Below are positions 1 through 64,000 of a DNA stretch of 64,000 bases, one piece after another. The notes under the pieces are model-generated. The model worked only from the letters and a program-made list of their open reading frames with translations, did not search any database and was not told where the DNA came from. The stretch spans positions 201,529-265,528 of the forward strand of contig DASWWW010000002.1 in the NCBI GenBank assembly GCA_036400935.1. The letters are read 5' to 3'. Position numbers and translations under genes: made by a program. The DNA comes from Minisyncoccota bacterium. Its GTDB lineage: Bacteria; Patescibacteriota; Minisyncoccia; Phycocordibacterales; UBA6065. Position 1 is the first letter of the stretch; each line of letters starts with the position of its first letter.

Positions 1-429
1 GGCCATTACGCCCACAGCGCTGCCGAGAAGGGCGCTTCCTGCCGCCTTAAAAGCCTTGTCGTGAGGTTTCTTATAGTAAAGTTCTGCCGCTAGGACGCCC
101 AAAAACAGGCCAACAAATGTACCGAAAGGCGGCACGAAGAAGGTTCCGATAAATGCGGCAAGCATTCCCCACAGCAATGATTTCGTATGCGCTCCCCCAT
201 ATTTCGCGCCGAGGATTCCAGCCGAATGATCGATGATTATCGATACGAGAACGATGCCGAGGAGAATGAGGATCTCGGTACCCGTGACTGCTGCAAAACC
301 GCCGTAGATCGCGTACACGAGGGCGATCACGAACATGTATGAGAGGGCCGGCAGCATGGGCACGAAGGCCATGAGGATTCCCGGAGCGATCAGGATGGCC
401 GCGATGATGAGTGCGATCGTGTCTGCCAT
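1..429 (-). CDS. DUF456-family small membrane protein, partial (3' end runs off window)
   Basis: Hand translation of minus strand from ATG (complement of 427-429): MADTIALIIAAILIAPGILMAFVPMLPALSYMFVIALVYAIYGGFAAVTGTEILILLGIVLVS... hydrophobic multi-TM pattern typical of DUF456/YqgC-like proteins; ATG overlaps stop of downstream DsbB gene (ATGA-type overlap). Not in ORF track because no in-window stop. Confidence 0.55.
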   Translation of the reverse strand, partial: MADTIALIIAAILIAPGILMAFVPMLPALSYMFVIALVYAIYGGFAAVTGTEILILLGIVLVSIIIDHSAGILGAKYGGAHTKSLLWGMLAAFIGTFFVPPFGTFVGLFLGVLAAELYYKKPHDKAFKAAGSALLGSAVGVMA

Positions 430-995
430 TAGTTTTGAGCTGATGCCGCCGCCTTTGCCGCACGATCCTTGCGCATCGATATCCAGAACGAGAGCGCCAT
501 CATGAGGAATGCCGAGAAGGCCATGAGAGGGATCGTAATGTATCCGAACTGGGTGACGAAGCGCTCAGAGCACGATACTGACTGCCCCACTGCCGAGCAA
601 GGCAGAGGCGCGATGCCGAACTGCCCGCTGTAGTGATAAAGGGCGATCGCCGCTCCGATTGTCGAAAGCAGGAATCCGTACAGCTTCATTCCGACATCCT
701 TTCGCCACAGGGCAATGCCCATAAGGAGCACCTGAGGATACATGAATATTCGCTGGAACCAGCAGAACTTGCACGGCGCGAATCCGAGTACGTCAGAATA
801 GACGAGGCTGCCGGCGGTCGCCAAAAGAGACGCCACGAATCCGACGAGAATCGCCCTATCAGCGAAGAATCTCGCAAATGCGGAATTGCGGACCGCGGGG
901 ACGAACAGCGAGACGATGAGCCCGAGGGAGATAATCTGCGCCACGACGGTAAACGATCCCCAAAAGAGTCCGACAAAGTTCGAGAGCGATTCCAT
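429..995 (-). CDS. disulfide bond formation protein B (DsbB/BdbC family)
   Basis: 188 aa, 4 predicted TM helices, paired cysteines incl. CKFCWFQRIFMYP motif characteristic of DsbB-family quinone-dependent thiol oxidases; adjacent to a thioredoxin-fold protein. Confidence 0.7.
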   Translation of the reverse strand: MESLSNFVGLFWGSFTVVAQIISLGLIVSLFVPAVRNSAFARFFADRAILVGFVASLLATAGSLVYSDVLGFAPCKFCWFQRIFMYPQVLLMGIALWRKDVGMKLYGFLLSTIGAAIALYHYSGQFGIAPLPCSAVGQSVSCSERFVTQFGYITIPLMAFSAFLMMALSFWISMRKDRAAKAAASAQN

Positions 996-999
996 AGCC

Positions 1000-1386
1000 T
1001 TATTTTATATCAGCATCCTTGATAAGAGGGCACGAGGTCCTTGCCGCGAGCTCAGCAAGGGACAAGGCGTTGGTGCGGGTAGTGGTACCTCCCTTGAATT
1101 CCCAGGTCGGATAGTTTGTGATGCCCTCGCTGTTGCAGAGAGCGTTCTGAGTCCTGTCAGGATTGGAGCATTCTATGTACGGGAGCTTCTTGGCAGACTG
1201 GCCGAAAAGGTTCTTCTGCTCGGCGCAGTGAGGGCACCACCATGCGCCATAGAATTTGGCGCCGCTATCCTTGATACAGGCCGCGAATGTATCGTACTGC
1301 CCTGGCCGCGTCGAGTACCAGATCATTCCGCCCAATATCGCGACCACCAATACGCCCATGACTATCCAGGATGTGTAGTTTTTCAT
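1000..1386 (-). CDS. thioredoxin-fold thiol:disulfide oxidoreductase (DsbA/BdbD-like), membrane-anchored
   Basis: 128 aa, N-terminal TM anchor, WCPHC active-site motif; immediately upstream of DsbB homologue (4-nt gap). Confidence 0.65.
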   Translation of the reverse strand: MKNYTSWIVMGVLVVAILGGMIWYSTRPGQYDTFAACIKDSGAKFYGAWWCPHCAEQKNLFGQSAKKLPYIECSNPDRTQNALCNSEGITNYPTWEFKGGTTTRTNALSLAELAARTSCPLIKDADIK

Positions 1387-1450
1387 AAATCCATTATAGC
1401 AAAAGCCTCCCGTGCTGGGAGGCTTTTGCTACTGCCGGAAACTAGGTGTA

Positions 1451-4400
1451 TTAGAGAGGACGAGTGGTGCTCTTTACCGTCACTCGGTTGTAAAGGGCGA
1501 GGAGGATAGCCACGCAGATCACTACGAATGCGAGGAGATTTACGATGCCGAGGGCAAGGAGCCAGCCGAGGCCGAATCCAGCCTTATCCGTGAACCAATC
1601 AGGGTTGAGGATAAAGGACATCGCATTAAGGACATTAAGGACACTTCCCACCGCAAGGGCTGAGGCCCCCTGTATAAAGGACATGAAGTAGTCATGCGAT
1701 CCAATATCCTTGCGGAAGATTCCGTGGACCGTGAATGCGGTTCCTATAAGGAGAAGGAGGAGTATCAGAATCTGATACCATGGAATGTCCTTTAGGAAGT
1801 CCCAAACGCGCTGTGTGAAGGCCCCGAAGGCTCCCGCAATGTTAGTTGGGGTGCTTGTAGCCTGGCCAATTGCGCCGTCGAACTCGCCTGAGTTATCAAC
1901 AGGTACATAAGGGACATTGTTGTCGAGAATGTCCTTTACATCCTGATCGCCCGTGTATCCAGGGTTGTCGTTACAGAACGTAGTATTGATATAGCGCGCA
2001 GTCGTTATATATACGATGCCGGTAGCCTCAGTAACACCCCAAGGAGCGAGGATTTCAGTCGCATGGCCTGCCTGAAGCGCCTTTACGGCAGCCTCGGTAG
2101 CGTCATCGAACTGGCCATTGACCGTAAGGTTAGCCCCCTCGTATGAATTGAGGAAATACTGGAGCTTTCGGACCTCGTTAGGGTTGTTATCAATGCCCTT
2201 CTTCATGAAAACAGTGATGAAGTTGACTGCAGGGCAGACCAACTCCGGGCCAGACACGGTAGAGCCGCCGCCCGTAGATGTGGTCGGATTATCGAAAATG
2301 ATAGTGATATCAGGGTTGTTTGAGCCGCCGTTGCCGCCGCCTGTAGTACAGCCGTATCCTACGCAAGTACCGCTGTTTCCGCCGCCACCGCCTCCGCGTG
2401 GAGGTACGACGCCAGATCCGTCAGAGCCGCCTCCGCCGTTGTTGCCGCCGCCGTTAGAGGTATCGTTGTCTGTGTTTGTTACAGAAACAGTCTTTGCAGG
2501 GAGATTGTTCCATGCAGCCTGAGAGCTGGCAGATGCGCCGACAGTGATCATATACGAGACGTTTCCGTCTACAGCGCCGTCATCTCGGCCCGTAACGACG
2601 ACATCCTGAGGAAGATTCCAGTTTGCAGGGGTAAATACAAGGCTCGATACAGATGTTGTTCCCTCGTTCCAGTTCGAGCTGTTGATAGGCAATGTGACGT
2701 TGGCCGTAGGGGCTGACGCGAGAGCTACCGCGAATGACGCAGTATTACCAGACTCGGTGGTGATAAGGCCAGACTGAGGAGATACGGTGAAATCGATAGT
2801 CGGATTTCCAGGACCGCCTGGGCCGCCAGTCGTAGGATTTACGGTAAGGATCTGATTCTGGGTAGTGGTGCTGTTGCTGTTTCCGCAGCTAAGGGTGTAT
2901 GTGTAGTTTGTCGTAGCCGATACGGTAATAGGAGCGATAGGGGCGCTTCCTGATGTAGCAAGGTTTCCAGACCATGAGCCTGAAGCCACGCAGAGAGTAG
3001 CGTTGGTCGAAGACCACGTGATAGTCGCGCCGTTTCCGCTCACTATTGGGTTAGGAGTGATCTGGAACTGGCCGATCGAAGGGTTGTTGTTGCCGCCGTT
3101 ACCGCCGCCGGTCGTAGGATTGATAGTGAGAGTAGCAGAGAGGGTCGAAGTTCCGTTCGCGTTTCCACAGCTCAAGGTAAAGAATTTGTTCGTGGTTACG
3201 CTTGCGGTCTGAGCTCCCAATGCGAATGAGCCCGCAGTAGCCTGGGCGCCGCTCCAGTCGCCTGAAGCCTCGCAGTACGTAGCATTAGCAGACGTCCAGT
3301 GAAGGGTCGCCATCTCGCCGCTCGTAATCGCGGTTGGGTTTACGTAGAAAGAGGTAATGTTCGCTACCGGAGGATTATTGTTCCCTCCCGTAGTGCCAGA
3401 AATAGTGATGGTATGAGAAATAGGCGCAGAGATAGCTCCCTGAGCGTCTCGGGCTCGTACGCTAAAGGTATAAGTGCCGGCTGCTGGCCATGAGTGCGAA
3501 ATCTCTGCAGAGATGCCCGACATAGTAAGCGCCGTGTACTCGATATTCTGGCCATTGTTATTCCAGTCGAAGCCGTATGAAATATTGTCGTTCTGAGGGT
3601 CAGTGGCCACTACAGAGAACTGGATAGGCGTATTGATAGGGCCGGTCAAAGGCGCGCTGAGGAGGTTCGGAAGGTTTGGAGCCGTGTTCGTGTTGCCTCC
3701 GCCGCCACCAGTCGAGGTAACGACGAATGGAACTACTGTCTCCGCAGAGTAGTTGAGGTTAGAGTCGCGAACAACCACTCGCACAGGGTATGTGCCCGCA
3801 GCAGACCATGAGTACGACATCTGGGCTGAAGTTCCCGATGGTACGAGGCCCGAGTAGAAATCGACGTTGCCGTCATTGTTCCAGTCGAAGCCGTAGTCGA
3901 CGTTGTCGCCCTCAGGATCGGTCGTATTCGCGGTGAAAGTATGGCTTACGTTCGCAGCGCCGCTTCCCGATGTAGGAGTAACGGTCGGAGCGTGAGGGGG
4001 CAAGTTCAATATTGGTCCAGGGCCGCCGCTGCCGCCGTCTGTAGTACAGCCAGTAATCTGCTTTGGAGAGCCGCTGAGAATAGCGTTCTCGCCGGCGCCG
4101 TTAGTGTTGAGGCCGTATGCGTAGATATTGTGAGTCTGGCCATCCTTGAGGGATGCAGGAGTTGGGAAGCTGAAGCCGTGGTTGCCTGAAACGCCGTTTG
4201 CGTCGTTTACGTCCTGTCGAGGCTGGTCCGCCTCGGTATTTCCGATGAGTACGTTGTTGTCTGTATAGAAATGCACGCCGTTAGATACGGACGAGTTGTC
4301 TGGATCGTATGTCCAGCCAGTGATGACGTCGCAAGAAGCTCCGTCGATGAAGCCGATAGGAGAAACCGGAGTCTGGGGAACGGAAACGACAGATACTACC

Positions 4401-5179
4401 TCAATGGTAACCTGGCCGTTCGCGCCGAAACCTCCCTGCCCTACGTCAGATCCGCCTCCGCCGCCTCCTGGGAATCCTCCGTTTGTTGCCCAAGGGCTGC
4501 CAAGGTGGCTACCCGGGCAAGCGCCGTCGTTTCCGCAGCGTCCGCGAGATCCGCCCTGTCCGCCGTTATACGCAGACCCTCCGTTAGAAGCGTAAGGGCC
4601 GCCATCGTACTCAGTGTATGGGGCGCCCGACTGGCCAGCTACGTTGATATCGCCGCCGTTAGCCTGTCCGCCAAAGCCCATGTCGCCGGTAGGATTGCCG
4701 TGACCCATGAAGCTCTGTCCGCCCTGTCCGCCGTTTGCAGTCATGGTTCCGAACGATCCGCTAAAGCTGCTGTCGCCTCCAGGATTGCCTACGCGACCGT
4801 CATAGTAGCTCATGATGCCCTGTCCTCCTGCGCCGATAGCTATTGAGAAAGAGTCGCCAGAGTTAACAGAGATAGTCTTCTCTGAATATCCTCCCGCGCC
4901 GCCTCCCTGACCGGATCGGTGAGATTCCTCGATCTTCTCGCCAGAGCCGCCGGCTGCGCCCGCGCCCCAAACCTTTACCTTGATAGATGTGACGTTAGAT
5001 GGAACAGTCCAGTTGTCCTGTCCAGGATTCGAATATGACCAAGTCTGGCCTACTGAAGCGCTGCCCTCGTCTGCCAAAGCAATGAACGGAGTAAGAGGCT
5101 GAATAATGAACGCAGAAACGAGCGCCATAGTGAGCGCTTTTCGAAGAATCGTTCGTTTATTTGGGTTTGCCTGGTTCAT
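1451..5179 (-). CDS. giant secreted Gly-rich surface protein with PKD/Ig-like repeats, C-terminal peptidoglycan-binding domain and TM helices
   Basis: 1242 aa; signal peptide (MNQANPNKRTILRKALTMALVSAFIIQPLTPFIALA); long G-rich tracts; repeated DWNN(D/N)G...Y/F modules; PG_binding_1-like segment (LQYFLNSYEGANLTVNGQFDDATEAAVKALQ); C-terminal hydrophobic helices. Confidence 0.75.
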   Translation of the reverse strand: MNQANPNKRTILRKALTMALVSAFIIQPLTPFIALADEGSASVGQTWSYSNPGQDNWTVPSNVTSIKVKVWGAGAAGGSGEKIEESHRSGQGGGAGGYSEKTISVNSGDSFSIAIGAGGQGIMSYYDGRVGNPGGDSSFSGSFGTMTANGGQGGQSFMGHGNPTGDMGFGGQANGGDINVAGQSGAPYTEYDGGPYASNGGSAYNGGQGGSRGRCGNDGACPGSHLGSPWATNGGFPGGGGGGSDVGQGGFGANGQVTIEVVSVVSVPQTPVSPIGFIDGASCDVITGWTYDPDNSSVSNGVHFYTDNNVLIGNTEADQPRQDVNDANGVSGNHGFSFPTPASLKDGQTHNIYAYGLNTNGAGENAILSGSPKQITGCTTDGGSGGPGPILNLPPHAPTVTPTSGSGAANVSHTFTANTTDPEGDNVDYGFDWNNDGNVDFYSGLVPSGTSAQMSYSWSAAGTYPVRVVVRDSNLNYSAETVVPFVVTSTGGGGGNTNTAPNLPNLLSAPLTGPINTPIQFSVVATDPQNDNISYGFDWNNNGQNIEYTALTMSGISAEISHSWPAAGTYTFSVRARDAQGAISAPISHTITISGTTGGNNNPPVANITSFYVNPTAITSGEMATLHWTSANATYCEASGDWSGAQATAGSFALGAQTASVTTNKFFTLSCGNANGTSTLSATLTINPTTGGGNGGNNNPSIGQFQITPNPIVSGNGATITWSSTNATLCVASGSWSGNLATSGSAPIAPITVSATTNYTYTLSCGNSNSTTTQNQILTVNPTTGGPGGPGNPTIDFTVSPQSGLITTESGNTASFAVALASAPTANVTLPINSSNWNEGTTSVSSLVFTPANWNLPQDVVVTGRDDGAVDGNVSYMITVGASASSQAAWNNLPAKTVSVTNTDNDTSNGGGNNGGGGSDGSGVVPPRGGGGGGNSGTCVGYGCTTGGGNGGSNNPDITIIFDNPTTSTGGGSTVSGPELVCPAVNFITVFMKKGIDNNPNEVRKLQYFLNSYEGANLTVNGQFDDATEAAVKALQAGHATEILAPWGVTEATGIVYITTARYINTTFCNDNPGYTGDQDVKDILDNNVPYVPVDNSGEFDGAIGQATSTPTNIAGAFGAFTQRVWDFLKDIPWYQILILLLLLIGTAFTVHGIFRKDIGSHDYFMSFIQGASALAVGSVLNVLNAMSFILNPDWFTDKAGFGLGWLLALGIVNLLAFVVICVAILLALYNRVTVKSTTRPL

Positions 5180-5270
5180 TGCTGAAGAATCCTTACATTC
5201 CTAACACTAAGCAAAGACGGAACAAAGTCAAAGAAAATGACAACACTTTGCACGATTGCTGTCAAAGCTC

Positions 5271-5372
5271 GCTCTAAAGGACATATAAAGGACATCTCAT
5301 TTAAACCTTATTCTGCAATGTCCTTTAGGAAATCATTGCCAATTCGCTACCGAATGAAACTTAAAGGACAGA
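5271..5372. promoter_or_regulatory. array of TAAAGGACAT direct/inverted repeats in divergent promoter region
   Basis: ctcTAAAGGACATaTAAAGGACATctc (two direct copies, 11-bp register), inverted copy caATGTCCTTTAgg, further half-site cttAAAGGACAga; 90-190 bp upstream of the giant surface protein start (5179) and of divergent gene 5484. Confidence 0.3.
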
Positions 5373-5483
5373 ATGGGAGGGATTGACGGATTTGAGTAAA
5401 ATTTGTGCCGTTTTTATTGAAAATATTACAATACTATTTTATATAATTGTCAAATAGCTATTGCTATACAAATAAAGCATGAT

Positions 5484-5999
5484 GTGATGTTTTTCGACCG
5501 TTTGACTGCGAATAAGAGAGCGGGCACAATATCTTTTCCGGAACAGTTCTTCAAAAACAGCCTTTTCTATCCGATGGCAAAAACCCGCACCGTAACTCCC
5601 TTCCCAACCAATCCATTCGTACTGCTCGTGCCCTACAAGCTCGAGCATCCGAACGGGTCCAAAGCCACGCTGCTGTCAGGAACCTTCATTTTCTGTGTAA
5701 ACGGGCCGGCAAAGCTCGACAGCATGGGCAGGACGCTCGTGACTTTCACAGCATACGGAAGCGCCGAGCAGCTCGAACTCACCAGAGAGCAGTTCGGCCC
5801 TCTTCCCTCGTACGTAGCTATCAGCCGCGAGTCCGGCAAATACATGAGCGGCGACGTATTTCAGGTCGTACCAAAAATGACGCACCCGAAAGGGCAGATA
5901 GTCGTCATCGATCCCGAAGTCGGGCATATAGCCCTGTCGCTCGATTCGGTCTATCCCGTCGACGGCCCGACGCACTCTCTCGCTCAATACGCTTCATAA
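5484..5999 (+). CDS. hypothetical protein
   Basis: 171-aa ORF followed directly by a strong rho-independent terminator; no recognisable motif. Confidence 0.5.
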   Translation: MMFFDRLTANKRAGTISFPEQFFKNSLFYPMAKTRTVTPFPTNPFVLLVPYKLEHPNGSKATLLSGTFIFCVNGPAKLDSMGRTLVTFTAYGSAEQLELTREQFGPLPSYVAISRESGKYMSGDVFQVVPKMTHPKGQIVVIDPEVGHIALSLDSVYPVDGPTHSLAQYAS

Positions 6000-6002
6000 A
6001 AC

Positions 6003-6035
6003 GCAAACGGCACCCTCGCAGGTGCCGTTTTTTAT
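6003..6035. terminator. bidirectional rho-independent terminator
   Basis: ggcaccctcgcaggtgcc hairpin followed by TTTTTT; sits between convergent genes 5484..5999(+) and 6038..7447(-). Confidence 0.6.
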
Positions 6036-6037
6036 CA

Positions 6038-7447
6038 CTATCCCCTCGGATCGAATATCGACGGATCGAGCTTCTCTCCTGCCACTATCTTTGAGATGCG
6101 CTCTGCGCCGAATACCGATGGCAGTATGCCTACGCCGTTGCAGCCCAGGTTATAGAGGAGGGCCTTGTTCTTTGGCTCCTCACCTACGACGCGCACGCCC
6201 GATGGCGTATACCCCATGAGGCCGTGCCAGGTGAACTGATAGTCGATCTTCTTGTTCGGGTCTGGATCATAGGTCGATTTCACGAATTCCTGGATGCGGC
6301 GCTTCTCCTCTTCCGGATAGTCGAGATCTGAATCGTATTCCACCCTCTTTTCAAGGGAAAATTCCGGACCACCCACGCTGATGAGGTTCGAATTCTCGTG
6401 GCCTTCGACCTCGAAAGGACGGCGCGTGAGGTAGAAATAGGGGTCTTCGGCGTACGGATCGCTCGAATTGGTGTTTGCCGGCTCGAAATAGCTGACGGCT
6501 ATCGGCGGCTTGTTCATCGGCTCGAGATATGCGGACATATAGCCGACCATTCCGCGAACCAGATGATGGAACTTGGTATCGATGGCAAGACCGCCTTCGT
6601 TGATAATGGTGAGCCCCTCGAAACCGTTGGTACACAGGACGACCCGCTCTGACGTTATCGTGTGCTTTCCGGCGTCCAAAATAGCCCTTTTGTCGTGCAT
6701 GGCCACCTTCTGTATAGAAGTGTGCTCGAAAAGGGTGAATCGTCCGGCAAATTCCTTGAGCAGGTATGCGGCGATCTCCTGGCAGAAGAGGGCCGAGTTA
6801 AGACAGCCCTTCTGGTATGAGAGCGCGGCCATATAATTGCGGTTATCGGTCTGAAGGCGCGACAGGACCTCGCTCTGAGGCACTACTTCGTAAAAATCCT
6901 TGTATTCGGCAGGGATACCAGCCAAAAATGGCGCGTTGTCGGCTATGCGCATCTCCTCATTGCGGAGGCCGGCCTTTCGCCTGCACACATTATCCTTGAG
7001 GTGACGCACGACCTGGTCGTAGGTCGAAAATCCGGCATGGCCCATAAAGCGCGCCAGAGGGATAGAAAGCCCGGCCTCGGTAAACATGCGATCGATGAGG
7101 CTCCATGCGCCCTCGATCGATTTCTGGGCTTCAGCGGCCTTTTCTAGGCCAAATTCGTCGGCTAGCTCGTAAAACGGCCTCTCGAAATAGCTGGCGATCT
7201 GGCCTGCATTATGGCCGGTAGCACCATGGGCGAGCTTGCCCTTCTCAACTACGACGACCTTCTTGTCCGTATTCTTGAGCAAGAAAAAAGCCGTCGATAT
7301 GCCGGCGATACCCGCTCCGACAATGACGACGTCCGTCTCTATGTCTCCCGGCAAAGTGACGGTCGGCCGGTCCTGATTCATCTGATAAATCCATGGTGAT
7401 CGGTATTTCATGGACTGATTATAATTTAGTCCTTCCAATTCCACCAC
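6038..7447 (-). CDS. FAD-dependent oxidoreductase (DAO/amine-oxidase-like)
   Basis: 469 aa; dinucleotide-binding motif VVIVGAGIAGISTAF near N-terminus followed by VVVVEKG...HGATGHNAG; start may be an internal Met (MKYRSPW or MNQDRP). Confidence 0.75.
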   Translation of the reverse strand: MVELEGLNYNQSMKYRSPWIYQMNQDRPTVTLPGDIETDVVIVGAGIAGISTAFFLLKNTDKKVVVVEKGKLAHGATGHNAGQIASYFERPFYELADEFGLEKAAEAQKSIEGAWSLIDRMFTEAGLSIPLARFMGHAGFSTYDQVVRHLKDNVCRRKAGLRNEEMRIADNAPFLAGIPAEYKDFYEVVPQSEVLSRLQTDNRNYMAALSYQKGCLNSALFCQEIAAYLLKEFAGRFTLFEHTSIQKVAMHDKRAILDAGKHTITSERVVLCTNGFEGLTIINEGGLAIDTKFHHLVRGMVGYMSAYLEPMNKPPIAVSYFEPANTNSSDPYAEDPYFYLTRRPFEVEGHENSNLISVGGPEFSLEKRVEYDSDLDYPEEEKRRIQEFVKSTYDPDPNKKIDYQFTWHGLMGYTPSGVRVVGEEPKNKALLYNLGCNGVGILPSVFGAERISKIVAGEKLDPSIFDPRG

Positions 7448-7474
7448 TTGAGGAGCGCCGGTTCCTGTTTTACC

Positions 7475-8527
7475 CTATTTGATCTCGATTACTGACCCGT
7501 TGAATCCGGCAACGAGCGGATCGGTCGAGCTTGCCTGAAGCGATTTGAGCTCGTTTATCGGCTCGTCCTGCATGTCTCCCGCCAATTTGAAGGTGCCGAA
7601 GTGTATCGGCATGACATTCTGCACGGACAGCTCGTCCGCCATGCGTAGCATCTCTGCCGGACCGGTATGGACGTCGCTCATGATCCAAGACGGCTTGTAC
7701 GCGCCTATCGGCAAGAGAGCAAGGCGAAAGCCCTTTGGATAGTTCTGGGCGATGCGGTCTACGAACGGTCCGTATCCCGTATCGCCGGCAAAATAGATAT
7801 CGCCTTCGGGCGCGCTGATGACGTAGCCTCCCCACAGGCTTGTATTACGGTCCGACAGTGATCGAGCCGAAAAGTGCTGCGCGGGCACGAACGTCACGGC
7901 CACGCCATTCGAGAGTGCGTACGCATTCCACCAGTCGAGCTCGGCCGATTCGATGCCGCGCTTCTTGAGGAATTCCTTATTGCCCAATCCTGCGAGGATG
8001 ACGGGATTGTCGCGCTCCTGGAGCCTCTTGAGCGTGCCGACGTCCATGTGGTCGTAATGGTTGTGGCTGACGAGCACTATATCTATAGGAGGAAGATCGT
8101 CCCATGCCACGCCCGGCTGCGCGTAGCGGCTCGGGCCAGTCCACGAGACGGGGCTTGCCCGCTCGCCGTACATCGGATCGGTGACGATATTGAGCCCTTG
8201 GGTCTGGATCAGTACGGACGCGTGGTTTATGTATGTGGCGACGATTTTGCTGCCCGCGACGCGTTCGGCCGGCGTGGTCGTAGCGACTTCCCTCTTTTGC
8301 CACTCATTTGGCTCGCGCGAGATAAGCCACTTGATGATGGCAAAGCGGCCGCGATCCTCCTCGTCCGAAACCGGGGGCTCGCCTATGTTGAGGAACTTCT
8401 CGCCGTCAAAATGATCCGTTACGGGACCCCTCCAGCCCGGCGATTTGAAATGCGCGTCCAGAACGACGCAGACAATAATGACCACGACGATGAAAAAGCC
8501 AAAATACTTGAGTATTGAGAGAATCAT
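7475..8527 (-). CDS. MBL-fold metallo-hydrolase (NAPE-PLD-like Zn-dependent hydrolase), membrane-anchored
   Basis: 350 aa; N-terminal TM; HNHYDH metal-binding motif, downstream His/Asp residues typical of beta-lactamase-fold hydrolases. Confidence 0.75.
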   Translation of the reverse strand: MILSILKYFGFFIVVVIIVCVVLDAHFKSPGWRGPVTDHFDGEKFLNIGEPPVSDEEDRGRFAIIKWLISREPNEWQKREVATTTPAERVAGSKIVATYINHASVLIQTQGLNIVTDPMYGERASPVSWTGPSRYAQPGVAWDDLPPIDIVLVSHNHYDHMDVGTLKRLQERDNPVILAGLGNKEFLKKRGIESAELDWWNAYALSNGVAVTFVPAQHFSARSLSDRNTSLWGGYVISAPEGDIYFAGDTGYGPFVDRIAQNYPKGFRLALLPIGAYKPSWIMSDVHTGPAEMLRMADELSVQNVMPIHFGTFKLAGDMQDEPINELKSLQASSTDPLVAGFNGSVIEIK

Positions 8528-8595
8528 TCGAATATCATACTACGTCCGACGGATATTTTGTGGAATGACCGGCGCGTGGTAGCCTGTGACTACTT

Positions 8596-9918
8596 ATGAG
8601 GTATCCAAAGAGGAGCGAATACGACGTGGCTGTGATCGGAGGCGGCCCGGCAGGCATGATGGCGGCGGGGCGAGCTGCGGAGCTCGGCGCCTCTGTCGTA
8701 CTCGTGGAAAAGAACGAGGGCCTCGGCAAGAAGCTCCTCATCACCGGCGGCGGCCGCTGCAACGTCACAAACGAAAAGCTCGAGCCCCGCGATTTTTTGA
8801 ACGAGCTCAAAGGCAAGGGCAAATTCCTCTTCTCCACTTTCGCCCAGCATGCGGTAAAGGAGAGCCTCCATTTCTTCAACTCGCGAGGCATGGCTACCAA
8901 GGTCGAGAACGAGGGACGCGTCTTCCCCGTCTCCGATTCGGCCCGCACTGTCTATGACGTGCTTCTCAAATACATGAAGGACAACAAAGTCGACATCGTG
9001 ACCGCCTATCCGGCAAAGGGATTCCACGCCCGCGACGGCATGATCGTCGGCCTCAATACCGAGAAAGAGACGATCGTAGCGAAATCCTACATTTTGGCTA
9101 CCGGAGGCACCTCTATGCCCGAGACTGGCTCGACCGGAGACGGATTCCGCTGGCTCGAGAAGATCGGCCATACCGTGATCGCGCCCGATGCGGCCCTCGT
9201 GCCGGTAAAGATCGCCGAGAAGTGGGTGCGCGACCTGTCCGGAGTATCGCACCAGCACGCAAAGCTCTCGATCTTGAAGAACGGCAAGCGCAAGGATTCA
9301 CGCATAGGCCGCATGGTATTCGCGCATTACGGACTTTCCGGACCGCTCGTGCTCTCTTTCTCCAAAGAGATCCGTGAAGCCATGCAGTACAAGCAGCCCG
9401 AGGACAAGATAGAGCTCTCGCTCGATATCATGCCTGATTTCAATACTGTCGACGACCTCGACCTCAAGGTTCAAGAAGTCTTCATGGCAAATTCCAACAA
9501 GAAGCTCAAGAACGCGCTCAAGGACCTCATCGCGCCGGCCCTCTGCCCTGCGATCTTCACCCTGACAAAGCTCGATCCGGAAAAGGAGATCAATATCGTC
9601 ACCCGCGAGGAGAGGCTTTCCATCACAAAGCTCCTCAAGGACATGCGCATGACGCCTACAGGATTCCTCGGATCGGAGACGGCGATCGTAGCGTCGGGCG
9701 GAGTAAAGCTCGAGGAAGTGGATTTCAAGACCATGCAGTCGCGCATCTTCCCTAACCTGTTCCTCACGGGCGACGTGCTCGATGTAGACAGGCCATCGGG
9801 CGGATACAGCCTTCAGCTGTGCTGGACGACGGGATGGGTTGCCGGAACTCACGCGGCAAAGAATGCCAAGGACATAAAGAATATCAAGAGGGACAAGGCA
9901 GAAGCAAAAGAAGAATAA
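8596..9918 (+). CDS. NAD(P)/FAD-dependent oxidoreductase, HI0933/BaiN family
   Basis: 440 aa; YDVAVIGGGPAGMMAAGRAAELGASVVLVEKN...LLITGGGRCNVTNE signature of HI0933-like flavoproteins. Confidence 0.8.
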   Translation: MRYPKRSEYDVAVIGGGPAGMMAAGRAAELGASVVLVEKNEGLGKKLLITGGGRCNVTNEKLEPRDFLNELKGKGKFLFSTFAQHAVKESLHFFNSRGMATKVENEGRVFPVSDSARTVYDVLLKYMKDNKVDIVTAYPAKGFHARDGMIVGLNTEKETIVAKSYILATGGTSMPETGSTGDGFRWLEKIGHTVIAPDAALVPVKIAEKWVRDLSGVSHQHAKLSILKNGKRKDSRIGRMVFAHYGLSGPLVLSFSKEIREAMQYKQPEDKIELSLDIMPDFNTVDDLDLKVQEVFMANSNKKLKNALKDLIAPALCPAIFTLTKLDPEKEINIVTREERLSITKLLKDMRMTPTGFLGSETAIVASGGVKLEEVDFKTMQSRIFPNLFLTGDVLDVDRPSGGYSLQLCWTTGWVAGTHAAKNAKDIKNIKRDKAEAKEE

Positions 9919-9945
9919 AAAGGCGCTCCTTGCGGAGCGCCTTTT
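9917..9945. terminator. bidirectional rho-independent terminator (copy 1 of identical 29-mer)
   Basis: aaaaGGCGCTCCttgcGGAGCGCCttttc; perfect 8-bp GC stem flanked by A- and T-tracts; between convergent genes. Identical sequence recurs at 59727-59755. Confidence 0.6.
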
Positions 9946-9950
9946 CCTAA

Positions 9951-11753
9951 CTAGATGACATCCTTCAGCCGATCCTTGTATTTCGCATACGCGAACGAAG
10001 CGCACAGGGCGATAATTCCGAAGACGATCAGGGATACGATCCTGTATATCTGGCCCAGGGACCATACGTCCATGAGGACCTTGAAAGCCGTGATAATGAA
10101 CAGGATGAGCCCGAGGCGGCGAATGCCAGATATCTTCTGTACGAAGCCTATTGCGGTAAGGAGCGCCGCGTATGCCGCCCAGAAGAGCGATACGAGGGTA
10201 TTTCCGTAATTCTCTGCTCCTATGGTTCCAAGAGACCTCGAGTAGTACCAAATCTGCGTGCTCACGGCGTATACGGTAAGGATGTTTGCAGCGACGACGT
10301 AGAGGGATATGCCGCGAGCCTGAGTCTCTTCCGTGACGCTTCCGTACTTCTTGTATATGAATGCTATGGCGTACGCGATGACGATAGCGAGAACGGCGAC
10401 GATGAAATCATTGTTGAAGACCGGCATGAACGGCTGGCCGTACCCGTAATAGTCGGCGGTCGCGAACATGCTGATGATGCCGAGGATATAGACCGTGGCG
10501 CCCATGACCTGGAAGCCTCGATTGCCCATAAAGCAGGCAATGGCGTAAAGCGAAAGCGCCTCGACGAGCCAGCCCACGGCTATCCATGAGCCGTCGAACT
10601 GAAGCGGTATGAAGAGGGATAGGAATGTCACCGAGAGGCCGGGAAGGAAGATGTTCAGCGTCTTGTCCTCCCTGTTCGCCGCATTGATCCAAAGCGCCGC
10701 AAAGAAATAAATTACGGCGATAAGGAGGGATCCCGCGCCGAGCATCGAGCTGCCGGCCGACTCGAGCATGGTGTACCCGAAGAACGTTATGAACAGGGCC
10801 GATCCCGCAAGCGTAAAGTAATCGACCGGGTCCGCCGACACCTTCTGGTGGGCGCAGCGCACGACGGTGGTGCCGAGGAATACGAGGAATACCAAGAAGC
10901 AGAATGACAGCGCCTCGCCCATAAACATAGGGCTGTAATAGGAGCCGTACCACGCGCTGAAGTTTACGAACGTTCCGATGAATGCGGCAAAGCCGAGCTC
11001 CTTCCAATCCTTGTTGAACGAGAGGGCGAGCACGCCGATATTGAGGATCGAGAGGTAGCCAAAGAGCGCGAGCATGTCATTGCCGCCCGAGCTAGCCATA
11101 AAGGGCACGAGGAATCCTCCGATGATGGATACAACCGCGAGCACCCGGGTCGCGTTCACGAAGCTGATGACAAGCCCGATGAACGTGATGATCGCCATGA
11201 AGAACCATGCGGTAAACGGAGCGATTAGGTGAAAGAAGAAGTGAGCTGAGAAGACGGAGAGGTACAGGAGCGCCAATCCTCCGCCGATCAGGAAATCCGA
11301 GTACTCGAGGTACTTCTTTCGGAGCGACTGCCCTACGCCCATCATGGCGATGCCGGCGATGATTCCGAGTATTACCCTGCCCGCAGGGCTTATCCAATTG
11401 TTATCGAACGCATACTTGAGGAAGAATGCCATGCCGATAAAGACGGCGGCGATGCCGAGGATGGCGAGTGTGCGTCCAGAGCTAACGGCTTCGGCCACGT
11501 GGTCCTCGCGCTGCGCGGATACGGGAGCGGAAGCCGGAGCCGAGACCGAGGCCGGCCGAGACGCAGGAGCTTGAGCGGCCGCGACAGGAGCAGCTACGGG
11601 AACTGCTGGTGCGGATGTGGAAGCCTTCTGGGACGCCGCTTGCGGGGCGATCTTGTTTTCCCTTACTGCTTTCTCGAGACGGGATATTCTCGTACCCTGA
11701 TTGAGTATGATTATCGCAAATACGAATAGGACGATGAGGTCAAAAAGGAACAT
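9951..11753 (-). CDS. DUF2339-like polytopic membrane protein
   Basis: 600 aa; N-terminal TM + coiled/low-complexity Ala/Pro-rich linker, then many TM helices; architecture typical of DUF2339 family. Confidence 0.6.
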   Translation of the reverse strand: MFLFDLIVLFVFAIIILNQGTRISRLEKAVRENKIAPQAASQKASTSAPAVPVAAPVAAAQAPASRPASVSAPASAPVSAQREDHVAEAVSSGRTLAILGIAAVFIGMAFFLKYAFDNNWISPAGRVILGIIAGIAMMGVGQSLRKKYLEYSDFLIGGGLALLYLSVFSAHFFFHLIAPFTAWFFMAIITFIGLVISFVNATRVLAVVSIIGGFLVPFMASSGGNDMLALFGYLSILNIGVLALSFNKDWKELGFAAFIGTFVNFSAWYGSYYSPMFMGEALSFCFLVFLVFLGTTVVRCAHQKVSADPVDYFTLAGSALFITFFGYTMLESAGSSMLGAGSLLIAVIYFFAALWINAANREDKTLNIFLPGLSVTFLSLFIPLQFDGSWIAVGWLVEALSLYAIACFMGNRGFQVMGATVYILGIISMFATADYYGYGQPFMPVFNNDFIVAVLAIVIAYAIAFIYKKYGSVTEETQARGISLYVVAANILTVYAVSTQIWYYSRSLGTIGAENYGNTLVSLFWAAYAALLTAIGFVQKISGIRRLGLILFIITAFKVLMDVWSLGQIYRIVSLIVFGIIALCASFAYAKYKDRLKDVI

Positions 11754-11839
11754 GGCTGTTATTAAGGCGATTAATGTACCAAGTATACACCCTGCAAGGA
11801 ATCATGGACGGCGCAAAAAATAGTAGCTAGAATACAGAC

Positions 11840-12202
11840 ATGTCACCCCTAACAAGAAAAACGCTTTTGTTCGTCATTCTGCTTCTCACCGTAATTATCG
11901 CTTTCTACGGAATAGCCGGATTCCTTATGGCCGGCTTCTTTACTCCGGGCTTCTATCAGACTTTCCTTTCGCTCGGGCCGGCGCTATTCATCTTCCTTGC
12001 GATGTGGCAATTCAGGAAGCTTGTACTTATCCATAACGGGCGCATTGTCGTTGATCGGACTCAGGAAATCAGCAAATACGCGCTATGTTTTATCTTTCTT
12101 GCGCTTGCCGCAAGCCCGTTCCTATTCGGCAACGAGATATGGTGCATCGAAGCGCTCGTGCGAGACATAAAGCTCCTTGAAGGAAAGTGCTGGTATAACT
12201 AA
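11840..12202 (+). CDS. small membrane protein (hypothetical)
   Basis: 120 aa, three hydrophobic helices; no motif. Confidence 0.4.
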   Translation: MSPLTRKTLLFVILLLTVIIAFYGIAGFLMAGFFTPGFYQTFLSLGPALFIFLAMWQFRKLVLIHNGRIVVDRTQEISKYALCFIFLALAASPFLFGNEIWCIEALVRDIKLLEGKCWYN

Positions 12203-12591
12203 TTGCCAAACTCCTCCCTTTCCCTGGCCTCAACCTGGGATTCCGTAAGGCCGAAATGATGCGCCACTTCGTGCCAAAGGGTCTCGAATATCACCTGCTC
12301 TACGGGCTTTCCGGATACGTCTGCCTCGTCGAGGATCGGCATGCGATAGAGCGTGACGGTATCCGGGAATGATATGCCGGCAGAATGCTCCCTGTCCGTG
12401 AGCGGAATGCCCTTGTAGAGGCCGAGCAAATCCATATGGGAGTCGAGATTCATCTTTTGCGCCGTATCGGAATCGACAAAGTCCTCGATCGTGATAGCGA
12501 TATTGTTCATCTGCCTGCGCACCCACTCAGGAAGCTTGTCATAGGCTTCGGCGACCATCTTTTCGAATTTCTTGTATTCCGGATCGTGCAT
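12199..12591 (-). CDS. zincin-like metallopeptidase family protein (DUF1025-type, HExxHH)
   Basis: Track ORF 12199..12861 overlaps upstream SGNH gene; internal Met at 12591 (MHDPEYKKFEKM...) gives 130 aa with HEVAHHFG zinc-binding motif; start 1 nt after SGNH stop. Confidence 0.6.
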   Translation of the reverse strand: MHDPEYKKFEKMVAEAYDKLPEWVRRQMNNIAITIEDFVDSDTAQKMNLDSHMDLLGLYKGIPLTDREHSAGISFPDTVTLYRMPILDEADVSGKPVEQVIFETLWHEVAHHFGLTESQVEAREREEFGN

Positions 12592-12592
12592 A

Positions 12593-13201
12593 TTATTTGA
12601 GAGTCTTGGCCAAGGCAGGATAGACTCGCTCCGCAACCCGGGCATAGCCGGCGTCATTAGGATGAATGCTGTCTGACATATAGCGGGAATCTCCAAAGAG
12701 GCCGTCGAGGACATCAGGAACGTATTCGACGCCGGTCTCGTCTGCGAGCCTCTTGAAATCAGAATCGGCGCTATCCGAAAGCAGGCCTCCGCGCACGCCC
12801 AATAGGAGGACCCGGGCTCCTGATGCCTGCAGTTTCTGGATGATCGACTTGAGATTGGCAAAAGTCTGGGCCCGAGGCACCTTGCGCAAGAAATCGTTGC
12901 CGCCGAGGAGCAGGATTACCGCCCGAGGCTCTCGAGCGACAACCTCGTCGACGCGGGCAAGGCCGCCCGCCGTCGTATCGCCCGATACGCCCATGTTCAC
13001 GATAGGCTCGCCTATTCGTGCCGACAGAAGCGAGACGAAATCCCTGCCAGCGGTCGCTCCGTAGCCGTAGACAAGGCTATCACCGAGGGCGATTACCGGG
13101 CCGTCGCCCAAAGGCAACGAAGGCGACCTGTCGCGCAGGGCGAAGAAGGCAATGCACGCGACGATCGCAATAATCAAAATCCAAATAGTCATCCTATTCA
13201 T
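12593..13201 (-). CDS. SGNH/GDSL-family hydrolase (arylesterase/lipase-like)
   Basis: 202 aa; N-terminal TM/signal; GDSL block (VIALGDSLVYGYG), block II GGNDF, C-terminal DxxHP (SIHPNDAGY). Confidence 0.75.
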   Translation of the reverse strand: MNRMTIWILIIAIVACIAFFALRDRSPSLPLGDGPVIALGDSLVYGYGATAGRDFVSLLSARIGEPIVNMGVSGDTTAGGLARVDEVVAREPRAVILLLGGNDFLRKVPRAQTFANLKSIIQKLQASGARVLLLGVRGGLLSDSADSDFKRLADETGVEYVPDVLDGLFGDSRYMSDSIHPNDAGYARVAERVYPALAKTLK

Positions 13202-13231
13202 ATAGAGATATTACCATGCTCAATAATGAAA

Positions 13232-13258
13232 CAGCGACCCTACGGTCGCTGTTTTTAA
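13232..13258. terminator. rho-independent terminator downstream of lexA
   Basis: acagcgaccctacggtcgctgt hairpin with flanking T/A runs immediately 3' of lexA stop. Confidence 0.45.
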
Positions 13259-13846
13259 TTAGTATTTTCGGATCACCCCTTTCACAATCGCCGCAATCTT
13301 GAGGTCGTATTCGGGATAGATCGGCTTGTAGTTCTTGTTGGCAGGCATAAGGTATGGCTTGCCGTTCTTTGTCTTGAAGTATTTCATGGTCCAGCCGTTG
13401 TCTACCTCGGCAATGACGATGTCGTTCTCCTTAGCATTGCTTCGCTTCTCCGCAACCACGAGGTCACCTTCCCGTATGCCTTCTTCTATCATGGAATCGC
13501 CTTTGACCTCGAGCAAGTACGAATCCGCACGGTTCTCTACCAAATACGCATTGATATTCATGGTATCAAGCACCGATTCCTCCGCGACGGTCGGAATTCC
13601 CGCCTCTACCAGTCCGAGCATCGGTATCTCGTCTATGGCTTTTACGAATGAGATGCGTCCCTGGGAATCCTTGGAGAGGATGTCCATGTCGACGAGCTTG
13701 TTGATGAGCTTGTAGACCGCATTCTTAGACTTGAAGCCCGTGATGTCCATGAGCTCCTTATACCCCGGCATGCGCTTGTGCCGAGTGTAAAAGTCTATGA
13801 GTTTTTTCTTGTACGTGTCGATCATGTGGGGTGCGCCGAAGCGCAT
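13259..13846 (-). CDS. lexA: LexA repressor (S24 peptidase family)
   Basis: 195 aa; N-terminal winged-helix region, cleavage site region, catalytic Ser in GDSM and Lys in MKYFK; possible true start at internal Met (MIDTYKK, ~13825). Confidence 0.85.
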   Translation of the reverse strand: MRFGAPHMIDTYKKKLIDFYTRHKRMPGYKELMDITGFKSKNAVYKLINKLVDMDILSKDSQGRISFVKAIDEIPMLGLVEAGIPTVAEESVLDTMNINAYLVENRADSYLLEVKGDSMIEEGIREGDLVVAEKRSNAKENDIVIAEVDNGWTMKYFKTKNGKPYLMPANKNYKPIYPEYDLKIAAIVKGVIRKY

Positions 13847-13851
13847 TACTA

Positions 13852-14061
13852 CTAGAATACCAGAGCTGAGAAAGAGTGCGAGAGCTTGCCGAAGAGGCTG
13901 AAGCTGTCGCGAGCGCGGATAGTGCGGAGCTGGGCCAGGAGGAACTTGTGGCGGAGAGAATCCTTCTTGTAAGGGCGGCCGGTGATGATCTTCATATCGA
14001 TCTGTCGGTTGATTATATCAAGCTCGTACTCAAGTGCCTTTATTGTTGCGTGTTTGCTCAT
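13852..14061 (-). CDS. small hypothetical protein co-oriented immediately upstream of lexA
   Basis: 69-aa ORF ending 5 nt before lexA; SOS box lies 41 bp upstream of its start; opposite-strand ORF 13876..14097 is an alternative reading so confidence is low. Confidence 0.35.
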   Translation of the reverse strand: MSKHATIKALEYELDIINRQIDMKIITGRPYKKDSLRHKFLLAQLRTIRARDSFSLFGKLSHSFSALVF

Positions 14062-14102
14062 AGTCGTTTGGTTAAGCCGTTAAACTTATATGATTAGTAT
14101 AA

Positions 14103-14118
14103 GTGAACTATGGTTCAC
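14103..14118. promoter_or_regulatory. LexA operator (Cheo-box type, GAAC-N4-GTTC)
   Basis: gtGAACtatgGTTCac perfect palindrome upstream of small ORF + lexA; matches Gram-positive/Actinobacterial SOS box consensus. Confidence 0.6.
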
Positions 14119-14149
14119 CTGCAAGCAACTATATGTGGATAAGTACCTT

Positions 14150-14359
14150 CTACGGCTTCTTTACCTTGTGAAAACGGATTTCTACCTTGTCCCCCTCGCT
14201 TACTTTTGATCCCAATTCGGCGACCTTGTCGTTGATAAGTACCCTGCCCGCCTCGACGAGCTTGTCCATGTCGCGGCGCGATCCGCGGCCCTCCATGGCG
14301 AGGTACTTGTTTATGCGCATCGGGAATACTGGCTCTGCTTCCGGCTCTTGTTTTTTCAT
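14150..14359 (-). CDS. S4-domain RNA-binding protein (Hsp15/YaaA-like)
   Basis: 69 aa; RINKYLA...SRR...L...G.V.IN pattern of S4 RNA-binding fold. Confidence 0.6.
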   Translation of the reverse strand: MKKQEPEAEPVFPMRINKYLAMEGRGSRRDMDKLVEAGRVLINDKVAELGSKVSEGDKVEIRFHKVKKP

Positions 14360-14368
14360 ACCCTAAGA

Positions 14369-14623
14369 CTAGCAGGTTGCCTGCGCTAACGCTAACTTCT
14401 GCTCGCGTGAGAGTTTCTTCATGGCAGCCTCCGCGATAGAGGCGCTCGAGCGATCCTTGTACTTTTTCGAGTAGACAAGGCGGACCGGGCGTCGGGCGCG
14501 AGTGTACTTTGCCGCGGCCTTGCCTTTGTTGTGCTCGTCGAGCCTGCGATCGAGATCGGTCGTGATGCCCGTATAGAGGGTCTCGTCCGCGCAGACGAGC
14601 AGGTAGAGGAAGTAATTGCTCAT
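14369..14623 (-). CDS. GIY-YIG nuclease family protein (UPF0213/YhbQ-like)
   Basis: 84 aa; YFLYLLVCADETLYTGITTDLDRRLDEHN = GIY-YIG motif. Confidence 0.75.
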   Translation of the reverse strand: MSNYFLYLLVCADETLYTGITTDLDRRLDEHNKGKAAAKYTRARRPVRLVYSKKYKDRSSASIAEAAMKKLSREQKLALAQATC

Positions 14624-15177
14624 AGCTTTACTGAATGAAGTTGCGCGCGACGCTCCTTGTAATCAGGAATCGCCCGCGCGACTAAATTCCAGAATTTCGC
14701 AGAGTGATTGAACTCGCCCAAATGGCACAACTCGTGGACCATGAGGTAATCGGCCAAATCGGGCGGCAAAAGAGCGATTTTATAATTGAAGTTGAGATTG
14801 CCGCCGGTCGAGCACGATCCCCAGCGGGACTTCTGATTGCGGATGGCGATTTTGCCGTATTTGAATCCGTAGATCGCATTCAATTCGGGCAGGCGGCGCA
14901 GGACGAGCTCGCGAGCCGCCTCCTTGTGTTTAAGGTATTCAGCGCGAGAATTCTTGCGGCGGACGGCAGGAGCTACCGGCATGGGCGTAAATGGCATGAA
15001 GCTCTGGAGCTTGTCCGAAATCCACTGCGACTTTGCCGAGACGAACGTTTTGATAGCGAAATCCGGCATGTATGCGGGCGCGGACACGACGCAGCGGCCG
15101 TCCTGATACACAGAGACGCGCAGGCTGCGCGAGCGACGGCTCTTTCGTATGGTGTATTCGATGGATGTCGGCGACAT
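14620..15177 (-). CDS. YgjP-like metal-dependent hydrolase (DUF45 / M48-like zinc peptidase fold)
   Basis: 185 aa; HELCHL zinc-binding motif near C-terminus; 4-nt overlap with downstream GIY-YIG gene. Confidence 0.7.
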   Translation of the reverse strand: MSPTSIEYTIRKSRRSRSLRVSVYQDGRCVVSAPAYMPDFAIKTFVSAKSQWISDKLQSFMPFTPMPVAPAVRRKNSRAEYLKHKEAARELVLRRLPELNAIYGFKYGKIAIRNQKSRWGSCSTGGNLNFNYKIALLPPDLADYLMVHELCHLGEFNHSAKFWNLVARAIPDYKERRAQLHSVKL

Positions 15178-15208
15178 GCTTCAATTAAACCACGATCCCG
15201 CATAAAAA

Positions 15209-15232
15209 AGCTCCTGAAATAAGTCAGGAGCT
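15209..15232 (-). terminator. rho-independent terminator
   Basis: agctcctgaaataagtcaggagct hairpin; on minus strand followed by TTTTTTAT; overlaps stop of 15224..15703. Confidence 0.5.
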
Positions 15233-15703
15233 AACAGAATCAAGCATCATGAGGCGATAGTACTCCAGAGACCGGGACCACATCTCCTCTGGCGTGAACC
15301 TTTCGGGAAGCGTACCGGTCTCGTGATAATGCCAGCACATGAATGGGGCCCTGGGACCTTTCGTCGCGACAAGCAATGGACTTGCCGTCAACGTGCCGAC
15401 CGGGCACAGGTCGATTATCGACCCATCGCGAGTCTGGAGCCACGAATGATGGCAGGTCTCGAGGCTGGTCTTCCTGTCTTCCCCGACCGACATGCCCAGA
15501 AAGAAGCCGTCGACGACGCGGGCCGTTCCATCGCGCAGGGACATGGCTGCCGCCCGGCATATCGAGTGGCACTGGTATTGGCTCCGATCGATCTCAGGCC
15601 TAGACCGTAGAACAGTGCCTGCATTCACGGCATGCCTGAACACGGAGCGCAATATCGACTTGTCCCTTTCCGTAACGTAGGGAACGATTTCCACATCAAT
15701 CAC
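15224..15703 (-). CDS. hypothetical protein (Cys/His-rich)
   Basis: 159-aa longest ORF in region with several overlapping alternatives; terminator orientation supports minus strand. Confidence 0.4.
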   Translation of the reverse strand: MIDVEIVPYVTERDKSILRSVFRHAVNAGTVLRSRPEIDRSQYQCHSICRAAAMSLRDGTARVVDGFFLGMSVGEDRKTSLETCHHSWLQTRDGSIIDLCPVGTLTASPLLVATKGPRAPFMCWHYHETGTLPERFTPEEMWSRSLEYYRLMMLDSVSS

Positions 15704-15810
15704 GACAGCACCTCACATAGCAAAAAGAATGAACCCATAGGATCACATTGCCACAATTTTTGCATAAGTCAAATAAAAAGCCGGTCAATGCTCTCACATA
15801 CGACCGGCTA

Positions 15811-16659
15811 TCAGAACCACTTTTCCCTGGGGAGGGTCGCCTCAAGCTGCTTGAAGTACTGGTAGCTCCCTGCCAAGTCGATGATCGAGCATTTGAGGCC
15901 CGACCATGCAGCGATCTTCTCGATATCGGCGGCGTGCCGCGCGCCGTAGCAGATCGCCGCGGCCTTGCCCGGATTTTTTTCGAGGCGCTCGATCACGAGC
16001 ATCAGGGCAACGTAGCTCCTGACCTGGCTTAGCGCGTCCTCAAGCTCCAGCGCTGCCGGAAGCACGCCCATCTGCCTGAGCGCCTCCTTGTTCTGGACGA
16101 GGGCCACGACCATGCCGCCATGGAGGTCGGCCAAAGCATCGAGCTCGCCGCCAAGGGAATCAGCGGGAATTCCCCTCAGGTCTCCCCACTGCCTCTTTAC
16201 GCCAGCCTCATCCGCCGGACCGACAATGCCTTCGAAGCATACGAATCCGTAAGGATGGGAGGTGAGGCGCTCCGAAAGCTCTTTCGTGACCGCCTCGATG
16301 ACCGCAACCGTTTCCGGCGAATCCTTTTCGAGGTACTCGGACCCCTTGTGCGTCGCGGCCAGAAAGTCCACCCTGTGCCTCGCGAGGATCTGCCGGTCCA
16401 GATGCTTGATAAACAGGAATTGCAGCTTGGGGAGCAGTTCCATGACTTTCGCCGACAGCTTTACGGACTCGCCCCCAAAGGCTATCTGCACCAAGGAGTC
16501 CTCGATCCTCTCGAGCTGCCGTAAGGCAGGATTCGAGAAGTCGATCCGAGTGACGACGAACTGCGCCGGCACGGCTTTCTGCTCTTCCTTCATCTTGACG
16601 AAGAAGGCGCAGATACCGAACATGATCACCAGGCCCACTAGCGTGATTAACGTCCTCAT
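15811..16659 (-). CDS. hypothetical membrane-anchored protein
   Basis: 282 aa; single N-terminal TM helix then soluble domain; no motif recognised. Confidence 0.5.
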   Translation of the reverse strand: MRTLITLVGLVIMFGICAFFVKMKEEQKAVPAQFVVTRIDFSNPALRQLERIEDSLVQIAFGGESVKLSAKVMELLPKLQFLFIKHLDRQILARHRVDFLAATHKGSEYLEKDSPETVAVIEAVTKELSERLTSHPYGFVCFEGIVGPADEAGVKRQWGDLRGIPADSLGGELDALADLHGGMVVALVQNKEALRQMGVLPAALELEDALSQVRSYVALMLVIERLEKNPGKAAAICYGARHAADIEKIAAWSGLKCSIIDLAGSYQYFKQLEATLPREKWF

Positions 16660-16736
16660 ATTTCAAGATTTTCTGACAGGTTTACGTGCTGAAGTTCAGG
16701 CCTCTATATATAATAAAACAGATACAAAGTCAAACG

Positions 16737-16770
16737 CCGCGGCCTTGCGGCCGCGGCGTTTATTTCGCTA
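16737..16770. terminator. GC-rich hairpin terminator
   Basis: cgccgcggccttgcggccgcggcg followed by TTTATTT; downstream of cyclophilin gene. Confidence 0.5.
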
Positions 16771-16781
16771 TTGAAATCCGA

Positions 16782-17495
16782 TTATTTGAGCTCGATCGAG
16801 TTAATTACGACCGGCTTCAAAGGCCTGTCCGCCTCGCCCGTCTCTACCCCGTTGATGGCCATGACGACCTCGGCGCCGGCGGTTACGCGGCCGAATACGG
16901 TGTGCTTTGAGTCGAGGAAATTGTTCGCCGCCACGTTGATGAAGAACTGGCTGCCGTTCGTGTTCGGGCCGGCATTAGCCATAGAGATGGTTCCAGCGTC
17001 GTTCTTGTTGTCGGCAGTGATCTCGTCGGCGAACTTGTATCCTGGACCGCCCGTTCCCCAGTACGCCATCTTCGAGTCATCCTTGGTAAGAGGGTCTCCG
17101 CCCTGGTTCATGAAGCCCTCGATCACCCGGTGGAATTTCGTGCCGTTGTAGAAGCCCTCCTTGGCGAGCTTCACGAAATTGGCAACGGTATTAGGCGTCG
17201 ACTTCGAGAACTCGATCGTAATGTCGCCCATGTTTGTGTGAAGTATTGCGTTCATGATGTTTTGATTATTATTCTGCCCTGCGCCCGTCGGAAGCTGCGG
17301 TCCCTGTGCCTCTCCTCCTTGCCCATTTGCGCCCTGCGCTCCGCCCGTCTGGGACGTCGAGGTGCTAAAGAGGTCGGCGGCCGTCTCGGGCGCGTCCTTC
17401 AATACGGATACGCCATTGCCGCTGCCGGCAAAATACCAGATAAGACCGCCGACTATGATAAGGGCGATAAGCCCGGGAAACCAGATGCGTTTCAT
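16782..17495 (-). CDS. peptidyl-prolyl cis-trans isomerase, cyclophilin type, membrane-anchored
   Basis: 237 aa; N-terminal TM + Gly/Gln-rich linker; cyclophilin core (HTNMGDITIEF...FHRVIEGFMNQGGDP...SMANAGPNTNGSQFFI). Confidence 0.85.
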   Translation of the reverse strand: MKRIWFPGLIALIIVGGLIWYFAGSGNGVSVLKDAPETAADLFSTSTSQTGGAQGANGQGGEAQGPQLPTGAGQNNNQNIMNAILHTNMGDITIEFSKSTPNTVANFVKLAKEGFYNGTKFHRVIEGFMNQGGDPLTKDDSKMAYWGTGGPGYKFADEITADNKNDAGTISMANAGPNTNGSQFFINVAANNFLDSKHTVFGRVTAGAEVVMAINGVETGEADRPLKPVVINSIELK

Positions 17496-17534
17496 ATAAA
17501 TTATATTATCACAATCGTCAGCACACTTAATACG

Positions 17535-20333
17535 CTACCACTCGAATTTCTCAACAATCCCCTCAATAGCGCTCTTTATGCGGGTAACGATACCTCTTCG
17601 CTCAAGTATCCTTGGTTGCTCTGGAAGCAGATCAGCAACATCCTGTTCTCGAGGCAGCTTCTGGGTATAGAGGTAATCACCAATCAATCCTTCGATCTTA
17701 TCCACTGGAATCTTCTCATCGTGCGCCAATTGCTTTAGCACTTCAGATCGCTTACTCTGCCAGAATTCGCCGAATGCCTTTTCTACGTCGTCTGCCTTGT
17801 GGAGCTTGGGCAAGCTCTCTTCGATGAACTTCTTGACCAAGTCCTTCTTCTTGCGAAGTTGCATATCCCTATCAAAGATGTGCAACACCTCTTCAGTCTT
17901 TTTCTTTCGCACGGAGTCAGAGGTGATGTTCTTCAGTCCGGCAATAAGCAGGATGATGTAATCGAAATTAACGATGTCTCGGAGAGTTAGCTCAAGCTCG
18001 AAATCAATCTGGTCGAGGATAGACTCAGCGCCAGCATCCTTATTCCTACGCTCCTCATAGACGTCCAAGTACTTGCTCTGGTAGTCATAAAATTCCTGCT
18101 CGGTAATACCAACATCCTCAAACGAGAATTCAGCAAACGTCTCAAGTGATGACTTAATACGCAACAGGTCACGGAACGTCTTGATGAAGCCAGCTTTTTC
18201 TTCTTCGCTCTGTAATGCATCGATTGAAGCCAGTGTAGGAACTTTTTCCTTAAGCTCGTTCAGCTTGGCAGTAAACTCCTTCTTCTGATCCTCATAAGGC
18301 TTCTTGAATACTATTTCCTTTGCATTCTCATCACCGAATAGCGCCAACGCTGTGTCGGTAGCTTTCTTTAAGTTACGGAACGAGACGATATTGCCATGGG
18401 GCTTGTCCGAATTGAGAAGTCTGTTTGTTCGTGAGTACGCCTGAATAAGACCGTGGTAGCGGAGGTTCTTATCCACGTACAAGGTATTGAGTCGTGGGCT
18501 ATCAAAACCAGTAAGGAAGATGTTTACAACGATAACCAGATCAACCTCCTTGTTCTTAATGCGCTTCTGCAAATCTCGGTAGTAATCGTAAAAGCGATCC
18601 GTTGAGAAGTTTGTTGCATAAAGCTCGTTGTAATCCTTGATGCAGTCTTCTAGGAAATCGCGGGAGTGCTGATTGCCGGTCGTACCTTCGCCAGCAAAGA
18701 TATCGATATCGAGCATGTCGTTGCTCTCTTCCTCGTTTGCCTGATAGGTGAAGATGGTCGCTATCTTAAAGTCACTCGCTTTCTTGTTCTTGAATAGTGC
18801 GTAGTAGCGCTTAAGTACTTCAATGTTTGATACAGCAAAGAAGGCATTAAATTTGCCTGACTTCGTTTTACGCTTCCAGTCAGCAAGGATGTAGTCGGTA
18901 ATTTTATTCAAACGATCATCGCTTTCGAGTACCTCGCGCTTACCTACACCCTCGACAAGAGCTTCTGCGAAAATATCCGCATCCAGTGTGTCTGGCGACT
19001 TCTGTGTGTACTTGCCGACATACTCAACCGCAAAGCCGAGAACATTATTATCAGAAATAGCGTTCGTGATGATGTATTTGTGGAGACATGAGTCAAAGAC
19101 GTCTGCGGTAGTTACGCCGCCCACGTTGTTGTCAGCGAAGATGGGTGTACCAGTAAAACCAAAGAGCTGTGCCTTGTTGAAAAAGCCTTTAATGCGAGCG
19201 TGTGTCTGTCCAAACTGGCTGCGGTGACATTCGTCAAAGATGATCACCACCTTCTCGTCGGTGAGGTATGCAAACTTGCTGGAGTGGTTCTCGCGACCAA
19301 TGGCAATATCGAGCTTCTGAATGGTGGTGACGATGAGCTTTCGGTTTGTGTCAGCAAGCTGGGCTACTAGATTGCGAGTGCTGTCTGTGCCGTCCACAGA
19401 GCCGTCAGAGAAGGAGTTAAATTCCTTTGTGGTCTGGATATCGAGATCCTTTCGATCTACGACAAAAAGCACCTTCTTGACTTCAGCCATGCGGGACAGT
19501 ATCTGACTTGCCTTGAATGAGGTCAGGGTCTTTCCCGAACCAGTAGTGTGCCAGATATAACCGTTCTTGTCTGACTCTTTCACGCGCCCCTCAATAGTTT
19601 TTACAGCGTAGTACTGGTATGGGCGCAGCACCATCGGGATCTGTAGCGACTCAGCCAAGACGATGTATTCGGCGATCATCTTTGACACGGCGCATTTTTC
19701 CAAGAACGCATTCGCAAAGTCTTCAAGCTGAGTGATCTTGGTGTTGTTCTCATCAGTCCAATAGAAGGTCTGCTCAAAAGACTGGCGTGGATTGTTTGAG
19801 AAGTATTTTGTATTTACTCCATTTGAAATAACGAAGATCTGGATGTATTCAAAAAGTGTTCCAGTGAATGAATGCTTGTGGTAGCGCTGGATCTGGTTAA
19901 ACGCCTCTTTCATTTCCATACCACGACGCTTCAACTCAACTTGCACGAGAGGCAGACCGTTTATGAGAAGCGTCACGTCATAGCGGTTCTCATACCGGCC
20001 GGACTGTGTCAGCTGGTGAGTAACCTGATATTCGTTCTTGCACCACTGCTCCATATTGAAAAAGCGCACGTAGAAAGTACTTTCGTCGTCTCGTGCTAGG
20101 GCGTAGCGATCTCGGAGTGTTTTTGCCTTTTGGAACCGATCTCCTTTGTTGAGGTGGTTTAGAATGCGAGAAAACTCCTTCTCAGAAAAGGTGGTGCTAT
20201 TAAACTTCTCAAGCTGAGTCTGAAGGTTCTTAATCAGTGCGTTAGTGTCAGCCAAAACAACTGGTTCAAAACCCAGCCCTCCAAGCTGTTCTAGAAGCTC
20301 TTTTTCAAGTTGTTGTTCTGATTGATGGGTCAT
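17535..20333 (-). CDS. hsdR: type I restriction enzyme R subunit (HsdR)
   Basis: Track ORF 17535..20366; likely start ATG 20333 (MTHQSEQ) overlapping hsdS stop (ATGA). SF2 helicase motifs (TGSGKT, DECH-like FDECHRS), HsdR_N domain; AT-rich relative to flanks. Confidence 0.85.
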   Translation of the reverse strand: MTHQSEQQLEKELLEQLGGLGFEPVVLADTNALIKNLQTQLEKFNSTTFSEKEFSRILNHLNKGDRFQKAKTLRDRYALARDDESTFYVRFFNMEQWCKNEYQVTHQLTQSGRYENRYDVTLLINGLPLVQVELKRRGMEMKEAFNQIQRYHKHSFTGTLFEYIQIFVISNGVNTKYFSNNPRQSFEQTFYWTDENNTKITQLEDFANAFLEKCAVSKMIAEYIVLAESLQIPMVLRPYQYYAVKTIEGRVKESDKNGYIWHTTGSGKTLTSFKASQILSRMAEVKKVLFVVDRKDLDIQTTKEFNSFSDGSVDGTDSTRNLVAQLADTNRKLIVTTIQKLDIAIGRENHSSKFAYLTDEKVVIIFDECHRSQFGQTHARIKGFFNKAQLFGFTGTPIFADNNVGGVTTADVFDSCLHKYIITNAISDNNVLGFAVEYVGKYTQKSPDTLDADIFAEALVEGVGKREVLESDDRLNKITDYILADWKRKTKSGKFNAFFAVSNIEVLKRYYALFKNKKASDFKIATIFTYQANEEESNDMLDIDIFAGEGTTGNQHSRDFLEDCIKDYNELYATNFSTDRFYDYYRDLQKRIKNKEVDLVIVVNIFLTGFDSPRLNTLYVDKNLRYHGLIQAYSRTNRLLNSDKPHGNIVSFRNLKKATDTALALFGDENAKEIVFKKPYEDQKKEFTAKLNELKEKVPTLASIDALQSEEEKAGFIKTFRDLLRIKSSLETFAEFSFEDVGITEQEFYDYQSKYLDVYEERRNKDAGAESILDQIDFELELTLRDIVNFDYIILLIAGLKNITSDSVRKKKTEEVLHIFDRDMQLRKKKDLVKKFIEESLPKLHKADDVEKAFGEFWQSKRSEVLKQLAHDEKIPVDKIEGLIGDYLYTQKLPREQDVADLLPEQPRILERRGIVTRIKSAIEGIVEKFEW

Positions 20334-21559
20334 ATAAATAATTTTTGTAGCAAACCTCTTTTCCAAGTTTCTACTTTTCTAATTTGCAATTCTTTTGACT
20401 CGATCATTGCGTCGAGGGAAACGAGAAAATCTGCAATTTTGTTCTGCTCCTGTATGGAAGGAAGTTGCACTTTGGCTTCAGAAAAATATTTAAAACTTAT
20501 CATTTTTCCATCTCTTATGCCTTCAAGTTTGCTAATTAATCTTCCAATGTAAGCAGGGCTCTTAAAAAGGAATTTAAAGAAGTACGTATTTACATCGATT
20601 TTTGACCTTAGAACGATATAGGCTGGGCTGCACAACCCATCATATTCGGAGTATTCTATGCCTCCCTGAAACGATCTCAGGCTAATTATAAAATCTCCCT
20701 TTCTAACAACTTTATAGCCAGCAATGCCTTTTTCTGAAACTTGAACTTTGTAATTTATCAAGTAACGAGGGACTGCACCCTGATCCTGTGTTATGGCCAA
20801 AATTGGTAAATCCTTTTGTGGGTTCTTATTAGATATATTTTCAAACACTTCGTCACCATTTACCACAGACCATTCGGGAAATTCTTTTCCGTTGTCATCT
20901 TGAAAGCGGATTTTTTGAGAAAAAATTTTCTGTACCACATCTTTTTTGTAGTTTTCTAACGAGGTTTTCTCCTTCTTCAATAGAGAAAGGTATTCAATAA
21001 CCACGTCCAAAAAGGAGCTGATCTTTCTCTGTTCATCTATTGCTGGAACATAGATCTTATCTTGCAGTACATGAGCGTTATTAATCTTCATGTCATTCTT
21101 CGCACCCTTTTTAACTAGCGGTCGAAGGTACCGATTTGTGTTGCTATCCAGAGAAAAATAGTAATCAAGAAAGCTACCATGCGCTTGATTCTCTATCACA
21201 CCGTAGACGGCGTAGAGCGTTGAAACTATTCCCGTTTTACCTTTATTTACCTTTATTACTCCATAAGGATTAGCCTTTAATGGGCTTTTTGTATAAACAA
21301 TGTCCCCCGTATCTACAACATGGTAGTTATGTACCGATTTTCCAGCATAAGAGCGACCTAAATGCTCAACCTGATTGACAACACCCACGTCACCCGAAAC
21401 TGAGAGTACATCGTCTTTGGTGTACTTAAGGTCACCATTGCGCTTCTTGGACTCCTTTAGTAATTCACTTAATTTCGTATTTTTCCAACCATCAGTAAAT
21501 TCACCGAAACGTAATTCGGGTACTTTTATTTTTTGTTCTTTTGAAATGATGGCAGGCAT
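20330..21559 (-). CDS. hsdS: type I restriction-modification specificity subunit (HsdS)
   Basis: 409 aa with two TRD-like halves separated by conserved coiled regions; between hsdM and hsdR. Confidence 0.8.
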   Translation of the reverse strand: MPAIISKEQKIKVPELRFGEFTDGWKNTKLSELLKESKKRNGDLKYTKDDVLSVSGDVGVVNQVEHLGRSYAGKSVHNYHVVDTGDIVYTKSPLKANPYGVIKVNKGKTGIVSTLYAVYGVIENQAHGSFLDYYFSLDSNTNRYLRPLVKKGAKNDMKINNAHVLQDKIYVPAIDEQRKISSFLDVVIEYLSLLKKEKTSLENYKKDVVQKIFSQKIRFQDDNGKEFPEWSVVNGDEVFENISNKNPQKDLPILAITQDQGAVPRYLINYKVQVSEKGIAGYKVVRKGDFIISLRSFQGGIEYSEYDGLCSPAYIVLRSKIDVNTYFFKFLFKSPAYIGRLISKLEGIRDGKMISFKYFSEAKVQLPSIQEQNKIADFLVSLDAMIESKELQIRKVETWKRGLLQKLFI

Positions 21560-21562
21560 GGC

Positions 21563-23140
21563 TTAGAAAGGTTTATCTATCTTCAGTTCATCACAAAACT
21601 CAGCAATTCTATTCTGCAAGTTAACTTCCACTTTTCTCATTTCCTTTAATTCCGAAGCGATCAAACCTATATCAATATTTTCTACTTCTTCAAAAGTATC
21701 AACATATCTTGGAATATTGAGGTTATATTCATTAGACTTTATTTCTTCGAGAGTGGCTCGATGGGAGTAGCGTTCAATTTCTTGTCTATTTTTGTATGTA
21801 TCAAAAATCTTTGAAATATTTGCATCACTTAAAACATTTTGACTCTTTCCCTTTATGAAATCCGATGACGCATCAATAAACAAAACATCATCGTCATCCT
21901 TACGACACTTCTTTAAGACCAAAATCATTGTAGGAATACCCGTGCCGTAAAATAAATCGGGTGGTAAACCTATAACAGCATCAAGGTAGTTTTGTTTTTC
22001 AATTATATATTGTCTTATCTGAGCCTCAGCGCCCGATCGGAACAAGGCGCCATGCGGTAATACAATCGCCATTGTCCCGTTATCAGCAAGGTGATAGAGC
22101 ATATGGGTAACAAAGGCATAATCTGCTGCACCTTTTGGAGCTAGTCTTCCATACTGAGAAAATCTATCGTCATGTACCAGTTGAGGGTCAGTATCACCCT
22201 TCCACTTCGCTGAAAAGGGCGGATTAGCCACCACAGCCTCGGCTTTGAGTTCTGGCAGTAGATCTTCAGTAAGAGTGTCTCCGTTTTTTATCTTAAAGTG
22301 GTCAAAGTGAACTCCGTGCAAAATCATATTCATACGACCAAGATTGTAGGTCGTGGGGTTGAGTTCCTGTCCAAAATAGCTAGTTACTTCGACATAGTCT
22401 TTAAGTCGAAGCAACAGAGATCCGGAACCACAAGTGGGGTCGTAAACGGTTTTGATACGTTTCTTTCCAACGGAAACTATTTGAGCTAGCAGGCGCGATA
22501 CCTGCGCTGGGGTGTAAAATTCGCCACCTTTCTTACCGGCTCCTGCAGCAAATTCGCCGATAAGATATTCGTAAGCGTCACCAAGCAGATCACTCTTTGA
22601 GTCTTCGAGTTTGAAATCAATGCCGTTAAGGTGCGCTAAGACTTCAACAATAACCGCATTCTTTTTCTGTTCGGTTGAACCGAGTTTAGAAGAAGTAAGG
22701 TCTACATCATCGAAAAGTCCCTTGAAGTCGTCCTCACTAGCAGTACCCATAGAGGTCTGCTCGATGGAGTTGAGTATGTTTTTAAGATCCTCCAAAATAA
22801 ACGACTCTTCTCCTTGGACGTTTCCTTTCCCCTTATTTACGAGATAAGAAAATAGTTGTGTCGGTTTAAGGAAGAAGCCAAGATGGTCAATACAACTTTC
22901 TCTAATATGCTCGATATATTCTTTACCTTCTTTTGATTTTTCTTTTATCTCAGCAAAACTAAAATCCTCTCTAGCCAGCAACTTTTCGTCTACATAGCGT
23001 TCCAGCTTTTCAGACAAGTATTTATAGAAAATAAAGCCGAGAATATAGTTCTTATATTCATCCGCGTTCATCTTGCCGCGTAGCACATTTGCTACCGCCC
23101 ACAATTGTTTTTCGAGTAATCGCTTTTGTTCGTCAGACAT
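21563..23140 (-). CDS. hsdM: type I restriction-modification N6-adenine DNA methyltransferase (HsdM)
   Basis: 525 aa; HsdM_N domain, AdoMet motif (DPTCGSGSLL) and catalytic NPPF (VVANPPFSAKW). Confidence 0.85.
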   Translation of the reverse strand: MSDEQKRLLEKQLWAVANVLRGKMNADEYKNYILGFIFYKYLSEKLERYVDEKLLAREDFSFAEIKEKSKEGKEYIEHIRESCIDHLGFFLKPTQLFSYLVNKGKGNVQGEESFILEDLKNILNSIEQTSMGTASEDDFKGLFDDVDLTSSKLGSTEQKKNAVIVEVLAHLNGIDFKLEDSKSDLLGDAYEYLIGEFAAGAGKKGGEFYTPAQVSRLLAQIVSVGKKRIKTVYDPTCGSGSLLLRLKDYVEVTSYFGQELNPTTYNLGRMNMILHGVHFDHFKIKNGDTLTEDLLPELKAEAVVANPPFSAKWKGDTDPQLVHDDRFSQYGRLAPKGAADYAFVTHMLYHLADNGTMAIVLPHGALFRSGAEAQIRQYIIEKQNYLDAVIGLPPDLFYGTGIPTMILVLKKCRKDDDDVLFIDASSDFIKGKSQNVLSDANISKIFDTYKNRQEIERYSHRATLEEIKSNEYNLNIPRYVDTFEEVENIDIGLIASELKEMRKVEVNLQNRIAEFCDELKIDKPF

Positions 23141-23141
23141 A

Positions 23142-23324
23142 TTATTTGGTGCTTGCCCGCTTAAGGAAGGCGTCGAACTCAGCCTTGTCTATTCTAAATT
23201 CCTTACCAATCTTATATGCCTTCAATTTACCCGCTTTGATATAGCGATAGATGGTCATTATGTTAACGCCCAATTTCTCCGCAAGATCCTGCGCTGTATA
23301 AAATTCCTTACCAGACATAGGCAA
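23142..23324 (-). CDS. helix-turn-helix DNA-binding protein (excisionase/MerR-like)
   Basis: 60 aa; YTAQDLAEKLGVNIMTIYRYIKAGKLKAYKIG; 1-nt spacer to hsdM start. Confidence 0.7.
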   Translation of the reverse strand: MPMSGKEFYTAQDLAEKLGVNIMTIYRYIKAGKLKAYKIGKEFRIDKAEFDAFLKRASTK

Positions 23325-23415
23325 AGTATACTTTACAATTCTTTACACAGCAAACGGAGTGTTGCCGACCTGTGGATACAAGCCCTTTCCAAGTTTGCCG
23401 TTATTTTGCCGTTTT

Positions 23416-23913
23416 TTATTCAGCCTTTCGGTAGATCTTCTTGCCGTCGAAGATAACCTCTTCAACTTTCCAAGCACCCATATCGTCTACGTCACCACCA
23501 GTAAAAATCATGATCGTACTCCAGTTGGAACGGATCATCGCACCATAGCTATTTTGACTATCTACACACGACACCACCTTCCATCGGTTATCTCCAAGAT
23601 CAGTTGCTATGCTAGAGCAAAAATCTGCGGTCGATGGCGACTCAAGAAGTTTCTCAATATAGAACTCGGAGAACGACCTAGCAGATAGTTCGTAACTATA
23701 TGCTGATGGTGGTTCTGGCACTCGAGGACTCGACGGAACTATTGCTGCCGTAAAGATGCTAGTAAAAATTCCTATGCCGAATAGTACAAATACTACTTTT
23801 ATTATTGGCGACATAGGCTGCGGCAATTTGCTTCCGCAATGCGAACACTTCTTTGCCTTAGGGTCTACTTCTGCCAGACACTGAGGACATTTCTTCGTTG
23901 GGGTTTTATCCAT
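23416..23913 (-). CDS. zinc-ribbon membrane protein (hypothetical)
   Basis: 165 aa; N-terminal CPQC...CSHC zinc ribbon, one TM helix, C-terminal extracytoplasmic domain. Confidence 0.5.
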   Translation of the reverse strand: MDKTPTKKCPQCLAEVDPKAKKCSHCGSKLPQPMSPIIKVVFVLFGIGIFTSIFTAAIVPSSPRVPEPPSAYSYELSARSFSEFYIEKLLESPSTADFCSSIATDLGDNRWKVVSCVDSQNSYGAMIRSNWSTIMIFTGGDVDDMGAWKVEEVIFDGKKIYRKAE

Positions 23914-24098
23914 AAATAATTAGCCAGCTAATAAGGCTGGCGTGGGGTTCAGTGTCTTCGTTGGGGTTTCCCGACCATATCCTTTGGAAAACAAAGGGGT
24001 TAGGTCGCTGGTCTTTCGGCCAGATATTCAATTGTGGCAACAGTGACAAAAACCACTGCTGTAGTCCTATTTTAGCTTAAAAGAAGGCTTTTGATAAG

Positions 24099-26810
24099 TT
24101 ACGGAGCGAGTCTTGACGATAGAAGCCCCACATCTTCAGTACTATCGACTTTTTGGAAACTAGCCAAGACTTTCTTTTCGGCTTCAGGCGTCCAATATAT
24201 TTTTAAGTTTTCTTTAGCTCTGGTTATAGCTGTATAGAAAATGTTATGTGTAATCATTTCTTCAGTCTCGCTCGTAATTACGATTTTCACCGAGCCATAC
24301 TCTAGGCCTTGAGCCTTGTGGATTGATACAGCATAAGCAACCTGAAATGGAACCACCGAGTCGAGTGGTTCGTCGTCTTCATCAGAGTCGCCTTGATCAT
24401 TAACTATAAAGCGCACTATCGAATTTCCGCTTTCTGCATTTCCAACCAGCTCAAAATCATAGCCCGATGCCTGCAGTTCGTTTATGGCCTTATCGATCTC
24501 AATATCAAATTGGATCTGATGTTCAGACTTATCTATGGCGACAATTCGACCCTTCAAGTTGTTATAGATTATGGGCGCGAACCTCTCCGTCTCGTTAAAC
24601 AAAATCGGATCACCAACTTTATAGGTCTGTATACCCCAATCAACTGCTGGACTGTTGTTGTTGCTCTGTAGGAATTTGTTGAGGTTATTTATGCCGTACA
24701 AACCATCGTAGTTTAAACAGAGAATTATTTCGTCATCTTTAAGATCTCCAAAAATAGACTCATTTAAAACAGTGGTGTACCCATTCCTCGTCATGATTTC
24801 CAAGATGTTGTCCTTAAGGTTTCTGACTCTGTTCCAAAATTCAATCAACTCTTCGTTAGTAGTTCTATAAGGGACTGTGAGTTCAGATACCGCAGTCTTT
24901 GGTACGAAGTATCGAGCGACGTTAAACCAGTTTCCAAATATTATTGACTCAATCTGGAATACATCACCCACCAGTATGAGAGTCTTAAATTTTGCCTTAT
25001 TCAGCACATCGATCATGTCAGTGTTACTCACCGTACTGCACTCATCGATAACAAGGAGGTCATAGTCAGTGTCAGTATTCCTGTCCGACAGAAATTTCGT
25101 AATAGTTTGGAACGTACAGTTAGCCGCAGTTACTTTTCTTTTCAGGTTATCAACCGCCGGATTAGTATTCGCTAAATAGAGCTTGTTGTTGTCGTTAAAG
25201 AAATTCGATATGTGGTTTATGAGCGTAGATTTTCCTGTTCCAGCAGCACCGTATATCAAAGCCACTTCGGAGTCAGCAAACAGTTGTCTCAAGATCCTTT
25301 CCTTGTCCTCGCAGTCGATCTGATAGGCGGTCGATTTTAGCCATGAGTCTACAGAGTTTGAGTAGTTGCTTATGCCACCACATGAAAGCTCCTTGAGCCT
25401 CTTGATGATATCTAAGGTGTCTTTCTCATAACCATTTATGTAAATAAAATCCTTAAAGTTCTCCAACTTGCGATGATTGTGCTTGGGAAGATACAGCTCA
25501 CCATTGTAGGTCGTCATCAATGACTCAACCTCTTCTTTAGTTTTAGATAAATCGCTCAGGGGCGTATACAGTTTTCCTTTGTTTTCAGTATTGTTCCTTA
25601 TCAATCTTGCAAAAAGTTCATGCTTTCGATCAGTGGCATCAATACACTCGAAAACATCCGATATCTTCGGATTGTGTCCTATCAACGAGGAATTGAAGGG
25701 CATCTTATCGAACGGCTTACAGCCAAGGTTGAAATTTAAATCATTTCGAAGTTTATAGCCGTTATAGCGGCAACGCTGCATTTTTATAATCCTATTGTTC
25801 AAGGAACGAAGTAGGTATCTCACTACATTTGTACCGACTTCGTTGTTTTTGATCAGAGATTTTGCTTTATCCAAGACAGGTAGAAAATTCACCGCCTGTA
25901 CACCTTGGATAATACGGATTTTTGCGGCGTCATAGTACTCATCTGAGAGATCGATAAGTTCAACAAGACTCAAATCAGTCTCTGTTAAGAAACTCATCAG
26001 GTTTTTATACTCGGCATGTGTTGTTTGAATATTTATGTCCTCATCTAAAATACGAGCAAAGTTGTTAAGCTCGCAAGGTCGTATTGAAACCTCCCATTTA
26101 TCAATAATTTGAATGGGCATTTTTTTGCCCAAGACCTCAATGTCGTCGTGGATTATCGAAAACTTAACAGCGTAATTGTCTGAAATATCTAGCTTGGTAA
26201 AAGCGATGACACGATCAAACTTACCAACCCTTGCACTCGCAATTGTAAAAGTGACTTCGTAATATATCTCGTGGTTAACAAAAAATGGCTTGATCTTCTG
26301 GATGTAGTACCGATCCTTGTAAGAACTTACTTTTCTTGCCTTTGTTGGGTGTTCGATCTGCTCAACTATCTTTGCGTAATATTCCTGCAACGCAGGGTCG
26401 GTATTGATAGGAAATTTATCAATATTACCTAAAACCTCTAGACCATAGGTGTGCTTCAGGCGCGATTTGATCCTGAGCAGATACTCGTAATACTTCAGCA
26501 TCAAACGTTCAGAATTTTCTTCGCTTTGCGTATAGTGCGAAGCAACACCTTGCAGAAAGTTGTGAAATCTTCTCAAAAACCCCAGCTTCCCACTCGGCTG
26601 CAATTTATTTGGGGCATTTATTAATCCATCCGGTGTAATCTCAACATCTTGGCCGTTAGCTCCTTCTTTTAGGGCTATATGCTCAACAAAGTTTCTGAGC
26701 TGGGAGAGAATGTTCTGCGACAAAAGACCTCTTTCAGAGGCATGGAATTTATCGATATTTTTACAGATGGCTGTATTGATAGTAAGTATCGCATCGTCGA
26801 TCTTGCTCAT
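24099..26810 (-). CDS. SF1 RecD/TraA-like DNA helicase with ~490-aa uncharacterised N-terminal region
   Basis: 903 aa; Walker A LIYGAAGTGKSTL (~res 500), Walker B LLVIDECS, C-terminal UvrD_C_2-like motif VSIHKAQGLEYGSVKIV...FYTAITRAKENLKIY; N-terminal half has no recognisable motif; very AT-rich. Confidence 0.75.
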   Translation of the reverse strand: MSKIDDAILTINTAICKNIDKFHASERGLLSQNILSQLRNFVEHIALKEGANGQDVEITPDGLINAPNKLQPSGKLGFLRRFHNFLQGVASHYTQSEENSERLMLKYYEYLLRIKSRLKHTYGLEVLGNIDKFPINTDPALQEYYAKIVEQIEHPTKARKVSSYKDRYYIQKIKPFFVNHEIYYEVTFTIASARVGKFDRVIAFTKLDISDNYAVKFSIIHDDIEVLGKKMPIQIIDKWEVSIRPCELNNFARILDEDINIQTTHAEYKNLMSFLTETDLSLVELIDLSDEYYDAAKIRIIQGVQAVNFLPVLDKAKSLIKNNEVGTNVVRYLLRSLNNRIIKMQRCRYNGYKLRNDLNFNLGCKPFDKMPFNSSLIGHNPKISDVFECIDATDRKHELFARLIRNNTENKGKLYTPLSDLSKTKEEVESLMTTYNGELYLPKHNHRKLENFKDFIYINGYEKDTLDIIKRLKELSCGGISNYSNSVDSWLKSTAYQIDCEDKERILRQLFADSEVALIYGAAGTGKSTLINHISNFFNDNNKLYLANTNPAVDNLKRKVTAANCTFQTITKFLSDRNTDTDYDLLVIDECSTVSNTDMIDVLNKAKFKTLILVGDVFQIESIIFGNWFNVARYFVPKTAVSELTVPYRTTNEELIEFWNRVRNLKDNILEIMTRNGYTTVLNESIFGDLKDDEIILCLNYDGLYGINNLNKFLQSNNNSPAVDWGIQTYKVGDPILFNETERFAPIIYNNLKGRIVAIDKSEHQIQFDIEIDKAINELQASGYDFELVGNAESGNSIVRFIVNDQGDSDEDDEPLDSVVPFQVAYAVSIHKAQGLEYGSVKIVITSETEEMITHNIFYTAITRAKENLKIYWTPEAEKKVLASFQKVDSTEDVGLLSSRLAP

Positions 26811-27010
26811 ACTTTACAATTATATACATTTTCCCTCTAAAAGCAGAGGGAGGCGCTTATTAACGAGAAAGCGCGATCAGGCCGTTGATCGTATTGAAAT
26901 GGTACTGCGCATCGGGGTAAATAGTAGACCATTCGTAGGTTCGAAATGCGTCCCTCCATGCGAGCTATCTCACTCGCAGAATTCCGAATCTATAATCACC
27001 GAAGAAGCAG

Positions 27011-27436
27011 TCAGTAGTTATCAGTCAAACAGCGCAAAATCCTCCCCAAGACCCTCTCCGGCCTCTTCTTCAAATCATGCTCCCAGATGCGCACGACTTT
27101 CCAGCCCATGCGGCGCAGGGCCCTGTTGTTGCGGATATCGCGGCGCATATTGGCCTGAATCTTTGGCAGCCAGTACTTTTTGGACAGCTTGCTCTGCCCT
27201 TTCCGGAGCTTGTACCCATGCCAGAAATCGCCGTCGACGAACACGGCCAGGCGCCTCTGTACGAAAACAATGTCGGGACTGCCGGGAATCTTGCGATAGT
27301 GCAGACGGTACCTGTAGCCGAGCGGATAGAGCGCCGCGCTGACGAGCTTGCGCAGGGCGATCTCGGGCTTCGTATTCTTGGACCGGATCGCGGCCATGAC
27401 CAGGCTGCGCTTTTCCTTTGTAAAAATGTCGACCAT
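27011..27436 (-). CDS. vsr: very short patch repair endonuclease (Vsr)
   Basis: 141 aa; KPEIALRKLVSAALYPLGYRYRLH...PDIVFVQRRLAVFVDGDFWHG...VVRIWEHD typical Vsr motifs. Confidence 0.8.
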   Translation of the reverse strand: MVDIFTKEKRSLVMAAIRSKNTKPEIALRKLVSAALYPLGYRYRLHYRKIPGSPDIVFVQRRLAVFVDGDFWHGYKLRKGQSKLSKKYWLPKIQANMRRDIRNNRALRRMGWKVVRIWEHDLKKRPERVLGRILRCLTDNY

Positions 27437-27451
27437 GCGGACCGCTCGTAG

Positions 27452-27934
27452 CTAATTGAACATCATCTTTGCCCCGCCTTTTACGTCGAGGATGAGCTGC
27501 CCTCGCCCGTTGAACTGGTATGCGGTAGCGGATTGGAGCAAGTCCTTGAAGGCGGCCTCGTGCGAGCCTCCGCAGGCCATCTCGGTCGAGACAATCGGGC
27601 TAAGTGAGATCGCGCCGCCGATTCCCGTGTCAGTCGACGTGTACGTGCCCGAACCGCTGTTGCAATCGGTCCAGATAACGAACGTACCGTCAGTATTGAG
27701 CGCGAGCGAGAACTTGCCCGCCGGATTCCTCGAATCTATCCATCGCCACACGGTCATATCGAGAGCCATGCGATTCGGATCGGCCTCGCCGTCGAGATTC
27801 TCGCCGATAGGCGCAGGCGGGACGGGCTTTGCGCAGCATGTATGGAACGTCAGCCCGTTATATACATATATAGAAAGCGACACGAACACCAAGACGCCGA
27901 GAGTGATGAGAAACTTTTTGGTAGATTTTTTCAT
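27452..27934 (-). CDS. META/HslJ-domain (DUF306) lipoprotein-like protein
   Basis: 160 aa; signal/TM; MACGGSHEAAFKDLLQSATAYQFNGRGQLIL typical META domain. Confidence 0.7.
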   Translation of the reverse strand: MKKSTKKFLITLGVLVFVSLSIYVYNGLTFHTCCAKPVPPAPIGENLDGEADPNRMALDMTVWRWIDSRNPAGKFSLALNTDGTFVIWTDCNSGSGTYTSTDTGIGGAISLSPIVSTEMACGGSHEAAFKDLLQSATAYQFNGRGQLILDVKGGAKMMFN

Positions 27935-27937
27935 ATG

Positions 27938-28993
27938 TTATTGCAACGGCACGAACCCGAACAAGCGCAAAAAGAATGCCATCGGATAGTCGTACCAGCG
28001 GAGCTTGCCGCCGCGGTCGCTCTGGGCCTTGGACTTTTCGAAGGCAACGCCCTCGGCGCGCCAGCCGGCGATGATCTCGGAGAGGTCCTTTACCATTTCC
28101 GGATCATGGAAGAAGATGCCGCCCTCGATATTGAAATTGAATGACAGGAGGTCGAGATTCTGCGAGCCGATGATGCCCTCCTTGCCGTCGACGAGCATGG
28201 CCTTTGAGTGATTCATGCCCGGGGTCTGGAGGATGGTCGCGCCGGACGATGCGAGGCTCGCCGCATACGACCTGTTAATGCCGTTTACAAAGAAATAGTC
28301 GGTAGCCTCGGGCAAGAGGATCTCTACGCGCACGCCTCGCAGGATAGCCTGATGGATATGGGCGATGAACCAACGCGGCGGAAAGAGGTACGGCGTGACG
28401 AAGACGATCGACTCGCGGGCGCGGTCGAGGCGCTCGATGTAGTACTTGCGGAAAAGGTGCCTGCGGCGGCCGATGCCGTGGTCTACGAACCAGAGGCTTG
28501 CCCGCCGCAGGGGGTTTTCAGGGATGACGGCCTCGACGAACTGCGACTTGCCGCCGAGCTTGCGGTACACGCGGGCAAACGACCGGACGACCGATTCCAC
28601 GACCGGTCCCTGGACCTGCGCCTGCAGGTCTCGCCAGGTGGCGTATTTCGCGCCGACGTTGACGCCGCCGATAAAGGCAACTTTCTCGTCGATGATCAGG
28701 ACTTTGCGATGGAGGCGCGAGAAGAAGAAGCTGCAAAACAACACTTCCCCACCCGCAGCACGAATACGGCCGACAGCGTCGCTCAGGAAATTGTAGCTGC
28801 CCACCACGTCGAGGATGACGATCGTGCGCACGCCGCGCTTTGCCGCAGCCTCGAGAGCGTCAAAGAATTCGCGGCCGCGCGCATCGTCGTCGAGGATATA
28901 CATCTCGAGGTATATGCTCTTGTTGGCGCCGTGTATCGCTGCCAGCATGCCCTCCCAAGCCTTCTCCGAGCTGCTAAAGATGCGGTATTTCAT
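27938..28993 (-). CDS. phospholipase D-family protein (two HKD motifs; ClsB/cardiolipin-synthase-like)
   Basis: 351 aa; HKD motifs HRKVLIIDEKVAFIGGVN and HSKAMLVDGKEGIIGSQN. Confidence 0.75.
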   Translation of the reverse strand: MKYRIFSSSEKAWEGMLAAIHGANKSIYLEMYILDDDARGREFFDALEAAAKRGVRTIVILDVVGSYNFLSDAVGRIRAAGGEVLFCSFFFSRLHRKVLIIDEKVAFIGGVNVGAKYATWRDLQAQVQGPVVESVVRSFARVYRKLGGKSQFVEAVIPENPLRRASLWFVDHGIGRRRHLFRKYYIERLDRARESIVFVTPYLFPPRWFIAHIHQAILRGVRVEILLPEATDYFFVNGINRSYAASLASSGATILQTPGMNHSKAMLVDGKEGIIGSQNLDLLSFNFNIEGGIFFHDPEMVKDLSEIIAGWRAEGVAFEKSKAQSDRGGKLRWYDYPMAFFLRLFGFVPLQ

Positions 28994-29105
28994 TGGGGAT
29001 AGTATGCCACAAAGGGCGAAATTTAGCCTCTATCCGATATGAGATAAAGAAAAGATAAAAATGGGGACAGCGTAGACTTTGACTCAGGCGGCGAGACTGG
29101 TATTA

Positions 29106-29546
29106 TCAGGCTTTGGGGAAACCCACCGATCCAGGATGAGAATCCTGGTGATGATCGCAGAGCTCGAGCAATGCCTCGAGCTTTTGCTTTACAGAAACAA
29201 ATTGACCGCCCTCAAGAGCTCCCACTCTTCTTTGAAACCTATTCGAGGAGAACATCCTTACCTGATACAAAAGAGCATACCGAAGTTCGCCGTTAACCAA
29301 AATCTCAGAAAACCACGACCCATCCTTTCTCTGAGTTGAAATAGGAATACCCACGTAACTCGATCGTGACAGTTTCCTCAACACTAAAACCGGCCGATTA
29401 AACGTGCCCCCTTTACCACATGATTCGTTCCCGATATTTATACCGACGGAACACCACCAAATTTCCCCTTCTTTAAAGAAGACCTCGATCGACTTGCTCT
29501 CAATTGCCTTCTTCTGCTCGTTCCATGCATCAAAATTCTTTTCCAT
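29106..29546 (-). CDS. PemK/MazF-like toxin-fold protein (solo)
   Basis: 146 aa; GEIWWCSVG...GNESCGKGGTFNRPVLVL...YVGIPISTQ matches MazF/PemK family signature; no small antitoxin ORF evident upstream. Confidence 0.5.
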   Translation of the reverse strand: MEKNFDAWNEQKKAIESKSIEVFFKEGEIWWCSVGINIGNESCGKGGTFNRPVLVLRKLSRSSYVGIPISTQRKDGSWFSEILVNGELRYALLYQVRMFSSNRFQRRVGALEGGQFVSVKQKLEALLELCDHHQDSHPGSVGFPKA

Positions 29547-29589
29547 TTATCAAGCATGGCAATAAGCCGATAAAGAAAGCATAAAAAAG

Positions 29590-29612
29590 AGAGCCGTTGG
29601 CTCTCTAGGACT
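29590..29612 (-). terminator. rho-independent terminator
   Basis: agagagccgttggctctct hairpin, on minus strand followed by TTTTTTAT; overlaps stop of 29605..30126. Confidence 0.45.
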
Positions 29613-30126
29613 TCTTTGATTTCTTCCGCTTCTTGATCTGCTCAACAAGCATTTCAAACAGCCTTGAAGCGATCGGATTCGGATATTTCTCCAGATGCGC
29701 GCAGAGGGCGTCATTGGGGATCATGCCGAGGTTGTGGGCAGTGAGAAGCATCGCCGCTTCCGACGCGTAGAACGAGACTCCGGCGAAGGTCAGCACGTAG
29801 CCGTCCACAAGAACCGAAGCAGCCGGATGCCTCATGCGCACTTCCTGGCTCATATAGCCGCTGCGGGCAACGAGATTCCCGTCCTGCAGTGCTCTTGCCA
29901 GGTCGCGAACGGCGTCCATCTGAGAAGACTTGCCGAGAATAGATGCGGTTATGAGATATTCCCGCCTTGCGCAGTGCAGAGCGAAGTATCCGCCAATCTC
30001 CTTTGGGGCCGAAGGGCAAAAGGCGACCGCGGCCTTGACCGCGCTGGCCACGACGTAGATATCTTCAGGACGAAAAGGAAACTTCTCGCGAGACGCTTTC
30101 CTGCAATTACCATTGCTGGTTTTCAT
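29605..30126 (-). CDS. hypothetical protein
   Basis: 173-aa ORF flanked by terminators; no motif recognised; basic C-terminal tail KKRKKSKKS. Confidence 0.45.
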   Translation of the reverse strand: MKTSNGNCRKASREKFPFRPEDIYVVASAVKAAVAFCPSAPKEIGGYFALHCARREYLITASILGKSSQMDAVRDLARALQDGNLVARSGYMSQEVRMRHPAASVLVDGYVLTFAGVSFYASEAAMLLTAHNLGMIPNDALCAHLEKYPNPIASRLFEMLVEQIKKRKKSKKS

Positions 30127-30199
30127 TGTGTGAGAGAACGAGGATTGAAATGAGTACGGTGCCAGGCTTTAGACTAGCTATGCCAGCTTAAAAGTCAAA

Positions 30200-30232
30200 C
30201 GAAAAGCGCGCCGTAAGGCGCGCGCTTCTTTC
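30200..30232 (-). terminator. rho-independent terminator downstream of ABC-F gene
   Basis: aagcgcgccgtaaggcgcgcgctt hairpin; minus-strand T-run follows. Confidence 0.5.
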
Positions 30233-30246
30233 AGTATTTTCTTGTT

Positions 30247-31698
30247 TTACTTATCCAAATCGAGCGTCTCGTCGATCCTGATCTGGCTTACGAATTCGGG
30301 GACGTGGGAGACGAGGATCATGGCGCCCTCGTACTCGTCGAGAGCCTTGGCGATCACAGGCAGGTGACGGAAGTTTATATGGTTGGTCGGCTCGTCCAAG
30401 ATGAGGAGGCCCGGCTTCTGCAAGACCAGTCGCGCGAACGCCACGAGGCCCTTCTGCCCTTCCGACAATGCGCCGATCTTGGTATCCATCATGTCGCCGT
30501 GGATGAGGAAGCCCGCCGCGGTGCTGCGGATGTGCTGCTCGATATGGGTAGCGGACGCCGAGAGGAGCGACTCATACACGGTATCCTCGAAATTGAGGGT
30601 CGAGAAATCCTGCCGGTAATAGCCGACGCGGATGCCGTCTGAAATGATAGCCTGCGGATTCTTGCCCGTAGCGAGGGATTCGAGCAGGGTCGACTTGCCG
30701 ATGCCGTTAGGGCCGCGGAGCAAGAGGTGATTCTTGCGCTTGAGCTTTATGTTGCAGGTGCGCTTGGTTGCCTTGTGGTCCCTGATGACCTGGTAGCCGG
30801 TAATATTCAAAATGACGCCCGTAAAGTCAGGCTGCGACGGGATGGTGAAGGGGCGGATGGTCTTGTCCTCCTTGCGGACCTCGACGATGTCCTCCTCGAG
30901 CTCCTCCGCCTTCTCGCGCATGCGCTTTGCCACGAGGCGCATCTGGCCTCCCTTGTTCGAGAAGGCGTTCGCCTGGTCCTTCTTTTCCTGGATCTCTTTC
31001 TGCAAAAGGGCGTTGGCGCGGTTCTCCCTGTCGACGCGCGCGGTGATGTCCTTCAATACGTCGTAGTAGTCGCCTACGTACTGCTCCACCTTTCGAGTAT
31101 GGACGTCGAGGTACAGAACGCCGTCCGAGAAGGCATTCAAGAATTCCGCATCGTGCGAAATGACGATGACGGTCTTGCTGTAATTTTTAAGGAAATGCGT
31201 GAGGTGCTCGATGCCGGCCTTGTCGAGATTGTTCGTAGGCTCGTCGAGGAGGAGGATGTCGGGCTTCTGGATGAGGGCCGACGCGAGAAGGAGGCGCGCC
31301 TGCTGGCCGCCGGAGAATGATTTGACGATGCGGTCATGCGGAGCCTTGAAGTTTACGGCCTCGAGGATCTCGTCGATGCGCGGGTCGATGTCGTAGACCT
31401 TTTCCTTGAACGATTTCTCGAAGAAGGCGCGTACGGTGAGTTCGAGGTCCGGCCGAGGGATGACCTGGCGCGAGATGGCGATCGACAGGCCGTTTACGAC
31501 GGTGATCGTGCCGGACTCGGGCTTAAGCGCCTTGGTGATGAGGCCGAAGATCGTCGACTTGCCGGCGCCGTTCTGGCCCATGATGGTGATCTTCGATCCT
31601 CGGCGCACTGAAAAGTCCACCTCATCGAGGATGGGCTTGTTGTGTCCGTATTCGAACGACACTTCATCAAATCTGACGACGACGTCTCCTTGAGCCAT
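30247..31698 (-). CDS. ABC-F family ATPase (two tandem ABC domains, no TMD)
   Basis: 483 aa; two Walker A (GQNGAGKST; GPNGIGKST), two ABC signatures (FSGGQQARL; LSEGQKGLV), two Walker B (ILLLDEPTN; LLILDEPTN). Confidence 0.8.
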   Translation of the reverse strand: MAQGDVVVRFDEVSFEYGHNKPILDEVDFSVRRGSKITIMGQNGAGKSTIFGLITKALKPESGTITVVNGLSIAISRQVIPRPDLELTVRAFFEKSFKEKVYDIDPRIDEILEAVNFKAPHDRIVKSFSGGQQARLLLASALIQKPDILLLDEPTNNLDKAGIEHLTHFLKNYSKTVIVISHDAEFLNAFSDGVLYLDVHTRKVEQYVGDYYDVLKDITARVDRENRANALLQKEIQEKKDQANAFSNKGGQMRLVAKRMREKAEELEEDIVEVRKEDKTIRPFTIPSQPDFTGVILNITGYQVIRDHKATKRTCNIKLKRKNHLLLRGPNGIGKSTLLESLATGKNPQAIISDGIRVGYYRQDFSTLNFEDTVYESLLSASATHIEQHIRSTAAGFLIHGDMMDTKIGALSEGQKGLVAFARLVLQKPGLLILDEPTNHINFRHLPVIAKALDEYEGAMILVSHVPEFVSQIRIDETLDLDK

Positions 31699-31716
31699 GA
31701 AATTAAAGTAAGAATC

Positions 31717-32271
31717 CTAGAGTACCTTATTAATGCGGAAATCGAAAGAGTATGGGAGCCAGCGCGGGTAAAGTTCGCTGTTTCGTCCCTGTGCTGTGGC
31801 CGCGCTGGCGCTTGCCTCACCTGCCGCGCCACCCGTGCGCGCCTGCACCAGAAACCCCGTCGTCTCCCTGCCTTTGGTATACGGATCATCGAGGCTGATC
31901 TCCACGTCGAAATGGTTTTCCTTTTCGAAAACGTACGAGATGTCGAAATTGCCATTGGCATCCGTCACGTACTTTTTCTGGAAAATCACCTCGTCGCGAG
32001 ACTCGTCCCCTTTGAAGGTATCAACGACGCGCAGGACGATCGGCATGCGCGCGAGCGCCTTGCCCGTCTTGCGGTCATTGAGGCCGAAATAGAACGAGAC
32101 GCTCTCGCCGACAAGCGGCGACAAGGGCACTTGCTTCAGATAGACCGTGACGTTGCCAGCCTGCTTTTCGACGCCCGCATGAGCGAAAGCCCACGACGGC
32201 GCCGCGAAAAGCGCGACAAAAGAGACGAACAAGACGACGCGGGCAATTGCTGACAGGGGCAGATTCTTCAT
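31717..32271 (-). CDS. secreted hypothetical protein
   Basis: Track ORF extends to 32460 overlapping DEAD-box gene; internal Met at 32271 (MKNLPLSAIARVVLFVSFVALFAAPSWAFA) gives clean signal peptide and 16-nt spacer after helicase stop. Confidence 0.5.
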   Translation of the reverse strand: MKNLPLSAIARVVLFVSFVALFAAPSWAFAHAGVEKQAGNVTVYLKQVPLSPLVGESVSFYFGLNDRKTGKALARMPIVLRVVDTFKGDESRDEVIFQKKYVTDANGNFDISYVFEKENHFDVEISLDDPYTKGRETTGFLVQARTGGAAGEASASAATAQGRNSELYPRWLPYSFDFRINKVL

Positions 32272-32287
32272 ATGAAGAATCTTACCA

Positions 32288-33865
32288 CTATCGAGGGCGG
32301 TACGAGCCGCCTCGAGGGGCGCCGCCGGCGCGAGGTCCCGAAGATCGCGGACCCTTGAAGCCACCCGTTCGCGGGCCAGAGCTTCGGCCAGTGAATGCGC
32401 CGAGGTTAGGCTTGCGGCCGAATGAACCGCCGGTTCGCGGACCGCGAGGAGCCGATCCAATATGATATGGAGAATGCGCTCGAGGAGACGATGGTGACGA
32501 GAACGATCGGTACGGAGCGCGAGGCGCCGCAGAAGATCCCGCGGTCGACGTAGATCGAGGAGCGAATGATCGCGATGACGAGTATGAAGATCCGCCCGCT
32601 CGAGGAGCGAACGAAGATCGAGGTCGGAAACCGCCGCCTCGTCCTCCCCTGCCTCGGAACGATCGCGAGGGACCGCTCGCAGCCGCGCCCATGGCAGCGC
32701 CTTCGTGGCTCTTCATAGGGATAGGCTTCTTGATCAATCGCTCGATAGCGACGATGTCGTATTTCTGGTCAGGAGTAGCGAAAGAGACGGCCTTTCCGTG
32801 CTTGCCTCCGCGGCCCGTTCGGCCGATGCGGTGAACGTAGTCCTCGGACTGCTCCGGAAGGTCGTAGTTGACGACGAGGCCGATATCCTTTACGTCGATG
32901 CCTCGAGCGGCGATATCAGTCGCTACGAGCACCTGGTACTTGTGCTTCTTGAAGCCGTCGAGAGCCTCGCGCCTCTGTCCGAGGGTTCGGTTCGAGTGGA
33001 TCTCGGTCGCGGTCGTTCCGATATTTCGGAGATCGTGCGCGATGTCCTTTGCGCCATGCTTGGTTCGGGTGAATACGAGGACAGGAGTGCCCGGCGAAAC
33101 TTCGCCGAGGGTCTTTACGAGGAGGTTGAATTTCGCGCCACGATTAACGACGATAATTTCCTGCTCGACGTTAGCCGACGACGTTCCCGCAGGAGCCATC
33201 TCGATACGGAGCGGAAGCTGCATGTGCTCTACGGCGAGCTTTGCGATCTCGTTTGGCATTGTTGCCGAGAAAAGAAGCGTCTGGCGGGTCTTTGGGACCT
33301 TGGCCATGATCTCCTTGATCTGAGGGGCGAATCCAATGTCGAACATATGGTCAGCCTCGTCGAGGACGAGAACTGATACGCGGTCGAACTTGATATTTCC
33401 CTGCTTGAGGTGGTCGATCAGTCGGCCCGGGGTCGCGATGACGATGTCAGGACCGTTTCGAAGCTCCTTGACCTGTCGGTACATTGAGTCTCCGCCGATA
33501 AGTACCGCAGTTCGGATACCGAGGGCATAGCCGATCTTGCGGATAGTCTCATCTACCTGGAGAGCGAGCTCTCGCGTAGGCAAGAGAACGAGCCCGCGTC
33601 CGTTAGGATTTGCGAGAATGCGCTCGATCATCGGAATACCGAAGCCGAGGGTCTTGCCCGTACCGGTCTGGGCGATGCCGATAATGTCCTTGCCCTGGAT
33701 ACCAAGAGGAATAACCTTGCCCTGGATAGGCGTTGGGGTTATGAACGAGTTTTTCGTGAGGACGGCGAGGACTTTCTCGCTAATCCCGAGAGTATTAAAT
33801 GAAGCCGCTGCTTCCGCTGCGGGAGCGGGAGCCTGTGCCGTTTCCGGCGTCTTATGTGTTGTCAT
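32288..33865 (-). CDS. DEAD-box ATP-dependent RNA helicase with Arg/Gly/Ser-rich C-terminal tail
   Basis: 525 aa; motifs AQTGTGKT, PTRELA, DEAD, SAT, HRIGRTGRGG; ~150-aa low-complexity RG/SGPR tail. Confidence 0.85.
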   Translation of the reverse strand: MTTHKTPETAQAPAPAAEAAASFNTLGISEKVLAVLTKNSFITPTPIQGKVIPLGIQGKDIIGIAQTGTGKTLGFGIPMIERILANPNGRGLVLLPTRELALQVDETIRKIGYALGIRTAVLIGGDSMYRQVKELRNGPDIVIATPGRLIDHLKQGNIKFDRVSVLVLDEADHMFDIGFAPQIKEIMAKVPKTRQTLLFSATMPNEIAKLAVEHMQLPLRIEMAPAGTSSANVEQEIIVVNRGAKFNLLVKTLGEVSPGTPVLVFTRTKHGAKDIAHDLRNIGTTATEIHSNRTLGQRREALDGFKKHKYQVLVATDIAARGIDVKDIGLVVNYDLPEQSEDYVHRIGRTGRGGKHGKAVSFATPDQKYDIVAIERLIKKPIPMKSHEGAAMGAAASGPSRSFRGRGGRGGGFRPRSSFAPRAGGSSYSSSRSFAPRSTSTAGSSAAPRAPYRSFSSPSSPRAHSPYHIGSAPRGPRTGGSFGRKPNLGAFTGRSSGPRTGGFKGPRSSGPRAGGAPRGGSYRPR

Positions 33866-33994
33866 TATTGTTATGCGTCCCGAGTCCGTGAGTCACATAC
33901 AATGACAATAGAATCAGAGCGCGGTTTCGCCTCTATAAAGGAGGAGAATTAAGCTGTAATACAATTATAGCACGTCTTGTGCCAAAATGCAAGA

Positions 33995-34333
33995 CTACGA
34001 CTGTGGCGTGACGACGCAGTCAGTATAGGTCTGGCGGCCGTTTTCCTCTATGAATGCGGTATTTCCCTTGTTCCAAAATACGAAGCTCTGATCGACGTTG
34101 GCGTATCGCGCGCCTGAGGCAGAGATGGTCTGAGCGAGAGTGATTTTGCGGCCGCTCGAGAGGTCGAGGGTGACGGCCTGAGGCTTGAAGCTGGCATTGA
34201 TGCCCTTGTCCTGGGCGCATGCGAAGAAGACCTTTGGATCTGCATCGTGGCCGTTGCTCCTCCAGATGAGGAAGCTGACCAGCACGACCGCTACGATGCC
34301 GACTACCACGAAAATTTTACGATCTTTTTTCAT
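33995..34333 (-). CDS. MliC-family (membrane-bound lysozyme inhibitor of C-type lysozyme)-like protein
   Basis: 112 aa; N-terminal TM anchor; SASGARYAN...FWNKG motif conserved in MliC/PliC domain. Confidence 0.6.
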   Translation of the reverse strand: MKKDRKIFVVVGIVAVVLVSFLIWRSNGHDADPKVFFACAQDKGINASFKPQAVTLDLSSGRKITLAQTISASGARYANVDQSFVFWNKGNTAFIEENGRQTYTDCVVTPQS

Positions 34334-34345
34334 ATACCCCCTATT

Positions 34346-36016
34346 TTATTCCGCTTTCTTCTTTGGGGCAAATCCCAAAATGGCCCTAGCGAGCCTGATA
34401 TGGAGGAAAGAGACGTTGGCGCCGACCTTGTTTTTGACCGGAGTGAGCATAACGTCGTCTGAATCGGCCGTAAGCTCGGTAATCGCGTCCTCAATCTTCT
34501 TCCAGTGGGATGCCGAGATCTCGTATTTGAGGTACGAGATGTCGACGGGCGCGCCGAGCTCTATCAGTTTCTCGATATGGGCGATGACGGTCTCCTGGGT
34601 GACTCCCCTTTCCTTCGCGATCTCCTCGAGACTCTTCTTTTCGTCGAGCAGTTCTTTGGTTTCCTCGAACGTCGAGACTTTTTTGTCCTTTGGCAGCGGC
34701 CGGATTGTGTTGAGGAAATCCTCCTGTGCTTTTTTGAGCTGCTCTGGGGTCATTTCGAGCAAGTCGGACTCGGCTTCGGCCGACTGGTTCTGCAATTCGG
34801 CGTCGAATTCGAGCACCTCGTTATGGACGCCGAGGGCCGCTTCGTTCATACCGAGGATCGAGAGCCCCTCGAGCGTACGCACGCGGGACAATGCCACGTA
34901 TCCCATGCCCGGCTCGAAGGCTTTCGACAGATCGACCTCGACGGCGTCGAGAGACATTCCTTGGCTCTTGTGCACGGTGATCGCCCACGCCAATCGCAGT
35001 GGGTACTGGTTTATCTCGGCCTTTACCTTGCCGTCCTCCTCGATCTTCCATGATGCCTTCTCCATCTTTATGACTTTGCCCAAAGCCGTGCGGATGACCG
35101 GATCCTGATTCTCCTTGCACGAGATAACGACGCCAAGGGTGCCGTTCACGTAGCCTTCCTCAAAATTGTTCTTTACGCACATGACGCGGGCGCCTACCTT
35201 TAATCGCAGCACTTCAGGCGCGAGGCAGGACTTCTTTAGGGTCGCGGCGAGCAAGTCGCGGCCCTTCGTATCCATGTAATAGTCGGTCTCCTCGTCGCTT
35301 TTGAGCTTTTCCAGCTCGGCGTCGTTGAGCGTGTCCACGTCGGCATTGTGGGTAAAGAGGCGCGTCGGCTCGACCTCGAGCTCGGCCTTCTTATTAAAGC
35401 GGGACAGGAGCATGTCGCGGGAGCCTTCGGATACGTCGCCGCGGCGGATCTCGTTCAATATAGAGAGCACGTTGTCATCCTTTTGGCGGAACTGTTCTGA
35501 CAAGTAGCAGATGGTGAAATTCGCCTCTTTCCACGATTCGGACGTATAGATGAATTGGGTCGGCGGCTCGCCTTGGCGCGATACCGGCGGCAACTGGAAG
35601 AAGTCGCCGCACAATACGACCTGCACCCCGCCGAATGGCTTTGCATTGCCCTTCATGGCGCGGCAGACCTTGTTCACGAGGTCGAAACGGAAATGATGGA
35701 GCATCGATACCTCGTCGATAATGAGGACCTTTACCCTGTCGAAGCGCTTGGACAGGTATGTCTTTTCGGCCATGGCCTCGATATCGGACTGGTTCATGCT
35801 TGCAGCGATGCCGATGCCCGCCCACGAATGGATGGTCATGCCGCCCATGTGCGTCGCGGCGATGCCGGTCGACGCGGTGATGCCGATATCGATCTCATGC
35901 TCGCGCAGGTATTTGATGTAGGAATTGATGAGATGCGTCTTTCCAGAGCCGGCCGGGCCAGTTACGAATACGTTCTTGCCTGTTTTCAGAATCTCGAGGG
36001 CTTCCTTCTGGGTCAT
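34346..36016 (-). CDS. PIF1/RecD-family ATP-dependent DNA helicase
   Basis: 556 aa; Walker A VTGPAGSGKTHL, ASTGIAA, Walker B IIDEVSM, C-terminal helicase motifs (ITVHKSQGMSLD) plus C-terminal HTH-like region. Confidence 0.75.
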   Translation of the reverse strand: MTQKEALEILKTGKNVFVTGPAGSGKTHLINSYIKYLREHEIDIGITASTGIAATHMGGMTIHSWAGIGIAASMNQSDIEAMAEKTYLSKRFDRVKVLIIDEVSMLHHFRFDLVNKVCRAMKGNAKPFGGVQVVLCGDFFQLPPVSRQGEPPTQFIYTSESWKEANFTICYLSEQFRQKDDNVLSILNEIRRGDVSEGSRDMLLSRFNKKAELEVEPTRLFTHNADVDTLNDAELEKLKSDEETDYYMDTKGRDLLAATLKKSCLAPEVLRLKVGARVMCVKNNFEEGYVNGTLGVVISCKENQDPVIRTALGKVIKMEKASWKIEEDGKVKAEINQYPLRLAWAITVHKSQGMSLDAVEVDLSKAFEPGMGYVALSRVRTLEGLSILGMNEAALGVHNEVLEFDAELQNQSAEAESDLLEMTPEQLKKAQEDFLNTIRPLPKDKKVSTFEETKELLDEKKSLEEIAKERGVTQETVIAHIEKLIELGAPVDISYLKYEISASHWKKIEDAITELTADSDDVMLTPVKNKVGANVSFLHIRLARAILGFAPKKKAE

Positions 36017-36067
36017 GCAGTGATGATACCACGCTCAGATGAAGGAAATATAAAAACAATGCGCTGC

Positions 36068-37348
36068 CTACGAAAGCAAGGAGTGCTGGACGAGCCATAC
36101 CGCGACGCATGCCAGGAATCCCAAAAGTGCCGGCGCGAACGCGATCTTGAAATATTTCTCGAACGTGAGCTCCTTCACCATGCCCATGGCGACGACTCCG
36201 GCGGCCGAGCCCAGCGCGAGCAGCGATCCTCCGATTCCTACCATAAGGGCAAGCAGCACCCAGAGCTGCGTATCCGCGATATCGAGTATCTTTATGGCGA
36301 TCGCCGTCAGCGGGATATTGTCGAGAACCGAGGAGATCATGCCAAGGGCGATATTGCCTACGATCACCCGGCCATCCGAAGGAAGCTGGCCGTATACGAC
36401 ATTCGATACCGAATCTAGGACGCCAAGGGAACCAAGAGCGGAAACCGCGAGCAATATGCCTATGAAAAATTTGATCGATCCGAGGTCCGCCTTCTGTATG
36501 AGGTGCTCGATAGTGGCGGTAAGGTGGGTTTCTGACGCTGCGGTCCTCTTGAATACGTCGACGGCCATCCAGGTCAGGCCGAGGCCGAGAAGTATGCCCA
36601 AGGCCGGAGGCAGATGGGCCGCCTTTACGACGACAGGCAGGAGAAATGACGCGAAGACGAAGGAAAGCACCACCTTCTCGCTTACGCTGATCGCCACCGA
36701 AGCCTGGCCCACCTCCGCCGTCACCCTCTCTTCCCGGCTGAGCTTGCGCGACAAGAAGCCCATAACCACGAGAAGGCTGGCGATGCTAGGCAGGAGGCCG
36801 AGCACGATTATGTCCCTTGCCGAGAACTTTTCCGCCAGCCAGAGCATTATGGTAGTAACGTCGCCGATCGGTGAAAATGCCCCTCCCGCATTTGCCGCGA
36901 ACACGATGCCTACCGCCGCCACCAGCAGGTTTTCCTTCCAGAAGAACTTCCTAGCGATCTGAATCATCACTATCGTCGTAGTCAGGTTGTCGAGCACCGC
37001 CGAGAGCAGGAACGTTATGACGAGTATGGCGCAGAACTGGCTTGCAACGGATATGTTAAGGGATGAAAGCCTCTCGCGGATGTAATCGAACAGCCGATAG
37101 TGCGCGGCGATCTCGACGAGGGACATCGCGGCCAGGAGGAATGCTATGAGGCTGAATATCTCCGAGCCCGTATGCACGATATTGGCCTCGACGTTCGCGG
37201 GATCGAAAAGGCCCAAAAGAATCCAGAGCGCTCCTCCCATCGAGAGAGCGATGGCTGACTTGTGGATCTTGAGCTTTGCCTCTAGCGTGATGAGGAGGTA
37301 TCCGAGGAAAAAGATGACCGAAGCGAATAGAGATATCATAAATGGCAA
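36068..37348 (-). CDS. ArsB/NhaD-superfamily permease (NhaD-type Na+/H+ antiporter-like)
   Basis: 426 aa, 10-12 TM helices, paired re-entrant-like repeats typical of ion-transporter (IT) superfamily. Confidence 0.65.
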   Translation of the reverse strand: MPFMISLFASVIFFLGYLLITLEAKLKIHKSAIALSMGGALWILLGLFDPANVEANIVHTGSEIFSLIAFLLAAMSLVEIAAHYRLFDYIRERLSSLNISVASQFCAILVITFLLSAVLDNLTTTIVMIQIARKFFWKENLLVAAVGIVFAANAGGAFSPIGDVTTIMLWLAEKFSARDIIVLGLLPSIASLLVVMGFLSRKLSREERVTAEVGQASVAISVSEKVVLSFVFASFLLPVVVKAAHLPPALGILLGLGLTWMAVDVFKRTAASETHLTATIEHLIQKADLGSIKFFIGILLAVSALGSLGVLDSVSNVVYGQLPSDGRVIVGNIALGMISSVLDNIPLTAIAIKILDIADTQLWVLLALMVGIGGSLLALGSAAGVVAMGMVKELTFEKYFKIAFAPALLGFLACVAVWLVQHSLLS

Positions 37349-37417
37349 AAAATAGCGTTAAGGCATCACAATAGTCCCATTTGACGTACTTTTCAAGACG
37401 TGGGCTGTGTATAACCG

Positions 37418-38011
37418 CTACACCAGGGTTGCCTTCGTCGCTTGTTTCCTCCACAAGATCGCGTACAGAGTCCCCACCGTCGCTACGAGGACGCTCGGAT
37501 ACAGCCACACCGCCCAACCAGTATCGGTGCCGAACACCACGACGAGCAGGTTCAAGATAACGCCGAAGAAAAAGAAGCTCCAGGCGATCTTGCTCTCGCT
37601 TGTGGGCGCGAGCCATGCCTTGCGGATAGTCGGGATATAGCCCGTCACGTAGACGATGAGGTTCGCGACGAGGGCGATCAGTGCGTTGCCGGTAAAGTAC
37701 CACAATGCGAGACTCGAGATGGAAATGAAGAGCGAAATCCGGTCAGTCTTGGACCAGCCGCCCACGCCGAGTGGCAAGGCAAAGAGAAAGATGAGCGTGC
37801 ACCCCACCGCATCCGCGATCGGCACCCAGATGGCCTCGTGCGTGCCGGTCTCCTTTACGCCGAACAGAAGAGTGACCGTCGAGAGCGCCCAGATGAACCA
37901 CGACGCGCGGTTCGGGATCGTCTTCTTGCGCAAGACCTCCCATATATAAGGAATGTATCCGCCAATGAGCAAAACCCCGGCCGCCACCGACAATGTGTGT
38001 ATGGAAATCAT
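37418..38011 (-). CDS. polytopic membrane protein (hypothetical)
   Basis: 197 aa; 6 hydrophobic helices; no motif. Confidence 0.5.
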   Translation of the reverse strand: MISIHTLSVAAGVLLIGGYIPYIWEVLRKKTIPNRASWFIWALSTVTLLFGVKETGTHEAIWVPIADAVGCTLIFLFALPLGVGGWSKTDRISLFISISSLALWYFTGNALIALVANLIVYVTGYIPTIRKAWLAPTSESKIAWSFFFFGVILNLLVVVFGTDTGWAVWLYPSVLVATVGTLYAILWRKQATKATLV

Positions 38012-38107
38012 ACGCGAAGTATATCAGCTTCATTTTTTGGGCCAAATGTGCTAATTTCAAATGACTCGCGGCGGGCAGATCGATAGGCCCACATCCGCGC
38101 AGCATAT

Positions 38108-38178
38108 TGCCGGATCGTCTAAAGGCAGGACGTCGCTCTCTGAAAGCGAAAATTTTGGTTCGATTCCAAGTCCGGCAA
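38108..38178 (+). tRNA. tRNA-Gln (anticodon CTG)
   Basis: Manual fold: acceptor tgccgga/tccggca (U1:A72), D-stem gtct/ggac with GG in loop, anticodon stem tcgct/agcga with loop ctCTGaa (U33, A37), 4-nt variable loop, T-stem tttgg/ccaag with TTCGATT loop; discriminator A; no encoded CCA. Confidence 0.75.
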
Positions 38179-38222
38179 CACGCACAGAAAAACCAGTCTT
38201 AAGACTGGTTTTTCTGTGCGTG
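38179..38222. terminator. long perfect hairpin (≈20-bp stem) immediately 3' of tRNA-Gln
   Basis: cacgcacagaaaaaccagtc tta agactggtttttctgtgcgtg; A- and T-runs inside make it bidirectional terminator-like. Confidence 0.55.
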
Positions 38223-38394
38223 TTTGAGGAGAAGCGCTGCCAGTGGCAGCGCGACTTGGAATCGAAGCCGTTCTCCCATATTTTCGAGCGTTTCCACGCG
38301 AGAAAATGGGAAACGGGTACTGACCCTGTAAGGGTCGATGAAAAGTCGACAATAACATATCAAAATAAAAGAGACCCGAGGGCCTCTATGAAAA

Positions 38395-38958
38395 CTACCG
38401 GTCGAAGTCGAACCGGCTCGCGGGAGCGATCGCAATGAAATAAAGGTGCCACCTGGACCGATCTATCTGTATGACCTCACCCTCATTGCCGAGCTCGCAA
38501 GCGACAAAAACATGCGGCTCGCCCTTCCACATGATTTCCATGGATCGCGTCAGCCGCCTGCCAACGAGCTGCCTGAATATTTCTTCGGGAGGGGGCGGGG
38601 TGCTTTTGTCATCAGTACCGAACTTGGTGACAGGAATCCCAAACTCGCCCGGAAGGTCGATATGGCAGCACCAGTTCCAAATGCGATCCTCTTCAGCACT
38701 CTCGTGCACGTGAATGCCGCCCGATGTCGTCCGCTCGTACGCGAGCCGCTCCAAGAGCGACCGCGGAACCGGCCATTTTCCGACGGCAATGAGTTTGCCG
38801 ATCTGATCGAGCGACTTGTCTGCTTCCGGATGCGTGGTGCAGAGGGTATGAAGCATTTCCGGATAACCCCCGTTCTTGACGATGGCTTCGGTAAGCTTCT
38901 GCAGGAACTGCATGCCCATTCCGAGACCGGACACTAACTGCGATGGCGTATTTTTCAT
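38395..38958 (-). CDS. hypothetical protein
   Basis: 187-aa ORF; composition more protein-like than overlapping plus-strand ORF 38446..38937; no motif. Confidence 0.35.
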   Translation of the reverse strand: MKNTPSQLVSGLGMGMQFLQKLTEAIVKNGGYPEMLHTLCTTHPEADKSLDQIGKLIAVGKWPVPRSLLERLAYERTTSGGIHVHESAEEDRIWNWCCHIDLPGEFGIPVTKFGTDDKSTPPPPEEIFRQLVGRRLTRSMEIMWKGEPHVFVACELGNEGEVIQIDRSRWHLYFIAIAPASRFDFDR

Positions 38959-38969
38959 GAACTAAGATG

Positions 38970-38996
38970 CATGGCTTGTCCAACCTTCCCGAACTG
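38970..38996 (+). repeat. degenerate copy (R0) of intergenic repeat family
   Basis: catggcttgtccaaccttcccgaactg aligns with R1 (catggcttaaccagagttccaacatcgtcccacactg) with internal deletions. Confidence 0.3.
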
Positions 38997-39099
38997 TACG
39001 GGCTCTCGGACTTACCCATGATCCGTTCGCTACATTACAACGAAAATATAAAAAATCAAGTGGTTCGTGGTGGCTCCACGGCTTCGAATTATCACTTTC

Positions 39100-39151
39100 T
39101 TTCAAAACATGGCTTAACCAGAGTTCCAACATCGTCCCACACTGCCAACAA
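39100..39151 (+). repeat. intergenic repeat R1 (core GTTCCAACATCGTCCCACACTGCCAACAA)
   Basis: Core 39123-39151; shares extended 5' arm tttcaaa..cttaaccag with R2; ~37 bp upstream of ATG 39187. Confidence 0.7.
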
Positions 39152-39186
39152 TTGAAGTTTCGCTCGGAAAGTGATAGTTTTGCATA

Positions 39187-39844
39187 TATGTCAACGCCCG
39201 TTTGCTCGACGGATTTCATGAAAGATTCCCTGAAGTTCTTCACGAAAGAGCTCGTGTATTCGTGGTTCGAGCACTGCAAGAAAATGGACGCCGTTTTGAA
39301 GGACGAAATCGAAGGCAATCTCGAAAAGTTTGCAAAGAACCAGAACTGCTTGCCCGGGGAGCTTGAGGCAAGATTCGTAAAAGCCCTGAAAGATTCCTCG
39401 ATTCCCCTTAGTTACAATCTCGCGAACTTGGAGGCGTATCACGGCTACAGCGTCTACGCCTTTCCGGACAACGGAAAAATAAACAAGGATAGCGGAAAGC
39501 CCGACCTCTATTACGGCATCGCGAAGGCTAACGTATTCGGAGTGACGCATACTCACAAATTGAGCGACGCCTTCAACTACATCCTCGACGGCGAAGGAGT
39601 GTTCACGGGTGATCCGGAGGACAAAGGAAAATTCCCTTTCCATTACCACGGCAGGCCGATGGTTGAGGGCGCCCAATTCGAAATTCCAATTGGCATGACG
39701 CACGGGCATCTGGTGAAGAAAGGAAACGACATCTGGTTCCTCTTCGTGCAGGAGTGCGGATTCAAGCCAAAGCTGCGCTGTGCCGGCGATTTCTATACGG
39801 TTAATGGCTATAACAAGGGGCAGTTCGGCCCCTACTACGTCTAG
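39187..39844 (+). CDS. cupin-domain protein (hypothetical)
   Basis: Track ORF starts at TTG 39152 inside repeat R1; ATG 39187 (MSTPVCSTDF...) more likely. C-terminal GVTHTHKLSDAFNYILDGEGVF...HYHG cupin-like motifs. Confidence 0.55.
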
Positions 39845-39848
39845 CCAA

Positions 39849-39900
39849 TTTCAAATGACGACTTAACCAGGGTTCCAACATCGTCCCAGACGGCCAACCA
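39849..39900 (+). repeat. intergenic repeat R2
   Basis: tttcaaatgacgacttaaccagGGTTCCAACATCGTCCCAGACGGCCAACCA; 28 bp upstream of ATG 39928. Confidence 0.7.
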
Positions 39901-39927
39901 GCAAAAGTTTTGTGCTAGCATATCCTC

Positions 39928-40323
39928 ATGCGAAGACCGAAAATTCTCGAAGATGCAGGTTTTGATATATATGCCGACACTTCTCGGCTGCGGGATTTGC
40001 CGTTGCCGGTGACGCAGGTGGAAGTCAAAGAACTCGCTTGGTACTTTGACCTGCCCGTATGGGAAAAGGAAGGGACCGACGAATGGAACCTGACCCCGCG
40101 GGAGGTCATGGACGGCAAGGAAGGCTCTGCTGAGCATAAGTCGAAGGTGGACGAATCCGATCTGGGCTTTCCGATTGTGATTGTCCGCAACAGGGACAAG
40201 TGGGTCATTCTCGACGGCATCCACAGGCTCGTCAAGGCGTACCTTTTAGGGAAAGAGACGATTGATGCAAAAATAGTTACCAAGGGCGACCGGTATCTTC
40301 AATCCGCTCAGAAAACGGCCTGA
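39928..40323 (+). CDS. ParB/sulfiredoxin-like domain protein (hypothetical)
   Basis: 131 aa; WVILDGIHRLVKAY resembles ParB-N/Srx DGxHR motif. Confidence 0.45.
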   Translation: MRRPKILEDAGFDIYADTSRLRDLPLPVTQVEVKELAWYFDLPVWEKEGTDEWNLTPREVMDGKEGSAEHKSKVDESDLGFPIVIVRNRDKWVILDGIHRLVKAYLLGKETIDAKIVTKGDRYLQSAQKTA

Positions 40324-40328
40324 TCAAG

Positions 40329-40357
40329 GTTCCAACATCGTCCCACACTGCCAACAA
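40329..40357 (+). repeat. intergenic repeat R3
   Basis: GTTCCAACATCGTCCCACACTGCCAACAAA; 26 bp upstream of ATG 40384 (AGGTG SD-like between). Confidence 0.7.
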
Positions 40358-40383
40358 ATAAGTTTGGTACAATTAGGTGCGAG

Positions 40384-40737
40384 ATGAAATACTGGATTAA
40401 CAGACTTTCGCATCCGCTCCGAGGCCTGAAGTATGCCTTCACCCGCGACTTTGCTGTCCGCTTCGAGACTATTGTGTTTGGAATTATTGGAATACCAGCG
40501 GTCTACTTTTTCTTTGGGCCGCTTTCGGCGAAAGAACTGTTGTTATTGATATTCTGCTGGTTTTTCATTATAGTCACCGAAATTCAAAATACGTCTATTG
40601 AAATAGCGCTCACGAAGCTTCATCCTGAGCATGATGAGGCAATTGGTCGAAGCAAGGACTTAGCTTCGGCAGCTGTGGTATGGGCTTTCGTGTTTGGGCT
40701 AGTCAGTCTGATATTCGTGCTCTGTCGAAAGCTTTAG
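40384..40737 (+). CDS. diacylglycerol kinase (DgkA/undecaprenol kinase) family protein
   Basis: 117 aa, 3 TM; conserved E..N.AIE / IEIALTKLHPEHD-like DgkA core. Confidence 0.7.
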   Translation: MKYWINRLSHPLRGLKYAFTRDFAVRFETIVFGIIGIPAVYFFFGPLSAKELLLLIFCWFFIIVTEIQNTSIEIALTKLHPEHDEAIGRSKDLASAAVVWAFVFGLVSLIFVLCRKL

Positions 40738-40741
40738 AAAA

Positions 40742-40771
40742 GTTCCAACATCGTCCCACACGGCCAACCAA
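40742..40771 (+). repeat. intergenic repeat R4
   Basis: GTTCCAACATCGTCCCACACGGCCAACCAA; 46 bp upstream of ATG 40818. Confidence 0.7.
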
Positions 40772-40817
40772 GTTGAGATTAGTTCATATCGCCCAAGTTC
40801 CGTTGTAAGATACAGAC

Positions 40818-41345
40818 ATGCGCATCACAATCCTCGGGCTTCCGGGAAGCGGAAAATCCACTCTTGCGCGCAATATTGCGGAAAGACTTCATATTCCCCA
40901 CATCCATATCGATCGCTTTTGGGTTGAGGCGGGAGGCGGCCACAATGTTCGAACCACTCAAGACCCAAAGCGAACGCACGAGCATGTCAGGACGAAAGTC
41001 CTCGAGGCGATACAGGGAGAATCATGGGTGTCTGACGGCGTCTACGGCCTTATCCAGCCAGAGATAGCCAGGCGAGCTGAAGCCATAGTCTTTCTCGACA
41101 CCCCCTTCTGGCGAAGACTAATCAATCACGCGCTGCGAACCGTACGTCGCAAGCATCGACGGGATGAGATGACGTTCTGGGGAGACGTCGAATTCTTTAG
41201 GGAGCTGGTTGCGCGTGAGATGCGGGACAAGTCAAAGATAATGAAGTTCGTGGAAACGTATCCCGCAAAATCAGTCGTCCTGAAAAACAGGAAAGAGGTC
41301 AGACGATACCTAGCAGGCATCGCTCGGGATGGGTCGATTCAATGA
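40818..41345 (+). CDS. P-loop NTPase (adenylate-kinase/topology-modulation-protein-like AAA family)
   Basis: 175 aa; Walker A ILGLPGSGKSTLARNIA at N-terminus. Confidence 0.65.
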   Translation: MRITILGLPGSGKSTLARNIAERLHIPHIHIDRFWVEAGGGHNVRTTQDPKRTHEHVRTKVLEAIQGESWVSDGVYGLIQPEIARRAEAIVFLDTPFWRRLINHALRTVRRKHRRDEMTFWGDVEFFRELVAREMRDKSKIMKFVETYPAKSVVLKNRKEVRRYLAGIARDGSIQ

Positions 41346-41409
41346 CGCCGCCGACGCTCAAGTCGATGGAAGAGACGGCAACAAGAAATTTCTTTGCTAC
41401 AATTGAGCC

Positions 41410-41670
41410 ATGGATAATCTGATTGAGTTTTTTACAAAATTCTACGGCATCGATATCTTCGCAATGCTCCTGACTTTCACAGGCATCTACCTTATTGGTA
41501 ACAAGAAAAAGTACGGTTTCATCGTCGCACTTTTCGGAAACATAATCTGGGTATGTCTCGGTCTTTGGGTTCAGTCTATTGGGCTCATGTTCGCAAATTT
41601 CGTGATCGTAATTCTGTATGTGAGAAACTATATCAAATGGAAAGAATCTACTGATTCTGAGGTGAAATAA
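41410..41670 (+). CDS. small membrane protein (hypothetical)
   Basis: 86 aa, 3 hydrophobic helices; AT-richer than backbone. Confidence 0.4.
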   Translation: MDNLIEFFTKFYGIDIFAMLLTFTGIYLIGNKKKYGFIVALFGNIIWVCLGLWVQSIGLMFANFVIVILYVRNYIKWKESTDSEVK

Positions 41671-41903
41671 GCTCCCACATGCAAACACATTCCTCTCTCA
41701 AACCTATCCCCTCAGACAAACGCATAGTCATCAACGCCACCATGGGCACCGAAACACTCGCCTCCGCCAACGACATATTCAGCTACATCAGCCCCGACTT
41801 CAAAAACTGAGGATGCGACAAGACCGAGAAAGCAACTCCCGAAACGACTGTTGAAATATACGAGCAAACTGAAGACGCCGATTATCCCGCGATCTTCGGT
41901 AAC

Positions 41904-42167
41904 TTGAGCCAGAATCTCGACCAACTAATACTAACTACCCCGCAGATCAAAAGCTTCGTACTAAATCACGCACAGGATTTTCTTCTCGATGCAGAATGGA
42001 CTTGCTTCCGCTTTCTTTTTAAGGCGAATAACGAATTCTTCATTGCCGACGTGCGCATTCTCTCTAATGGCGAGCGCGCAGTTCGTGTCAGCCGCTTCCT
42101 GGACGGCTCCGTCCGACATGCCCAATACCGCCACCGCATCGTGGTTCCGCAACTTGCCGCAAACTAG
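41904..42167 (+). pseudogene. possible N-terminally truncated gene remnant (TTG-initiated ORF)
   Basis: Protein-like reading frame extends upstream of TTG without any ATG until an in-frame TGA; suggests 5'-truncated fragment. Confidence 0.25.
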
Positions 42168-42173
42168 ATCCGT

Positions 42174-43733
42174 CTACTGAGCAACATAAATATCTACCGA
42201 TTTCTGCGAGATGACAGCCCCAGACAGATTTTTCGACGTGAACGTAATCGTGTACGGCCCGCTACCCTTCCAAGTCCAGCCAGTAAATTCAACCCAAGCC
42301 TCCTTGTGAGGATAATCCTCATCGCTACTGTACATGTGCACAAGATCGCCCGAGTCCACGCTCCAGTAGGACTCATACTCAGAGACCGGTTTGTTCTGCA
42401 CCATTATTTTAAATGGCTGGAGGCCAGATACCCACGCATTGTTTGTTGGCCACCAGATTTCAGTTTCAAAAGAGGTAGGATCCGTTGAGGTCCCTGTAGG
42501 CGGATTAGGGTCGGTCGGCGTCGTCTTCGTGAACCACGTACGTATCGTGCTCTCTGCCGGTTTGTTATGAGGCGAGTAGTCCGTATTGCCTTCGCCGCCG
42601 TGATTTGGATCGCTGTGCCAGTCCCATATCATGATGCCGGCAAAATATGATTTCGTATTCCAATATTCGAACAAGCCCTGATATAGATGATCCTGCTCGG
42701 CTGCATTGTACGCTCCGCTCATGCCCGAATCCCAAGGCCTCGCGTGCGCGCCGTCAGCGCTCTTGTAGCCGACTTCGGTGAATATGATCGGCTTGTTATA
42801 TGCACTCTGCAAGACAGATACCTGACGATTGTCTATGTCCCTCCATGCATTTACGACTGACTGCGCGGAGCCGTCGCTAGCGATGGGAAAATAGGCGGAG
42901 ATGCCGATATAGTCGAGGCTGTTCCAGAACTTGATATTTTCAAACTCGTTTTCATAGTTGTTTCCAATACCCCAGTTGGCGCTGTACGTTAGAAGTCCCG
43001 AATAGTTGGAGCGCAGGCTAGCGATCATCGTTTCCCAACGCGCGGTATTGTCTTGATTTGGAAACGACGAAGCCATGCCGATGAGCTCGGTTCCCACTAC
43101 TATCATTTCGACATCGTGCGATTCGCCTATCTCACCCAAATGATTGAGCATCGCGCTGTATTTTGAATACCACTCGTCGCGATTTTCGGCGCGAATATTG
43201 CCTCGCCAGTTTGCCGTCCAATCCTCCAGATGCGGCTTGAGAGTCACCTTCATTCCGAGACCGTGGATAAAATCTATAGCGCCGATCAGGGTCTCGTCCG
43301 ACGGTGTATTAGGAGCATTGCCAATATCCGACGAGGTCGTATTGGTCTGGATATACGGAACGACTAAGTTCACGCCTGTTGCGCCCATGTCGCGAGCGTT
43401 CCGCACCGATTGCTTGAAGTTCTCAGACGCCCAATCTCCCGGCCACTGGGATGTGATGCTGACGCTCTTTGCTATCCAATCCGGTGCGGCCGCCTCGGCA
43501 CGAGAAGGCAATGCCGAGAACGATGAGCCGATCACAGCCATGCCCAGTGCCGCCGATACGAAAGTCTGCAGAAAGGCCCGTCTCGAAGCTTGCTTGTGTA
43601 TCATGGTGAGAAATTTAAGGGCTAATACAGCCATGACGTCACACACATGCCTTTGTTGCAAGGATTGGACTTGCGCACACAGAATATGTGGTTTGTATTT
43701 TTTTCGATCACGTAACCTTGGTTCCAGCATCAT
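42174..43733 (-). CDS. secreted glycoside hydrolase (clan GH-A TIM-barrel, GH5/GH113-like) with C-terminal ~100-aa domain shared with GH6 protein
   Basis: 519 aa as tracked; probable start at internal Met giving Tat-type signal (MIHKQASRRAFLQTFVSAALGMAVIGSS); catalytic-nucleophile-like TEVGY and upstream NE/acid-base region; C-terminal EIWWPTNNAWVSGLQPFKIMV...YESYWSVDSGD domain. Confidence 0.7.
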   Translation of the reverse strand: MMLEPRLRDRKKYKPHILCAQVQSLQQRHVCDVMAVLALKFLTMIHKQASRRAFLQTFVSAALGMAVIGSSFSALPSRAEAAAPDWIAKSVSITSQWPGDWASENFKQSVRNARDMGATGVNLVVPYIQTNTTSSDIGNAPNTPSDETLIGAIDFIHGLGMKVTLKPHLEDWTANWRGNIRAENRDEWYSKYSAMLNHLGEIGESHDVEMIVVGTELIGMASSFPNQDNTARWETMIASLRSNYSGLLTYSANWGIGNNYENEFENIKFWNSLDYIGISAYFPIASDGSAQSVVNAWRDIDNRQVSVLQSAYNKPIIFTEVGYKSADGAHARPWDSGMSGAYNAAEQDHLYQGLFEYWNTKSYFAGIMIWDWHSDPNHGGEGNTDYSPHNKPAESTIRTWFTKTTPTDPNPPTGTSTDPTSFETEIWWPTNNAWVSGLQPFKIMVQNKPVSEYESYWSVDSGDLVHMYSSDEDYPHKEAWVEFTGWTWKGSGPYTITFTSKNLSGAVISQKSVDIYVAQ

Positions 43734-43792
43734 CCTGCGCCATCGACAATTGGCGAGAGAAAACCACCCCAGAAAGGGTGGTTTTCTCTCGT

Positions 43793-44185
43793 CTACTGGT
43801 TATACCAGCCCTTGAGCCATGCTCTCATTTGGGAAATCTCCTGCGTCTGCGCCGAGATTATGTCGTTCGCCATGCTCTTTATTTCTAGGTGCTTGGCTGA
43901 CTGAAGGGCGGTTCGCGCCATATCGACCGCGCCCTCATGATGAACGATCATCTCGGAGAGAAATGCCATATCGAATTCGTCACCCGATTTCCCCTCAAGG
44001 GCCGCGCCCATATCCGCCATCATGCCCTGCATGCTTGCCCCATTGCCCATAATCGAGCCGTCCGGCATCCGATGAGCATTCATAGCAAGCGCGTCAGTTA
44101 GGCAATTTGCTCCAATGCAATAGCCAGCGAGAACACCGATTACGAGAACAAATCCCGTGATTGCGACAAATATCTTTTTTTCCAT
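43793..44185 (-). CDS. DUF305-family protein (four-helix-bundle, metal-binding)
   Basis: 130 aa; signal/TM; FLSEMIVHHEGAVDMA ... duplicated helical motif typical of DUF305. Confidence 0.65.
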   Translation of the reverse strand: MEKKIFVAITGFVLVIGVLAGYCIGANCLTDALAMNAHRMPDGSIMGNGASMQGMMADMGAALEGKSGDEFDMAFLSEMIVHHEGAVDMARTALQSAKHLEIKSMANDIISAQTQEISQMRAWLKGWYNQ

Positions 44186-44220
44186 AAGTTTAAGTTAGTT
44201 AATAAACCGACGGAAACAAC

Positions 44221-44598
44221 TTATGGTCTCTTTGGATGAATGACTCCCCGCGAGAACGCCAGCTGGTACTGGCTTCTCGGTATGACAACCATCGACAGCT
44301 TCGTGAAGGCGCTTTCCGCCTGAGGAGGCGAGGCCGCCAATTCGAGCCGATACCAATGTATGGCGACCACCATTAAGAAAGCGGCAATAGCCAATAGCGT
44401 CGGAATAACGGCCGCAAACATCTCTCCCCACTCCGACGCATGCTCGAGGGCGTTCATAGAGCAGACGACCTGCTCGCCTGGCATAAACGGGCAGCTGACG
44501 ACGTGATCGTGATGGTTCATTCCGGCCACGAGCAAGAAGCCCAGCCCTCCGAAGGCGGCATACGAGAGAACTATGGCTACGGCTGTAAATCGCTTCAT
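44221..44598 (-). CDS. small membrane protein with HHDH/Cys motifs (putative metal-related)
   Basis: 125 aa; MNHHDHVVSCPFMPGEQVVCSMNALEHA between two TM helices; adjacent to DUF305. Confidence 0.45.
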   Translation of the reverse strand: MKRFTAVAIVLSYAAFGGLGFLLVAGMNHHDHVVSCPFMPGEQVVCSMNALEHASEWGEMFAAVIPTLLAIAAFLMVVAIHWYRLELAASPPQAESAFTKLSMVVIPRSQYQLAFSRGVIHPKRP

Positions 44599-44721
44599 GT
44601 TCAGGAAATTATAGCAAAATTAGACATCGCGGTCTCAGAGGACCTTAATATCGTTGACTTCCCCCGCGCCCTGCCCTAATCTCAGACCCAGACAGCAACC
44701 CTCAATCCAAAAGGACCCAAC

Positions 44722-45360
44722 ATGCTCGACCTTATCGAGCCCCTCAAGGCAAAAATCATAATCGCCCTTATAATCGGCTCAGTCGTCGCCATCCTCTATT
44801 TCTTCCTCGACATTTTCTTCTTCCTCACGGGAAAGCACTTCGGCAGGATGAACATCTATCTGATCCACTTTACCCGAAACGAATTCGAAAAACCGCCAGA
44901 AGACACGATGAATTCGCGCCTCATAGGATCGAAACTCTCGATACAGGACGACATCTACAAAAATCGCTGGCTGTTCTGGCGAATGATCTTCGTCGGGCTT
45001 AAAGCGACGCTCGACTGTCCCGTACTCGATTTCGGCAAGGGCGCGAACAAGTGGCTCATGCCGATACGATCATGGTTCGTCTCGAACCGGACCAGCGCGA
45101 GCGAGCTGAAACGGGCGAACGGTTTTCCCTTCAAGGAGGAAAAATACACCCTGACTGTCGTCTACGACTTGTCCGACGAGGGCAAGCGCAGCCGCGTACT
45201 CAAGGCGTACCTCATCCGCTCCAAAGATCTCAAAAGCTTCCAGAGTTATCTTGAACGGCCTCCAAAATCGGGCAAGAACTTCGAGCTCTTCAAGAAGATC
45301 GCTCAAGCGTATAAGGATAGGAAAGGCAGCTTCGTGACGGTCATGATAACGGCCGCATGA
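44722..45360 (+). CDS. membrane-anchored protein with C-terminal Cas2-like (ferredoxin-fold endoribonuclease-like) domain
   Basis: 212 aa; N-terminal TM; C-terminal YTLTVVYDLSDEGKRSRVLKAYL...FQSYLE...FELFKKIAQAYKDRKGSFVTVMI follows Cas2 beta1-alpha1-beta2-alpha2-beta pattern (VVYDI..RR..V.K.L, SVFE, D S(V)RIY equivalents). Assignment by eye only. Confidence 0.45.
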   Translation: MLDLIEPLKAKIIIALIIGSVVAILYFFLDIFFFLTGKHFGRMNIYLIHFTRNEFEKPPEDTMNSRLIGSKLSIQDDIYKNRWLFWRMIFVGLKATLDCPVLDFGKGANKWLMPIRSWFVSNRTSASELKRANGFPFKEEKYTLTVVYDLSDEGKRSRVLKAYLIRSKDLKSFQSYLERPPKSGKNFELFKKIAQAYKDRKGSFVTVMITAA

Positions 45361-45367
45361 CGCCCTC

Positions 45368-45394
45368 AAGCCTCCAGAATCGGAGGCTTTTTTA
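45368..45394 (+). terminator. rho-independent terminator
   Basis: aagcctccagaatcggaggctt + TTTTTAT. Confidence 0.55.
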
Positions 45395-45467
45395 TGCAAA
45401 GCACACCTTTACACCATGGACAAACCGTCCAATCAGGAGGATGATTGTAGCAACTTAACCAAAACCC

Positions 45468-46364
45468 ATGGCAATACCTAAATTCGACGAGACGATGCTC
45501 CCGATACTTACCGTCCTCAAGGAAAAGGGACCCCTGCAGATCCGCGAGATCTCGAAATTGCTCGAGGACAAATTCAGCCTGACGGAATCAGAGAAAAACG
45601 AAACGGTATCGAACGGCGAGACACGCTTTCACGACCGAGTGTCTTGGGGGCGCACATACCTCAAGAAAGCAGGGCTCGTCAGCCAGGACTCCAAGGGATC
45701 CGACGTGCGCATTACCGAAGAAGGCGTCCGCGTGCTGGACTCAGGAATAGCGCAACTTAGTCTCAAATACCTGGAACGCTATCCATCGTTCGTATTTTTT
45801 GCCGAAGGAAGCAAAAAGACTCCCGAGGAGGTGAACAACTCCCTATCCGAAAAATTCTCCCCTCAGGACATGATCGATCAGGGGTTCAAGCGATTCTCAA
45901 ATACGCTCAAGAGCGACCTTCTCGAAAAGCTCCAAAGCAGCAACCCCTACTTTTTCGAGCGCGTCGCACTAATCTTGTTTCAAAAGATGGGATATGGAGA
46001 CTTCCAGGAGACTTCGAAATCGGGAGATGGCGGAATCGACGGGATAATAAGCCAGGACAAGCTAGGGCTCGAAAAGATATATATACAAGCAAAGCGCTTC
46101 GCCAATACCAACAAAGTTAGGGAGCCAGAAATAAGGAATTTCATCGGAGCCATGAGCGCCGACGTAAGTAAGGGAATATTCGTCACGACTTCGGCATTCG
46201 ACGATTCAGCGATCAAGAAAGCCGCCAATGCAAGCCACAAAATCGTGCTTATCGACGGCGAGCAGCTGACCGACCTCATGATCAAATACAGTGTCGGCGT
46301 TCAGAAATCGATATCATACGAGCTGAAGCAGATCGATCTCGATTTCTTTGAGAATCAATCCTAG
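45468..46364 (+). CDS. mrr: Mrr-family restriction endonuclease (type IV, modification-dependent)
   Basis: 298 aa; N-terminal Mrr_N winged helix (MLPILTVLKEKGPLQIREIS) and C-terminal Mrr_cat PD-(D/E)xK core (GDGGIDGI...IYIQAKR). Confidence 0.8.
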   Translation: MAIPKFDETMLPILTVLKEKGPLQIREISKLLEDKFSLTESEKNETVSNGETRFHDRVSWGRTYLKKAGLVSQDSKGSDVRITEEGVRVLDSGIAQLSLKYLERYPSFVFFAEGSKKTPEEVNNSLSEKFSPQDMIDQGFKRFSNTLKSDLLEKLQSSNPYFFERVALILFQKMGYGDFQETSKSGDGGIDGIISQDKLGLEKIYIQAKRFANTNKVREPEIRNFIGAMSADVSKGIFVTTSAFDDSAIKKAANASHKIVLIDGEQLTDLMIKYSVGVQKSISYELKQIDLDFFENQS

Positions 46365-46415
46365 CAGGAGTTCTTGACCGCTCAATTGGAATCAGTTATC
46401 GCTTAAAATCCGAAC

Positions 46416-47171
46416 ATGACCTCGAAAGAAACAGTCAACTTCCTCCCCGCAGATGAGCTTTTCGAAAAGGCCGCCGGCATATTCGTCGCCCAAAAGAAAG
46501 AGCTCGAAAAAATACTGCCGTCCGTCGACATCCAGCAGGTCGGAAGCTCATCTGTGCGCGGACTAATCGGCAAGCTAGATGTCGACGTGCAGATCAGGGT
46601 GACGAAGGAAAAGTTCCAGGACACTGTTACCGTGATGCAGAAAAAATATGTGCGAAAGCATCCCGAAATCTGGGAAGACAACTTTGCCCTTTTCTGTAAC
46701 AACAAAGACAACCTCATAGACCTTATCGTCACCGTAATAGGCTCAAAGCACGATGACTTTTATCACGAAGTGCGAGACACCCTAGCAGCCAGCGAGAATC
46801 TTAAAAAGGAATATAATGACCTCAAGCGCCGATACGAAGGAAGGCCCTACAGCGAATATAGAAGTGCGAAGGCCGCATTTTTAGCAAAAATCGGCGGGAT
46901 AAAATTTAACAGCATGCAAACCCAACCCAAAAAGACCCCTCTTATCGTCCTCGGCGTAACCGCAGTCCTCTGCTCGAGGCTCTTCTTCGCATTCATAGAC
47001 GATCCCGAGGGACCGAACCTGTTGATCGTCATGGTCCTGGCCCTGGTTCTCTACTTCCTCTCGCTTTCGGCATTCTCATTCAAATCTTTGGCGACGAATA
47101 CCAGAAAGTTCCTTTTCGCACTGTCTATCCAGGTACTCGCAGTCGTTATTCTCCACCTTTTCCTAAACTAG
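46416..47171 (+). CDS. GrpB-family nucleotidyltransferase-fold protein with C-terminal transmembrane extension
   Basis: 251 aa; GrpB core (QQVGSSSVRGLIGKLDVDVQIRV ... EVRDTLAASENLKKEYNDLKRRY) for ~170 aa then three hydrophobic helices. Confidence 0.65.
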   Translation: MTSKETVNFLPADELFEKAAGIFVAQKKELEKILPSVDIQQVGSSSVRGLIGKLDVDVQIRVTKEKFQDTVTVMQKKYVRKHPEIWEDNFALFCNNKDNLIDLIVTVIGSKHDDFYHEVRDTLAASENLKKEYNDLKRRYEGRPYSEYRSAKAAFLAKIGGIKFNSMQTQPKKTPLIVLGVTAVLCSRLFFAFIDDPEGPNLLIVMVLALVLYFLSLSAFSFKSLATNTRKFLFALSIQVLAVVILHLFLN

Positions 47172-47184
47172 CAGCAACAAGATC

Positions 47185-47733
47185 ATGAAAGACGCCCGCA
47201 TATTCCTGAACAGCCTCGACGAAGCCCGAAAGATCCTCGCGGAGCACGGAGCCGTCTCGAAAGGATATTACGAAATCCATGACATCATCTATGCTCCAAA
47301 GGACGCATCGAAGACGATCGCAGACGAATTCCTACGTCTCAGACTCGTGCCCGTAAACATCTGGAATGAAAAGGCCGTCGTACTCGCCATCAAGAACACC
47401 AAATCGAACGTAGTCGGCAAGGAATCGGTCATCCCCCTCAAGCTCCAATTCGATCAGGAGTCCGAAGCTCGCGCATATATAGAGGCAAACCTCGCGGACA
47501 AATACGCTTTCGACTACGAATTCAGCCGCATCGGCTGGCAGTACTTTATGCCGAACGGCGACGGCGTCGATCTGGAGGACATCGAGGGCCACCGCTCGAT
47601 CGAGTTCAAATCCCCCACCCAGGAAGGCCTAGAAAAGATCCTCGACATATTCGGCGTGAAGCGCGAGGATGTCATCAAAAGCGCTTCTGTCGTGGCGGTA
47701 AAAGAGATGCTTTCTTCCAAGATTTTGCGGTAA
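47185..47733 (+). CDS. CYTH-like (CyaB/thiamine-triphosphatase fold) domain protein, divergent
   Basis: 182 aa; length and pattern (LxxxGA...YYEIHDIIY...EFLRLRL...SIEFKSP...) resemble class IV adenylate cyclase/CYTH but canonical N-terminal EIExK missing. Confidence 0.4.
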   Translation: MKDARIFLNSLDEARKILAEHGAVSKGYYEIHDIIYAPKDASKTIADEFLRLRLVPVNIWNEKAVVLAIKNTKSNVVGKESVIPLKLQFDQESEARAYIEANLADKYAFDYEFSRIGWQYFMPNGDGVDLEDIEGHRSIEFKSPTQEGLEKILDIFGVKREDVIKSASVVAVKEMLSSKILR

Positions 47734-47762
47734 GGAAATGCGGGTGTATACTCGCATTATCT

Positions 47763-48713
47763 ATGAAAATCGCCATTCTGAACCACTGCTATTTCACGCC
47801 AGATCATATTGAGAGCCTGAAAAAGATCGGAGAGGTCGTCGAGCATCCAAACACGACAACGGCACAGGATGCCGTTGATCGAATCGGCGATGCCGAAATC
47901 GCCATAGCAGACTGCTTCGAGATACCTCTCAACAAAGAATTCTTCTCTGGCGTCAAGAATTTGAAATACCTCTGCCTCAATACGACCGGATACAATCTGG
48001 TGGATATCGATTCAGCAAAGCAGCACGGTATCACGGTGTCCAACCTTCCCGGATTCTCCACCGAAGCAGTCGCAGAGCACGCGATCGCGCTTATGTTCGC
48101 GGTATCGAAAAACATAATCGCCGGCGACCAGGCTATGCGCGGAAGGCCCTTCCAGCTCAATCCAGCAAATCGGGCGCACGACAAATACATCGGAACAAAC
48201 CTGAACGGAAAGACTCTGGGCGTAATCGGCCTCGGAAAGATCGGCTCCAGAATTGCCGAACTCGGCAAGGGCCTTGGCATGAAAGTCATCGCATATAACC
48301 GTACCCCCAAGGATCTTCCGGGGGTAAAAAGCGCGAGCATCGAGGAAATCTGTGCGAAGAGCGATGTCATCGCGCCAGCGGTGGCCTATAGCACTCAGCT
48401 CAAAGGGCTAATAAGCGAAAAGCTAATAAAGACCATGAAACCTTCCGCAATAATAGTGAACATTGCGCGCGGCGAGCTTATTGATGAAGCCGCCATGACC
48501 AACGCGCTTCAGAACAAGAAGCTCGCAGGCCTCGGCGCCGATGTTATAACCGATTGGTCACCAAACAATCCCCTCCTAGGACTTGAAAATGTTGTGCTGA
48601 CTCCCCATATGGCATTTCTCACAGACGAATCTCTCAAGAATATGGCGGATATAATCGTCTCAAACATTAGATCGTTCGCATCAGGCAAGGCGATCAACGT
48701 GGTCAATCCGTAA
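47763..48713 (+). CDS. D-isomer-specific 2-hydroxyacid dehydrogenase (NAD-binding)
   Basis: 316 aa; GxGxxG NAD fold (LGVIGLGKIGSRIA), catalytic RGE...H region (ARGELIDE...HMAF). Confidence 0.85.
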   Translation: MKIAILNHCYFTPDHIESLKKIGEVVEHPNTTTAQDAVDRIGDAEIAIADCFEIPLNKEFFSGVKNLKYLCLNTTGYNLVDIDSAKQHGITVSNLPGFSTEAVAEHAIALMFAVSKNIIAGDQAMRGRPFQLNPANRAHDKYIGTNLNGKTLGVIGLGKIGSRIAELGKGLGMKVIAYNRTPKDLPGVKSASIEEICAKSDVIAPAVAYSTQLKGLISEKLIKTMKPSAIIVNIARGELIDEAAMTNALQNKKLAGLGADVITDWSPNNPLLGLENVVLTPHMAFLTDESLKNMADIIVSNIRSFASGKAINVVNP

Positions 48714-48715
48714 TT

Positions 48716-49186
48716 ATGCTCAAGATTCCTCCCGAAGAATATTACAAAAGCCTCCCAAAGAAGCGCTGCGGCGCCGGAATCTTGTTTTTTAACGGCAAGA
48801 ATGAACTCCTCATCGTAAAGCCAAACTACAAAGAAGGCTGGTCCATTCCCGGAGGCGTAGTGGACGAAAACGAATCCCCGAAAGCGGCAGCGATCCGAGA
48901 AGCAAAGGAAGAAATCGGCCTCGACGTATCAGACCTGAAGCTTGCCTATATCGTATATACCGCCCCAGAAGGAATAAAAACCGAGGCGTTCCAATTCCTC
49001 TTTTTCGGAGGAATCTTGAACGACACGCAAATCTCGAAAATAAAGCTCCAGGAAGACGAGTTGGACGAATTCAGATTCGTCTCAGAAAACGAGGTGGTAG
49101 ATCTACTCGCCTCTGGACTCAAGGAAAGAGTACCTGAATGCCTCAGCGCTATTAAAAATAATACGGTGGCCTATAAAGAGTCATAA
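48716..49186 (+). CDS. NUDIX hydrolase
   Basis: 156 aa; Nudix box GGVVDENESPKAAAIREAKEEIGL. Confidence 0.8.
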   Translation: MLKIPPEEYYKSLPKKRCGAGILFFNGKNELLIVKPNYKEGWSIPGGVVDENESPKAAAIREAKEEIGLDVSDLKLAYIVYTAPEGIKTEAFQFLFFGGILNDTQISKIKLQEDELDEFRFVSENEVVDLLASGLKERVPECLSAIKNNTVAYKES

Positions 49187-49194
49187 TCAAGCAA

Positions 49195-49851
49195 ATGAAT
49201 ATCGACCGTCCCGCAAAAATAGTCTGGGAATATCTGAAGCTGAACCAGCCAATCAAGAAAAGCGATTGCATTCTCGTGCTTGGTAGCCACGATGTAGTTC
49301 CAGCGCATTATGGAATTGAGCTGTTCAAGAAAGGCTATGGCAGCCATATCGCCTTCTCAGGCGGCGCTATTCAGGAAATGCCGGGACATATATCCTCGGG
49401 TAAGGTAGAAGCGGAAGAGTATGCCGATATCGCCCGCAAAGCAGGAATTCCTGAAGAGAAAATCATCGTCGAGAACGCCTCAAAGAATACGGGAGACAAT
49501 TTCACCTTCACCGCCAAGGCCATAAAGGAAAGAGGCCTCGATTTCAAGAGTTTTCTTGTCATCCACAAGCCCTATGACGAGCGCAGGGATTTTGCCGTCG
49601 CATCAAAGCTTTGGCCGGACAAGGAAGTAACCGTAGTCTCAAAGCCGACAACGTTCGAAGAGTATACGAGCGGCCTCATCGCAAAAGAAAAAATCCTCAA
49701 CAACCTCACCGGAATCCTGCAGAGGATAAAAATATACAGCGACAAGGGATTCCAGGTACCCCAAGAAATTCCCACGGAAGTCTGGAGCGCATTTGAGGAA
49801 ATGGTAGCAGCCGGTTATGACAAGCGACTTGTATCACCTATAAAATCATGA
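49195..49851 (+). CDS. YdcF/DUF218 (ElyC/SanA-like) family protein
   Basis: 218 aa; ILVLGSHD...FSGG core typical of DUF218. Confidence 0.65.
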
Positions 49852-50198
49852 CAAACCACCGCATCTACACCATGAGCGTCGCCAAGGTCTATCCGATGTA
49901 CATCGCGAAGGCCGAGAAGAAAGGCCGCACAAAAGACGAAGTCGACGAGATCATCCGCTGGCTCACCGGATACACTCAGAAGGCGCTCGAATCACAACTC
50001 AAGAAAGAGGCGACCTTCGAGGGATTCTTCGCCGAGGCTCCGAAACTCAATCCCGCCCGAAAGCTCATCAAGGGCGTTATCTGCGGCGTCCGTATCGAGG
50101 AGATCAAGGACCCGCTGATGCGCGAGATCCGCTATCTCGACAAGCTTGTCGATGAGCTCGCCAAAGGCAAAGCGATGGACGCTATATTACGAAAATAA
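49848..50198 (+). CDS. DUF2200-family protein
   Basis: 116 aa; [33 protein letters not shown] pattern; 4-nt overlap with upstream gene. Confidence 0.6.
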
Positions 50199-50855
50199 AT
50201 GGACAAGAAACCCTCCGAACAATTCAATTTCATCGGCGCGGGCATTATGCTCGCAGCCCTTATCGCATTGTCATTCATTGTCGACGTCGACACGCTCAAG
50301 GCATGGATCATAGACGCTGGTGTCTGGGCACCGGTCGTATTCATCCTCCTCAAGATCTCGACCGTCGTCATCGCGCCTCTGTCAGGCTCGCCTCTCTATC
50401 CTCTGATTGGCCTCCTCTTCGGCTTCTGGCCCGGGCTTTTCTATGTAGCCCTCGGAGACTTCATCGCCTACACCCTCACCTTCTATATAAGCAGGATTTT
50501 CGGACAGAAGATCGTCATGAAAATGATTTCGAAAAAGGAGGAAGGGCTCCTCGCAAAAATCGTCGAGCATATCGGCACGGGCAAGGGCTTCTTTCACGCC
50601 TGCCTCACCTGCTTTGCCCTGCCCGAGCTCCTCTCGTACGGCGCGGGCCTGAGCAGAATACGCTACGTCACATTCATCCTCATCCTCTGGCCCGCCGCTA
50701 CCGTGGCGACGGGAGTCCTCGTGCTCTTTGGCTCGAGCCTCAGCGGTTCTGAGAAATCCCTCCTTATTTCTGCCGGCCTGCCGATAGTCGGCGCGGTCGC
50801 TATGCTTGTCGGCGGATCGTTCTTCGTGAAGGCGATCAAGAGGAAAACCCAGTAG
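50199..50855 (+). CDS. TVP38/TMEM64 (DedA-related, VTT domain) membrane protein
   Basis: 218 aa; multi-TM with VTT-domain-like core (PLSGSPLYPLIGLLFGFWPG...). Confidence 0.7.
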   Translation: MDKKPSEQFNFIGAGIMLAALIALSFIVDVDTLKAWIIDAGVWAPVVFILLKISTVVIAPLSGSPLYPLIGLLFGFWPGLFYVALGDFIAYTLTFYISRIFGQKIVMKMISKKEEGLLAKIVEHIGTGKGFFHACLTCFALPELLSYGAGLSRIRYVTFILILWPAATVATGVLVLFGSSLSGSEKSLLISAGLPIVGAVAMLVGGSFFVKAIKRKTQ

Positions 50856-50875
50856 ATCGTGCTAAAATTCAATAT

Positions 50876-51025
50876 ATGAAATGCCCAAAATGCAACAATG
50901 AAATGAAGGTCGTAAGCAAAGACACAAGCAGCAATCCGACGGACGGAAAAGTCTACGATCGAGCCGTAAACCAGTGCGAGACGTGCGACATCTGGGTTAC
51001 GACCGAGATCCCTCAGAGCAAATAA
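50876..51025 (+). CDS. 49-aa zinc-ribbon protein (not in ORF track)
   Basis: MKCPKCNNEMKVVSKDTSSNPTDGKVYDRAVNQCETCDIWVTTEIPQSK; CxxC...CxxC; stop TAA overlaps mltG ATG (TAATG). Confidence 0.45.
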   Translation: MKCPKCNNEMKVVSKDTSSNPTDGKVYDRAVNQCETCDIWVTTEIPQSK

Positions 51026-51993
51026 TGTCGAGAAACGCAAAACTTTTTTCTATCTCGCTTGCCTGCGCCTTTGTCGCCGCAATCGCGACCTTTCTTTATG
51101 CGTCTTTCTTTGCCGCGCCGCAGGATTCCGCCGAGCCCGAGCGCTTTATCGTAACGACCACAGCGACCAAAACCGACATCATCGCAAAGCTCGAAACTGA
51201 CGGCTTCATAAAGAGCGCGAAAGCCTTCGACCTCATTAGCCCCGAAACCATCCAGCCCGGCGGATACAAGATCGAAAAAGATTCGAGCGCATTCACGATT
51301 GCGCGCGCACTCAGGTCGGAACCGTACATGAAATGGGTCGTCATACCGGAGGGCCTGCGCAAGGAAGAGATCGCCGTCCTCATGGCCAAGAATCTCGGCT
51401 GGAGCGATGAGCAGGTAAAGACTTTCCTCACCGAGGACACGAACGCCGCGCCCGAAACCCGCGAAGGCGTCTATTTCCCTGACACGTACCTCATCCCGAC
51501 GGACGAAAGCACGTCGGACGTAGCAAAGCGCCTCAATCGCCGCTTCAACGAAGTCTTTGCGCCGTACGCAAAGGAAGCCGCCGCCCAAAACATAAAATGG
51601 ACGACCGTCATCAATATTGCCTCGCTCGTCCAACGCGAGGCGGCGGGCAAAAACGACATGCCGCTCATCGCCGGCGTCATCTGGAACCGCCTCGACGTCA
51701 ACATGAAGCTCGATATAGACGCGACCGTGCAGTACGCGCGAGGAGACGTCGGCCAAGGATGGTGGGCGCCCCTCGCGACAGCCAAGAATAGCGTACAGTC
51801 GCCATACAATACCTATAACAACAAGGGCCTGCCTCCCGGACCGATCGCAAACCCAGGCCTCGAAGCCATCCGCGCGGTGTTGAACCCAAAGAAAACCGAC
51901 TGCCTCTTTTATCTTCACGACAAATCGGGCGCAATCTACTGTGCAAAGACATTTGAAGAGCATAAGGAGAATATCGAGAAATACTTGAGATAG
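51025..51993 (+). CDS. mltG: endolytic murein transglycosylase MltG (YceG family)
   Basis: Start at MSRNAKLFSISL (ATG 51025) rather than tracked 50974; N-terminal TM then YceG-like domain (…GVIWNRL...DATVQYARGD...YNTYNNKGLPPGPIANPG). Confidence 0.8.
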   Translation: MSRNAKLFSISLACAFVAAIATFLYASFFAAPQDSAEPERFIVTTTATKTDIIAKLETDGFIKSAKAFDLISPETIQPGGYKIEKDSSAFTIARALRSEPYMKWVVIPEGLRKEEIAVLMAKNLGWSDEQVKTFLTEDTNAAPETREGVYFPDTYLIPTDESTSDVAKRLNRRFNEVFAPYAKEAAAQNIKWTTVINIASLVQREAAGKNDMPLIAGVIWNRLDVNMKLDIDATVQYARGDVGQGWWAPLATAKNSVQSPYNTYNNKGLPPGPIANPGLEAIRAVLNPKKTDCLFYLHDKSGAIYCAKTFEEHKENIEKYLR

Positions 51994-52054
51994 CTTCCGT
52001 ATTTATTTGCTACAATTAACCCATTAACCATCACAAGATTAATAACCAAATCCC

Positions 52055-52456
52055 ATGCCAGCAAAAACCACAAAATCAAAATACGTCGACGGATTCGTGC
52101 TCGTAATTCACAAAGATAAAGTCGCAGAGTACAAGAAGATGGCTCGCGACGGCGCAAAGGCCTGGAAGAAATTCGGCGCCCTCGATTACAAGGAGTGCAT
52201 GGGCGAGGATCTCGAGATCAAGGGATCGGCTGACATGCCTGCGCCTCTTTCCTTCACCCAGATGGCAAAGGCGGGCCCTGACGAGACAGTATGGTTCTCG
52301 TTCATTACCTTCAAGAGCAAGGCTCACCGCAATGAGGTAAACGCCAAAGTCATGGCCTATTTCGACAAGAAGTACGCAGGCAAGACAGACGTGCCGATGC
52401 CAATGGACACAAAGAGGATGGCATACGGAGGATTCTCAGTAGTGGTATCGTCCTAA
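52055..52456 (+). CDS. DUF1428-family protein
   Basis: 133 aa; KYVDGFVLVIHKDKVAEYKKMA pattern. Confidence 0.55.
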   Translation: MPAKTTKSKYVDGFVLVIHKDKVAEYKKMARDGAKAWKKFGALDYKECMGEDLEIKGSADMPAPLSFTQMAKAGPDETVWFSFITFKSKAHRNEVNAKVMAYFDKKYAGKTDVPMPMDTKRMAYGGFSVVVSS

Positions 52457-52465
52457 GCAAAAACA

Positions 52466-52846
52466 ATGGAAACGCTCGATACGAAAAAGGAATTCTCGAT
52501 CATCAAGAGGGCGAAAAGCTTTACTCACGCCGGCCGAGGCCTCTCTGTTTTCATCAAATCAACTCACAATGCCTGGATCCACATCGCACTGCTTGTAATC
52601 GCCGTAGCTGTCGGGCTTTTGCTCGGCATAACAAGGATAGAATGGATGATGCTCGTGCTCGCCGCAGGTTTTGTCATAGCAGCAGAGGCGTTCAATACCG
52701 CTATCGAGATCGATATCGACCTCACCTCTCCTGAATATCATCCTTACGCGAAGGACACCAAGGATGTGGCCGCCGGCGCGGTACTTATTTCAGCAGTGAC
52801 AGCCGCAATCATAGGCGCTTTCATCTTCCTCCCTTACCTAATATAG
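52466..52846 (+). CDS. diacylglycerol kinase (DgkA) family protein, second paralogue
   Basis: 126 aa; 3 TM; AEAFNTAIEIDIDL motif. Confidence 0.7.
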   Translation: METLDTKKEFSIIKRAKSFTHAGRGLSVFIKSTHNAWIHIALLVIAVAVGLLLGITRIEWMMLVLAAGFVIAAEAFNTAIEIDIDLTSPEYHPYAKDTKDVAAGAVLISAVTAAIIGAFIFLPYLI

Positions 52847-52872
52847 AGAAAAACTTTGCTATACTTGAGTGC

Positions 52873-55275
52873 ATGAAAAAGATTGCACTTCCTTTTGCTT
52901 TATTCGCATTATTCGCCGCAGCATATCTCTCGCCTTCGCGAGCTGATGCTGCCCTTACCCTCACCGCTGGAAACAGCGCGACGACCACACCGAACGTGGC
53001 GACATCGATCACCGGATTCCAGATCGTCGGCCCCGCAGCATCGACCACGCCCGTAAAGCTGCGCGCGACGAACGGAACGCTCACCCTCTCGACCGTATCG
53101 GGCGTGACCATGTCAGGAAACAATTCGGGTACCGTAAACCTCAGCGGTACCGTGGCGAACCTCAACACCGCCCTCGCGACCCTCACCTACACCCGCAGCA
53201 ATACGGGAACCGATACGCTCGAGGTATCGCTGGTCAACAGCAGCCAGATATTCTTCCCTGACAACGGCCACGTATACGAGTATGTAGCGGCAAGCTCCAA
53301 CTGGACGACAGCCCGCAATGCGGCAGCTGCCCGTACATACGGCACGACACCGGGATACCTCGCGACGATCACTTCGAGCGCGGAGAATGCCTTCATATCC
53401 GCCCGACTCGGAGGCGATGCTTGGATTGGCGGAAGCGATTCCGAGACCGAAGGCACGTGGAAGTGGGTTACCGGGCCGGAGGCGGGCACCACTTTCTGGC
53501 AAGGACTCGGATCAGGCGCCGGAGGCCAGACCGTAGGCGGCAATTACGCTAACTGGCAAGGAACGGGCGAACCAAACCAGTCCGGAGAGGAAGACTGCAT
53601 CGAGACCTATATTGCCTCGGGAACCTGGAACGACTACCCTTGCGGAACCTCCGTATCAGGCTATGTCGTCGAATACGGCGCGCCCGGGGATCTTCCTACC
53701 GTGGTCGCCCAGAACATCTCTATCGTCACTGCTGACGTGCCCGCCATCACCACTATCTTCCCCGCCAACGGCGCAACGAACGCAACCACGAGCGTCAATC
53801 TCGTCGTCCGTTTCAGCAAGACCGTCACGAAAGATACAGGCTCTTTCCTTATCTCAAAATCCTCCGACAATTCGGTCGTCGAATCGATCCTGGCGAGCAG
53901 CACCCAGATTTCTGGCAGCGGCACGAGCATGATCGTCATTGATCCGAGCGTCACGTTCGAGGAAGGCGTCCAATACTACGTGACCTTCCCGTCGACCCTG
54001 TTCAAGGACGGGTCGAACAACTATTTCAACGGCATAACGGCAAGCTCCACCTGGACATTCACGACCGCCGACCTTACTGCGCCGGTCATTTCGAGTCTTA
54101 CAGGCTCATCAACAGCATCGACCTCGGCATCGATAGCTTGGACGACCAATGAGGCCGCCTCGACCCGCCTCTTCTACTCGACCGGGACGTCATACGCCTC
54201 GAGCACGAGCCTCGCGGATACGAGTCCTCGCGTGACGAGCCATGCCGTATCGCTCTCAACCCTCGTATCATGCACGACGTACAACTACCGCGCCGTATCG
54301 TCTGACGCCGCGGGCAACACCTCGACATCGACGAGCGCCTCGTTCACGACCCTCGGCTGTCCTGGAAATACGGCGCCCACTTCGGCAACCACCACATCAG
54401 TCGCCGTAGCGTCGCAGGCTACCACTACCTTGAGTGAATCGGGCCGCTCGCTCCAGGTGACCACCCCTGCAAACTTCACGTCGACCTCGTCGACCGTCGT
54501 CATCCAGATCCGCGCCCAAGAATCGACTCCCGTTCTCGAATCCATCGGCATACCAAACAGCCTTTCGAGCGCCGCAAGCATCGTCTTTGACGTAAAGGCC
54601 ATCATCAACTCGTCCGTAGAGCTCGACACTTTCGACCATCCAATTACGATCTCCTATACCTACACGGACGAGGACATCAGCGGCCTCGACGAGGGCACCC
54701 TCGTCATGTACCACTATCACCGCGGATCGTGGCTCGAGCTCAACAGCTGCTCGACTGACATGGCTGCAAATACGATAACCTGCGATACGCCAAGCTTCTC
54801 CACCTTCGCGATTTTCGGATCGCCTCTTGCTTCGGCGTCAGAGAGCGCGCGGTCGTCAGGATCGGGCGGAGCCTCGATCAGGTCGCGCGTAGCGAACCTC
54901 ATCGCCATGGGCAAGGCGGCGGAAGCCGATGCCCTCAAGTCTCAGTGGCCGCACCTTTTCGCCCAGGCTAACATCGCAGCAGTCGCAGCCTCCCGCGCCT
55001 CGGGTACAAGCGCCTCGGTCCGAGACCTCCAGTCGGGCATGACGGGCGCCGACGTGCTTGCCCTCCAGAGATTCCTCAACGCTCATGCATTTGCGCTCGC
55101 GGAGTCAGGTGCAGGATCGCCGGGCAACGAGAGCGATACATTCGCCCGCCTTACCAGGAACGCCCTGATCAGATTCCAGGCGCAGCACGGCATCTCTCCA
55201 GCAATCGGCTATTTCGGACCGATCACGCGAGCCAAAATCGACGAGCTCAAGCTCTCCGGAACGTGGTGGAAATAG
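52873..55275 (+). CDS. large secreted surface protein with C-type-lectin-like domain, Ig/FN3-like repeats and C-terminal peptidoglycan-binding domain
   Basis: 800 aa; signal peptide; CTLD segment (WIGGSDSETEGTWKWV...EDCIETYIASGTWNDYPCG); SbsA-Ig/FN3-like modules; C-terminal PG_binding_1-like (LQRFLNAHAF...ALIRFQAQHGI). Confidence 0.7.
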   Translation: MKKIALPFALFALFAAAYLSPSRADAALTLTAGNSATTTPNVATSITGFQIVGPAASTTPVKLRATNGTLTLSTVSGVTMSGNNSGTVNLSGTVANLNTALATLTYTRSNTGTDTLEVSLVNSSQIFFPDNGHVYEYVAASSNWTTARNAAAARTYGTTPGYLATITSSAENAFISARLGGDAWIGGSDSETEGTWKWVTGPEAGTTFWQGLGSGAGGQTVGGNYANWQGTGEPNQSGEEDCIETYIASGTWNDYPCGTSVSGYVVEYGAPGDLPTVVAQNISIVTADVPAITTIFPANGATNATTSVNLVVRFSKTVTKDTGSFLISKSSDNSVVESILASSTQISGSGTSMIVIDPSVTFEEGVQYYVTFPSTLFKDGSNNYFNGITASSTWTFTTADLTAPVISSLTGSSTASTSASIAWTTNEAASTRLFYSTGTSYASSTSLADTSPRVTSHAVSLSTLVSCTTYNYRAVSSDAAGNTSTSTSASFTTLGCPGNTAPTSATTTSVAVASQATTTLSESGRSLQVTTPANFTSTSSTVVIQIRAQESTPVLESIGIPNSLSSAASIVFDVKAIINSSVELDTFDHPITISYTYTDEDISGLDEGTLVMYHYHRGSWLELNSCSTDMAANTITCDTPSFSTFAIFGSPLASASESARSSGSGGASIRSRVANLIAMGKAAEADALKSQWPHLFAQANIAAVAASRASGTSASVRDLQSGMTGADVLALQRFLNAHAFALAESGAGSPGNESDTFARLTRNALIRFQAQHGISPAIGYFGPITRAKIDELKLSGTWWK

Positions 55276-55277
55276 GC

Positions 55278-55343
55278 GCAAAAACGACTGTTTTTGCTAC
55301 ATCAGGATAGACCACAGGACCGTCAAGGGACGGTCCTTTTCTA
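55278..55343 (+). terminator. tandem hairpins / rho-independent terminator
   Basis: gcaaaaacgactgtttttgc then ggaccgtcaagggacggtcc + TTTTCT. Confidence 0.5.
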
Positions 55344-55465
55344 CGGCTCTTTAGAGCCCTATATGCAAAAGACTTGCATCTTCCTACGGGTACTGTATAC
55401 TCTCTTTCCTGCTGATCGGCCGCTTCCGACCGAACCTCCTTTATATCGCTAACGCAAATTTATAA

Positions 55466-57277
55466 ATGGGTATATATAGACCATTCATTTTTTTGGGGAG
55501 ACGATTATCAGCAATAATGTTTATCGCATCGGCTCTGTCCCTCGGGAGCATGATGATGCCCGGGACCGCTATGGCGGCAGGGACCGTAGAGACGTGGTGG
55601 CCGGCGCAGAACGCCTCGGTACAGGGCACTCAGCCCTTCAAGGCAATCGTAAAGGACATGAACGTCTGGGATTACAAGATGTACTGGTCGGTTGATGGCG
55701 GGTCCGAGAACGCCATGTACGACAGCTGGCAGGATTATCAGCACAAGGAAGCGATGGTCGACCTTACGAACTGGAAATGGAACTCCAACGGCTCGTATAA
55801 TGTCGCATTCATTGCCCGCAGCCATTCAGGCGCAGAGATCGCCCGCACGAGCGTGACGATCAAGAACGCAGGCCAGTCAGTTTCAGCCCCGACGCCAGCC
55901 CCAATCGTAGTAGCCCCGACTCCCGCCCCGGCTCCTGCTCCAAGCAATGGATCGGAAATTACGGGAACGATCAGCGCTCCCGTAGCGCAGACCCCTTCGA
56001 ACGCTACCGCTCCTGCCCCGGCTCCAACGCCGGCTGCAGAAACTGCGACGCTCGAAGTACAGGTAGCATCGCCTAAAGCCAATACTTCGGTATACGGCAA
56101 GGTAAAGATATCGGCGTCAGTGCCCAACAAGGCATCGTCGTCCTACAAGATGTACTGGTCTGTAGACGGAGGATCGCTCAATCAGATCGGCGACCAGTCC
56201 GAAATCGACTTCACTTACTGGACATGGAAAGGATCGAATGCCTATGTCCTAAACTTCATCGCAAAGGACAATAGCGGCAACACGATCGCAAAGACGGATG
56301 TGCCGGTATATGCCAATGCGGCAGCGCCCGCAAGCGGTGTCACCGCAGCAGCAACCGCTCCCGCAACCAATCCGGTTACGAACGTCGTTGAGACTGTGAC
56401 GAACGTGATTTCGAGCCTCACCTCAAAGCTGTACGTAGATCCTAATAACCCCGCCCTCGCTCAGGCCAAGGCCTGGAAGAGCTCGCGGCCGGCGGATGCG
56501 GCAGTCATGGAGAAGATCGGATCGCAGTCTTCGGGCATCTGGCTCGGAAACTGGAATGCGGACGTGCAATCTGACGTCCAGAATGCCGTAGCGGCAGCAA
56601 AGAAACAGAATGCCTCGGCGGTATTCGTCGCCTACAACATCCCAGGCCGAGACTGCGGGCAGTATTCGGCAGGAGGCCTCTCAGACAAGAACGCGTACGT
56701 CGCCTGGATCAAGAAGATTGCGGCGGGCATCGGCAGCGGAGACGCTATCGTCATCCTCGAGCCGGACGCGATCGCCCTTACCGACTGCCTTTCTGACTCG
56801 CAGAAGACAGATCGATACTCGATGATCTCGCAGGCTGTCGAAATCCTCTCTGCCAATAGCGGCACAAAGGTATACATCGACGCCGGACACTCAGGATGGG
56901 TCAATGCTTCGGATATGGCTTCCCGCCTTTCAAAGGCAGGCGTATCAAAGGCCGCAGGATTCTCCCTCAACGTATCGAACTACGTGAGCACGGGAGAGAA
57001 TACGACCTACGGAACCGCGGTATCGAAGCTCATCGGCAACAAGCATTTCGTCATCGACACATCCCGCAATGGATCTGGATCGAACGGCGAATGGTGTAAC
57101 CCGAGCGGCCGGTCCCTCGGCCAGGCTCCTACCCTCTCGACCGGAAATTCGCTTATTGATGCCTATCTCTGGGCAAAGAAGCCGGGCGAATCGGACGGAA
57201 ACTGCAACGGCGGCCCTAACGCCGGCGAATGGTGGCCAGAGTACGCTCTGGGCCTCGCGCAGCGCGCAGGATACTAG
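55466..57277 (+). CDS. glycoside hydrolase family 6 (cellulase/cellobiohydrolase-like) with two N-terminal copies of an uncharacterised ~100-aa domain
   Basis: 603 aa; signal peptide; GH6 catalytic motifs (YNIPGRDCG, VIILEPDAIA, IDAGHSGW, WAKKPGESDG); N-terminal WWPAQNASVQGTQPFKA...YKMYWSVDGG repeated twice separated by Pro/Ala linker. Confidence 0.8.
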   Translation: MGIYRPFIFLGRRLSAIMFIASALSLGSMMMPGTAMAAGTVETWWPAQNASVQGTQPFKAIVKDMNVWDYKMYWSVDGGSENAMYDSWQDYQHKEAMVDLTNWKWNSNGSYNVAFIARSHSGAEIARTSVTIKNAGQSVSAPTPAPIVVAPTPAPAPAPSNGSEITGTISAPVAQTPSNATAPAPAPTPAAETATLEVQVASPKANTSVYGKVKISASVPNKASSSYKMYWSVDGGSLNQIGDQSEIDFTYWTWKGSNAYVLNFIAKDNSGNTIAKTDVPVYANAAAPASGVTAAATAPATNPVTNVVETVTNVISSLTSKLYVDPNNPALAQAKAWKSSRPADAAVMEKIGSQSSGIWLGNWNADVQSDVQNAVAAAKKQNASAVFVAYNIPGRDCGQYSAGGLSDKNAYVAWIKKIAAGIGSGDAIVILEPDAIALTDCLSDSQKTDRYSMISQAVEILSANSGTKVYIDAGHSGWVNASDMASRLSKAGVSKAAGFSLNVSNYVSTGENTTYGTAVSKLIGNKHFVIDTSRNGSGSNGEWCNPSGRSLGQAPTLSTGNSLIDAYLWAKKPGESDGNCNGGPNAGEWWPEYALGLAQRAGY

Positions 57278-57292
57278 AATTTAGCGGACGGA

Positions 57293-57330
57293 AGGCCGCC
57301 CAACCCTTAGGGTTGGGCGGCCTTGTATTT
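57293..57330 (+). terminator. rho-independent terminator
   Basis: aggccgcccaaccc ttag ggttgggcggcct + tgtATTTggt. Confidence 0.55.
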
Positions 57331-57346
57331 GGTGTATACTCGGTAT

Positions 57347-57676
57347 ATGACACCCAAAAAGCGCTACAAGATAGTGGTATACGTTCCGGAAAAGGACGCT
57401 GACAAGCTCCGCACAGCCATGGGCAATGCCGGCGCAGGCATCATCGGCAAATATTCGCACTGCACCTTTACCATAAAAGGCGTCGGTCGATCTCTACCCA
57501 TGGAAGGCGCGAATCCAGCGATCGGCACCGTCGGAAAGCTTGAGGAAATCGCCGAAGACAGGATCGAGACGGTCTGCGAGGCGGACAGACTCGCTGCGGT
57601 ACTCAAGGCCGTCCGCGACAATCATCCGTACGAGGAACCGGCAACCGACGTGTACCCTATTGAAGTAATCGAATAA
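57347..57676 (+). CDS. CutA/PII-like (GlnB-fold) small protein
   Basis: Likely start ATG 57347 (MTPKKRYKIVVYV); C-terminal HPYEEP resembles CutA HPYEVPE motif; overall ~110 aa βαβ pattern. Confidence 0.45.
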   Translation: MTPKKRYKIVVYVPEKDADKLRTAMGNAGAGIIGKYSHCTFTIKGVGRSLPMEGANPAIGTVGKLEEIAEDRIETVCEADRLAAVLKAVRDNHPYEEPATDVYPIEVIE

Positions 57677-57681
57677 CAATC

Positions 57682-58329
57682 ATGTCAGAAGACAAGAAAG
57701 CATGGCAGAGCATTCACGCCCACTATTCAAAGCAAGATTGGGTGAATAAGCCGTCCATATTCGCCGAAGAGGCGATCCAACACTTCCCTAAAGGCGCGAG
57801 GATTCTCGAAATCGGTGGAGGCCTTGGCCAAGACTCAATATTCTTTGCCCAAAAAGGATTCGACGTAACCCTGACCGACCGCTCTGTCGATGCATTGGTT
57901 GCTGCGAAAGAAAAAATCGCCAATGAGGCCAAAGATTTTAAAATAAAGACGGCGGTCTTGGATGCCTCAACTGCATTCCCCTTCAAGGATGGCGAATTCG
58001 ATGTCGTGTACGCCCACCTTTCCCTGCACTATTTCGATACTGAAACCACACACAAAATCTTTTCTGAGATCGCCCGCGTCTTGAAGCCGAAAGGCGTGCT
58101 TGCCGCCCTCTTCAATTCCGTAGACGATCCCGAATACGGCACCGGCGAGAAAATCGAGGAAAGCTACTTCCTCATACAAGGCGTAAGAAAGCGATTCTTC
58201 TCTGTGGACGCGCTCACTCCTTTCACAAAGGCATTCAAGCCAGCAATCATCGACAACAAAGGAGAGACGTACAAAGATCGTGCAAAAGGCATATCGGGCT
58301 TGATCAGGTTTATTGGAAATAAGATCTAA
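57682..58329 (+). CDS. class I SAM-dependent methyltransferase
   Basis: 215 aa; motif I ILEIGGGLGQDSIFFAQKGFDVTLTD. Confidence 0.8.
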   Translation: MSEDKKAWQSIHAHYSKQDWVNKPSIFAEEAIQHFPKGARILEIGGGLGQDSIFFAQKGFDVTLTDRSVDALVAAKEKIANEAKDFKIKTAVLDASTAFPFKDGEFDVVYAHLSLHYFDTETTHKIFSEIARVLKPKGVLAALFNSVDDPEYGTGEKIEESYFLIQGVRKRFFSVDALTPFTKAFKPAIIDNKGETYKDRAKGISGLIRFIGNKI

Positions 58330-58341
58330 TACACTATCCAT

Positions 58342-58689
58342 ATGGGATCACTACGCACCGAGATGATGGTAAACAAATACAAAGAGTACCAGAAGGCAAA
58401 CCCTTCCGATGGATCGTGCCCTCTGTGCTCAAGGGAGCCGCTGAAGGCTTACTCGCACTGGAAAATCATAGACAACAAGTTCCCCTACGATATCATCGCG
58501 ACGACCCATCACATGGTCGTACCCCTTCGTCATGTCGTCGAGGCGGAGCTCACCGAAGCGGAACTCAAGGAATTCGAAAGCATAAAGACTAATTTCATAA
58601 ATCCTGGATACAACTACATTATCGAGGCAACTCCCCTTCAGAAATCCATTCCCGGCCATTTCCACCTTCACCTTATCATCGCTAAATAA
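58342..58689 (+). CDS. HIT-family (histidine triad) protein
   Basis: 115 aa; C-terminal HFHLHLI histidine triad. Confidence 0.7.
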   Translation: MGSLRTEMMVNKYKEYQKANPSDGSCPLCSREPLKAYSHWKIIDNKFPYDIIATTHHMVVPLRHVVEAELTEAELKEFESIKTNFINPGYNYIIEATPLQKSIPGHFHLHLIIAK

Positions 58690-58694
58690 AAACC

Positions 58695-59282
58695 ATGCTC
58701 AAAGCTGTAATATTCGACCTTAACGGCATATTCCTCCAGGCGCCAAAGCTCAGCGAGCGATTCGAGAAGGATTTCGGAGTACCAATAGCCACCTTCCTGC
58801 CAAAACTGTCAGCCATCATGGATACCGCGCGAAAACCCGGCGCGAATAGCACGTTCAGCTATTGGGAGCCCGCCCTCAAGGAATGGAACGTGAATCTTAC
58901 GGAAAAAGAATTCTGGGCATATTGGTTCGGCGCGGAGAAAGTCTCCGAGACCATGGTCGCATTCGCCAAGGAGCTCAGGTCGAAAGGAATCAAAGTATTC
59001 ATACTCTCAAACAATTTCAAGGAGCGAGCAGAATATTACGATCAGTACCCGTGGACGCACGAGACAGTCGACCATATCTACTTCTCATGGAAGACCGGAT
59101 TCGTGAAGCCAGACACGAAGGCGTGGACATCGATACTGTCGGAGCACGGCGTCGCTCCCGAGAACGCGGTCTATTTCGACGATCAGGAAAAGAATGTGAA
59201 GGCTGCTGAATCTGTCGGCATAAAATCGTTTATATTCAAAGACGAGAAAGATTTGGAGCAAAAAGTACGGAGCCTGATTTAG
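58695..59282 (+). CDS. HAD-superfamily hydrolase
   Basis: 195 aa; motif I VIFDLNG, later HAD motifs (SNN..., FDD). Confidence 0.75.
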   Translation: MLKAVIFDLNGIFLQAPKLSERFEKDFGVPIATFLPKLSAIMDTARKPGANSTFSYWEPALKEWNVNLTEKEFWAYWFGAEKVSETMVAFAKELRSKGIKVFILSNNFKERAEYYDQYPWTHETVDHIYFSWKTGFVKPDTKAWTSILSEHGVAPENAVYFDDQEKNVKAAESVGIKSFIFKDEKDLEQKVRSLI

Positions 59283-59326
59283 CGGATGCGTGATAAAATA
59301 ATACTGTTAGTACTTAATTTAAATAT

Positions 59327-59713
59327 ATGGATTCAACCGTATTTCTAGCGCAGATCTGGGGACCGATCATGATCGCTGTCGGCCTCGGCATATTCGCCAG
59401 CCGAAAGTATTACGTCAGGCTCTATCGCGACCTCGAGAAAGAGATGCTCGCGGTACTTACCTTCGGCATCATGGCTATCGCTCTCGGCATCATGCACGTG
59501 AACCTGCACAATATCTGGGGCACGTTCAATCAGGGCCTCGTTAGCCTCTTTGGTTGGGCGCTCGCGGTAAAGGGATTCATCTTCCTCATCGTTCCCGGCT
59601 TTGCGGACCGCTGGGGCAACTGGGCAGCCGCTAGCCCGAAGTGGATTCCTTTCGTAGGCGTTGCAGCCCTCGTGATTGGCGGATACCTCTCGTGGTTCGC
59701 CTTCCTCGCCTAA
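59327..59713 (+). CDS. small membrane protein (hypothetical)
   Basis: 128 aa, 4 hydrophobic helices. Confidence 0.5.
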   Translation: MDSTVFLAQIWGPIMIAVGLGIFASRKYYVRLYRDLEKEMLAVLTFGIMAIALGIMHVNLHNIWGTFNQGLVSLFGWALAVKGFIFLIVPGFADRWGNWAAASPKWIPFVGVAALVIGGYLSWFAFLA

Positions 59714-59726
59714 ATTCGGGCAAGCA

Positions 59727-59755
59727 AAAGGCGCTCCTTGCGGAGCGCCTTTTCA
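59727..59755. terminator. bidirectional terminator (copy 2 of identical 29-mer)
   Basis: aaaaGGCGCTCCttgcGGAGCGCCttttc identical to 9917-9945. Confidence 0.6.
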
Positions 59756-59756
59756 T

Positions 59757-60179
59757 TTACACCCAAGCCGCGATGACCGCACCCGCGATAAGGAGATATG
59801 CGAGCCAGTATCCTCCATTGATGAAGAAAAGCTTCCACGACTTTCCTTCCCAGCCGGCGAAATTGAAGAGGACCGGGACGACGAATCCCACCCAGACCAT
59901 GAGAGCCGTAGCGAGGCCGTTCGAGATGCCGCTAAATCCGAGATAAGCGGAGCCGACCGCGATCAGACGAGCCAAAACGAAGCTCGCAAAGAAGGCGCCG
60001 ATAAGCGAGATGATGATCGGCTTGACCATGACCGAGAAGCCAGGCTTCGGGTCAGGCATCTTCATACCGTTCAATTCCATCCACTTCTTGCCGAAGAGCG
60101 GACCGTACCAGATAAAGCCGAGAACGACCGACGCTACCACGCTGACCAATATCGCCCACAGATTAATAGTTACTGCCAT
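59757..60179 (-). CDS. DUF1761-family membrane protein
   Basis: 140 aa; LWAILVSVVASVVLGFIWYGPLFGKKWM N-terminal signature. Confidence 0.6.
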   Translation of the reverse strand: MAVTINLWAILVSVVASVVLGFIWYGPLFGKKWMELNGMKMPDPKPGFSVMVKPIIISLIGAFFASFVLARLIAVGSAYLGFSGISNGLATALMVWVGFVVPVLFNFAGWEGKSWKLFFINGGYWLAYLLIAGAVIAAWV

Positions 60180-60460
60180 AAGATTAAAATTTCCTGCTAA
60201 TAGGTACAGTATAGCGCCGGAATGTTTGAGTTAGAAGCGATGTGGTGTATAGTGGAAGTATGGCAAAACGAGCAAATTCACGACCGCGAGCTAGCCGATC
60301 CCGAAAGACTGCAAAGCGACTTGCTGTAAAGCACGCACGCCTCGCAGCCCACAGGGCAAAGAGGAAGAAATAGTCTTCCCTCGCAACGCAGGAGCCGCGC
60401 ATTCTTAACCCGAATCCGCGGCTTTTGTTTTATCCTGCCCCGATATGGCATACTGAATAT

Positions 60461-60916
60461 ATGAACAAACCAAGCAAGAAAACCACAGCCCTCGTGTCGA
60501 TCGTCCTCCTGGCATTCGTGCTCGTCACGGGCGCGCTACTCGTGCATACGGAGAACCAGAGCATCAAGTCGGCGATGCGGGATTTCGCATCGTACGCGAA
60601 GAACAACCCAGCAATAGCGCCATCCGACCTTTGCCGCGGCGGATTCATCAATACAGACGGCAATCCTGCCCTGAGCGACATCTCAAACCGCATTATCGAA
60701 AACCGCATCCTGCGGGAAGAGCCTCGTGAATACGCACAGACCCAGGACGAGGCTGGCATATCCTGCCTGACATCGACCAGCACGTGGATGCTCTTTAGCG
60801 CCCTCAATCCAGACAAGAAGGACGGTCCCGATGCCGCGCCGCATCACTGCGTAGATTCAACGGGCAAGAGCGGATCCTACGGTATCGACCGCGATAACGC
60901 GCTCTGCGGCGAGTAA
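60461..60916 (+). CDS. secreted hypothetical protein
   Basis: Start at MNKPSKKTTALVSIVLLAFVLV (signal/TM) within tracked ORF 60425..60916; paired cysteines. Confidence 0.5.
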   Translation: MNKPSKKTTALVSIVLLAFVLVTGALLVHTENQSIKSAMRDFASYAKNNPAIAPSDLCRGGFINTDGNPALSDISNRIIENRILREEPREYAQTQDEAGISCLTSTSTWMLFSALNPDKKDGPDAAPHHCVDSTGKSGSYGIDRDNALCGE

Positions 60917-60924
60917 TATATACT

Positions 60925-61788
60925 GTGCCTATGAAAACAATCACCATATACCACCAGGACTGCAATGACGGCACGACAGCCGCCGCAGTCGTCCTCAAGA
61001 AATATCCTGACGCTCTCGTATTCCCCCTTGATCATGATTACGAGCAGGCCGAGATCGACCAAATAATCGCGCAGGCAAAGCCTGGAGATCGCATCCTTAC
61101 CGTCGACTGCGTTATCGGAGTAAAGGAATTCCTTGCAAAGGGTTTCGCGGTCACTTCGATCGACCACCACGCGAGCGTGAAGGACGAATATACAGCCCTC
61201 GCGGCATCGAATCCTGCATTCACGTTCGCATTCGACAACGACCATTCGGGATCGGCCCTCGCCTGGATCACTCTCTTTCCCAATCAGGAAATACCGGAGC
61301 TCGTAAGGCTCGTCGAGGATCAGGATATTTGGAGAAACAAGTACGGCGCGGATACGCAGGCGGTAAACAATTTCATATTCACGCTCAGGGACAAGCCGGA
61401 GGAGGTGGCCAAGCTCTTTGACGCGTCCCTCGACGCCATAAAGCGCGATGGTGCAACCATATCCAAATATTCGCGAATCATGATCGATGATATGACCGAC
61501 GGCACCGAGGCGATCATGGTGAAGGTAGGCCCTCATACCGTGCCTTTCTACAACATCACCTCATACAAGTCAGACTGCGGAAACATCCTTACGAACAAAG
61601 TCGATAAGACCGTCGGCCTCTTTACGATCGACGGCGAAAAGGTAAAGATCAGCTTCCGCTGCCTCGACAGGCACTCTCCTTCCGCCGCTGATCTCGCCGT
61701 AGCGCTAGGCGGAGGCGGCCATCACAATGCAGCAGGCGCCGCCATGCCTCTCTCAGACTTTCTGAAGGCGATAGTGCGCAGTGAATAA
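60925..61788 (+). CDS. DHH/DHHA1-family phosphoesterase (NrnA-like nanoRNase/pAp phosphatase)
   Basis: 287 aa; DHH motif (SIDHH), DHHA1 GGGHxxAAG (LGGGGHHNAAGAAM). Confidence 0.8.
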   Translation: MPMKTITIYHQDCNDGTTAAAVVLKKYPDALVFPLDHDYEQAEIDQIIAQAKPGDRILTVDCVIGVKEFLAKGFAVTSIDHHASVKDEYTALAASNPAFTFAFDNDHSGSALAWITLFPNQEIPELVRLVEDQDIWRNKYGADTQAVNNFIFTLRDKPEEVAKLFDASLDAIKRDGATISKYSRIMIDDMTDGTEAIMVKVGPHTVPFYNITSYKSDCGNILTNKVDKTVGLFTIDGEKVKISFRCLDRHSPSAADLAVALGGGGHHNAAGAAMPLSDFLKAIVRSE

Positions 61789-61876
61789 CCTCTCGCTTGT
61801 CCTTTCTTGGACTCCGCAGGCGCGAAGCTTGGAGGCGTCAAGGCTCCCTTTGACGCCTGAGCGCCGAGGACAGAAC

Positions 61877-61903
61877 AAAACCACCCGCAGGAGGTGGTTT
61901 TGT
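61877..61903. terminator. bidirectional rho-independent terminator
   Basis: aaaaccacccgcaggaggtggtttt between convergent genes. Confidence 0.55.
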
Positions 61904-61933
61904 GTTCCAAGAAAGGACAAGCGAGAGGCCTGT

Positions 61934-63154
61934 TTACTCGTACCTAAGGGCTTCGATAGGATTCATCTGGGCCGCCTTTCGCGCAGGATAGTATCCGAAC
62001 ACGATCCCGATAAGCGCCGAGACCCCGAAGGCAAGCAACACTGAGGAAAGCGATACCTCTGCCGGCAACAGTCCGGTCAAAGACAGTACCGTAGATATTC
62101 CCCAGCCGAGAGCCACTCCCGCCATGCCTCCGATAAACGTGAGGACGATAGCCTCTGCCAGAAACTGCATGTTTATGTCGTTGCGCTTCGCGCCGATGGC
62201 TTTGCGCAGGCCGATCTCGCGCGTTCGCTCCGTAACCGTAGTAAGCATCATGTTCATGATGCCGATGCCTCCGACGACGAGCGATATGCCGGCGACCGCG
62301 GCAAGGAGCGCCGTGAACGTTCCCGTGACAGATGACGCGGTCGCCACGATATCTGACTGGTTTATGACGGTGAAATCGGCGGCTGCCGGATCAGCAATCT
62401 TGTGCCTCTCCAAAAGAAGCGCCGTGATATCGGCTTGAAGGTCTGCCATAGTATCGGCATCTGCCGCTTGCACGGAAAGCGTCGTCAGGTAGCTGTTGCC
62501 AGCAAGAAATCGCGCCGCAGAAGTGAGCGGAATGAATATCATATCGTCCTGGCTGCCGAATCCGGTGCCTCCCTTTGATGCGGTCATGCCGATAACGGTA
62601 AACTCGATGCCCTTAATGCGCAGGGTCTTGCCCACTGGGTCTACGCCCTCGCCGAACAAGTCGTCGCGAACGGTAGGGCCGACTACGGCGACTTTCGACG
62701 AGTTAGCGACCTGCTGATCAGTTATGAAATTTCCTTCGGCCACAGAGACATTGCGTACCCCTGGATACGAAGAATTAGTTCCGACAACCGAAGTGTTGGT
62801 ATTGGTTCCCTTGGCAGTCACCTGATAGCGCCCAGTGATCTCGGGGGCAACGGCTTTAGCAAGAGCGAGTGACGAGACGGCTTCGGCGTCGCCCTGCGTG
62901 ACGGTCCGTCCGCTGCCGCGGGCAAAGTTCACCTGATAGCCCTGAGTTCGCGTAGCTCCTGGCACCACCATGACGAGGTTTGCGCCGATAGACTGAATGC
63001 TCGCTTGAATGCTGTTCTGTGCGCCCGCTCCGATCGCAACCATGGCGATAACCGACCCGATACCAATGATGATGCCGAGCATGGTCAGGCCCGTGCGAAT
63101 CTTGTTGGCCGACAGCGCCGTATGCGTCTCTTCAAAAAGGTCTTTGATAGTCAT
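61934..63154 (-). CDS. ABC transporter permease, FtsX/MacB family
   Basis: 406 aa; N-terminal TM, large periplasmic domain, C-terminal FtsX-like 3-TM bundle. Confidence 0.8.
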   Translation of the reverse strand: MTIKDLFEETHTALSANKIRTGLTMLGIIIGIGSVIAMVAIGAGAQNSIQASIQSIGANLVMVVPGATRTQGYQVNFARGSGRTVTQGDAEAVSSLALAKAVAPEITGRYQVTAKGTNTNTSVVGTNSSYPGVRNVSVAEGNFITDQQVANSSKVAVVGPTVRDDLFGEGVDPVGKTLRIKGIEFTVIGMTASKGGTGFGSQDDMIFIPLTSAARFLAGNSYLTTLSVQAADADTMADLQADITALLLERHKIADPAAADFTVINQSDIVATASSVTGTFTALLAAVAGISLVVGGIGIMNMMLTTVTERTREIGLRKAIGAKRNDINMQFLAEAIVLTFIGGMAGVALGWGISTVLSLTGLLPAEVSLSSVLLAFGVSALIGIVFGYYPARKAAQMNPIEALRYE

Positions 63155-63166
63155 GATGATAAGAAA

Positions 63167-63880
63167 TTATGCCGGAAGATGGATATGGCGCTTCGCATGC
63201 GTCTTGGTATCGCTCTGAATGGCACCGTCCTTGATGAATATGATGCGGTCGGCATGCTCTGCCACGTCCTGCTCGTGGGTGATGAGCACGATCGTCCTGC
63301 CCTGCTCCTTGTTGAGCTTCTGGAACGTGCCCAGAACGATCTCGCCCGTCTTTGAATCGAGATTTCCCGTCGGCTCGTCTGCAAGGATAAGCGTCGGATC
63401 GTTCACGAGCGCGCGGGCGATGGCCACGCGCTGGATCTGGCCTCCGGACAGCTGGTTGGACTTGTTCTGATAAAGGCGCGCATCGAGGCCGGCAGCGGCC
63501 AATGCCTTGTTCGCCTTCTCGTCGCGGATGCCGGTCGCTACGCCCGCATATACGAGAGGCAGCGATACGTTGCGCAGCACGGTCGTTCGAGGCAAGAGGT
63601 TGAAGGACTGGAATACGAAGCCGATCTTGTCCTTGCGGATATCGGCGAGCTCGTCGTCGGAGAGCTCCGAAACGTCCTTGTCGTCGAGGAAATACTCGCC
63701 CGATGTCGGCGTATCGAGGGCGCCCAGGATATGCATGAGCGTGGACTTTCCCGATCCAGAGGGGCCCATGATAGCCACGAACTCGCCGTCCTTGATCGTA
63801 AAGCTCACTCCCTTCAAAGCCTGAAAGGCAACGTCCGTTCCTGGCGAGTACGTTTTTGTGACGTTCTTTATCTCTATCAT
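63167..63880 (-). CDS. ABC transporter ATP-binding protein (MacB/LolD-type)
   Basis: 237 aa; Walker A GPSGSGKST, signature LSGGQIQRVAIARAL, Walker B ILADEPTGNLD. Confidence 0.85.
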   Translation of the reverse strand: MIEIKNVTKTYSPGTDVAFQALKGVSFTIKDGEFVAIMGPSGSGKSTLMHILGALDTPTSGEYFLDDKDVSELSDDELADIRKDKIGFVFQSFNLLPRTTVLRNVSLPLVYAGVATGIRDEKANKALAAAGLDARLYQNKSNQLSGGQIQRVAIARALVNDPTLILADEPTGNLDSKTGEIVLGTFQKLNKEQGRTIVLITHEQDVAEHADRIIFIKDGAIQSDTKTHAKRHIHLPA

Positions 63881-63881
63881 G

Positions 63882-64000
63882 CTAGCGAGTGATTACCTGG
63901 ACCTGCTGGAAACTGCCGCCCGAGGTCGCGCCCGCCGGAGCGCTGAACGTGGCATTGCCTGTCATGACGCGAGTGCCCGAATTTGCTCCATTGCGATTCC
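63882..64000 (-). CDS. C-terminal fragment of upstream gene, probably efflux periplasmic adaptor subunit (partial)
   Basis: In-frame minus-strand reading ...TGNATFSAPAGATSGGSFQQVQVITR* ending 1 nt before ABC ATPase start; operon logic (adaptor–ATPase–permease). Confidence 0.35.
   Translation of the reverse strand, partial: NRNGANSGTRVMTGNATFSAPAGATSGGSFQQVQVITR

What the first reader, a model, noticed from the sequence alone, without database searches (positions are those of the whole stretch)
17535..27436. AT-rich horizontally acquired defence island: type I RM, zinc-ribbon membrane protein, large helicase, orphan vsr
From hsdR through the 903-aa helicase the DNA is visibly much more AT-rich than the ~60 %-GC flanks (by eye; not computed). 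The island carries:
- a complete HTH–hsdM–hsdS–hsdR operon with overlapping start and stop codons;
- a zinc-ribbon membrane protein;
- a helicase with a novel N-terminus;
- a Vsr endonuclease with no Dcm partner.
Compositional discontinuity together with clustering of defence genes indicates a mobile defence island.
Basis: partly seen in the sequence, partly recalled or inferred. Interest (0 to 1): 0.6.

Follow-up and report, generated by a model that had tools for sequence, protein, structure and literature searches.

The report
Acquired defence island in CPR bacterium
A 9.4-kb AT-rich block carrying a type I restriction system and an untested candidate anti-phage helicase was horizontally inserted into a variable "defence slot" of an uncultured Paceibacterota (CPR) genome; it is a real but fairly ordinary example of a known kind of feature.

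Summary
Window 17517-26965 has GC 0.42 against 0.54 elsewhere (z -4 to -6). Its tetranucleotide signature is uncorrelated with the host, and its GC3 is 0.36-0.56 against 0.65-0.83 for host genes.

The block encodes an intact EcoR124-type (type IC) HTH-hsdM-hsdS-hsdR operon, a Zn-ribbon membrane protein and a 903-aa SF1B helicase. The helicase is a full-length member of PADLOC candidate family PDC-S53, which is untested for defence.

Synteny supports acquisition. One relative has PLD next to the cyclophilin gene, with only a small DUF559 ORF between them. The closest relative has different defence cargo in the same slot (split type IIG-like RM, GmrSD, Shedu).

- Vsr is host-like in composition and lies outside the AT-rich block.
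- Flanks are about 54% GC, not 60%.
- Only the hsdS/hsdR junction overlaps.
- The helicase N-terminus is conserved in about 900 cluster representatives. It has no significant structural match beyond a probable OB-fold domain.
- The island itself has no integrase, tRNA or att repeats. Near-identical helicase modules elsewhere do sit beside large serine recombinases.

Verdict: a new member of a known kind, of moderate-to-low interest. One unexplained detail remains: the non-coding flanks of the helicase are unusually conserved.

The parts
17517..26965 (-). The AT-rich acquired block (island proper), about 9.4 kb, with all genes on the minus strand
   Evidence: GC is 0.420 against 0.540 for the rest, and the tetranucleotide correlation with the host is about 0. 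On the left, DNA homology to relatives L005/L006 resumes at 17496-17516. On the right, homology to the helicase module of L064/L065 starts at 26965.
17535..20333 (-). hsdR, type IC (EcoR124-like) restriction/translocase subunit. The ATG at 20333 is the likely start, and an upstream TTG at 20366 is also open.
   Evidence: Pfam HSDR_N, SWI2_SNF2/ResIII, T1R_D3-like and EcoR124_C. PADLOC REase_I 1.4e-298. EcoR124I/II HsdR structures 2w00/4be7 at E about 1e-169. ATGA overlap with the hsdS stop. More than 100 clusters at >=80% identity across CPR.
20330..21559 (-). hsdS specificity subunit with two target-recognition domains
   Evidence: Pfam Methylase_S with two stretches. PADLOC Specificity_I 5e-85. 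Lowest GC of the island (0.372, GC3 0.36).
21563..23140 (-). hsdM N6-adenine methyltransferase subunit
   Evidence: Pfam HsdM_N plus N6_Mtase 5.9e-108. PADLOC MTase_I 1.9e-167. NPPF catalytic motif at 22225.
23142..23324 (-). Small HTH_17 (excisionase/MerR-like) DNA-binding protein at the head of the RM operon. It is a probable transcriptional controller, and its ATG is at 23318.
   Evidence: Pfam HTH_17 5.3e-15. PADLOC mad1 4.4e-13. PHROG 66, excisionase/regulator. A 1-nt spacer separates it from hsdM. An orthologue at 88-92% identity heads a different RM module (N6_N4 MTase plus ResIII) in L066 and L083.
23323..23334 (-). Perfect 12-nt palindrome AAAGTATACTTT just 5' of the HTH start codon, a candidate operator
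   Evidence: Read directly from the sequence. Conserved, and extended to 14 nt, upstream of the HTH orthologue in L066. Any function is inferred.
23416..23913 (-). 165-aa protein with an N-terminal zinc ribbon, one predicted TM helix and a C-terminal domain of about 100 aa of unknown function
   Evidence: Weak Pfam zinc-ribbon hits, all below the gathering scores. No PADLOC hit. PHROG 13160, unknown function, 1.8e-8. A homologue at 59% identity follows the helicase in L064/L065, and a 32-44% relative is present in L066. It is absent next to the helicase in L067, L069 and the other loci.
23955..24098 (-). Conserved non-coding spacer between the helicase and the Zn-ribbon gene
   Evidence: 95.8% identical to L064 and 91% to L072, against 68% at helicase third codon positions. 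Parts of it recur at two other places in L066. Function unknown.
24099..26810 (-). 903-aa SF1B (RecD/Pif1/Dda-like) helicase with a family-specific N-terminal region of about 500 aa; a member of PADLOC candidate PDC-S53
   Evidence: PADLOC PDC-S53 at 1309.9 bits, residues 1-900 against model positions 1-893 of 900. Pfam AAA_30, Viral_helicase1 and UvrD_C_2. Foldseek hits to RecD/RecD2/Pif1/Dda with E down to 8e-17. Walker A GAAGTGKS and Walker B DECS are invariant in 29 homologues. The N-terminal model has pTM 0.66 and no PDB or viral hit at E<=1e-3. Only the domain at residues about 160-245 gives an OB-fold/SSB-like match.
26811..26965 (-). Conserved 155-nt non-coding element upstream of the helicase, marking the right edge of the acquired block. 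It ends in a TATAAT box 8 nt before the ATG.
   Evidence: 94.2% identical to L064 and 84% to L072, against 68% at third codon positions. Homology starts abruptly at the same base in three unrelated contexts. No Rfam hit at E<=10. MFE z-score about -2. Too few copies for covariation.
27011..27436 (-). Vsr-family endonuclease. It is adjacent to the AT-rich block but compositionally outside it, and is variable between relatives.
   Evidence: Pfam Vsr 1.8e-27. E. coli Vsr 1cw0 at 6.9e-16, with the Asp51 and His69 equivalents kept but the zinc ligands Cys66 and Cys117 replaced and Cys73 not conserved. GC 0.568 and GC3 0.80. Absent from L005 and L006. No C5-methyltransferase motifs in the window.
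27452..27934 (-). META-domain protein. It is the conserved right flank in L005 but absent in L006.
   Evidence: Pfam META 1.1e-12. 44% identity to L005:10-504, and no hit in L006.
16782..17495 (-). Cyclophilin-type PPIase, the conserved left flank of the slot
   Evidence: Pfam Pro_isomerase 6.8e-50. Orthologues at 78% in L005 and 64% in L006, with conserved downstream synteny. Its ATG lies 39 nt after the hsdR stop.
27938..28993 (-). PLD-family (cardiolipin-synthase-like) protein, the conserved right flank in L006
   Evidence: Pfam PLDc_2 2.6e-35. 66% identity to L006:8586-9620, which lies 380 nt from the L006 PPIase gene.

Best explanation
Window 17517-26965 is a composite anti-phage defence island. 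It was acquired horizontally, most likely from the pool of AT-rich CPR bacteria. It sits in a variable slot of a ~54%-GC Paceibacterota genome, between a cyclophilin gene and the PLD/META/Vsr genes. It has two modules.

Module 1 is a type IC (EcoR124-like) restriction-modification operon headed by a small HTH_17 protein. By established type I RM biology, HsdM2S methylates a bipartite target set by the two recognition domains of HsdS. HsdR then translocates and cuts unmethylated invading DNA. The HTH protein probably binds the palindrome in front of its own gene to time or limit expression of the operon. That role is inferred.

Module 2 is a PDC-S53 helicase, here followed by a Zn-ribbon membrane protein. 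PDC-S53 is an intact SF1B 5'-3' helicase/translocase with a probable OB-fold ssDNA-binding domain in a family-specific N-terminal region. It has no recognisable nuclease domain. The most likely role is a single-gene defence or exclusion factor that binds ssDNA or replication intermediates of an invader and disrupts them by ATP-driven translocation. That mechanism is inferred and untested.

The slot behaves as a defence hotspot whose cargo is exchanged between species. This copy has no recombinase, so it is either a decayed integrative element or arrived by recombination through the conserved flanks.

Shown: the composition shift, the gene identities, intact catalytic motifs, absence or replacement at the same site in relatives, and the recurrence of the modules on recombinase-bearing elements.
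Inferred: the donor, the route of insertion, regulation by the HTH protein, and the defence activity and mechanism of PDC-S53 and the Zn-ribbon protein.
For: Composition: GC 0.42 against 0.54, z -4 to -6, tetranucleotide r about 0 inside, GC3 0.36-0.56 against 0.65-0.83 for host genes.

Synteny:
- L006 keeps the order Pif1-DEAD-ABCF-hyp-MazF-PLD | PPIase-YgjP-S24, with only a 112-aa DUF559 ORF in the gap.
- L005 has META and PPIase flanking a different 9.4-kb low-GC block with Eco57I/type IIG-like RM parts, GmrSD (6e-190) and Shedu SduA.
- The left junction is sharp, within about 20-40 nt of the PPIase ATG.

The RM system is intact and of type IC. Its hsdR lineage is spread at >=80% identity across many CPR classes.

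Helicase:
- Full-length PDC-S53 match, SF1B fold, invariant motifs.
- OB-like domain hits in two libraries.
- Homologues occur next to RM systems, SIR2/UvrD-type defence genes and nucleases. They also occur on plasmids, in temperate phages and beside serine recombinases.

Other support:
- Genomes carrying close helicase homologues have GC 0.36-0.41, and there the module GC matches the host.
- Four assemblies are identical across both junctions.
- A genomic island with a full type I RM system has been described in another Patescibacteria genome (PMC12455944).
Against: - This copy has no integrase or recombinase, no adjacent tRNA, and no terminal direct or inverted repeats. The insertion route is therefore unknown.
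- Only three genomes share enough synteny to define the slot. L007 and L008 are too rearranged.
- PDC-S53 has never been tested, and no paper mentions it by name.
- Its frequent position next to replication or recombination genes on mobile elements also fits an element-maintenance role.
- The OB-fold assignment rests on matches with E 0.008-0.1, on a model of only moderate confidence.
- The Zn-ribbon protein accompanies the helicase only in the closest relatives.
- hsdR has intermediate GC (0.46), so the block may itself be a mosaic.
Confidence: 0.8

Rival explanations
1. The helicase (with or without the Zn-ribbon gene) is not a defence gene. It is a replication, maintenance or transfer helicase of a serine-recombinase integrative element, and what remains here is a decayed remnant of that element fused to an RM cassette.
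For: - Close homologues lie directly beside large serine recombinases (L064/65, L066, L078; also L073 and L074 within about 5 kb).
- The L066 element also carries an AAA_25 replicative-type ATPase and an HU-like gene.
- On the L. plantarum plasmid the gene follows the replication initiator.
- PHROGs files it with Dda-like helicases of phages.
- The conserved non-coding ends start at the same base in three contexts, which looks like an element terminus.
Against: - Solo copies occur in chromosomes without any mobility genes (L067).
- It is repeatedly next to RM, SIR2 and UvrD-type defence genes.
- PADLOC's curation excluded mobility-associated families when it defined the PDCs.
- In phage phi1605 and in the C. 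beijerinckii element it sits in accessory positions near RM or lysogeny genes.
- The two roles are not mutually exclusive.
Confidence: 0.2
2. The low GC is intrinsic to these gene families, or reflects local mutational bias, in a native and vertically inherited locus. On this view there was no acquisition.
For: RM specificity and methylase genes are often AT-rich. hsdR is only moderately deviant (GC 0.46, GC3 0.56).
Against: - The genes are absent from the same site in L006 and replaced by unrelated genes in L005.
- The tetranucleotide signature, not only GC, is unrelated to the host.
- The helicase module is 87-94% identical in DNA to copies in unrelated, AT-rich CPR genomes, where it matches the local composition.
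Confidence: 0.03
3. The discontinuity is an assembly or binning artefact that joins DNA from two organisms.
For: The source is a metagenome-assembled genome from a community containing many CPR bacteria.
Against: Contigs from four separate sequencing runs (Logan SRR11449179, SRR11449183, SRR11449184 and SRR11449188) are 100% identical to the window. Between them they span both junctions. The junctions fall in short intergenic spacers with intact genes on both sides.
Confidence: 0.02

Closest known systems
EcoR124I / type IC restriction-modification systems
   Same: HsdR aligns to EcoR124I/II HsdR at E about 1e-169 and carries the EcoR124_C domain. HsdM has an N6_Mtase domain with the NPPF motif. 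HsdS has two recognition domains. The genes form a tightly coupled hsdM-hsdS-hsdR operon.
   Different: The operon is headed by a small HTH_17 gene with a palindrome in front of it. It resides in a CPR genome. The recognition sequence is unknown.
PADLOC phage-defence candidate PDC-S53 (Payne et al., bioRxiv 10.1101/2024.01.29.577857)
   Same: End-to-end match to the family model (1309.9 bits). Like the founding members, it is associated with an RM locus.
   Different: Here it is adjacent to the type I RM operon, not embedded in it. The family is only a candidate, since no activity has been reported.
SF1B helicases RecD, RecD2, Pif1 and Dda
   Same: The C-terminal half shares their fold and motifs.
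   Different: It carries a unique N-terminal region of about 500 aa (helical bundle, OB-like barrel, helical domain). That region is found almost only in this ~900-aa architecture. There are no partner RecB/RecC genes.
Chromosomal defence hotspots flanked by core genes, such as the integration hotspots described for E. coli and the core defence hotspots of Pseudomonas aeruginosa
   Same: Conserved flanking genes with different defence cargo, or a nearly empty site, in different genomes.
   Different: Seen here in only three CPR genomes. No mobile-element markers are present in this copy. The population-level frequency is unknown.
Genomic island with a full type I RM system in Patescibacteria nzgw456 (PMC12455944)
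   Same: A horizontally acquired island carrying a complete type I RM system in a Patescibacteria genome.
   Different: A different genome, and the gene content beyond the RM system was not compared. The present island also carries PDC-S53 and the Zn-ribbon protein, and has a demonstrable alternative-cargo site.
E. coli Vsr/Dcm very-short-patch repair
   Same: The Vsr domain is present, with the catalytic Asp and His equivalents.
   Different: There is no Dcm in the window and the zinc ligands are not conserved. Three relatives also lack an adjacent Dcm, and two of those abut defence genes.

Membership tests
Type I RM, subtype IC (EcoR124 family) | HsdR with an N-terminal nuclease region, an SF2 motor and the EcoR124-type C-terminal domain | tested here: met
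   Pfam HSDR_N, SWI2_SNF2/ResIII, T1R_D3-like and EcoR124_C. PDB 2w00/4be7 at E about 1e-169.
Type I RM, subtype IC (EcoR124 family) | HsdM N6-adenine methyltransferase with the catalytic NPPF/Y motif, and HsdS with two target-recognition domains, in one operon with hsdR | tested here: met
   N6_Mtase 5.9e-108 and NPPF at 22225. Methylase_S with two stretches. Spacers of 1 nt and 3 nt plus a 4-nt overlap.
Type I RM, subtype IC (EcoR124 family) | Methylation of a bipartite target and ATP-dependent restriction of unmodified DNA | not testable with these tools
   Needs methylome data or biochemistry.
PADLOC PDC-S53 | Full-length match to the family HMM | tested here: met
   PDLC05035 at 1309.9 bits, residues 1-900 on model positions 1-893 of 900.
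PADLOC PDC-S53 | Anti-phage activity | not testable with these tools
   The family is one of 145 untested candidates, and no paper names it.
SF1B helicase (RecD/Pif1/Dda) | Two RecA-like domains with Walker A, Walker B and the later SF1 motifs | tested here: met
   Foldseek E 8e-17 to RecD and 1.8e-16 to RecD2. GAAGTGKS, DECS and HKAQG..E are invariant.
Integrative mobile element / classical genomic island | Atypical composition and absence from the same site in relatives | tested here: met
Integrative mobile element / classical genomic island | Own integrase or recombinase gene | tested here: not met
   None between 17.5 and 27 kb. No window ORF hit a recombinase family among those scanned. 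Related modules elsewhere do have serine recombinases.
Integrative mobile element / classical genomic island | Flanking att repeats or insertion next to a tRNA gene | tested here: not met
   The only tRNA is at 38108. No flanking repeats. The ends are no more similar than shuffled sequence.
Defence hotspot (variable slot between core genes) | Same flanking core genes with different defence cargo, or an empty site, in different genomes | tested here: met
   Window: type I RM plus PDC-S53. L005: type IIG-like RM, GmrSD and Shedu. L006: only a DUF559 ORF. Only three informative genomes.
Controller (C-protein)-regulated RM system | Small HTH regulator co-transcribed with the RM genes that binds a palindromic operator upstream of its own gene | tested here: inconclusive
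   The HTH_17 gene and a conserved 12-nt palindrome are present. HTH_17 is not the classical C-protein family, and binding is untested.
MADS (methylation-associated defence system) | Multi-gene set mad1 to mad8 | tested here: not met
   Only mad1-like (HTH, 4e-13) and mad2-like (HsdM, 1.4e-54) hits, both better explained by the type I RM system. The only other hit is a weak mad8 match of 0.0013 on the helicase P-loop.
Vsr (very-short-patch repair endonuclease) | Vsr domain with catalytic Asp51 and His69 equivalents | tested here: met
   Pfam 1.8e-27. Alignment to 1cw0.
Vsr (very-short-patch repair endonuclease) | Structural zinc site (Cys66, His71, Cys73, Cys117 in E. coli) | tested here: not met
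   Cys66 is Asp, Cys117 is His, and the Cys73 position is not Cys.
Vsr (very-short-patch repair endonuclease) | Partner cytosine-5 methyltransferase (Dcm) | tested here: not met
   No PCQ-type motif IV in any long ORF, and a single isolated ENV match, in the 64-kb window. No DNA_methylase hit among the proteins scanned. The rest of the genome was not searched.

The most novel reading that the evidence does not exclude
PDC-S53 may be a genuinely new helicase-based immunity factor. In this reading an OB-fold sensor is coupled to an SF1B motor with no nuclease. It would work together with the unusually conserved non-coding elements on either side of the gene, which could be an RNA partner or a cis-acting site. 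The PLD/META-to-cyclophilin interval would then be an integrase-free core defence hotspot of Paceibacterota, through which such cassettes are swapped by flank recombination.
Probability: 0.15. Interest if true: 0.6.

Novelty: new member of a known kind. Interest (0 to 1): 0.35.

Why it matters
CPR/Patescibacteria have tiny genomes and mostly lack CRISPR. How they resist phages, and how defence genes move among them, is therefore inferred largely from cases like this one.

This locus is a clean, junction-resolved example of three things:
- a defence slot whose cargo differs between related species;
- a type IC RM lineage and a PDC-S53 helicase module circulating widely among CPR bacteria;
- a compact helicase-(Zn-ribbon)-serine recombinase unit that may be the vehicle for that movement.

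It also gives a concrete, testable handle on an uncharacterised defence candidate, including Firmicutes homologues that could be tested in culture. None of this overturns current views.

Tried and rejected
- tRNA or att-based insertion. There is only one tRNA, 11 kb away. There are no flanking repeats, and the island ends are no more similar, direct or inverted, than shuffled sequence, here or in L064.
- Structured RNA upstream of the helicase. No Rfam hit at E<=10. MFE z-scores are only about -2 on either strand. Three diverse copies give no usable covariation, and the long stem is broken rather than compensated in other copies.
- Recombinase pseudogene remnant as the explanation for that element. 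The open frame resembles the called C-terminus of the L066 recombinase. However, the substitutions fall mainly at second codon positions, so it is not conserved as coding sequence.
- MADS system. Only the HTH and HsdM match mad models.
- L006 as a strictly empty site. It holds a 112-aa DUF559 ORF that is not orthologous to the window's Vsr.
- More distant relatives (L007, L008, L010, L012) as extra tests of the hotspot. Their gene order is not conserved.
- Promoter and terminator scan. Fewer promoter-like sites than in shuffles, so it was uninformative.
- Literature search for PDC-S53 by name. Nothing found.
- Sequence search of the Zn-ribbon protein against the PDB. Nothing meaningful.

Full report
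**Observation**

The compositional break is real and strong.
- In 1-kb and 300-nt profiles, GC falls from about 0.55-0.60 to 0.32-0.48 between about 17.5 and 26.9 kb.
- With the boundaries refined below, the block 17517-26965 has GC 0.420 and the rest of the window 0.540.
- Three-kb windows inside the block lie 4.2-5.9 standard deviations below the 50 windows outside it.
- Their tetranucleotide profiles have essentially zero correlation with the host background, against 0.8-0.9 elsewhere.
- Third-position GC separates the genes cleanly. Host genes run 0.65-0.83. The values are 0.36 for hsdS, 0.375 for hsdM, 0.42 for the Zn-ribbon gene, 0.456 for the helicase and 0.56 for hsdR.
- The flanks average 54% GC, not 60%.
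- Contigs from four separate sequencing runs are 100% identical to the window and between them span both junctions. This is not an assembly chimera.

**Gene content**

All genes are on the minus strand.
- HsdR has HSDR_N, the SF2 motor, T1R_D3-like and EcoR124_C domains. It matches PADLOC REase_I at 1.4e-298 and aligns to the EcoR124I/II HsdR structures at E about 1e-169. The system is type IC.
- HsdM has HsdM_N plus N6_Mtase with an NPPF motif. HsdS has two recognition domains.
- A 58-60-aa HTH_17 protein heads the operon.
- The genes are tightly coupled, but only hsdS/hsdR overlap (ATGA). The other two junctions have 1-nt and 3-nt spacers.
- A perfect 12-nt palindrome (AAAGTATACTTT, 23334-23323) lies just before the HTH start. 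It is conserved upstream of the HTH orthologue in another locus. This suggests autoregulation, which is untested.
- The 165-aa protein has an N-terminal zinc ribbon (weak Pfam hits below threshold), a hydrophobic segment and a C-terminal domain that matches only phage proteins of unknown function.

**The helicase**

- The 903-aa protein matches PADLOC model PDC-S53 from end to end (1309.9 bits).
[quoted passage not shown] They are explicitly untested, and no paper in the library mentions PDC-S53.
- The C-terminal half is an SF1B helicase. It has Pfam AAA_30, Viral_helicase1 and UvrD_C_2 domains, and Foldseek hits to RecD, RecD2, Pif1 and Dda with E down to 8e-17. Walker A, Walker B and later motifs are invariant in 29 homologues.
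- The N-terminal 500 residues were modelled separately (pTM 0.66). They give no PDB or viral match at E<=0.001.
- A β-domain of about 90-100 residues (roughly 160-245) repeatedly matches OB-fold ssDNA-binding proteins. Examples are Rim1 (TMt 0.60, rmsd 3.6 Å, prob 0.99), bacterial and phage SSBs, and baculovirus LEF-3. No nuclease domain was detected.
- The N-terminus is therefore uncharacterised but not new. Alone it finds 926 representatives of 50%-identity clusters (327 at E<=1e-30). Nearly all complete ones are about 900 aa with the region at the N-terminus.
- Full-length homologues at 60-94% identity occur in many CPR lineages, and at about 62% in Clostridium and Gracilibacillus.

**Acquisition**

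A scan of species-representative genomes with the flanking cyclophilin places the host in CPR/Patescibacteria (Paceibacterota/Parcubacteria-type). It yields two syntenic relatives.
- In L006 the order is Pif1-DEAD-ABC-F-hyp-MazF-PLD, then 380 nt, then PPIase-YgjP-...-S24. META, Vsr, the helicase, the Zn-ribbon gene, the HTH and hsdMSR are all missing. The gap holds only a 112-aa DUF559 ORF that is not orthologous to the window's Vsr.
- In L005, the closest relative (PPIase 78%, S24 95%), META and PPIase flank a different 9.4-kb block whose GC is also depressed. It encodes Eco57I/MmeI-type methyltransferase pieces and a T5orf172-ResIII protein, which together match a type IIG enzyme model. It also encodes a GmrSD type IV enzyme (PADLOC Orf5, 6e-190) and Shedu SduA.
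- DNA homology to both relatives resumes at window 17496-17516. That is 20-40 nt upstream of the PPIase ATG and just after the hsdR stop at 17535.

The site behaves as a defence hotspot with exchangeable cargo, although only three genomes are informative. More distant relatives have lost the gene order.

**Where the modules come from, and mobility**

- The island has no recombinase, no adjacent tRNA (the only one is at 38108) and no terminal repeats.
- The modules do recur on mobile elements elsewhere.
- In L064/L065 a 94%-identical helicase is followed by a Zn-ribbon homologue (59%) and then a 575-aa serine recombinase. DNA homology to the window runs from 26965 to 23955 at 87.6%. This fixes the right edge of the acquired block at 26965, exactly where GC switches.
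- In L066 and L083 a 91%/83-88% helicase is divergently paired with the same HTH (88-92%). There the HTH heads a different RM module (N6_N4 methylase plus ResIII). L066 also has two serine recombinases, an AAA_25 ATPase and an HU-like gene.
- Other homologues neighbour a serine recombinase (L078), an overlapping DNA methylase and an SNase (L073), an EEP-family nuclease (L080/81), SIR2-AAA and UvrD-type genes (L082), or nothing notable (L067).
- The family also occurs on plasmids of three phyla and in two temperate phages. In phage phi1605 it sits beside a type IIS RM pair and recombinases. In C. beijerinckii it is at the cargo end of an integrase-bearing, phage-like element.
- HsdR belongs to a lineage present at >=80% identity in more than 100 clusters across very different CPR classes.
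- Genomes carrying close helicase homologues have GC 0.36-0.41, and there the module matches its host. The likely donor pool is AT-rich CPR. The island stands out here only because this host is unusually GC-rich.

**Vsr**

- Vsr is a sequence-level family member (Pfam 1.8e-27; E. coli Vsr at 6.9e-16). It has the catalytic Asp and His equivalents but lacks the E. coli zinc ligands.
- It is host-like in composition (GC3 0.80), so it does not belong to the AT-rich acquisition. It is nevertheless absent from L005 and L006. It may be an older or compositionally matched addition to the same slot.
- No cytosine-5 methyltransferase motifs occur in any long ORF of the window. The rest of the genome was not searched.
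- Three relatives of this Vsr (63-69% identity) also lack an adjacent Dcm. Two of them abut defence-type genes: Shedu in one, and a reverse transcriptase plus a GIY-YIG/Schlafen-type helicase in the other.

**An unexplained detail**

- The non-coding DNA on both sides of the helicase is more conserved than the gene's neutral sites. Against L064, identity is 94.2% over the 155 nt upstream and 95.8% over 144 nt downstream. It is 86.8% for the coding sequence and 68% at third codon positions.
- The upstream element begins at the same base in three unrelated contexts (window, L064, L072). It ends in a TATAAT box 8 nt before the ATG.
- Its first 82 nt also occur in L066, inverted and on the other side of the helicase. 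There they overlap the annotated end of a serine recombinase gene. The substitution pattern argues against protein coding.
- It has no Rfam match, only modest folding z-scores and too few copies for covariation.
- It could be an element terminus or recombination site, a regulatory region or an RNA. I could not decide between these.

**Mechanism**

- For the RM module the mechanism is that of type I enzymes, from established knowledge. HsdM2S methylates a bipartite site. HsdR2M2S translocates on unmodified DNA and cuts at a distance. The HTH probably controls operon expression.
- For PDC-S53 the best-supported inference is a stand-alone ATP-driven 5'-3' translocase. It would be recruited through an OB-like ssDNA-binding domain to invader replication or recombination intermediates.
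- This is inferred from domain content and genomic company only. The rival view, that it serves the mobile element that carries it, cannot be excluded. I give that rival about 0.2.

**Comparison with known systems, and verdict**

- The closest knowns are EcoR124-type RM systems, the PADLOC PDC-S53 candidate, core-gene-flanked defence hotspots of Proteobacteria (recalled from the literature, not read here), and a published Patescibacteria genomic island with a full type I RM system (PMC12455944).
- This is a new member of a known kind. The corrections are that Vsr lies outside the block, mobility is not shown for this copy, and the helicase belongs to an existing but untested candidate family.
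- Interest is moderate-to-low at 0.35. The upside lies in PDC-S53 and its conserved flanks, and in the idea of an integrase-free CPR defence hotspot.

Noticed in passing
window 26811-26965 and 23955-24098: The non-coding flanks of the helicase are 94-96% identical to L064, against 68% at helicase third codon positions. The upstream element starts at the same base in three unrelated genomic contexts. It has no Rfam hit and no clear structure.
   Followed up: partly
window 23328-23347 and 26809-26828; palindrome at 23323-23334: An 18-of-20 identical motif (TGTAAAGAATTGTAAAGTAT / TGTATATAATTGTAAAGTAT) lies directly upstream of both the HTH and the helicase start codons. The HTH copy continues into a perfect 12-nt palindrome that is conserved in L066. 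This may indicate shared regulation. On its own, the match is only marginally beyond chance for a region of this size.
   Followed up: partly
L005:517-9959: In the closest relative the same slot holds a split Eco57I/type IIG-like RM system (222-aa and 501-aa methylase pieces plus an 834-aa T5orf172-ResIII protein), a GmrSD type IV enzyme and Shedu SduA. Two small unknown ORFs are also present.
   Followed up: yes
L006:9655-9993: The otherwise empty slot in L006 contains a 112-aa DUF559 (Vsr-fold superfamily) ORF. It is not orthologous to the window's Vsr. Small PD-(D/E)xK-type nucleases therefore occupy the slot edge in both genomes.
   Followed up: yes
window 15224-16659: Two genes with no family match (282 aa and 159 aa) lie between the cyclophilin and YgjP-like genes. 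Both are absent from L005 and L006, where other DNA or nothing sits. This is a second small variable spot on the other side of the cyclophilin gene.
   Followed up: partly
window 29106-29546 (and 29605-30126): A MazF/PemK-like toxin gene sits in a small AT-rich patch (GC 0.46), next to an unannotated 173-aa ORF. The toxin is conserved at the same place in L006 (64% identity), so it is not a recent arrival.
   Followed up: partly
window 17535-20333: hsdR has clearly higher GC (0.46, GC3 0.56) than hsdS and hsdM (0.37-0.40, GC3 0.36-0.375). This could reflect a mosaic origin of the operon or stronger constraint on the highly conserved hsdR.
   Followed up: no
L090, L091, L092 (relatives of the window's Vsr): Vsr relatives at 63-69% identity have no adjacent cytosine methylase. 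One is in tandem with Shedu SduA. Another follows a reverse transcriptase, a MazG-like gene and a GIY-YIG/Schlafen-helicase/S24 fusion protein.
   Followed up: partly
L066:10770-10851 and L066:1-1467, 10754-12469: The element in L066 has two different serine recombinases. The helicase is inverted relative to the conserved 82-nt element, compared with the arrangement in the window, L064 and L072. This hints at rearrangement by recombinase action.
   Followed up: partly
window 38108-42000: A milder compositional dip starts just after the only tRNA gene (tRNA-Gln, 38108-38179). At 39-42 kb, GC is 0.49 (z -2.1) and the tetranucleotide r is 0.57. It may be a second, tRNA-adjacent variable region.
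   Followed up: no
window 13259-15177 and 34346-36016: Several DNA-metabolism genes lie nearby in host-composition DNA. These are a LexA-like S24 peptidase, a small GIY-YIG nuclease (14369-14623) overlapping a YgjP-like metallopeptidase gene, and a Pif1 helicase fused to an HTH_40 domain. All are conserved in the relatives.
   Followed up: no
window 1451-5179 and 52873-55275: Two very large secreted or surface-type proteins are encoded here. One has 1242 aa with glycine-rich, PKD and peptidoglycan-binding domains. The other has 800 aa with C-type lectin, Big_5 and peptidoglycan-binding domains. The first gives a local tetranucleotide anomaly without any GC change.
   Followed up: no

Follow-up and report, generated by a model that had tools for sequence, protein, structure and literature searches.

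Does the helicase encoded beside a type I RM operon in this 64,000-nucleotide stretch of DNA (the window) act against phages, and if so, which part of the protein is the effector? The gene is an intact open reading frame at 24099-26810 on the minus strand, with an ATG start and a stop codon at 24099-24101, encoding a 903-residue helicase of the PDC-S53 family. A first-pass annotation had described the product as a candidate novel defence protein that joins a helicase core to an N-terminal half lacking any recognisable motif.

The helicase gene and its low-GC island

More than 4000 homologues are about 900 residues long, so the open reading frame is a real gene, and a protein identical to that of the window (P0001) is present on seven public contigs. 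The gene lies in a 9.4-kb island (17500-26950) with a GC content of 0.42, compared with 0.55-0.56 in the flanks. This block contains exactly the helicase, zinc-ribbon, HTH_17 and type I RM genes. At the island ends, a tRNA gene, an integrase and a flanking repeat were looked for and none was found. The N-terminal half of the helicase gene, previously called extremely AT-rich, does not stand out, with a GC content of 0.397 against 0.409 in the C-terminal half; it is the whole island that is low in GC.

The type I RM operon (17535-23140, minus strand; Pfam and gene calls) is composed of hsdM (21563-23140), hsdS (20330-21559) and hsdR (17535-20366, with the public gene call starting at 20333), all on the minus strand. 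It is preceded by a gene for a 58-residue HTH_17 (excisionase/MerR-type) protein (23142-23318, minus strand), and the same HTH_17-methylase arrangement also adjoins a helicase homologue with 91% identity. A further gene (23416-23913, minus strand) encodes a 165-residue zinc-ribbon protein (Pfam Zn_Ribbon) with one predicted membrane helix, which was rejected as a conserved partner because it is seen only in copies of the window locus. The vsr gene was rejected both as a member of the island and as a partner, since its GC content is native (0.57) and it does not recur beside homologues. The description of the region as a defence island thus holds for the one type I RM operon in the window and not for the adjacent vsr, which lies outside the island.

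Repeat comparison identified a 5' element, TGTATATAATTGTAAAGTAT (26809-26828, minus strand), which ends in the helicase start codon. It places a -10-like TATAAT 8 nt before the ATG, and a Shine-Dalgarno sequence is absent; these two features suggest that the helicase mRNA is probably leaderless. In front of the HTH_17/hsdM unit, at 23328-23347, stands a copy of the element that matches at 18 of 20 positions. On the other side, a terminator-like hairpin (23923-23941, minus strand) follows the helicase stop codon. In the window the helicase gene is a monocistronic unit, and it arrived on the low-GC island along with the type I RM operon or beside it.

This layout bears on one explanation of the protein, namely that it works only as an accessory to the type I RM system next to it, as a PrrC-like latent partner that would be inhibited by HsdMSR and freed once the enzyme is disabled by a phage anti-restriction protein. 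The co-orientation and adjacency of the helicase and hsd genes, the arrival of the island as one low-GC block and the 18/20-nt element common to the helicase gene and the HTH_17-hsdM unit are all in line with such a role, for which PrrC and its triad provide a precedent (PMC1484252, PMC3710099). Against it, the helicase gene possesses a promoter-like element and a terminator-like hairpin of its own, and the wider family, described below, is mostly found apart from type I RM genes.

Family membership and genomic neighbourhoods

The protein matches the PADLOC model PDC-S53 (PDLC05035) over its full length (E=0, 1309.9 bits, residues 1-900 against positions 1-893 of the 900-position profile). Among the 145 'phage defence candidates' put forward in 2024, PDC-S53 is a single-gene system, nominated because its founding members are embedded in RM/BREX/DISARM loci (Payne, Hughes, Fineran & Jackson, bioRxiv 10.1101/2024.01.29.577857). 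As published, it is a prediction only, without described domains or mechanism. The name was not found in the main texts of the literature searched, and no experimental test of PDC-S53 or of any family member was found in the literature. The view of the protein as a defence candidate is thus well founded, as it is a full-length PDC-S53 member whose homologues lie beside many defence genes. The word 'novel' has to be dropped, because the same guilt-by-RM-association inference was published in 2024 and is built into PADLOC. What the present analysis adds to the known candidacy is the fold map, the R39/E43/H92 triad and the DUF4365 subfamily. The window gene is associated with type I RM genes as the founding members are; here, however, it adjoins the hsd operon on the upstream side and is not embedded between hsd genes.

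The family occurs in at least 420 species genomes from more than 12 phyla, ranging from Patescibacteria to Nanoarchaeota, and is common in Patescibacteria, a group in which immunity has received little study. Members from different phyla share 50-60% identity, which indicates horizontal transfer. The architecture is invariant at about 900 residues and the N-terminus never stands alone; used by themselves, the N-terminal 495 residues match 921 representatives of 50%-identity clusters, nearly all of which are about 900 residues long.

Neighbourhoods were counted at 76 cellular loci, with type I RM genes scored within 10 kb. Type I RM genes are present at 15 of these loci; in 12 cases they share the strand of the helicase gene, and at several loci they lie within 40 bp of it, a spacing that again suits an RM accessory. 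The remaining 61 loci are without type I RM genes within that distance, and the closest relatives (77-94% identical) adjoin other genes or other RM types. Taking the locus and the family together, we regard obligate dependence on the adjacent RM system as very improbable.

Homologues are also found beside Lamassu-like genes, McrBC and RM systems of types IIG, IIS and III, together with AriA, LmuB, GajA, PtuA and SoFic. They are thus often associated with defence genes, and the case named beforehand as refuting a defence role, that homologues never are, does not apply. The near-versus-far comparison of PADLOC neighbours is not a clean control, because both sets lie inside defence islands and models rather than proteins were counted, and the enrichment near defence genes is seen without a proper genomic background. 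No neighbouring gene is conserved across the 76 cellular loci, the exception being a prophage lineage with a gene named c1.

Mobile elements provide a second recurrent context. Serine or tyrosine recombinases are found at 20 of the 76 loci, and relatives with 91-94% identity are cargo beside large serine recombinases. A minimal islet consists of the helicase, a small ORF and a serine recombinase, and the C. beijerinckii copy sits in an integrase/Rep/DnaC/Bro element. In prophages, the helicase is located in the immunity region, usually near the prophage end, where it shares the direction of a Cro/CI-type HTH gene and is transcribed divergently from the antirepressor and primase genes. A phage homologue also matches the PDC-S53 model.

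Together with the resemblance of the helicase core to TraA/MobF and Dda, the recombinases, the minimal islet and the C. beijerinckii element argue for a different role, in which the protein would be a housekeeping helicase that helps mobile elements such as serine-recombinase islands, prophages or plasmids to replicate, recombine or transfer, while defence genes merely ride along. Several observations are difficult to fit to this role. Full-length copies are rare in the elements themselves: among 50,697 phage records there are 2, and among 72,556 plasmid records about 5. The phage copies are not part of the replication module and are encoded on the strand opposite to it, in phages that have their own primase/helicase. 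Moreover, 45 of the 76 loci have neither recombinase nor type I RM genes, and the protein contains no relaxase, Rep or origin-binding domain (Pfam, E<=10). We consider such a housekeeping function improbable, and a further argument against it comes from the DUF4365 subfamily described below.

A RecD/Dda-type motor behind an N-terminal module

Residues 392-903 (24102-25637, minus strand) form an SF1B helicase region of the RecD/Dda type, assigned from Pfam, NCBIfam and PDB matches to RecD2 and RecD. As judged by its motifs, the C-terminal part of 510 residues is shown to be an intact SF1B (RecD/Dda-type) motor. LIYGAAGTGKSTL, at residue 518, holds Walker A with K527 (25224-25250), and LLVIDECS, at residue 585, is Walker B with D589/E590 (25035-25058). 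These two motifs, motif III (LVGDxxQ) and motifs V (SIHKAQGLE) and VI (YTAITRA), the latter pair at 24198-24329 on the minus strand, are all intact. In addition, VSIHKAQGLEYGSVKIV is located at residue 828 and AITRAKENLKIY at residue 861. The helicase core and the motifs quoted for it in the first-pass annotation are therefore all in place, including AAA_30 and UvrD_C_2, which Pfam finds along with Viral_helicase1 and AAA_19 over residues 502-875.

The alignment with the NCBIfam RecD2 model begins at residue 392 and scores under the model's cutoff. The equivalog level is reached neither for RecD2 (TIGR01448, 130.6 bits against a cutoff of 500) nor for RecD (TIGR01447, 103.4 against 310), and on these profile scores the window helicase is related to RecD2/RecD but belongs to a distinct family. 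The best sequence matches in the PDB are 3e1s and 1w36_D, and the matches to PHROG 325, annotated as 'Dda-like helicase', fall in the N-terminal as well as the C-terminal half. By family membership, the motor would translocate 5'-3' on ssDNA and unwind duplexes. It shares the motor family of RecD2, RecD and Dda with all motifs present, whereas these helicases are without the 390-residue N-terminal module of PDC-S53; its genomic context, too, is accessory or mobile rather than one of recBCD or replication genes.

The protein had also been compared with Nhi-like nuclease-helicases. Both are single large SF1-helicase proteins, anti-phage in the case of Nhi and predicted to be so here, but the comparison goes no further. 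The PADLOC matches at E<=0.01 include no Nhi model, and no recognisable nuclease domain is found by Pfam or fold searches, in agreement with the earlier remark that PD-(D/E)xK and HNH signatures are absent. The Nhi helicase is of the Upf1/DNA2 type, whereas that of the window protein is RecD-type (AAA_30/UvrD_C_2). The N-terminus matches neither a relaxase nor a housekeeping domain: Pfam and fold searches return no TraA/MobF/TraI relaxase (HUH/TrwC) domain, and TIGR02768 aligns with the P-loop region only (residues 494-630, 54 bits against a cutoff of 590).

The approximately 390 residues in front of the helicase core match no Pfam or PDB sequence family. At E<=10, Pfam gives no match for the N-terminus of the window protein, of 17 divergent relatives or of 10 longer relatives, and no domain fusion was found in the 10 longer relatives at the same threshold. 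An N-terminal profile searched against PDB sequences yields two chance-like matches only (E 0.08 and 1.3). A Foldseek search of the N-terminus against the PDB gives nothing at E<=1e-3, the top match being Dna2 with poor scores. The earlier statement that this half has no recognisable motif is therefore correct at the level of sequence, but not at that of predicted structure, where an HEPN-like bundle and an OB fold appear.

In the AF2 models, which were built on shallow alignments (every row sharing 56% identity or more with the query), residues 1-153 (26352-26810, minus strand) are predicted to form a six-helix bundle with HEPN-like topology, and residues 160-245 (26076-26333, minus strand) are predicted to adopt an OB fold, which probably binds ssDNA. 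When residues 1-160 are modelled alone, the ranking of fold matches is ambiguous as to HEPN. The combination of OB fold and helical bundle matches MCM-N and RecO. The following helical/coil region, residues 246-391 (25638-26075, minus strand), is an orphan with no fold or sequence match, and contains the conserved blocks IRPCE (243-247), GxN (326-328), Q345, PFDxMP (366-371) and HNP (379-381).

A candidate effector site and its proposed exchange

Residue conservation was counted among 95 divergent family members. Helix 2 of the bundle carries R39-N-F-V-E43-H44 (26679-26696, minus strand), in which R39 is kept in 94 of the 95, and E43 in 85 with D in 7 more, but H44 in no more than 32. S91-H92 (26535-26540, minus strand) follows in the loop behind helix 77-87, with S91 kept in 88/95 and H92 in 93/95. 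Mapped according to PMC3710099, H92 would occupy the position of the canonical HEPN histidine and E43 the acidic position of helix 2, and a conserved acidic residue in this helix is indeed an HEPN feature. The Rx4-6H motif at the end of helix 3 is not conserved in the family; that site reads Q87-x4-H92, with Q87 at the canonical arginine position. R39NFVEH44 was also considered as a literal RNxxxH catalytic motif and rejected, because H44 is not conserved.

HEPN families that keep the histidine but lack the arginine exist, and HEPN domains without the motif have been proposed as non-catalytic RNA binders (PMC3710099). RM-linked proteins in which an HEPN domain is fused to an SF-I helicase have been described as well, and PDC-S53 resembles them in general architecture and genomic association, although its bundle matches no HEPN Pfam family and is without Rx4-6H (Anantharaman et al. 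2013, PMC3710099). A related likeness is to PrrC/RloC, which join an NTPase to an HEPN-type bundle and are recurrently linked to hsd genes. R39-x3-E43…H92 corresponds in composition only to the PrrC triad R320/E324/H356, which is experimentally supported (PMC1484252). The differences are considerable: the NTPase here is an SF1B helicase and not an ABC ATPase, the domains come in the opposite order, there is an OB fold as well, and most PDC-S53 members are not RM-linked. The PADLOC PrrC model gives no match to the window protein at E<=0.01.

A subfamily of about 1100 residues has gained an N-terminal DUF4365 domain, the collateral nuclease (DREN) of SPARDA, fused to the same helicase scaffold and absent from the window protein. 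In this subfamily, R39 is retained as R in 0/38 members and E43 as E in 0/38, and H92 is replaced by R in 36/36, while R102, Y107, E185, K197 and R200 are kept. The triad is thus lost exactly where DUF4365 is gained, which suggests a sensor-motor-effector system within a single protein, with the N-terminal module as its effector and a mechanism that we infer below. The swap was probably a single evolutionary event. Moreover, a SPARDA-type collateral nuclease in one subfamily is hard to square with a housekeeping helicase of mobile elements.

Our preferred reading, on which our own judgement is evenly balanced, is that the helicase is a self-contained, horizontally mobile anti-phage/anti-MGE protein of the PDC-S53 family whose N-terminal effector is gated by its motor. 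The OB fold and the 5'-3' motor would load on ssDNA or 5' tails of replicating or recombining invader DNA, and ATP-driven engagement would license an effector site in the N-terminal module. R39, E43 and H92 would form the heart of this site, probably joined by R244, E247, Q345, H379 and E398 as further candidate residues, and the most likely activity of the site would be that of a metal-independent HEPN/PrrC-type RNase, leading to growth arrest or abortive infection. The conservation of H44 in 32/95, glutamine at the arginine site and the lack of sequence similarity to PrrC and to the HEPN families of Pfam count against this reading, as do the shallow AF2 alignments, the pairing with c1 and the probable single origin of the swap.

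A more specific version is offered tentatively. In it, the N-terminal module may be a previously undescribed, derived HEPN RNase whose arginine has moved to helix 2 as in PrrC and which is gated by the OB fold and the SF1B ssDNA motor. The whole would constitute a one-protein abortive-infection system, widespread in organisms including CPR bacteria and DPANN archaea, with an effector slot exchangeable for a SPARDA-type DUF4365 nuclease.

The same defence role could be fulfilled with an N-terminal half that is a non-catalytic nucleic-acid-binding or regulatory module, which we think rather unlikely. The helicase alone would then strip or unwind phage replication/recombination intermediates or deplete ATP on invader DNA, or effectors would act in trans, these being host nucleases, the neighbouring RM enzyme or, in prophages, c1. 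The family-level lack of Rx4-6H, the proposal that motif-less HEPN domains bind RNA (PMC3710099) and the fold matches to MCM-N and RecO, both DNA-binding modules, agree with such a module. So does the prophage lineage, in which c1 is a conserved upstream partner that matches the PADLOC LmuA model (E=4e-15) and has weak similarity to HamA, a pairing that may mean that the helicase depends on an effector provided in trans. This arrangement recalls the effector-plus-motor logic of Hachiman and Lamassu and is not found in the window; HamB, however, is an SF2 helicase and LmuB an SMC-like ATPase, whereas the PDC-S53 motor is SF1B. For its part, c1 is conserved in its C-terminus and has neither a PDB match nor a nuclease motif, which weakens its case as the missing effector. 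The idea that c1 is a relative of the helicase N-terminus was rejected (hhalign probability 0.1). The absence of a conserved partner at the 76 cellular loci also speaks against action in trans, and near-invariant R, E and H residues would be unusual in a pure scaffold, the more so as they are lost exactly upon the gain of DUF4365. To our knowledge, there is no validated helicase-only defence protein, which likewise counts against a non-catalytic module.

PDC-S53, computationally nominated without a described anatomy, now has a testable domain map. Should the preferred reading of a motor-gated N-terminal effector be true, a helicase-gated RNase would join the repertoire of single-gene defences, and the family would illustrate the exchange of effector domains on a helicase scaffold; a protein inert against phages would be a useful caution on guilt-by-embedding predictions. 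The candidate catalytic list comprises the R39/E43/H92 triad and the five further residues named above, and the DUF4365 subfamily, which has lost exactly the candidate residues, is a natural control: R244, E247, Q345, H379, N380 and E398 are also lost in four full-length DUF4365 members.

The helicase and its family

The helicase gene (24099–26810, minus strand) forms a real open reading frame, as the first-pass annotation had proposed, with an ATG start and 903 codons for amino acids. All the motifs quoted there were found in this RecD/Dda-type SF1B helicase: Walker A at aa 518–530 (K527), Walker B at 585–592, and motifs V and VI at 828 and 861, respectively. Viral_helicase1, AAA_30, AAA_19 and UvrD_C_2 of Pfam match aa 502–875, with nothing N-terminal of aa 502. 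The alignment to the NCBIfam RecD2 model begins at aa 392 and stays far under the model's cutoff (131 vs 500 bits), and the closest solved structures by sequence are RecD2 (3e1s) and RecD (1w36_D). The N-terminal half had been described as extremely AT-rich, which its GC content of 0.397 against 0.409 in the remainder of the gene contradicts.

The protein matches end to end the PADLOC model PDLC05035 (E=0, 1310 bits), which represents the single-gene phage defence candidate family PDC-S53. It belongs to a family already catalogued and is no new type of system. Payne, Hughes, Fineran and Jackson (bioRxiv 10.1101/2024.01.29.577857) derived the PDC models from genes embedded in RM, BREX and DISARM loci. 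After setting aside families with known roles in defence, mobility or housekeeping, they named 145 'phage defence candidates' of one or several genes, as predictions only. The earlier suggestion of a defence candidate was thus right, but the same reasoning had already been published in 2024. Our literature search found no mention of PDC-S53, and the family is absent from studies testing other PDCs. DefensePredictor explicitly left PDCs out as unvalidated, and NCBIfam release 20 holds no model specific to the family. The finding holds up and is moderately interesting as a defence candidate still uncharacterised; new here, and all computational, are a map of the domains, candidate residues for the active site and a DUF4365 swap in one subfamily.

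A word-indexed search returns more than 4000 homologues, the best 120 of which are all about 900 aa long and 60–100% identical; an identical public protein (P0001) carries the label Candidatus Paceibacterota. An exhaustive search with aa 1–495 alone recovers 921 cluster representatives (50% identity), almost all of which are either fragments or proteins of about 900 aa, indicating that the N-terminal module is confined to this helicase. The family occurs in at least 420 species (one genome per species), among them Patescibacteria, Gammaproteobacteria, Bacillota, Bacteroidota, Campylobacterota, Elusimicrobia, Synergistaceae, Verrucomicrobia, Petrotogaceae, Melainabacteria, Mycoplasmataceae and a Nanoarchaeota MAG. 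Members from different phyla share 50–60% identity, a sign of frequent horizontal transfer. Deposited phages and plasmids seldom carry the gene (2 of 50,697 and about 5 of 72,556 records, respectively). In Patescibacteria MAGs the family is very common.

The N-terminal module and its candidate effector site

The N-terminal half yields zero Pfam matches at E<=10 in the window protein, 17 divergent relatives and 10 longer relatives, and its profile finds nothing credible among all PDB sequences. In the AlphaFold2 model of aa 1–500 (pLDDT 84.2, pTM 0.80), helices at 3–21, 32–50, 60–69, 77–88, 97–122 and 139–153 are followed by a five-stranded sheet (167–242), short helices (245–345) and a conserved region, largely coil, that reaches to about aa 390. 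A Foldseek search gives no match at E<=1e-3; the top local hits are SSB-type OB folds (probability 0.95–0.99), and the predicted OB fold is well supported. When aa 1–160 are modelled alone (pLDDT 83.6), HEPN matches fall on the helical bundle (Csx1 8.1, SO_3166 7.5, Csm6 6.7, AbiA 6.2). Vinculin tail, Qbeta A2 protein and designed bundles score equally, and a HEPN fold appears plausible for the modelled bundle, not discriminated from other bundles.

Residues conserved among 95 divergent full-length members include R39 (94/95), H92 and Y107 (93/95 each), S91 (88/95), E43 (85/95, plus 7 with D), R102 (78/95) and Q87 (66/95). H44 is found in only 32/95, so the literal R39-N-x3-H44 of the window protein is ruled out as a family-wide Rx4-6H motif. 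HEPN domains carry a conserved acidic residue in helix 2, some HEPN families have the histidine and lack the arginine, and fusions of HEPN with SF-I helicases recur in RM contexts (PMC3710099). Mapped onto this layout in the model, helix 2 would contain E43 and the loop that follows helix 77–87 would contain H92, with Q87 at the arginine site and the invariant R39 one turn before E43. In addition, R39/E43/H92 share their composition with R320/E324/H356 of PrrC, for which mutagenesis and chemical rescue implicate a catalytic role (PMC1484252).

Four IMG/VR proteins of about 1100 aa (L153, 7428–10736; L156, 1–3297; L157, 2845–6150; L159, 1409–4714) possess roughly 135 extra residues before the point aligned with query aa 1, and one of them matches Pfam DUF4365 (E=1.9e-4, 21.9 bits vs a cutoff of 24.3). 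The N-terminus of this subfamily, used as query, finds 207 clusters. Among the 120 of these that are listed, many carry a precomputed PF14280 (DUF4365) match and 66 contain the motif D-G-T-x-E…Q-x-K. In the SPARDA short-Argonaute defence system, DUF4365 serves as the collateral nuclease domain (PMC10810196, PMC12205087), and the ~1100-aa subfamily has such a DREN-type domain added at its N-terminus. Of 38 subfamily members, with pairwise identities as low as 44%, none has R at position 39 or E at position 43, and the H92 position is R in 36/36; R102, Y107, E185, K197, R200 and Y213 are kept. In the four full-length sequences R244, E247, Q345, H379, N380 and E398 are replaced too, and G326, F367 and P371 are unchanged. 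Near-invariant polar residues are thus lost exactly where a defence nuclease is gained, as expected if they belong to the effector site of the standard protein. The swap is probably a single evolutionary event, so this sequence pattern is suggestive, not conclusive, of an effector site built from R39/E43/H92-type residues. Many database entries of the subfamily are just 200–500 aa long, even on long contigs; these may be split genes or gene-calling artefacts.

We propose that the OB fold and the 5'-3' motor would engage invader DNA during its replication, at ssDNA or 5' tails, and that this engagement would license the N-terminal effector site (R39, E43, H92 and others). The effector would most likely be a HEPN/PrrC-type RNase, leading to growth arrest or abortive infection; its assignment as a derived HEPN RNase is tentative. 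Alternatively, the N-terminus may be non-catalytic, with the helicase acting alone or via effectors in trans. The lack of a family-wide Rx4-6H motif is compatible with this alternative and the residue losses in the DUF4365 subfamily speak against it; we regard it as rather unlikely.

Genomic contexts of the family

The SF1B motor is intact; across the family the architecture is invariant, the gene is mobile, and defence or immunity-region contexts recur. ORFs were called and clustered at 76 independent cellular loci, and no conserved neighbour was found across them. Type I RM genes are present at 15 of the 76, on the helicase strand in 12, and at several of these loci no more than 40 bp separate the end of the hsd genes from the start of the helicase. 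In Avibacterium gallinarum (L075, around 4499–7210), an opposite-strand helicase is flanked by 97-aa and 1065-aa hsdR pieces; this is a genuine case of embedding or else an insertion that split hsdR. Adjacent, co-oriented hsd genes would suit an obligate PrrC-like partner of the adjoining type I RM; 61 of the 76 loci lack type I RM genes within 10 kb, and we consider such a role highly improbable.

Large serine or tyrosine recombinases are found at 20 of the 76 loci, ParB-methylase fusions at 7 and Dcm at 6. PADLOC matches among 142 ORFs within 2.5 kb include mad3, AriA, LmuB, PDC-S07, SoFic, GajA, PtuA, type II methylases and type I REases; 'far' ORFs (at least 6.5 kb off) still matched many RM models, and this control is not clean. 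In Gracilibacillus the helicase gene lies amid a type IIG RM, a Lamassu-like trio and McrBC. The closest relatives are carried as cargo on small islands with a large serine recombinase at the boundary. One (94% identical; L160, 8001–13275) sits in an islet with only a 169-aa ORF and the recombinase, and the other (91%; L162, 3803–12469) adjoins HTH_17 and a type III RM with the recombinase nearby. The C. beijerinckii copy is cargo of an integrase/Rep/Bro element.

The family also occurs at 67 IMG/VR loci. Of 59 full-length copies there, 28 have the helicase 3' end no more than 4 kb from the contig end, and 4 have the 5' side as close. The usual prophage cassette is co-oriented and composed of c1 (a 280–315-aa protein upstream), the helicase and a ~70-aa Cro/CI-type HTH. 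It is divergent from antirepressor and D5/VapE primase genes, has Dcm and serine-recombinase genes close by, and is located in the prophage immunity region. The cassette is found on at least four phage backbones (IMG/VR L102–L154; GenBank phages L085, 6146–10013, and L087, 6146–10009). Terrisporobacter phage TPDSL_ph1 and Erysipelothrix phage phi1605 have an equal arrangement, with a type IIS RM after the cassette in phi1605. No Pfam match was found for c1, which matches a PADLOC LmuA model (E=4e-15) and, weakly, HamA; its conserved residues are C-terminal and include no nuclease motif, and it is absent from all 76 cellular loci. Carriage by islands and prophages would also fit a housekeeping helicase of mobile elements, an improbable reading in view of the gene's rarity in phage and plasmid records and its place in the prophage immunity region. 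That the family serves in defence or exclusion is likely.

The low-GC island in the window

The helicase gene is located in a block of GC 0.42 (about 17,500–26,950) between flanks of 0.55–0.56. The block also contains, all on the minus strand, genes for a 165-aa zinc-ribbon protein with one predicted membrane helix, a 58-aa HTH_17 protein, and hsdM, hsdS and hsdR. Directly upstream, vsr (very-short-patch repair endonuclease; 27011–27436, minus strand) has the native GC of 0.57 and is outside the island. The C-terminal part of vsr shows weak similarity to the endonuclease ends of Hhe and ProA, and no Dcm methylase was seen among the annotated neighbours (about 15.8–29 kb). No tRNA gene, integrase or flanking repeat was found at the island ends, and the island contains no recombinase.

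The helicase gene looks monocistronic from its sequence, with a terminator-like hairpin 3' of the stop codon. A TATAAT-like hexamer 8 nt 5' of the ATG, together with the absence of a Shine-Dalgarno sequence, indicates that the mRNA is probably leaderless. Moreover, a 20-nt element, (T/A)A(T/G)AATTGTAAAGTAT, occurs on the minus strand at the helicase 5' end (26809–26828) and before HTH_17-hsdM (23328–23347), 18/20 identical. The helicase copy ends in the ATG, which likewise implies a leaderless mRNA, and the element may be a shared promoter or operator co-regulating the helicase and the type I RM.

Elsewhere in the window, a PemK/MazF-type toxin gene (146 aa; 29106–29546, minus strand) adjoins an unannotated 173-aa ORF (29605–30126), with no recognisable antitoxin noted there. 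The background GC of the window, ~0.55, is high for Patescibacteria.

Follow-up and report, generated by a model that had tools for sequence, protein, structure and literature searches.

How small genes of unrelated function come to be interspersed with near-identical copies of one short repeat is the question raised by a locus in a 64,000-nucleotide stretch of Minisyncoccota DNA (referred to here as the window). A preliminary description of the locus, made from the sequence alone, had proposed a gene-cassette array with one recombination site per cassette, a shared operator or promoter, or a structured 5'-UTR element. We conclude that the four repeat copies, R1 to R4, are probably the cassette-end recombination sites of a tRNA-anchored cassette array, and that the repeat is neither a promoter nor an RNA element. 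The features of the locus are listed in Table 1.

Table 1. Anchor, cassettes, repeat copies and distal flank of the array (positions refer to the window)
Feature	Position	Strand	Remarks
Anchor, tRNA-Gln(CTG)	38108-38179	+	ARAGORN and Rfam tRNA, 58 bits
Perfect palindrome, 24 + 24 nt	38177-38224		directly 3' of the tRNA, left end of cassette 1
Cassette 1	38180-39151		
X element	38230-38345	+	conserved three-hairpin structured element within cassette 1
Cassette 1 gene, 187 aa	38395-38958	-	no Pfam match; orientation opposite to the repeats
Lineage-specific 5' arm of R1	extends back to 39100		
R1	39117-39151	+	35-nt site closing cassette 1; 47.5 bits
Cassette 2	39152-39900		
Cassette 2 gene, 218 aa	39188-39844	+	weakly cupin-like
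R2	39866-39900	+	closes cassette 2; 48.4 bits
Cassette 3	39901-40357		
Cassette 3 gene, 131 aa	39928-40323	+	ParB-N/Srx-like by NCBI name only
R3	40323-40357	+	closes cassette 3; 50.6 bits
Cassette 4	40358-40770		
Cassette 4 gene, dgkA	40384-40737	+	PF01219, E = 2.6e-19
R4	40736-40770	+	closes cassette 4, final copy of the array; 49.4 bits
Distal flank	40818-42167	+	bounded by no site
P-loop kinase	40818-41345	+	distal flank
PnuC-like ORF, 86 aa	41410-41670	+	distal flank
Pseudogene	41679-42167	+	distal flank

The four copies described earlier were recovered at the same positions and spacing. Their core, GTTCCAACATCGTCCCA[C/G]AC[T/G]GCCAAC[A/C]A, occurs on the plus strand at 39123, 39872, 40329 and 40742 (intervals of 749, 457 and 413 bp) and is absent from shuffled sequence. 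With a weight matrix built from 298 copies, R1-R4 reach 47-51 bits, while the rest of the 64 kb does not exceed 7.4 bits. The additional 5' arm reported for R1 and R2 was found as well, with 22 nt common to both copies and 86% identity over 50 nt. A supposed fifth copy, "R0" at about 38970, is only a 20-nt match of 75% to this arm and lacks the core; therefore four genes follow a repeat and not five, the 86-aa gene at 41410 being the one without a repeat. The next ATG lies 36, 27, 26 and 47 nt after R1 to R4, in good agreement with the 26-46 bp given before.

In the preliminary description each repeat headed the gene to its right. This register had to be revised: each repeat forms the end of the cassette to its left, and the array has its first boundary at 38179, outside the coordinates then considered, where the 3' end of the tRNA-Gln gene (..GTCCGGCAAC) takes the position of an attB- or attI-like site. 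The discriminator base A of this tRNA agrees with the CCAAC ending of R1-R4. The palindrome next to the tRNA is probably a bidirectional terminator, and Logan contigs of the same strain break at it. The X element comprises 33 base pairs, 10 of them with compensatory changes, and its covariance model finds matches directly after anchors or repeats in L046, L102, L115 and L021. Terminator-like hairpins are present at 38370-38417 in cassette 1; a generic promoter and terminator scan of the region returned counts at chance level.

Pfam confirmed two of the earlier gene assignments, DgkA (PF01219) and the P-loop kinase (AAA_18/17/33). The cupin assignment was not upheld, the match being below threshold (Cupin_2, E = 0.013), nor was that of a ParB/Srx-like protein, for which Pfam gives no match, although an identical protein is named "ParB N-terminal domain-containing" by NCBI. 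A homologue of this 131-aa protein in L188 (56% identity) has diverged site copies on both sides and other neighbours, and the homologue of DgkA in the L117 array (68% amino acid identity) likewise has a site about 10 nt past its stop codon. As for the distal flank, a site comes after a homologue of the P-loop kinase in L177, and an intact homologue of the pseudogene in L046 (2083-2547) stands directly behind one. In the window, a decayed half-site accompanies the pseudogene at the distal end of the array.

Outside the window, the 20-mer was detected in at least 119 genome blocks of 8 kb and in another 23 metagenome contigs. Copies in a non-coding context come from at least 79 assemblies, nearly all labelled as Patescibacteria (CPR) lineages. 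The reading proposed earlier, a cassette array with per-cassette recombination sites, finds support and is greatly widened. Array statistics were compiled from 263 copies, with genes taken from crude longest-ORF calls. Of 59 contigs with at least two copies, 58 had all of them in the same orientation, and the largest array holds 13 copies in 7.4 kb. Between two sites we counted 183 units with a median length of 579 nt; one ORF dominates in 159 of these, 92 times co-oriented with the repeat and 67 times opposite to it. The site-to-site spacing of 153-3395 nt, with ORFs within, bears out the earlier view that this is not a CRISPR array. The 150 cassette ORFs analyzed represent 64 Pfam families, only 6 of which have two or more members, without a functional theme, and none of nine homologous cassette pairs had homologous neighbours.

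The position of the tRNA recurs in these loci. Among 45 tRNAs found there, 26 are tRNA-Gln, always upstream of and co-oriented with the nearest repeat (26/26 CPR genome-scan loci), and four metagenome contigs have the same anchor. About 40 more loci carry an orphan GTTCGATnCCTAGTCTGCCAGCAA in the anchor position, which is a copy of the tRNA-Gln T-arm and acceptor strand immediately behind the stop codon of some housekeeping gene. An anchor was found in 53 of 75 arrays with visible upstream sequence, compared with 0 antisense and 1 downstream in the controls. The genes upstream of anchors encode DnaX, YceG, YchF, an M23 peptidase, AlaRS, an HI0933-like protein and NusB.

The site spans about 35 nt, A.AAAG-GTTCCAACATCGTCCCA-n-AC-n-GCCAGCAA, and its primary sequence is near-invariant at 27 of the 35 positions. 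The left half (A.AAAG-GTTCCAACATCGTCCCA-n-AC), with its 17-nt non-tRNA part, is constant across the phylum, while the right end repeats the 3' terminus of the local anchor tRNA (CCAGC, CCAAC, CGAGC, CTAGC or CCGAC). Comparison of site position 26 with the tRNA discriminator gave 63 G/G and 6 A/A pairs against 6 mismatches. CGAGC is found in the tRNA and in 3/3 sites of L079, TAGC in the tRNA and the sites of L077 (8/8 sites) and L115 and in 1/2 sites of L035, and where tRNA-Pro is the anchor (L060, L066 and L072) the sites end in ..CCGACA. The two CCAAC half-sites noted earlier are peculiar to this lineage; in most genomes the second is CCAGC, and it tracks the discriminator base. Variants of the left half are genome-specific (GTTCGAAC in L077, GTTCTAAC in L036) and common to the copies within an array, a pattern that local origin or homogenisation explains no less well than acquisition from elsewhere. 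No dyad symmetry, inverted repeat or hairpin was detected in the site, and weight matrix and logo show no conservation to the right of the core; therefore a second binding arm is not visible.

One alternative is a regulon whose genes share the repeat as promoter, operator or UP-like element; the gene to the right of each copy would then be controlled by a transcription factor or an alternative sigma factor that binds there. In the window, each copy does precede a start codon of the same orientation by 26-47 nt, co-oriented cassettes often have an extended -10 a few nucleotides past the site (37/88, compared with 0/67 opposite ones), and in one recurrent opposite-gene module the reverse complement ends in TTGGAAC at about the -35 distance from a TGnTAGGTT box. 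However, the genes of 155 cassettes are oriented without regard to the repeat (88 in its direction, 67 against it), many copies lie between convergent genes, and the copies of an array remain co-directional whatever the direction of the genes. Opposite cassettes have minus-strand promoters and left-end hairpins (L011, judged by eye). Nor would one expect a promoter to begin at the 3' end of a tRNA, to repeat the final nucleotides of that tRNA or to coincide exactly with the endpoint of synteny, and the gene content shows no functional theme. These observations contradict the operator or promoter alternative of the preliminary description, and we regard this reading as very improbable. A sigma-54 or ECF promoter consensus, considered by eye, was rejected on account of unsuitable spacing.

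That the repeat acts as RNA, be it as a 5'-UTR element, an intercistronic processing site or a mimic of the tRNA 3' end for a tRNA-processing enzyme, is hardly credible. The right half does resemble the T-stem and the acceptor 3' strand of tRNA-Gln (it shares 14/16 nt with the orphan consensus), the plus strand is rich in C and lacks structure, and in co-oriented cassettes the site follows the stop codon at a median of about 10 nt. However, single-strand folding of the four intergenic regions on both strands gave no excess stability (z from -0.3 to +1.8), and an Rfam search of the region returned the tRNA alone at the gathering threshold and no meaningful match at E<=10, contrary to the structured 5'-UTR suggested before. 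Mimicry of a tRNA is impossible because the 5' acceptor strand is absent from the site, and the identity between site and anchor runs on into the non-tRNA trailer (CAA), which indicates a relationship at the DNA level and not to the mature tRNA. In opposite-strand cassettes, moreover, the site lies upstream of the promoter, where no sense transcription is expected.

Relatives differ in what follows the anchor. In four genomes YchF and the anchor are conserved (80-97% amino acid identity) and downstream homology is absent, and genomes with flanking proteins 95-98% identical have a wholly different cassette content. L067 and L092 share about 90% nucleotide identity up to ..GCCAGCAA and are unrelated beyond; the common flank of related genomes ends in "…CAGCAA", followed by unrelated cassettes. 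Relatives of the window (L026 and L046) likewise have other cassettes behind the same tRNA-Gln region. The preliminary description had held that identical gene order without variability in relatives would speak against cassettes; instead, orthologous anchors carry different ones. A shared cassette, the fourth of L039 and the first of L092 (86%), has homology beginning at CCAGCAA, which belongs to the site in one genome and to the anchor in the other. Exact-protein look-ups of the window genes and Logan contigs of the same strain yielded the same array only, no excised circle or polymorphism between near-identical strains was observed, and the homologous cassettes of L002 and L007 were too divergent at the nucleotide level for breakpoint mapping.

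This turnover also bears on two explanations that need no active site-specific system. The arrays might be passive scars, left where larger islands or prophages with an integrase had repeatedly integrated at tRNA-Gln and since decayed, with inactive old attR sites as repeats. Anchoring at a tRNA with a partial tRNA 3' end in the repeat is known from tandem-integration islands (10.1101/2020.12.28.424599), no integrase is nearby, and the distal end of the window array shows decay. However, the units are compact, mostly intact and contain single genes, and fragments of integrase or replication genes do not appear among the best 25 of the 64 Pfam families of the 150 ORFs. The 17-nt non-tRNA left half is near-invariant across assemblies labelled as many CPR lineages and therefore requires ongoing selection, and scars would not account for the complete difference in content between nearly identical flanks. 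We consider this origin unlikely.

Alternatively, the repeats could serve as homology pads with which competent CPR cells swap cassettes by RecA-dependent recombination, without a dedicated recombinase. The missing linkage to a recombinase, the conservation of primary sequence without symmetry and the genome-specific repeat variants would suit such a process, and natural competence has been reported for Saccharibacteria (PMC10187176). However, a short obligatory crossover core would be expected to produce just the observed covariation of the right end with the anchor tRNA, be it Gln or Pro. Furthermore, the identity between the first boundary and the repeat covers no more than about 9-16 nt, which is probably not enough for RecA-dependent recombination, yet synteny breaks exactly there, and exchange through homology pads appears quite unlikely. 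Three further candidates were rejected, namely Tn7-like or DDE transposition (no conserved left cassette end and no terminal inverted repeats), Cas1-type repeat duplication (first boundary unlike the repeat) and a DNA uptake sequence (copies too few, and in arrays).

A search for the recombinase yielded no linked candidate. Motif screens and phmmer identified a sole Xer-like integrase, just outside an array in L019, and phmmer with this protein as query found no other match in about 900 kb of array-bearing sequence. The conserved neighbour genes contain no recombinase, all being housekeeping genes, and no recombinase family appears among the best 25 of the 64 Pfam families of the 150 cassette ORFs. 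Reverse transcriptases adjoin arrays in L026 and L032; they were rejected as machinery and taken as cargo or independent insertions because their orientation is inconsistent. A scan of IMG/VR returned 33 matches to the 20-mer, 27 of which fit the longer consensus to any extent. Their high-GC coding context is that of matches in Rhodobacterales genomes and none is of CPR type; these are unrelated coincidences of the 20-mer and therefore give no sign of a phage attP. Core sites of tyrosine or serine recombinases are not typically asymmetric and free of hairpins, as the present site is.

As no recombinase is linked to the arrays, the mechanism is one that we infer. The chromosome would supply the anchor, which is the 3' end of tRNA-Gln in the window and tRNA-Pro or an orphan copy elsewhere, and small self-contained units would be inserted successively, immediately 3' of it. 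Such a unit would usually consist of one gene in either orientation, together with a promoter and often also a terminator for that gene, closed on the right by the 35-nt site. The constant left half of the site is presumed to be the part bound by the recombinase, and the last 5-9 nt, equal to the anchor tRNA, the shared crossover core. Conservative site-specific recombination of circular cassettes, comparable to attI x attC, could then bring new cassettes in beside the anchor, catalysed by an enzyme whose gene would lie at another place in the genome or on a different element.

More tentatively, at somewhat less than even chances, the arrays may represent a phylum-wide gene-capture platform of Patescibacteria that arose independently of integrons and combines a trans-acting recombinase, an asymmetric 35-bp site and landing pads at tRNA 3' ends. 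Many housekeeping genes and tRNA-Gln or tRNA-Pro genes would carry a landing pad with self-expressed single-gene cassettes stacked behind it, and the recombinase would be a host Xer-like enzyme or belong to an unrecognised enzyme class. The CPR or Patescibacteria are a very large and diverse bacterial group with tiny genomes, in which, to our knowledge, classical mobile elements and integrons have rarely been reported. In these reduced genomes, a large share of the accessory genes would be organised and exchanged through arrays, whose cassette boundaries would account for hypervariable regions beside tRNA-Gln and at the ends of core genes. The conserved site would open the flexible gene pool of CPR to cataloguing by pattern search, define a recombination reaction at a site without symmetry and provide genetic tools with a natural landing pad in those few Saccharibacteria that can be cultivated. 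In the open-access literature we came across no account of this sequence or of arrays built in this way.

Among known systems, integrons and tRNA-anchored islands such as tycheposons come closest, and the arrays have the defining features of neither. Likeness to other repeats is more limited. CRISPR arrays have repeats of about 30-35 nt in uniform orientation, a leader-like anchor and unique inserts, but CRISPR spacers are non-coding and about 30-40 nt long, whereas the inserts here are 150-3400 bp long with whole genes; the first boundary is unlike the repeat, and cas genes did not come to notice at any of the loci. Unlike REP, BIME or MITE sequences, the site is non-palindromic, uniformly oriented and common to at least 79 assemblies of many CPR lineages, and unlike a sigma-70-type promoter or operator it has no fixed orientation and distance to the gene start. 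Xer-dependent modules (pdif, IMEX) are similar in that their gene modules are delimited by short conserved sites and depend on a host recombinase acting in trans. Sites of the dif type are 11-6-11 imperfect palindromes, with two 11-bp inverted arms and a 6-8-bp spacer, and pdif sites alternate in orientation, whereas the present site has no arm symmetry in its logo, occurs as direct copies throughout and belongs to arrays anchored at the end of a tRNA.

The arrays resemble integrons, including sedentary chromosomal integrons and CALINs, in the fixed chromosomal entry site followed by mostly single-gene cassettes, each ending in a site and all sites in one orientation. Very high cassette diversity, with small accessory enzymes (GNAT, NUDIX, HAD, methyltransferases), complete turnover between relatives and array-specific site variants are further common features. 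In contrast to integrons, intI was found neither beside the entry site nor anywhere in about 900 kb of array-bearing sequence, the entry site consists of the 3' terminus of a tRNA or its orphan counterpart, and one genome has many arrays. An attC site is an imperfect palindrome (R''-L''...L'-R') with a GTTRRRY core that is used as a folded strand and has little sequence conservation, properties that the present site lacks; the earlier statement that this is not a canonical integron stands, there being neither an adjacent intI nor a palindromic attC. Integron cassettes are promoterless, co-oriented and expressed from Pc, whereas those described here have promoter- and terminator-like signals of their own, irrespective of orientation.

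With the tycheposons of Prochlorococcus (10.1101/2020.12.28.424599) the arrays share a full proximal tRNA, partial copies of the tRNA 3' end between insertions, and streamlined host genomes without classical mobile elements. In tycheposons newer elements push older ones away from the tRNA (10.1101/2020.12.28.424599), and the cassettes of our arrays would follow the same order. However, tycheposons are multi-kb elements with their own tyrosine or serine recombinase and a replication module, whereas the units described here measure about 0.6 kb and hold one gene and no recombinase. What sets the arrays further apart is that half of the repeat is of non-tRNA origin, 17 nt conserved across the phylum, and that orphan tRNA-like anchors stand at the ends of many housekeeping genes.

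A search for the core pattern GTTCCAACATCGTCCCA[C/G]AC[T/G]GCCAAC[A/C]A returned exactly four copies in the 64-kb window (R1 to R4), all on the plus strand and at the positions proposed in the preliminary description, where none would be expected by chance. The extra 5' arm common to R1 and R2 was also recovered and is 22 nt long. With a weight matrix derived from 298 copies in other genomes, R1 to R4 score 47-51 bits and the maximum elsewhere in the window is 7.4 bits; a search with a 14-nt sub-pattern at three or fewer mismatches gave no copies above chance level in the window. The degenerate fifth copy claimed at ~38970 (R0) did not hold up, being a 20-nt, 75% match to the 5' arm only with a matrix score of at most 7.4 bits. 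A 16-nt sequence, GC(T/C)AATTTCAAATGAC, occurs at 38050-38065, 43 nt upstream of tRNA-Gln, and at 39844-39859, where it begins the R2 5' arm; the two are identical at 15 of 16 positions, a duplication that may be due to chance.

Features of the window and of other repeat-bearing loci (L-numbers); a cassette is a unit, usually of one gene, closed on its right by one repeat copy
Feature	Locus	Position	Strand	Remark
Repeat core copies	window	39123, 39872, 40329, 40742	+	core pattern search
tRNA-Gln(CTG)	window	38108-38179		co-oriented with R1, 944 nt upstream of it
Palindrome	window	38177-38224		perfect, 24+24 nt, directly after tRNA-Gln
Cassette 1	window	38180-39151		holds the palindrome, the X element and a minus-strand gene of 187 aa
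Cassette 2	window	39152-39900
Cassette 3	window	39901-40357
Cassette 4	window	40358-40770
X element	window	38230-38345	+	conserved three-hairpin structure
X element	L046	1-86, 774-862
X element	L102	5813-5930	-
X element	L115	531-643
X element	L021	1468-1581
X element	L163	~5997-6113		approximate
X element	L166	~937-1026		approximate
Disrupted gene	window	41679-42167	+	split into two ORFs (43 and 87 aa)
Its intact homologue	L046	2083-2547		154 aa, directly 3' of a repeat copy
Low-GC island	window	17535-26810	-	GC 0.38-0.48 vs ~0.55
HsdR	window	17535-20366	-	part of the island's complete type I restriction-modification system
HsdS	window	20330-21559	-	same system
HsdM	window	21563-23140	-	same system
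SF1 helicase	window	24099-26810	-	in the island, which also holds a zinc-ribbon protein
Reverse transcriptase	L026	7090-7917	-	adjoins a repeat copy; RVT_1, E=1e-24
Reverse transcriptase	L032	2753-3793	-	adjoins a repeat copy

A scan for GTTCCAACATCGTCCCANAC in one genome per species matched at least 119 blocks. About one fifth of the listed matches lie inside high-GC Rhodobacterales coding sequence, and among 33 matches in IMG/VR the 27 that fit the longer consensus at all are each found in the same kind of coding context; given this high-GC coding context, both groups were rejected as unrelated coincidence. The 20-mer of Rhodobacterales, related alphaproteobacteria and IMG/VR contigs has an identical 60-nt context throughout, and matches of this kind include L005, L016, L024, L030, L031 and others as well as most of L122-L154. 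The remaining listed matches are intergenic copies in at least 79 assemblies, and a lineage-specific pattern added 23 metagenome contigs, the pattern search favouring canonical copies. These assemblies are labelled Saccharibacteria, Paceibacterota/Parcubacteria, Nomura-, Kaiser-, Wolfe-, Berkel- or Pacebacteria, or plain Patescibacteria. By these labels, which are given as written in the records and of which some are probably generic, the repeat is phylum-wide in Patescibacteria. The sequence logo describes a site of ~35 nt, A.AAAG followed by GTTCCAACATCGTCCCA-g-AC-n-GCCAGCaa, with no conservation beyond positions -6 to +29 and no dyad symmetry. Neither a 16-mer of the repeat nor a description of the repeat or its arrays was found in the searched open-access literature.

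The loci are 8-kb blocks, so that sizes given for arrays and counts per genome are minimum values. The array-bearing loci hold at least 263 copies at up to five mismatches, and among the matches listed, 58 of the 59 multi-copy contigs have all their copies in one orientation; the largest array has at least 13 copies in 7.4 kb. At least 183 units are bounded by two repeats, with a median length of 579 nt, and a single dominant ORF, called by a longest-ORF heuristic, occupies 159 of the 183; it runs with the repeat in 92 and against it in 67. Recurrence among the 183 units is limited to six protein families, and none of nine homologous cassette pairs has homologous neighbours. Pfam assigned 64 families among 150 cassette ORFs, including HAD, GNAT, methyltransferase, SDR, NUDIX and serine hydrolase, with no recombinase in the best 25 of the 64. 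The reverse-transcriptase genes next to repeat copies in two loci are probably cargo or independent retroelements, as they show no consistent orientation with respect to the repeat.

This content bears on the suggestion that the repeat is a shared operator or promoter, or a structured 5'-UTR. An extended -10 follows the repeat in 37 of 88 co-oriented cassettes and in none of 67 opposite ones; in the latter, which hold 67 of the 155 cassette genes, the promoter lies distal to the repeat and hairpins lie close to it. Read base by base, the L011 array has seven co-oriented repeats with gene strands -, +, + (a tiny unit), -, -, -, -, promoter-like boxes of their own in most units and an own terminator hairpin in several. 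Because cassette genes occur in either orientation with promoters of their own, a primary role of the repeat as promoter, operator or 5'-UTR is ruled out, and that it is a regulatory element of any kind is very unlikely. The first reading was misled by the window, where all four repeat-following genes happen to share the repeat orientation. Folding of the four window intergenic regions on both strands was no better than that of shuffled sequence, and Rfam matched only the tRNA in the region, even at E<=10.

Upstream, the arrays are anchored at tRNA sequence. Array-bearing loci contain at least 45 tRNA genes, 26 of the 45 being tRNA-Gln, and each of the 26 is followed, 342-2316 nt downstream, by an array in the same orientation. 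In ~40 loci without tRNA-Gln, its position is taken by an orphan GTTCGAT(A/C)CCTAGTCTGCCAGCAA, a T-arm hairpin and acceptor 3' strand without the 5' half, which often starts 0-3 nt past a housekeeping stop codon (YceG, YchF, M23 peptidase, AlaRS, HI0933-like, NusB). A strict anchor pattern is present in 53 of the 75 arrays with visible upstream sequence; its controls gave no antisense and one downstream match. A block of SerRS, FtsQ-like, Dus and DnaX genes recurs directly upstream of the anchoring tRNA-Gln (L002, L013, L027, L038, L053 and others), and DnaX is near the array in at least 15 loci.

When repeat and anchor are aligned at their right ends, 14 of the final 16 nt of the repeat (CCCAGACTGCCAGCAA) are identical to the anchor (CCTAGTCTGCCAGCAA), and the terminal 5-9 nt vary with the tRNA present at the locus. 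The repeat ends in CCAGC with a tRNA-Gln of discriminator G (most genomes), in CCAAC with discriminator A (window, L026), in CGAGC in 3/3 copies where tRNA-Gln ends in ..CCCCGAG (L079), and in CTAGC where it ends in ..GGTAG (L077, 8/8 copies; L115; L035, 1/2). With tRNA-Pro (L060, L066, L072) it ends in ..CCGACA, the tRNA-Pro 3' end. Repeat position 26 and the discriminator are G/G in 63 cases and A/A in 6, with 6 mismatches, and tRNA-Gln 3' ends match the repeat at a median of 9 of 13 nt, other tRNAs at 6. The identity extends into the trailer (CAA), outside the mature tRNA, and is therefore one at the DNA level; that the repeat acts as RNA is highly improbable. The canonical left half is joined to different right halves (..CTCCCCGCCA, ..CTCTCCGCAG) in L047 and L032, low-GC contigs that are labelled Micavibrio and Gammaproteobacteria and are probably misbinned.

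As the preliminary description had supposed, content is variable: relatives carry different cassettes behind the same anchor, and gene order downstream of anchors is not conserved. Four genomes have a common syntenic block ending in YchF and the anchor (protein identity 80-97%) and share no homologous gene downstream of it. The closest pair, L067 and L092, is ~90% identical in nucleotides through ...GTCTGCCAGCAA, where the identity stops. Cassette 4 of L039 corresponds to cassette 1 of L092 (86% identity); the homology extends from CCAGCAA, which belongs to a repeat in one genome and to the anchor in the other, through the next repeat. Cassette swapping by RecA after natural transformation is quite unlikely as an account of such exchanges. 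L020 and L110 have distal flanks 91-93% identical and one versus at least five repeat copies, and L074 and L094 repeat this pattern with one versus at least three. L026 is syntenic with the window to tRNA-Gln (~76% nucleotide identity) and different beyond. L046 carries ICMT-like, 122-aa and GNAT cassettes in place of the window's four and rejoins the window at the gene disrupted there, where the only remnant of a site is a decayed half-site, GCTCCCACATGCAAACAC (~41669-41690), which was spotted by eye and scores under the matrix threshold.

As to the functions first assigned to the window genes, DgkA and P-loop kinase stand, the cupin match of the 218-aa protein is sub-threshold, and ParB rests on the NCBI name of a protein identical to the 131-aa product (ParB-N-domain-containing, in a Candidatus Paceibacterota MAG), for which Pfam gave no match. 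Homologues of dgkA and of the 131-aa gene are cassettes with different neighbours in the unrelated arrays of L117 and L188, respectively. Just upstream of the two diverged repeat copies flanking the latter, L188 (1-4927) encodes a large serine recombinase, a Phage_CRI replication protein, an HTH regulator and CBASS-like genes (SMODS/DncV-like). The palindrome after tRNA-Gln is probably a bidirectional terminator, and ends of Logan short-read contigs of the same strain fall on either side of it. The X element, for which no Rfam family was found, has 33 predicted pairs, 10 with compensatory changes from just three sequences, and always lies shortly 3' of an anchor or repeat in the same orientation. 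Within it, GACTTGGAATCGAA is exactly reverse-complementary to the T-loop/T-stem of tRNA-Gln (38159-38172). The element may be an sRNA cassette carried as cargo or a component of the system.

Taken together, the simplest account of the arrays, and a probable one, is conservative site-specific recombination. The cassette site would consist of a conserved left arm and a short core, and the anchor of a tRNA-like left arm and an identical core; crossover inside this ~5-9-nt core would leave the anchor intact and reusable at each insertion and place one repeat at the cassette's far end. Such a reaction would explain the register of n cassettes, n repeats and one anchor, the uniform repeat orientation, the covariation of repeat and tRNA, and the synteny break directly after CAGCAA. 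In this register, the P-loop kinase gene and everything beyond it would belong to the distal flank of the window array. The array-bearing DNA (~900 kb) yielded a single tyrosine recombinase, the Xer-like one of L019, and no anchor has one beside it; as the asymmetry of the site is also unusual for these enzymes, the reaction is one that we infer. That the arrays are relic scars of larger islands is unlikely.

Like integrons, these loci have an entry site and cassettes each closed by a site, with high cassette diversity and array-specific site variants. However, they have no intI, their site has no attC palindrome, and their cassettes are neither promoterless nor co-oriented, so that they fail three defining integron features. 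There is also a resemblance to additive islands anchored at tRNA genes, for example those that tycheposons build; tycheposons are multi-kb elements carrying their own recombinase (bioRxiv 10.1101/2020.12.28.424599). We therefore class the arrays as a variant of cassette and integrative-element systems that is a member of neither group.
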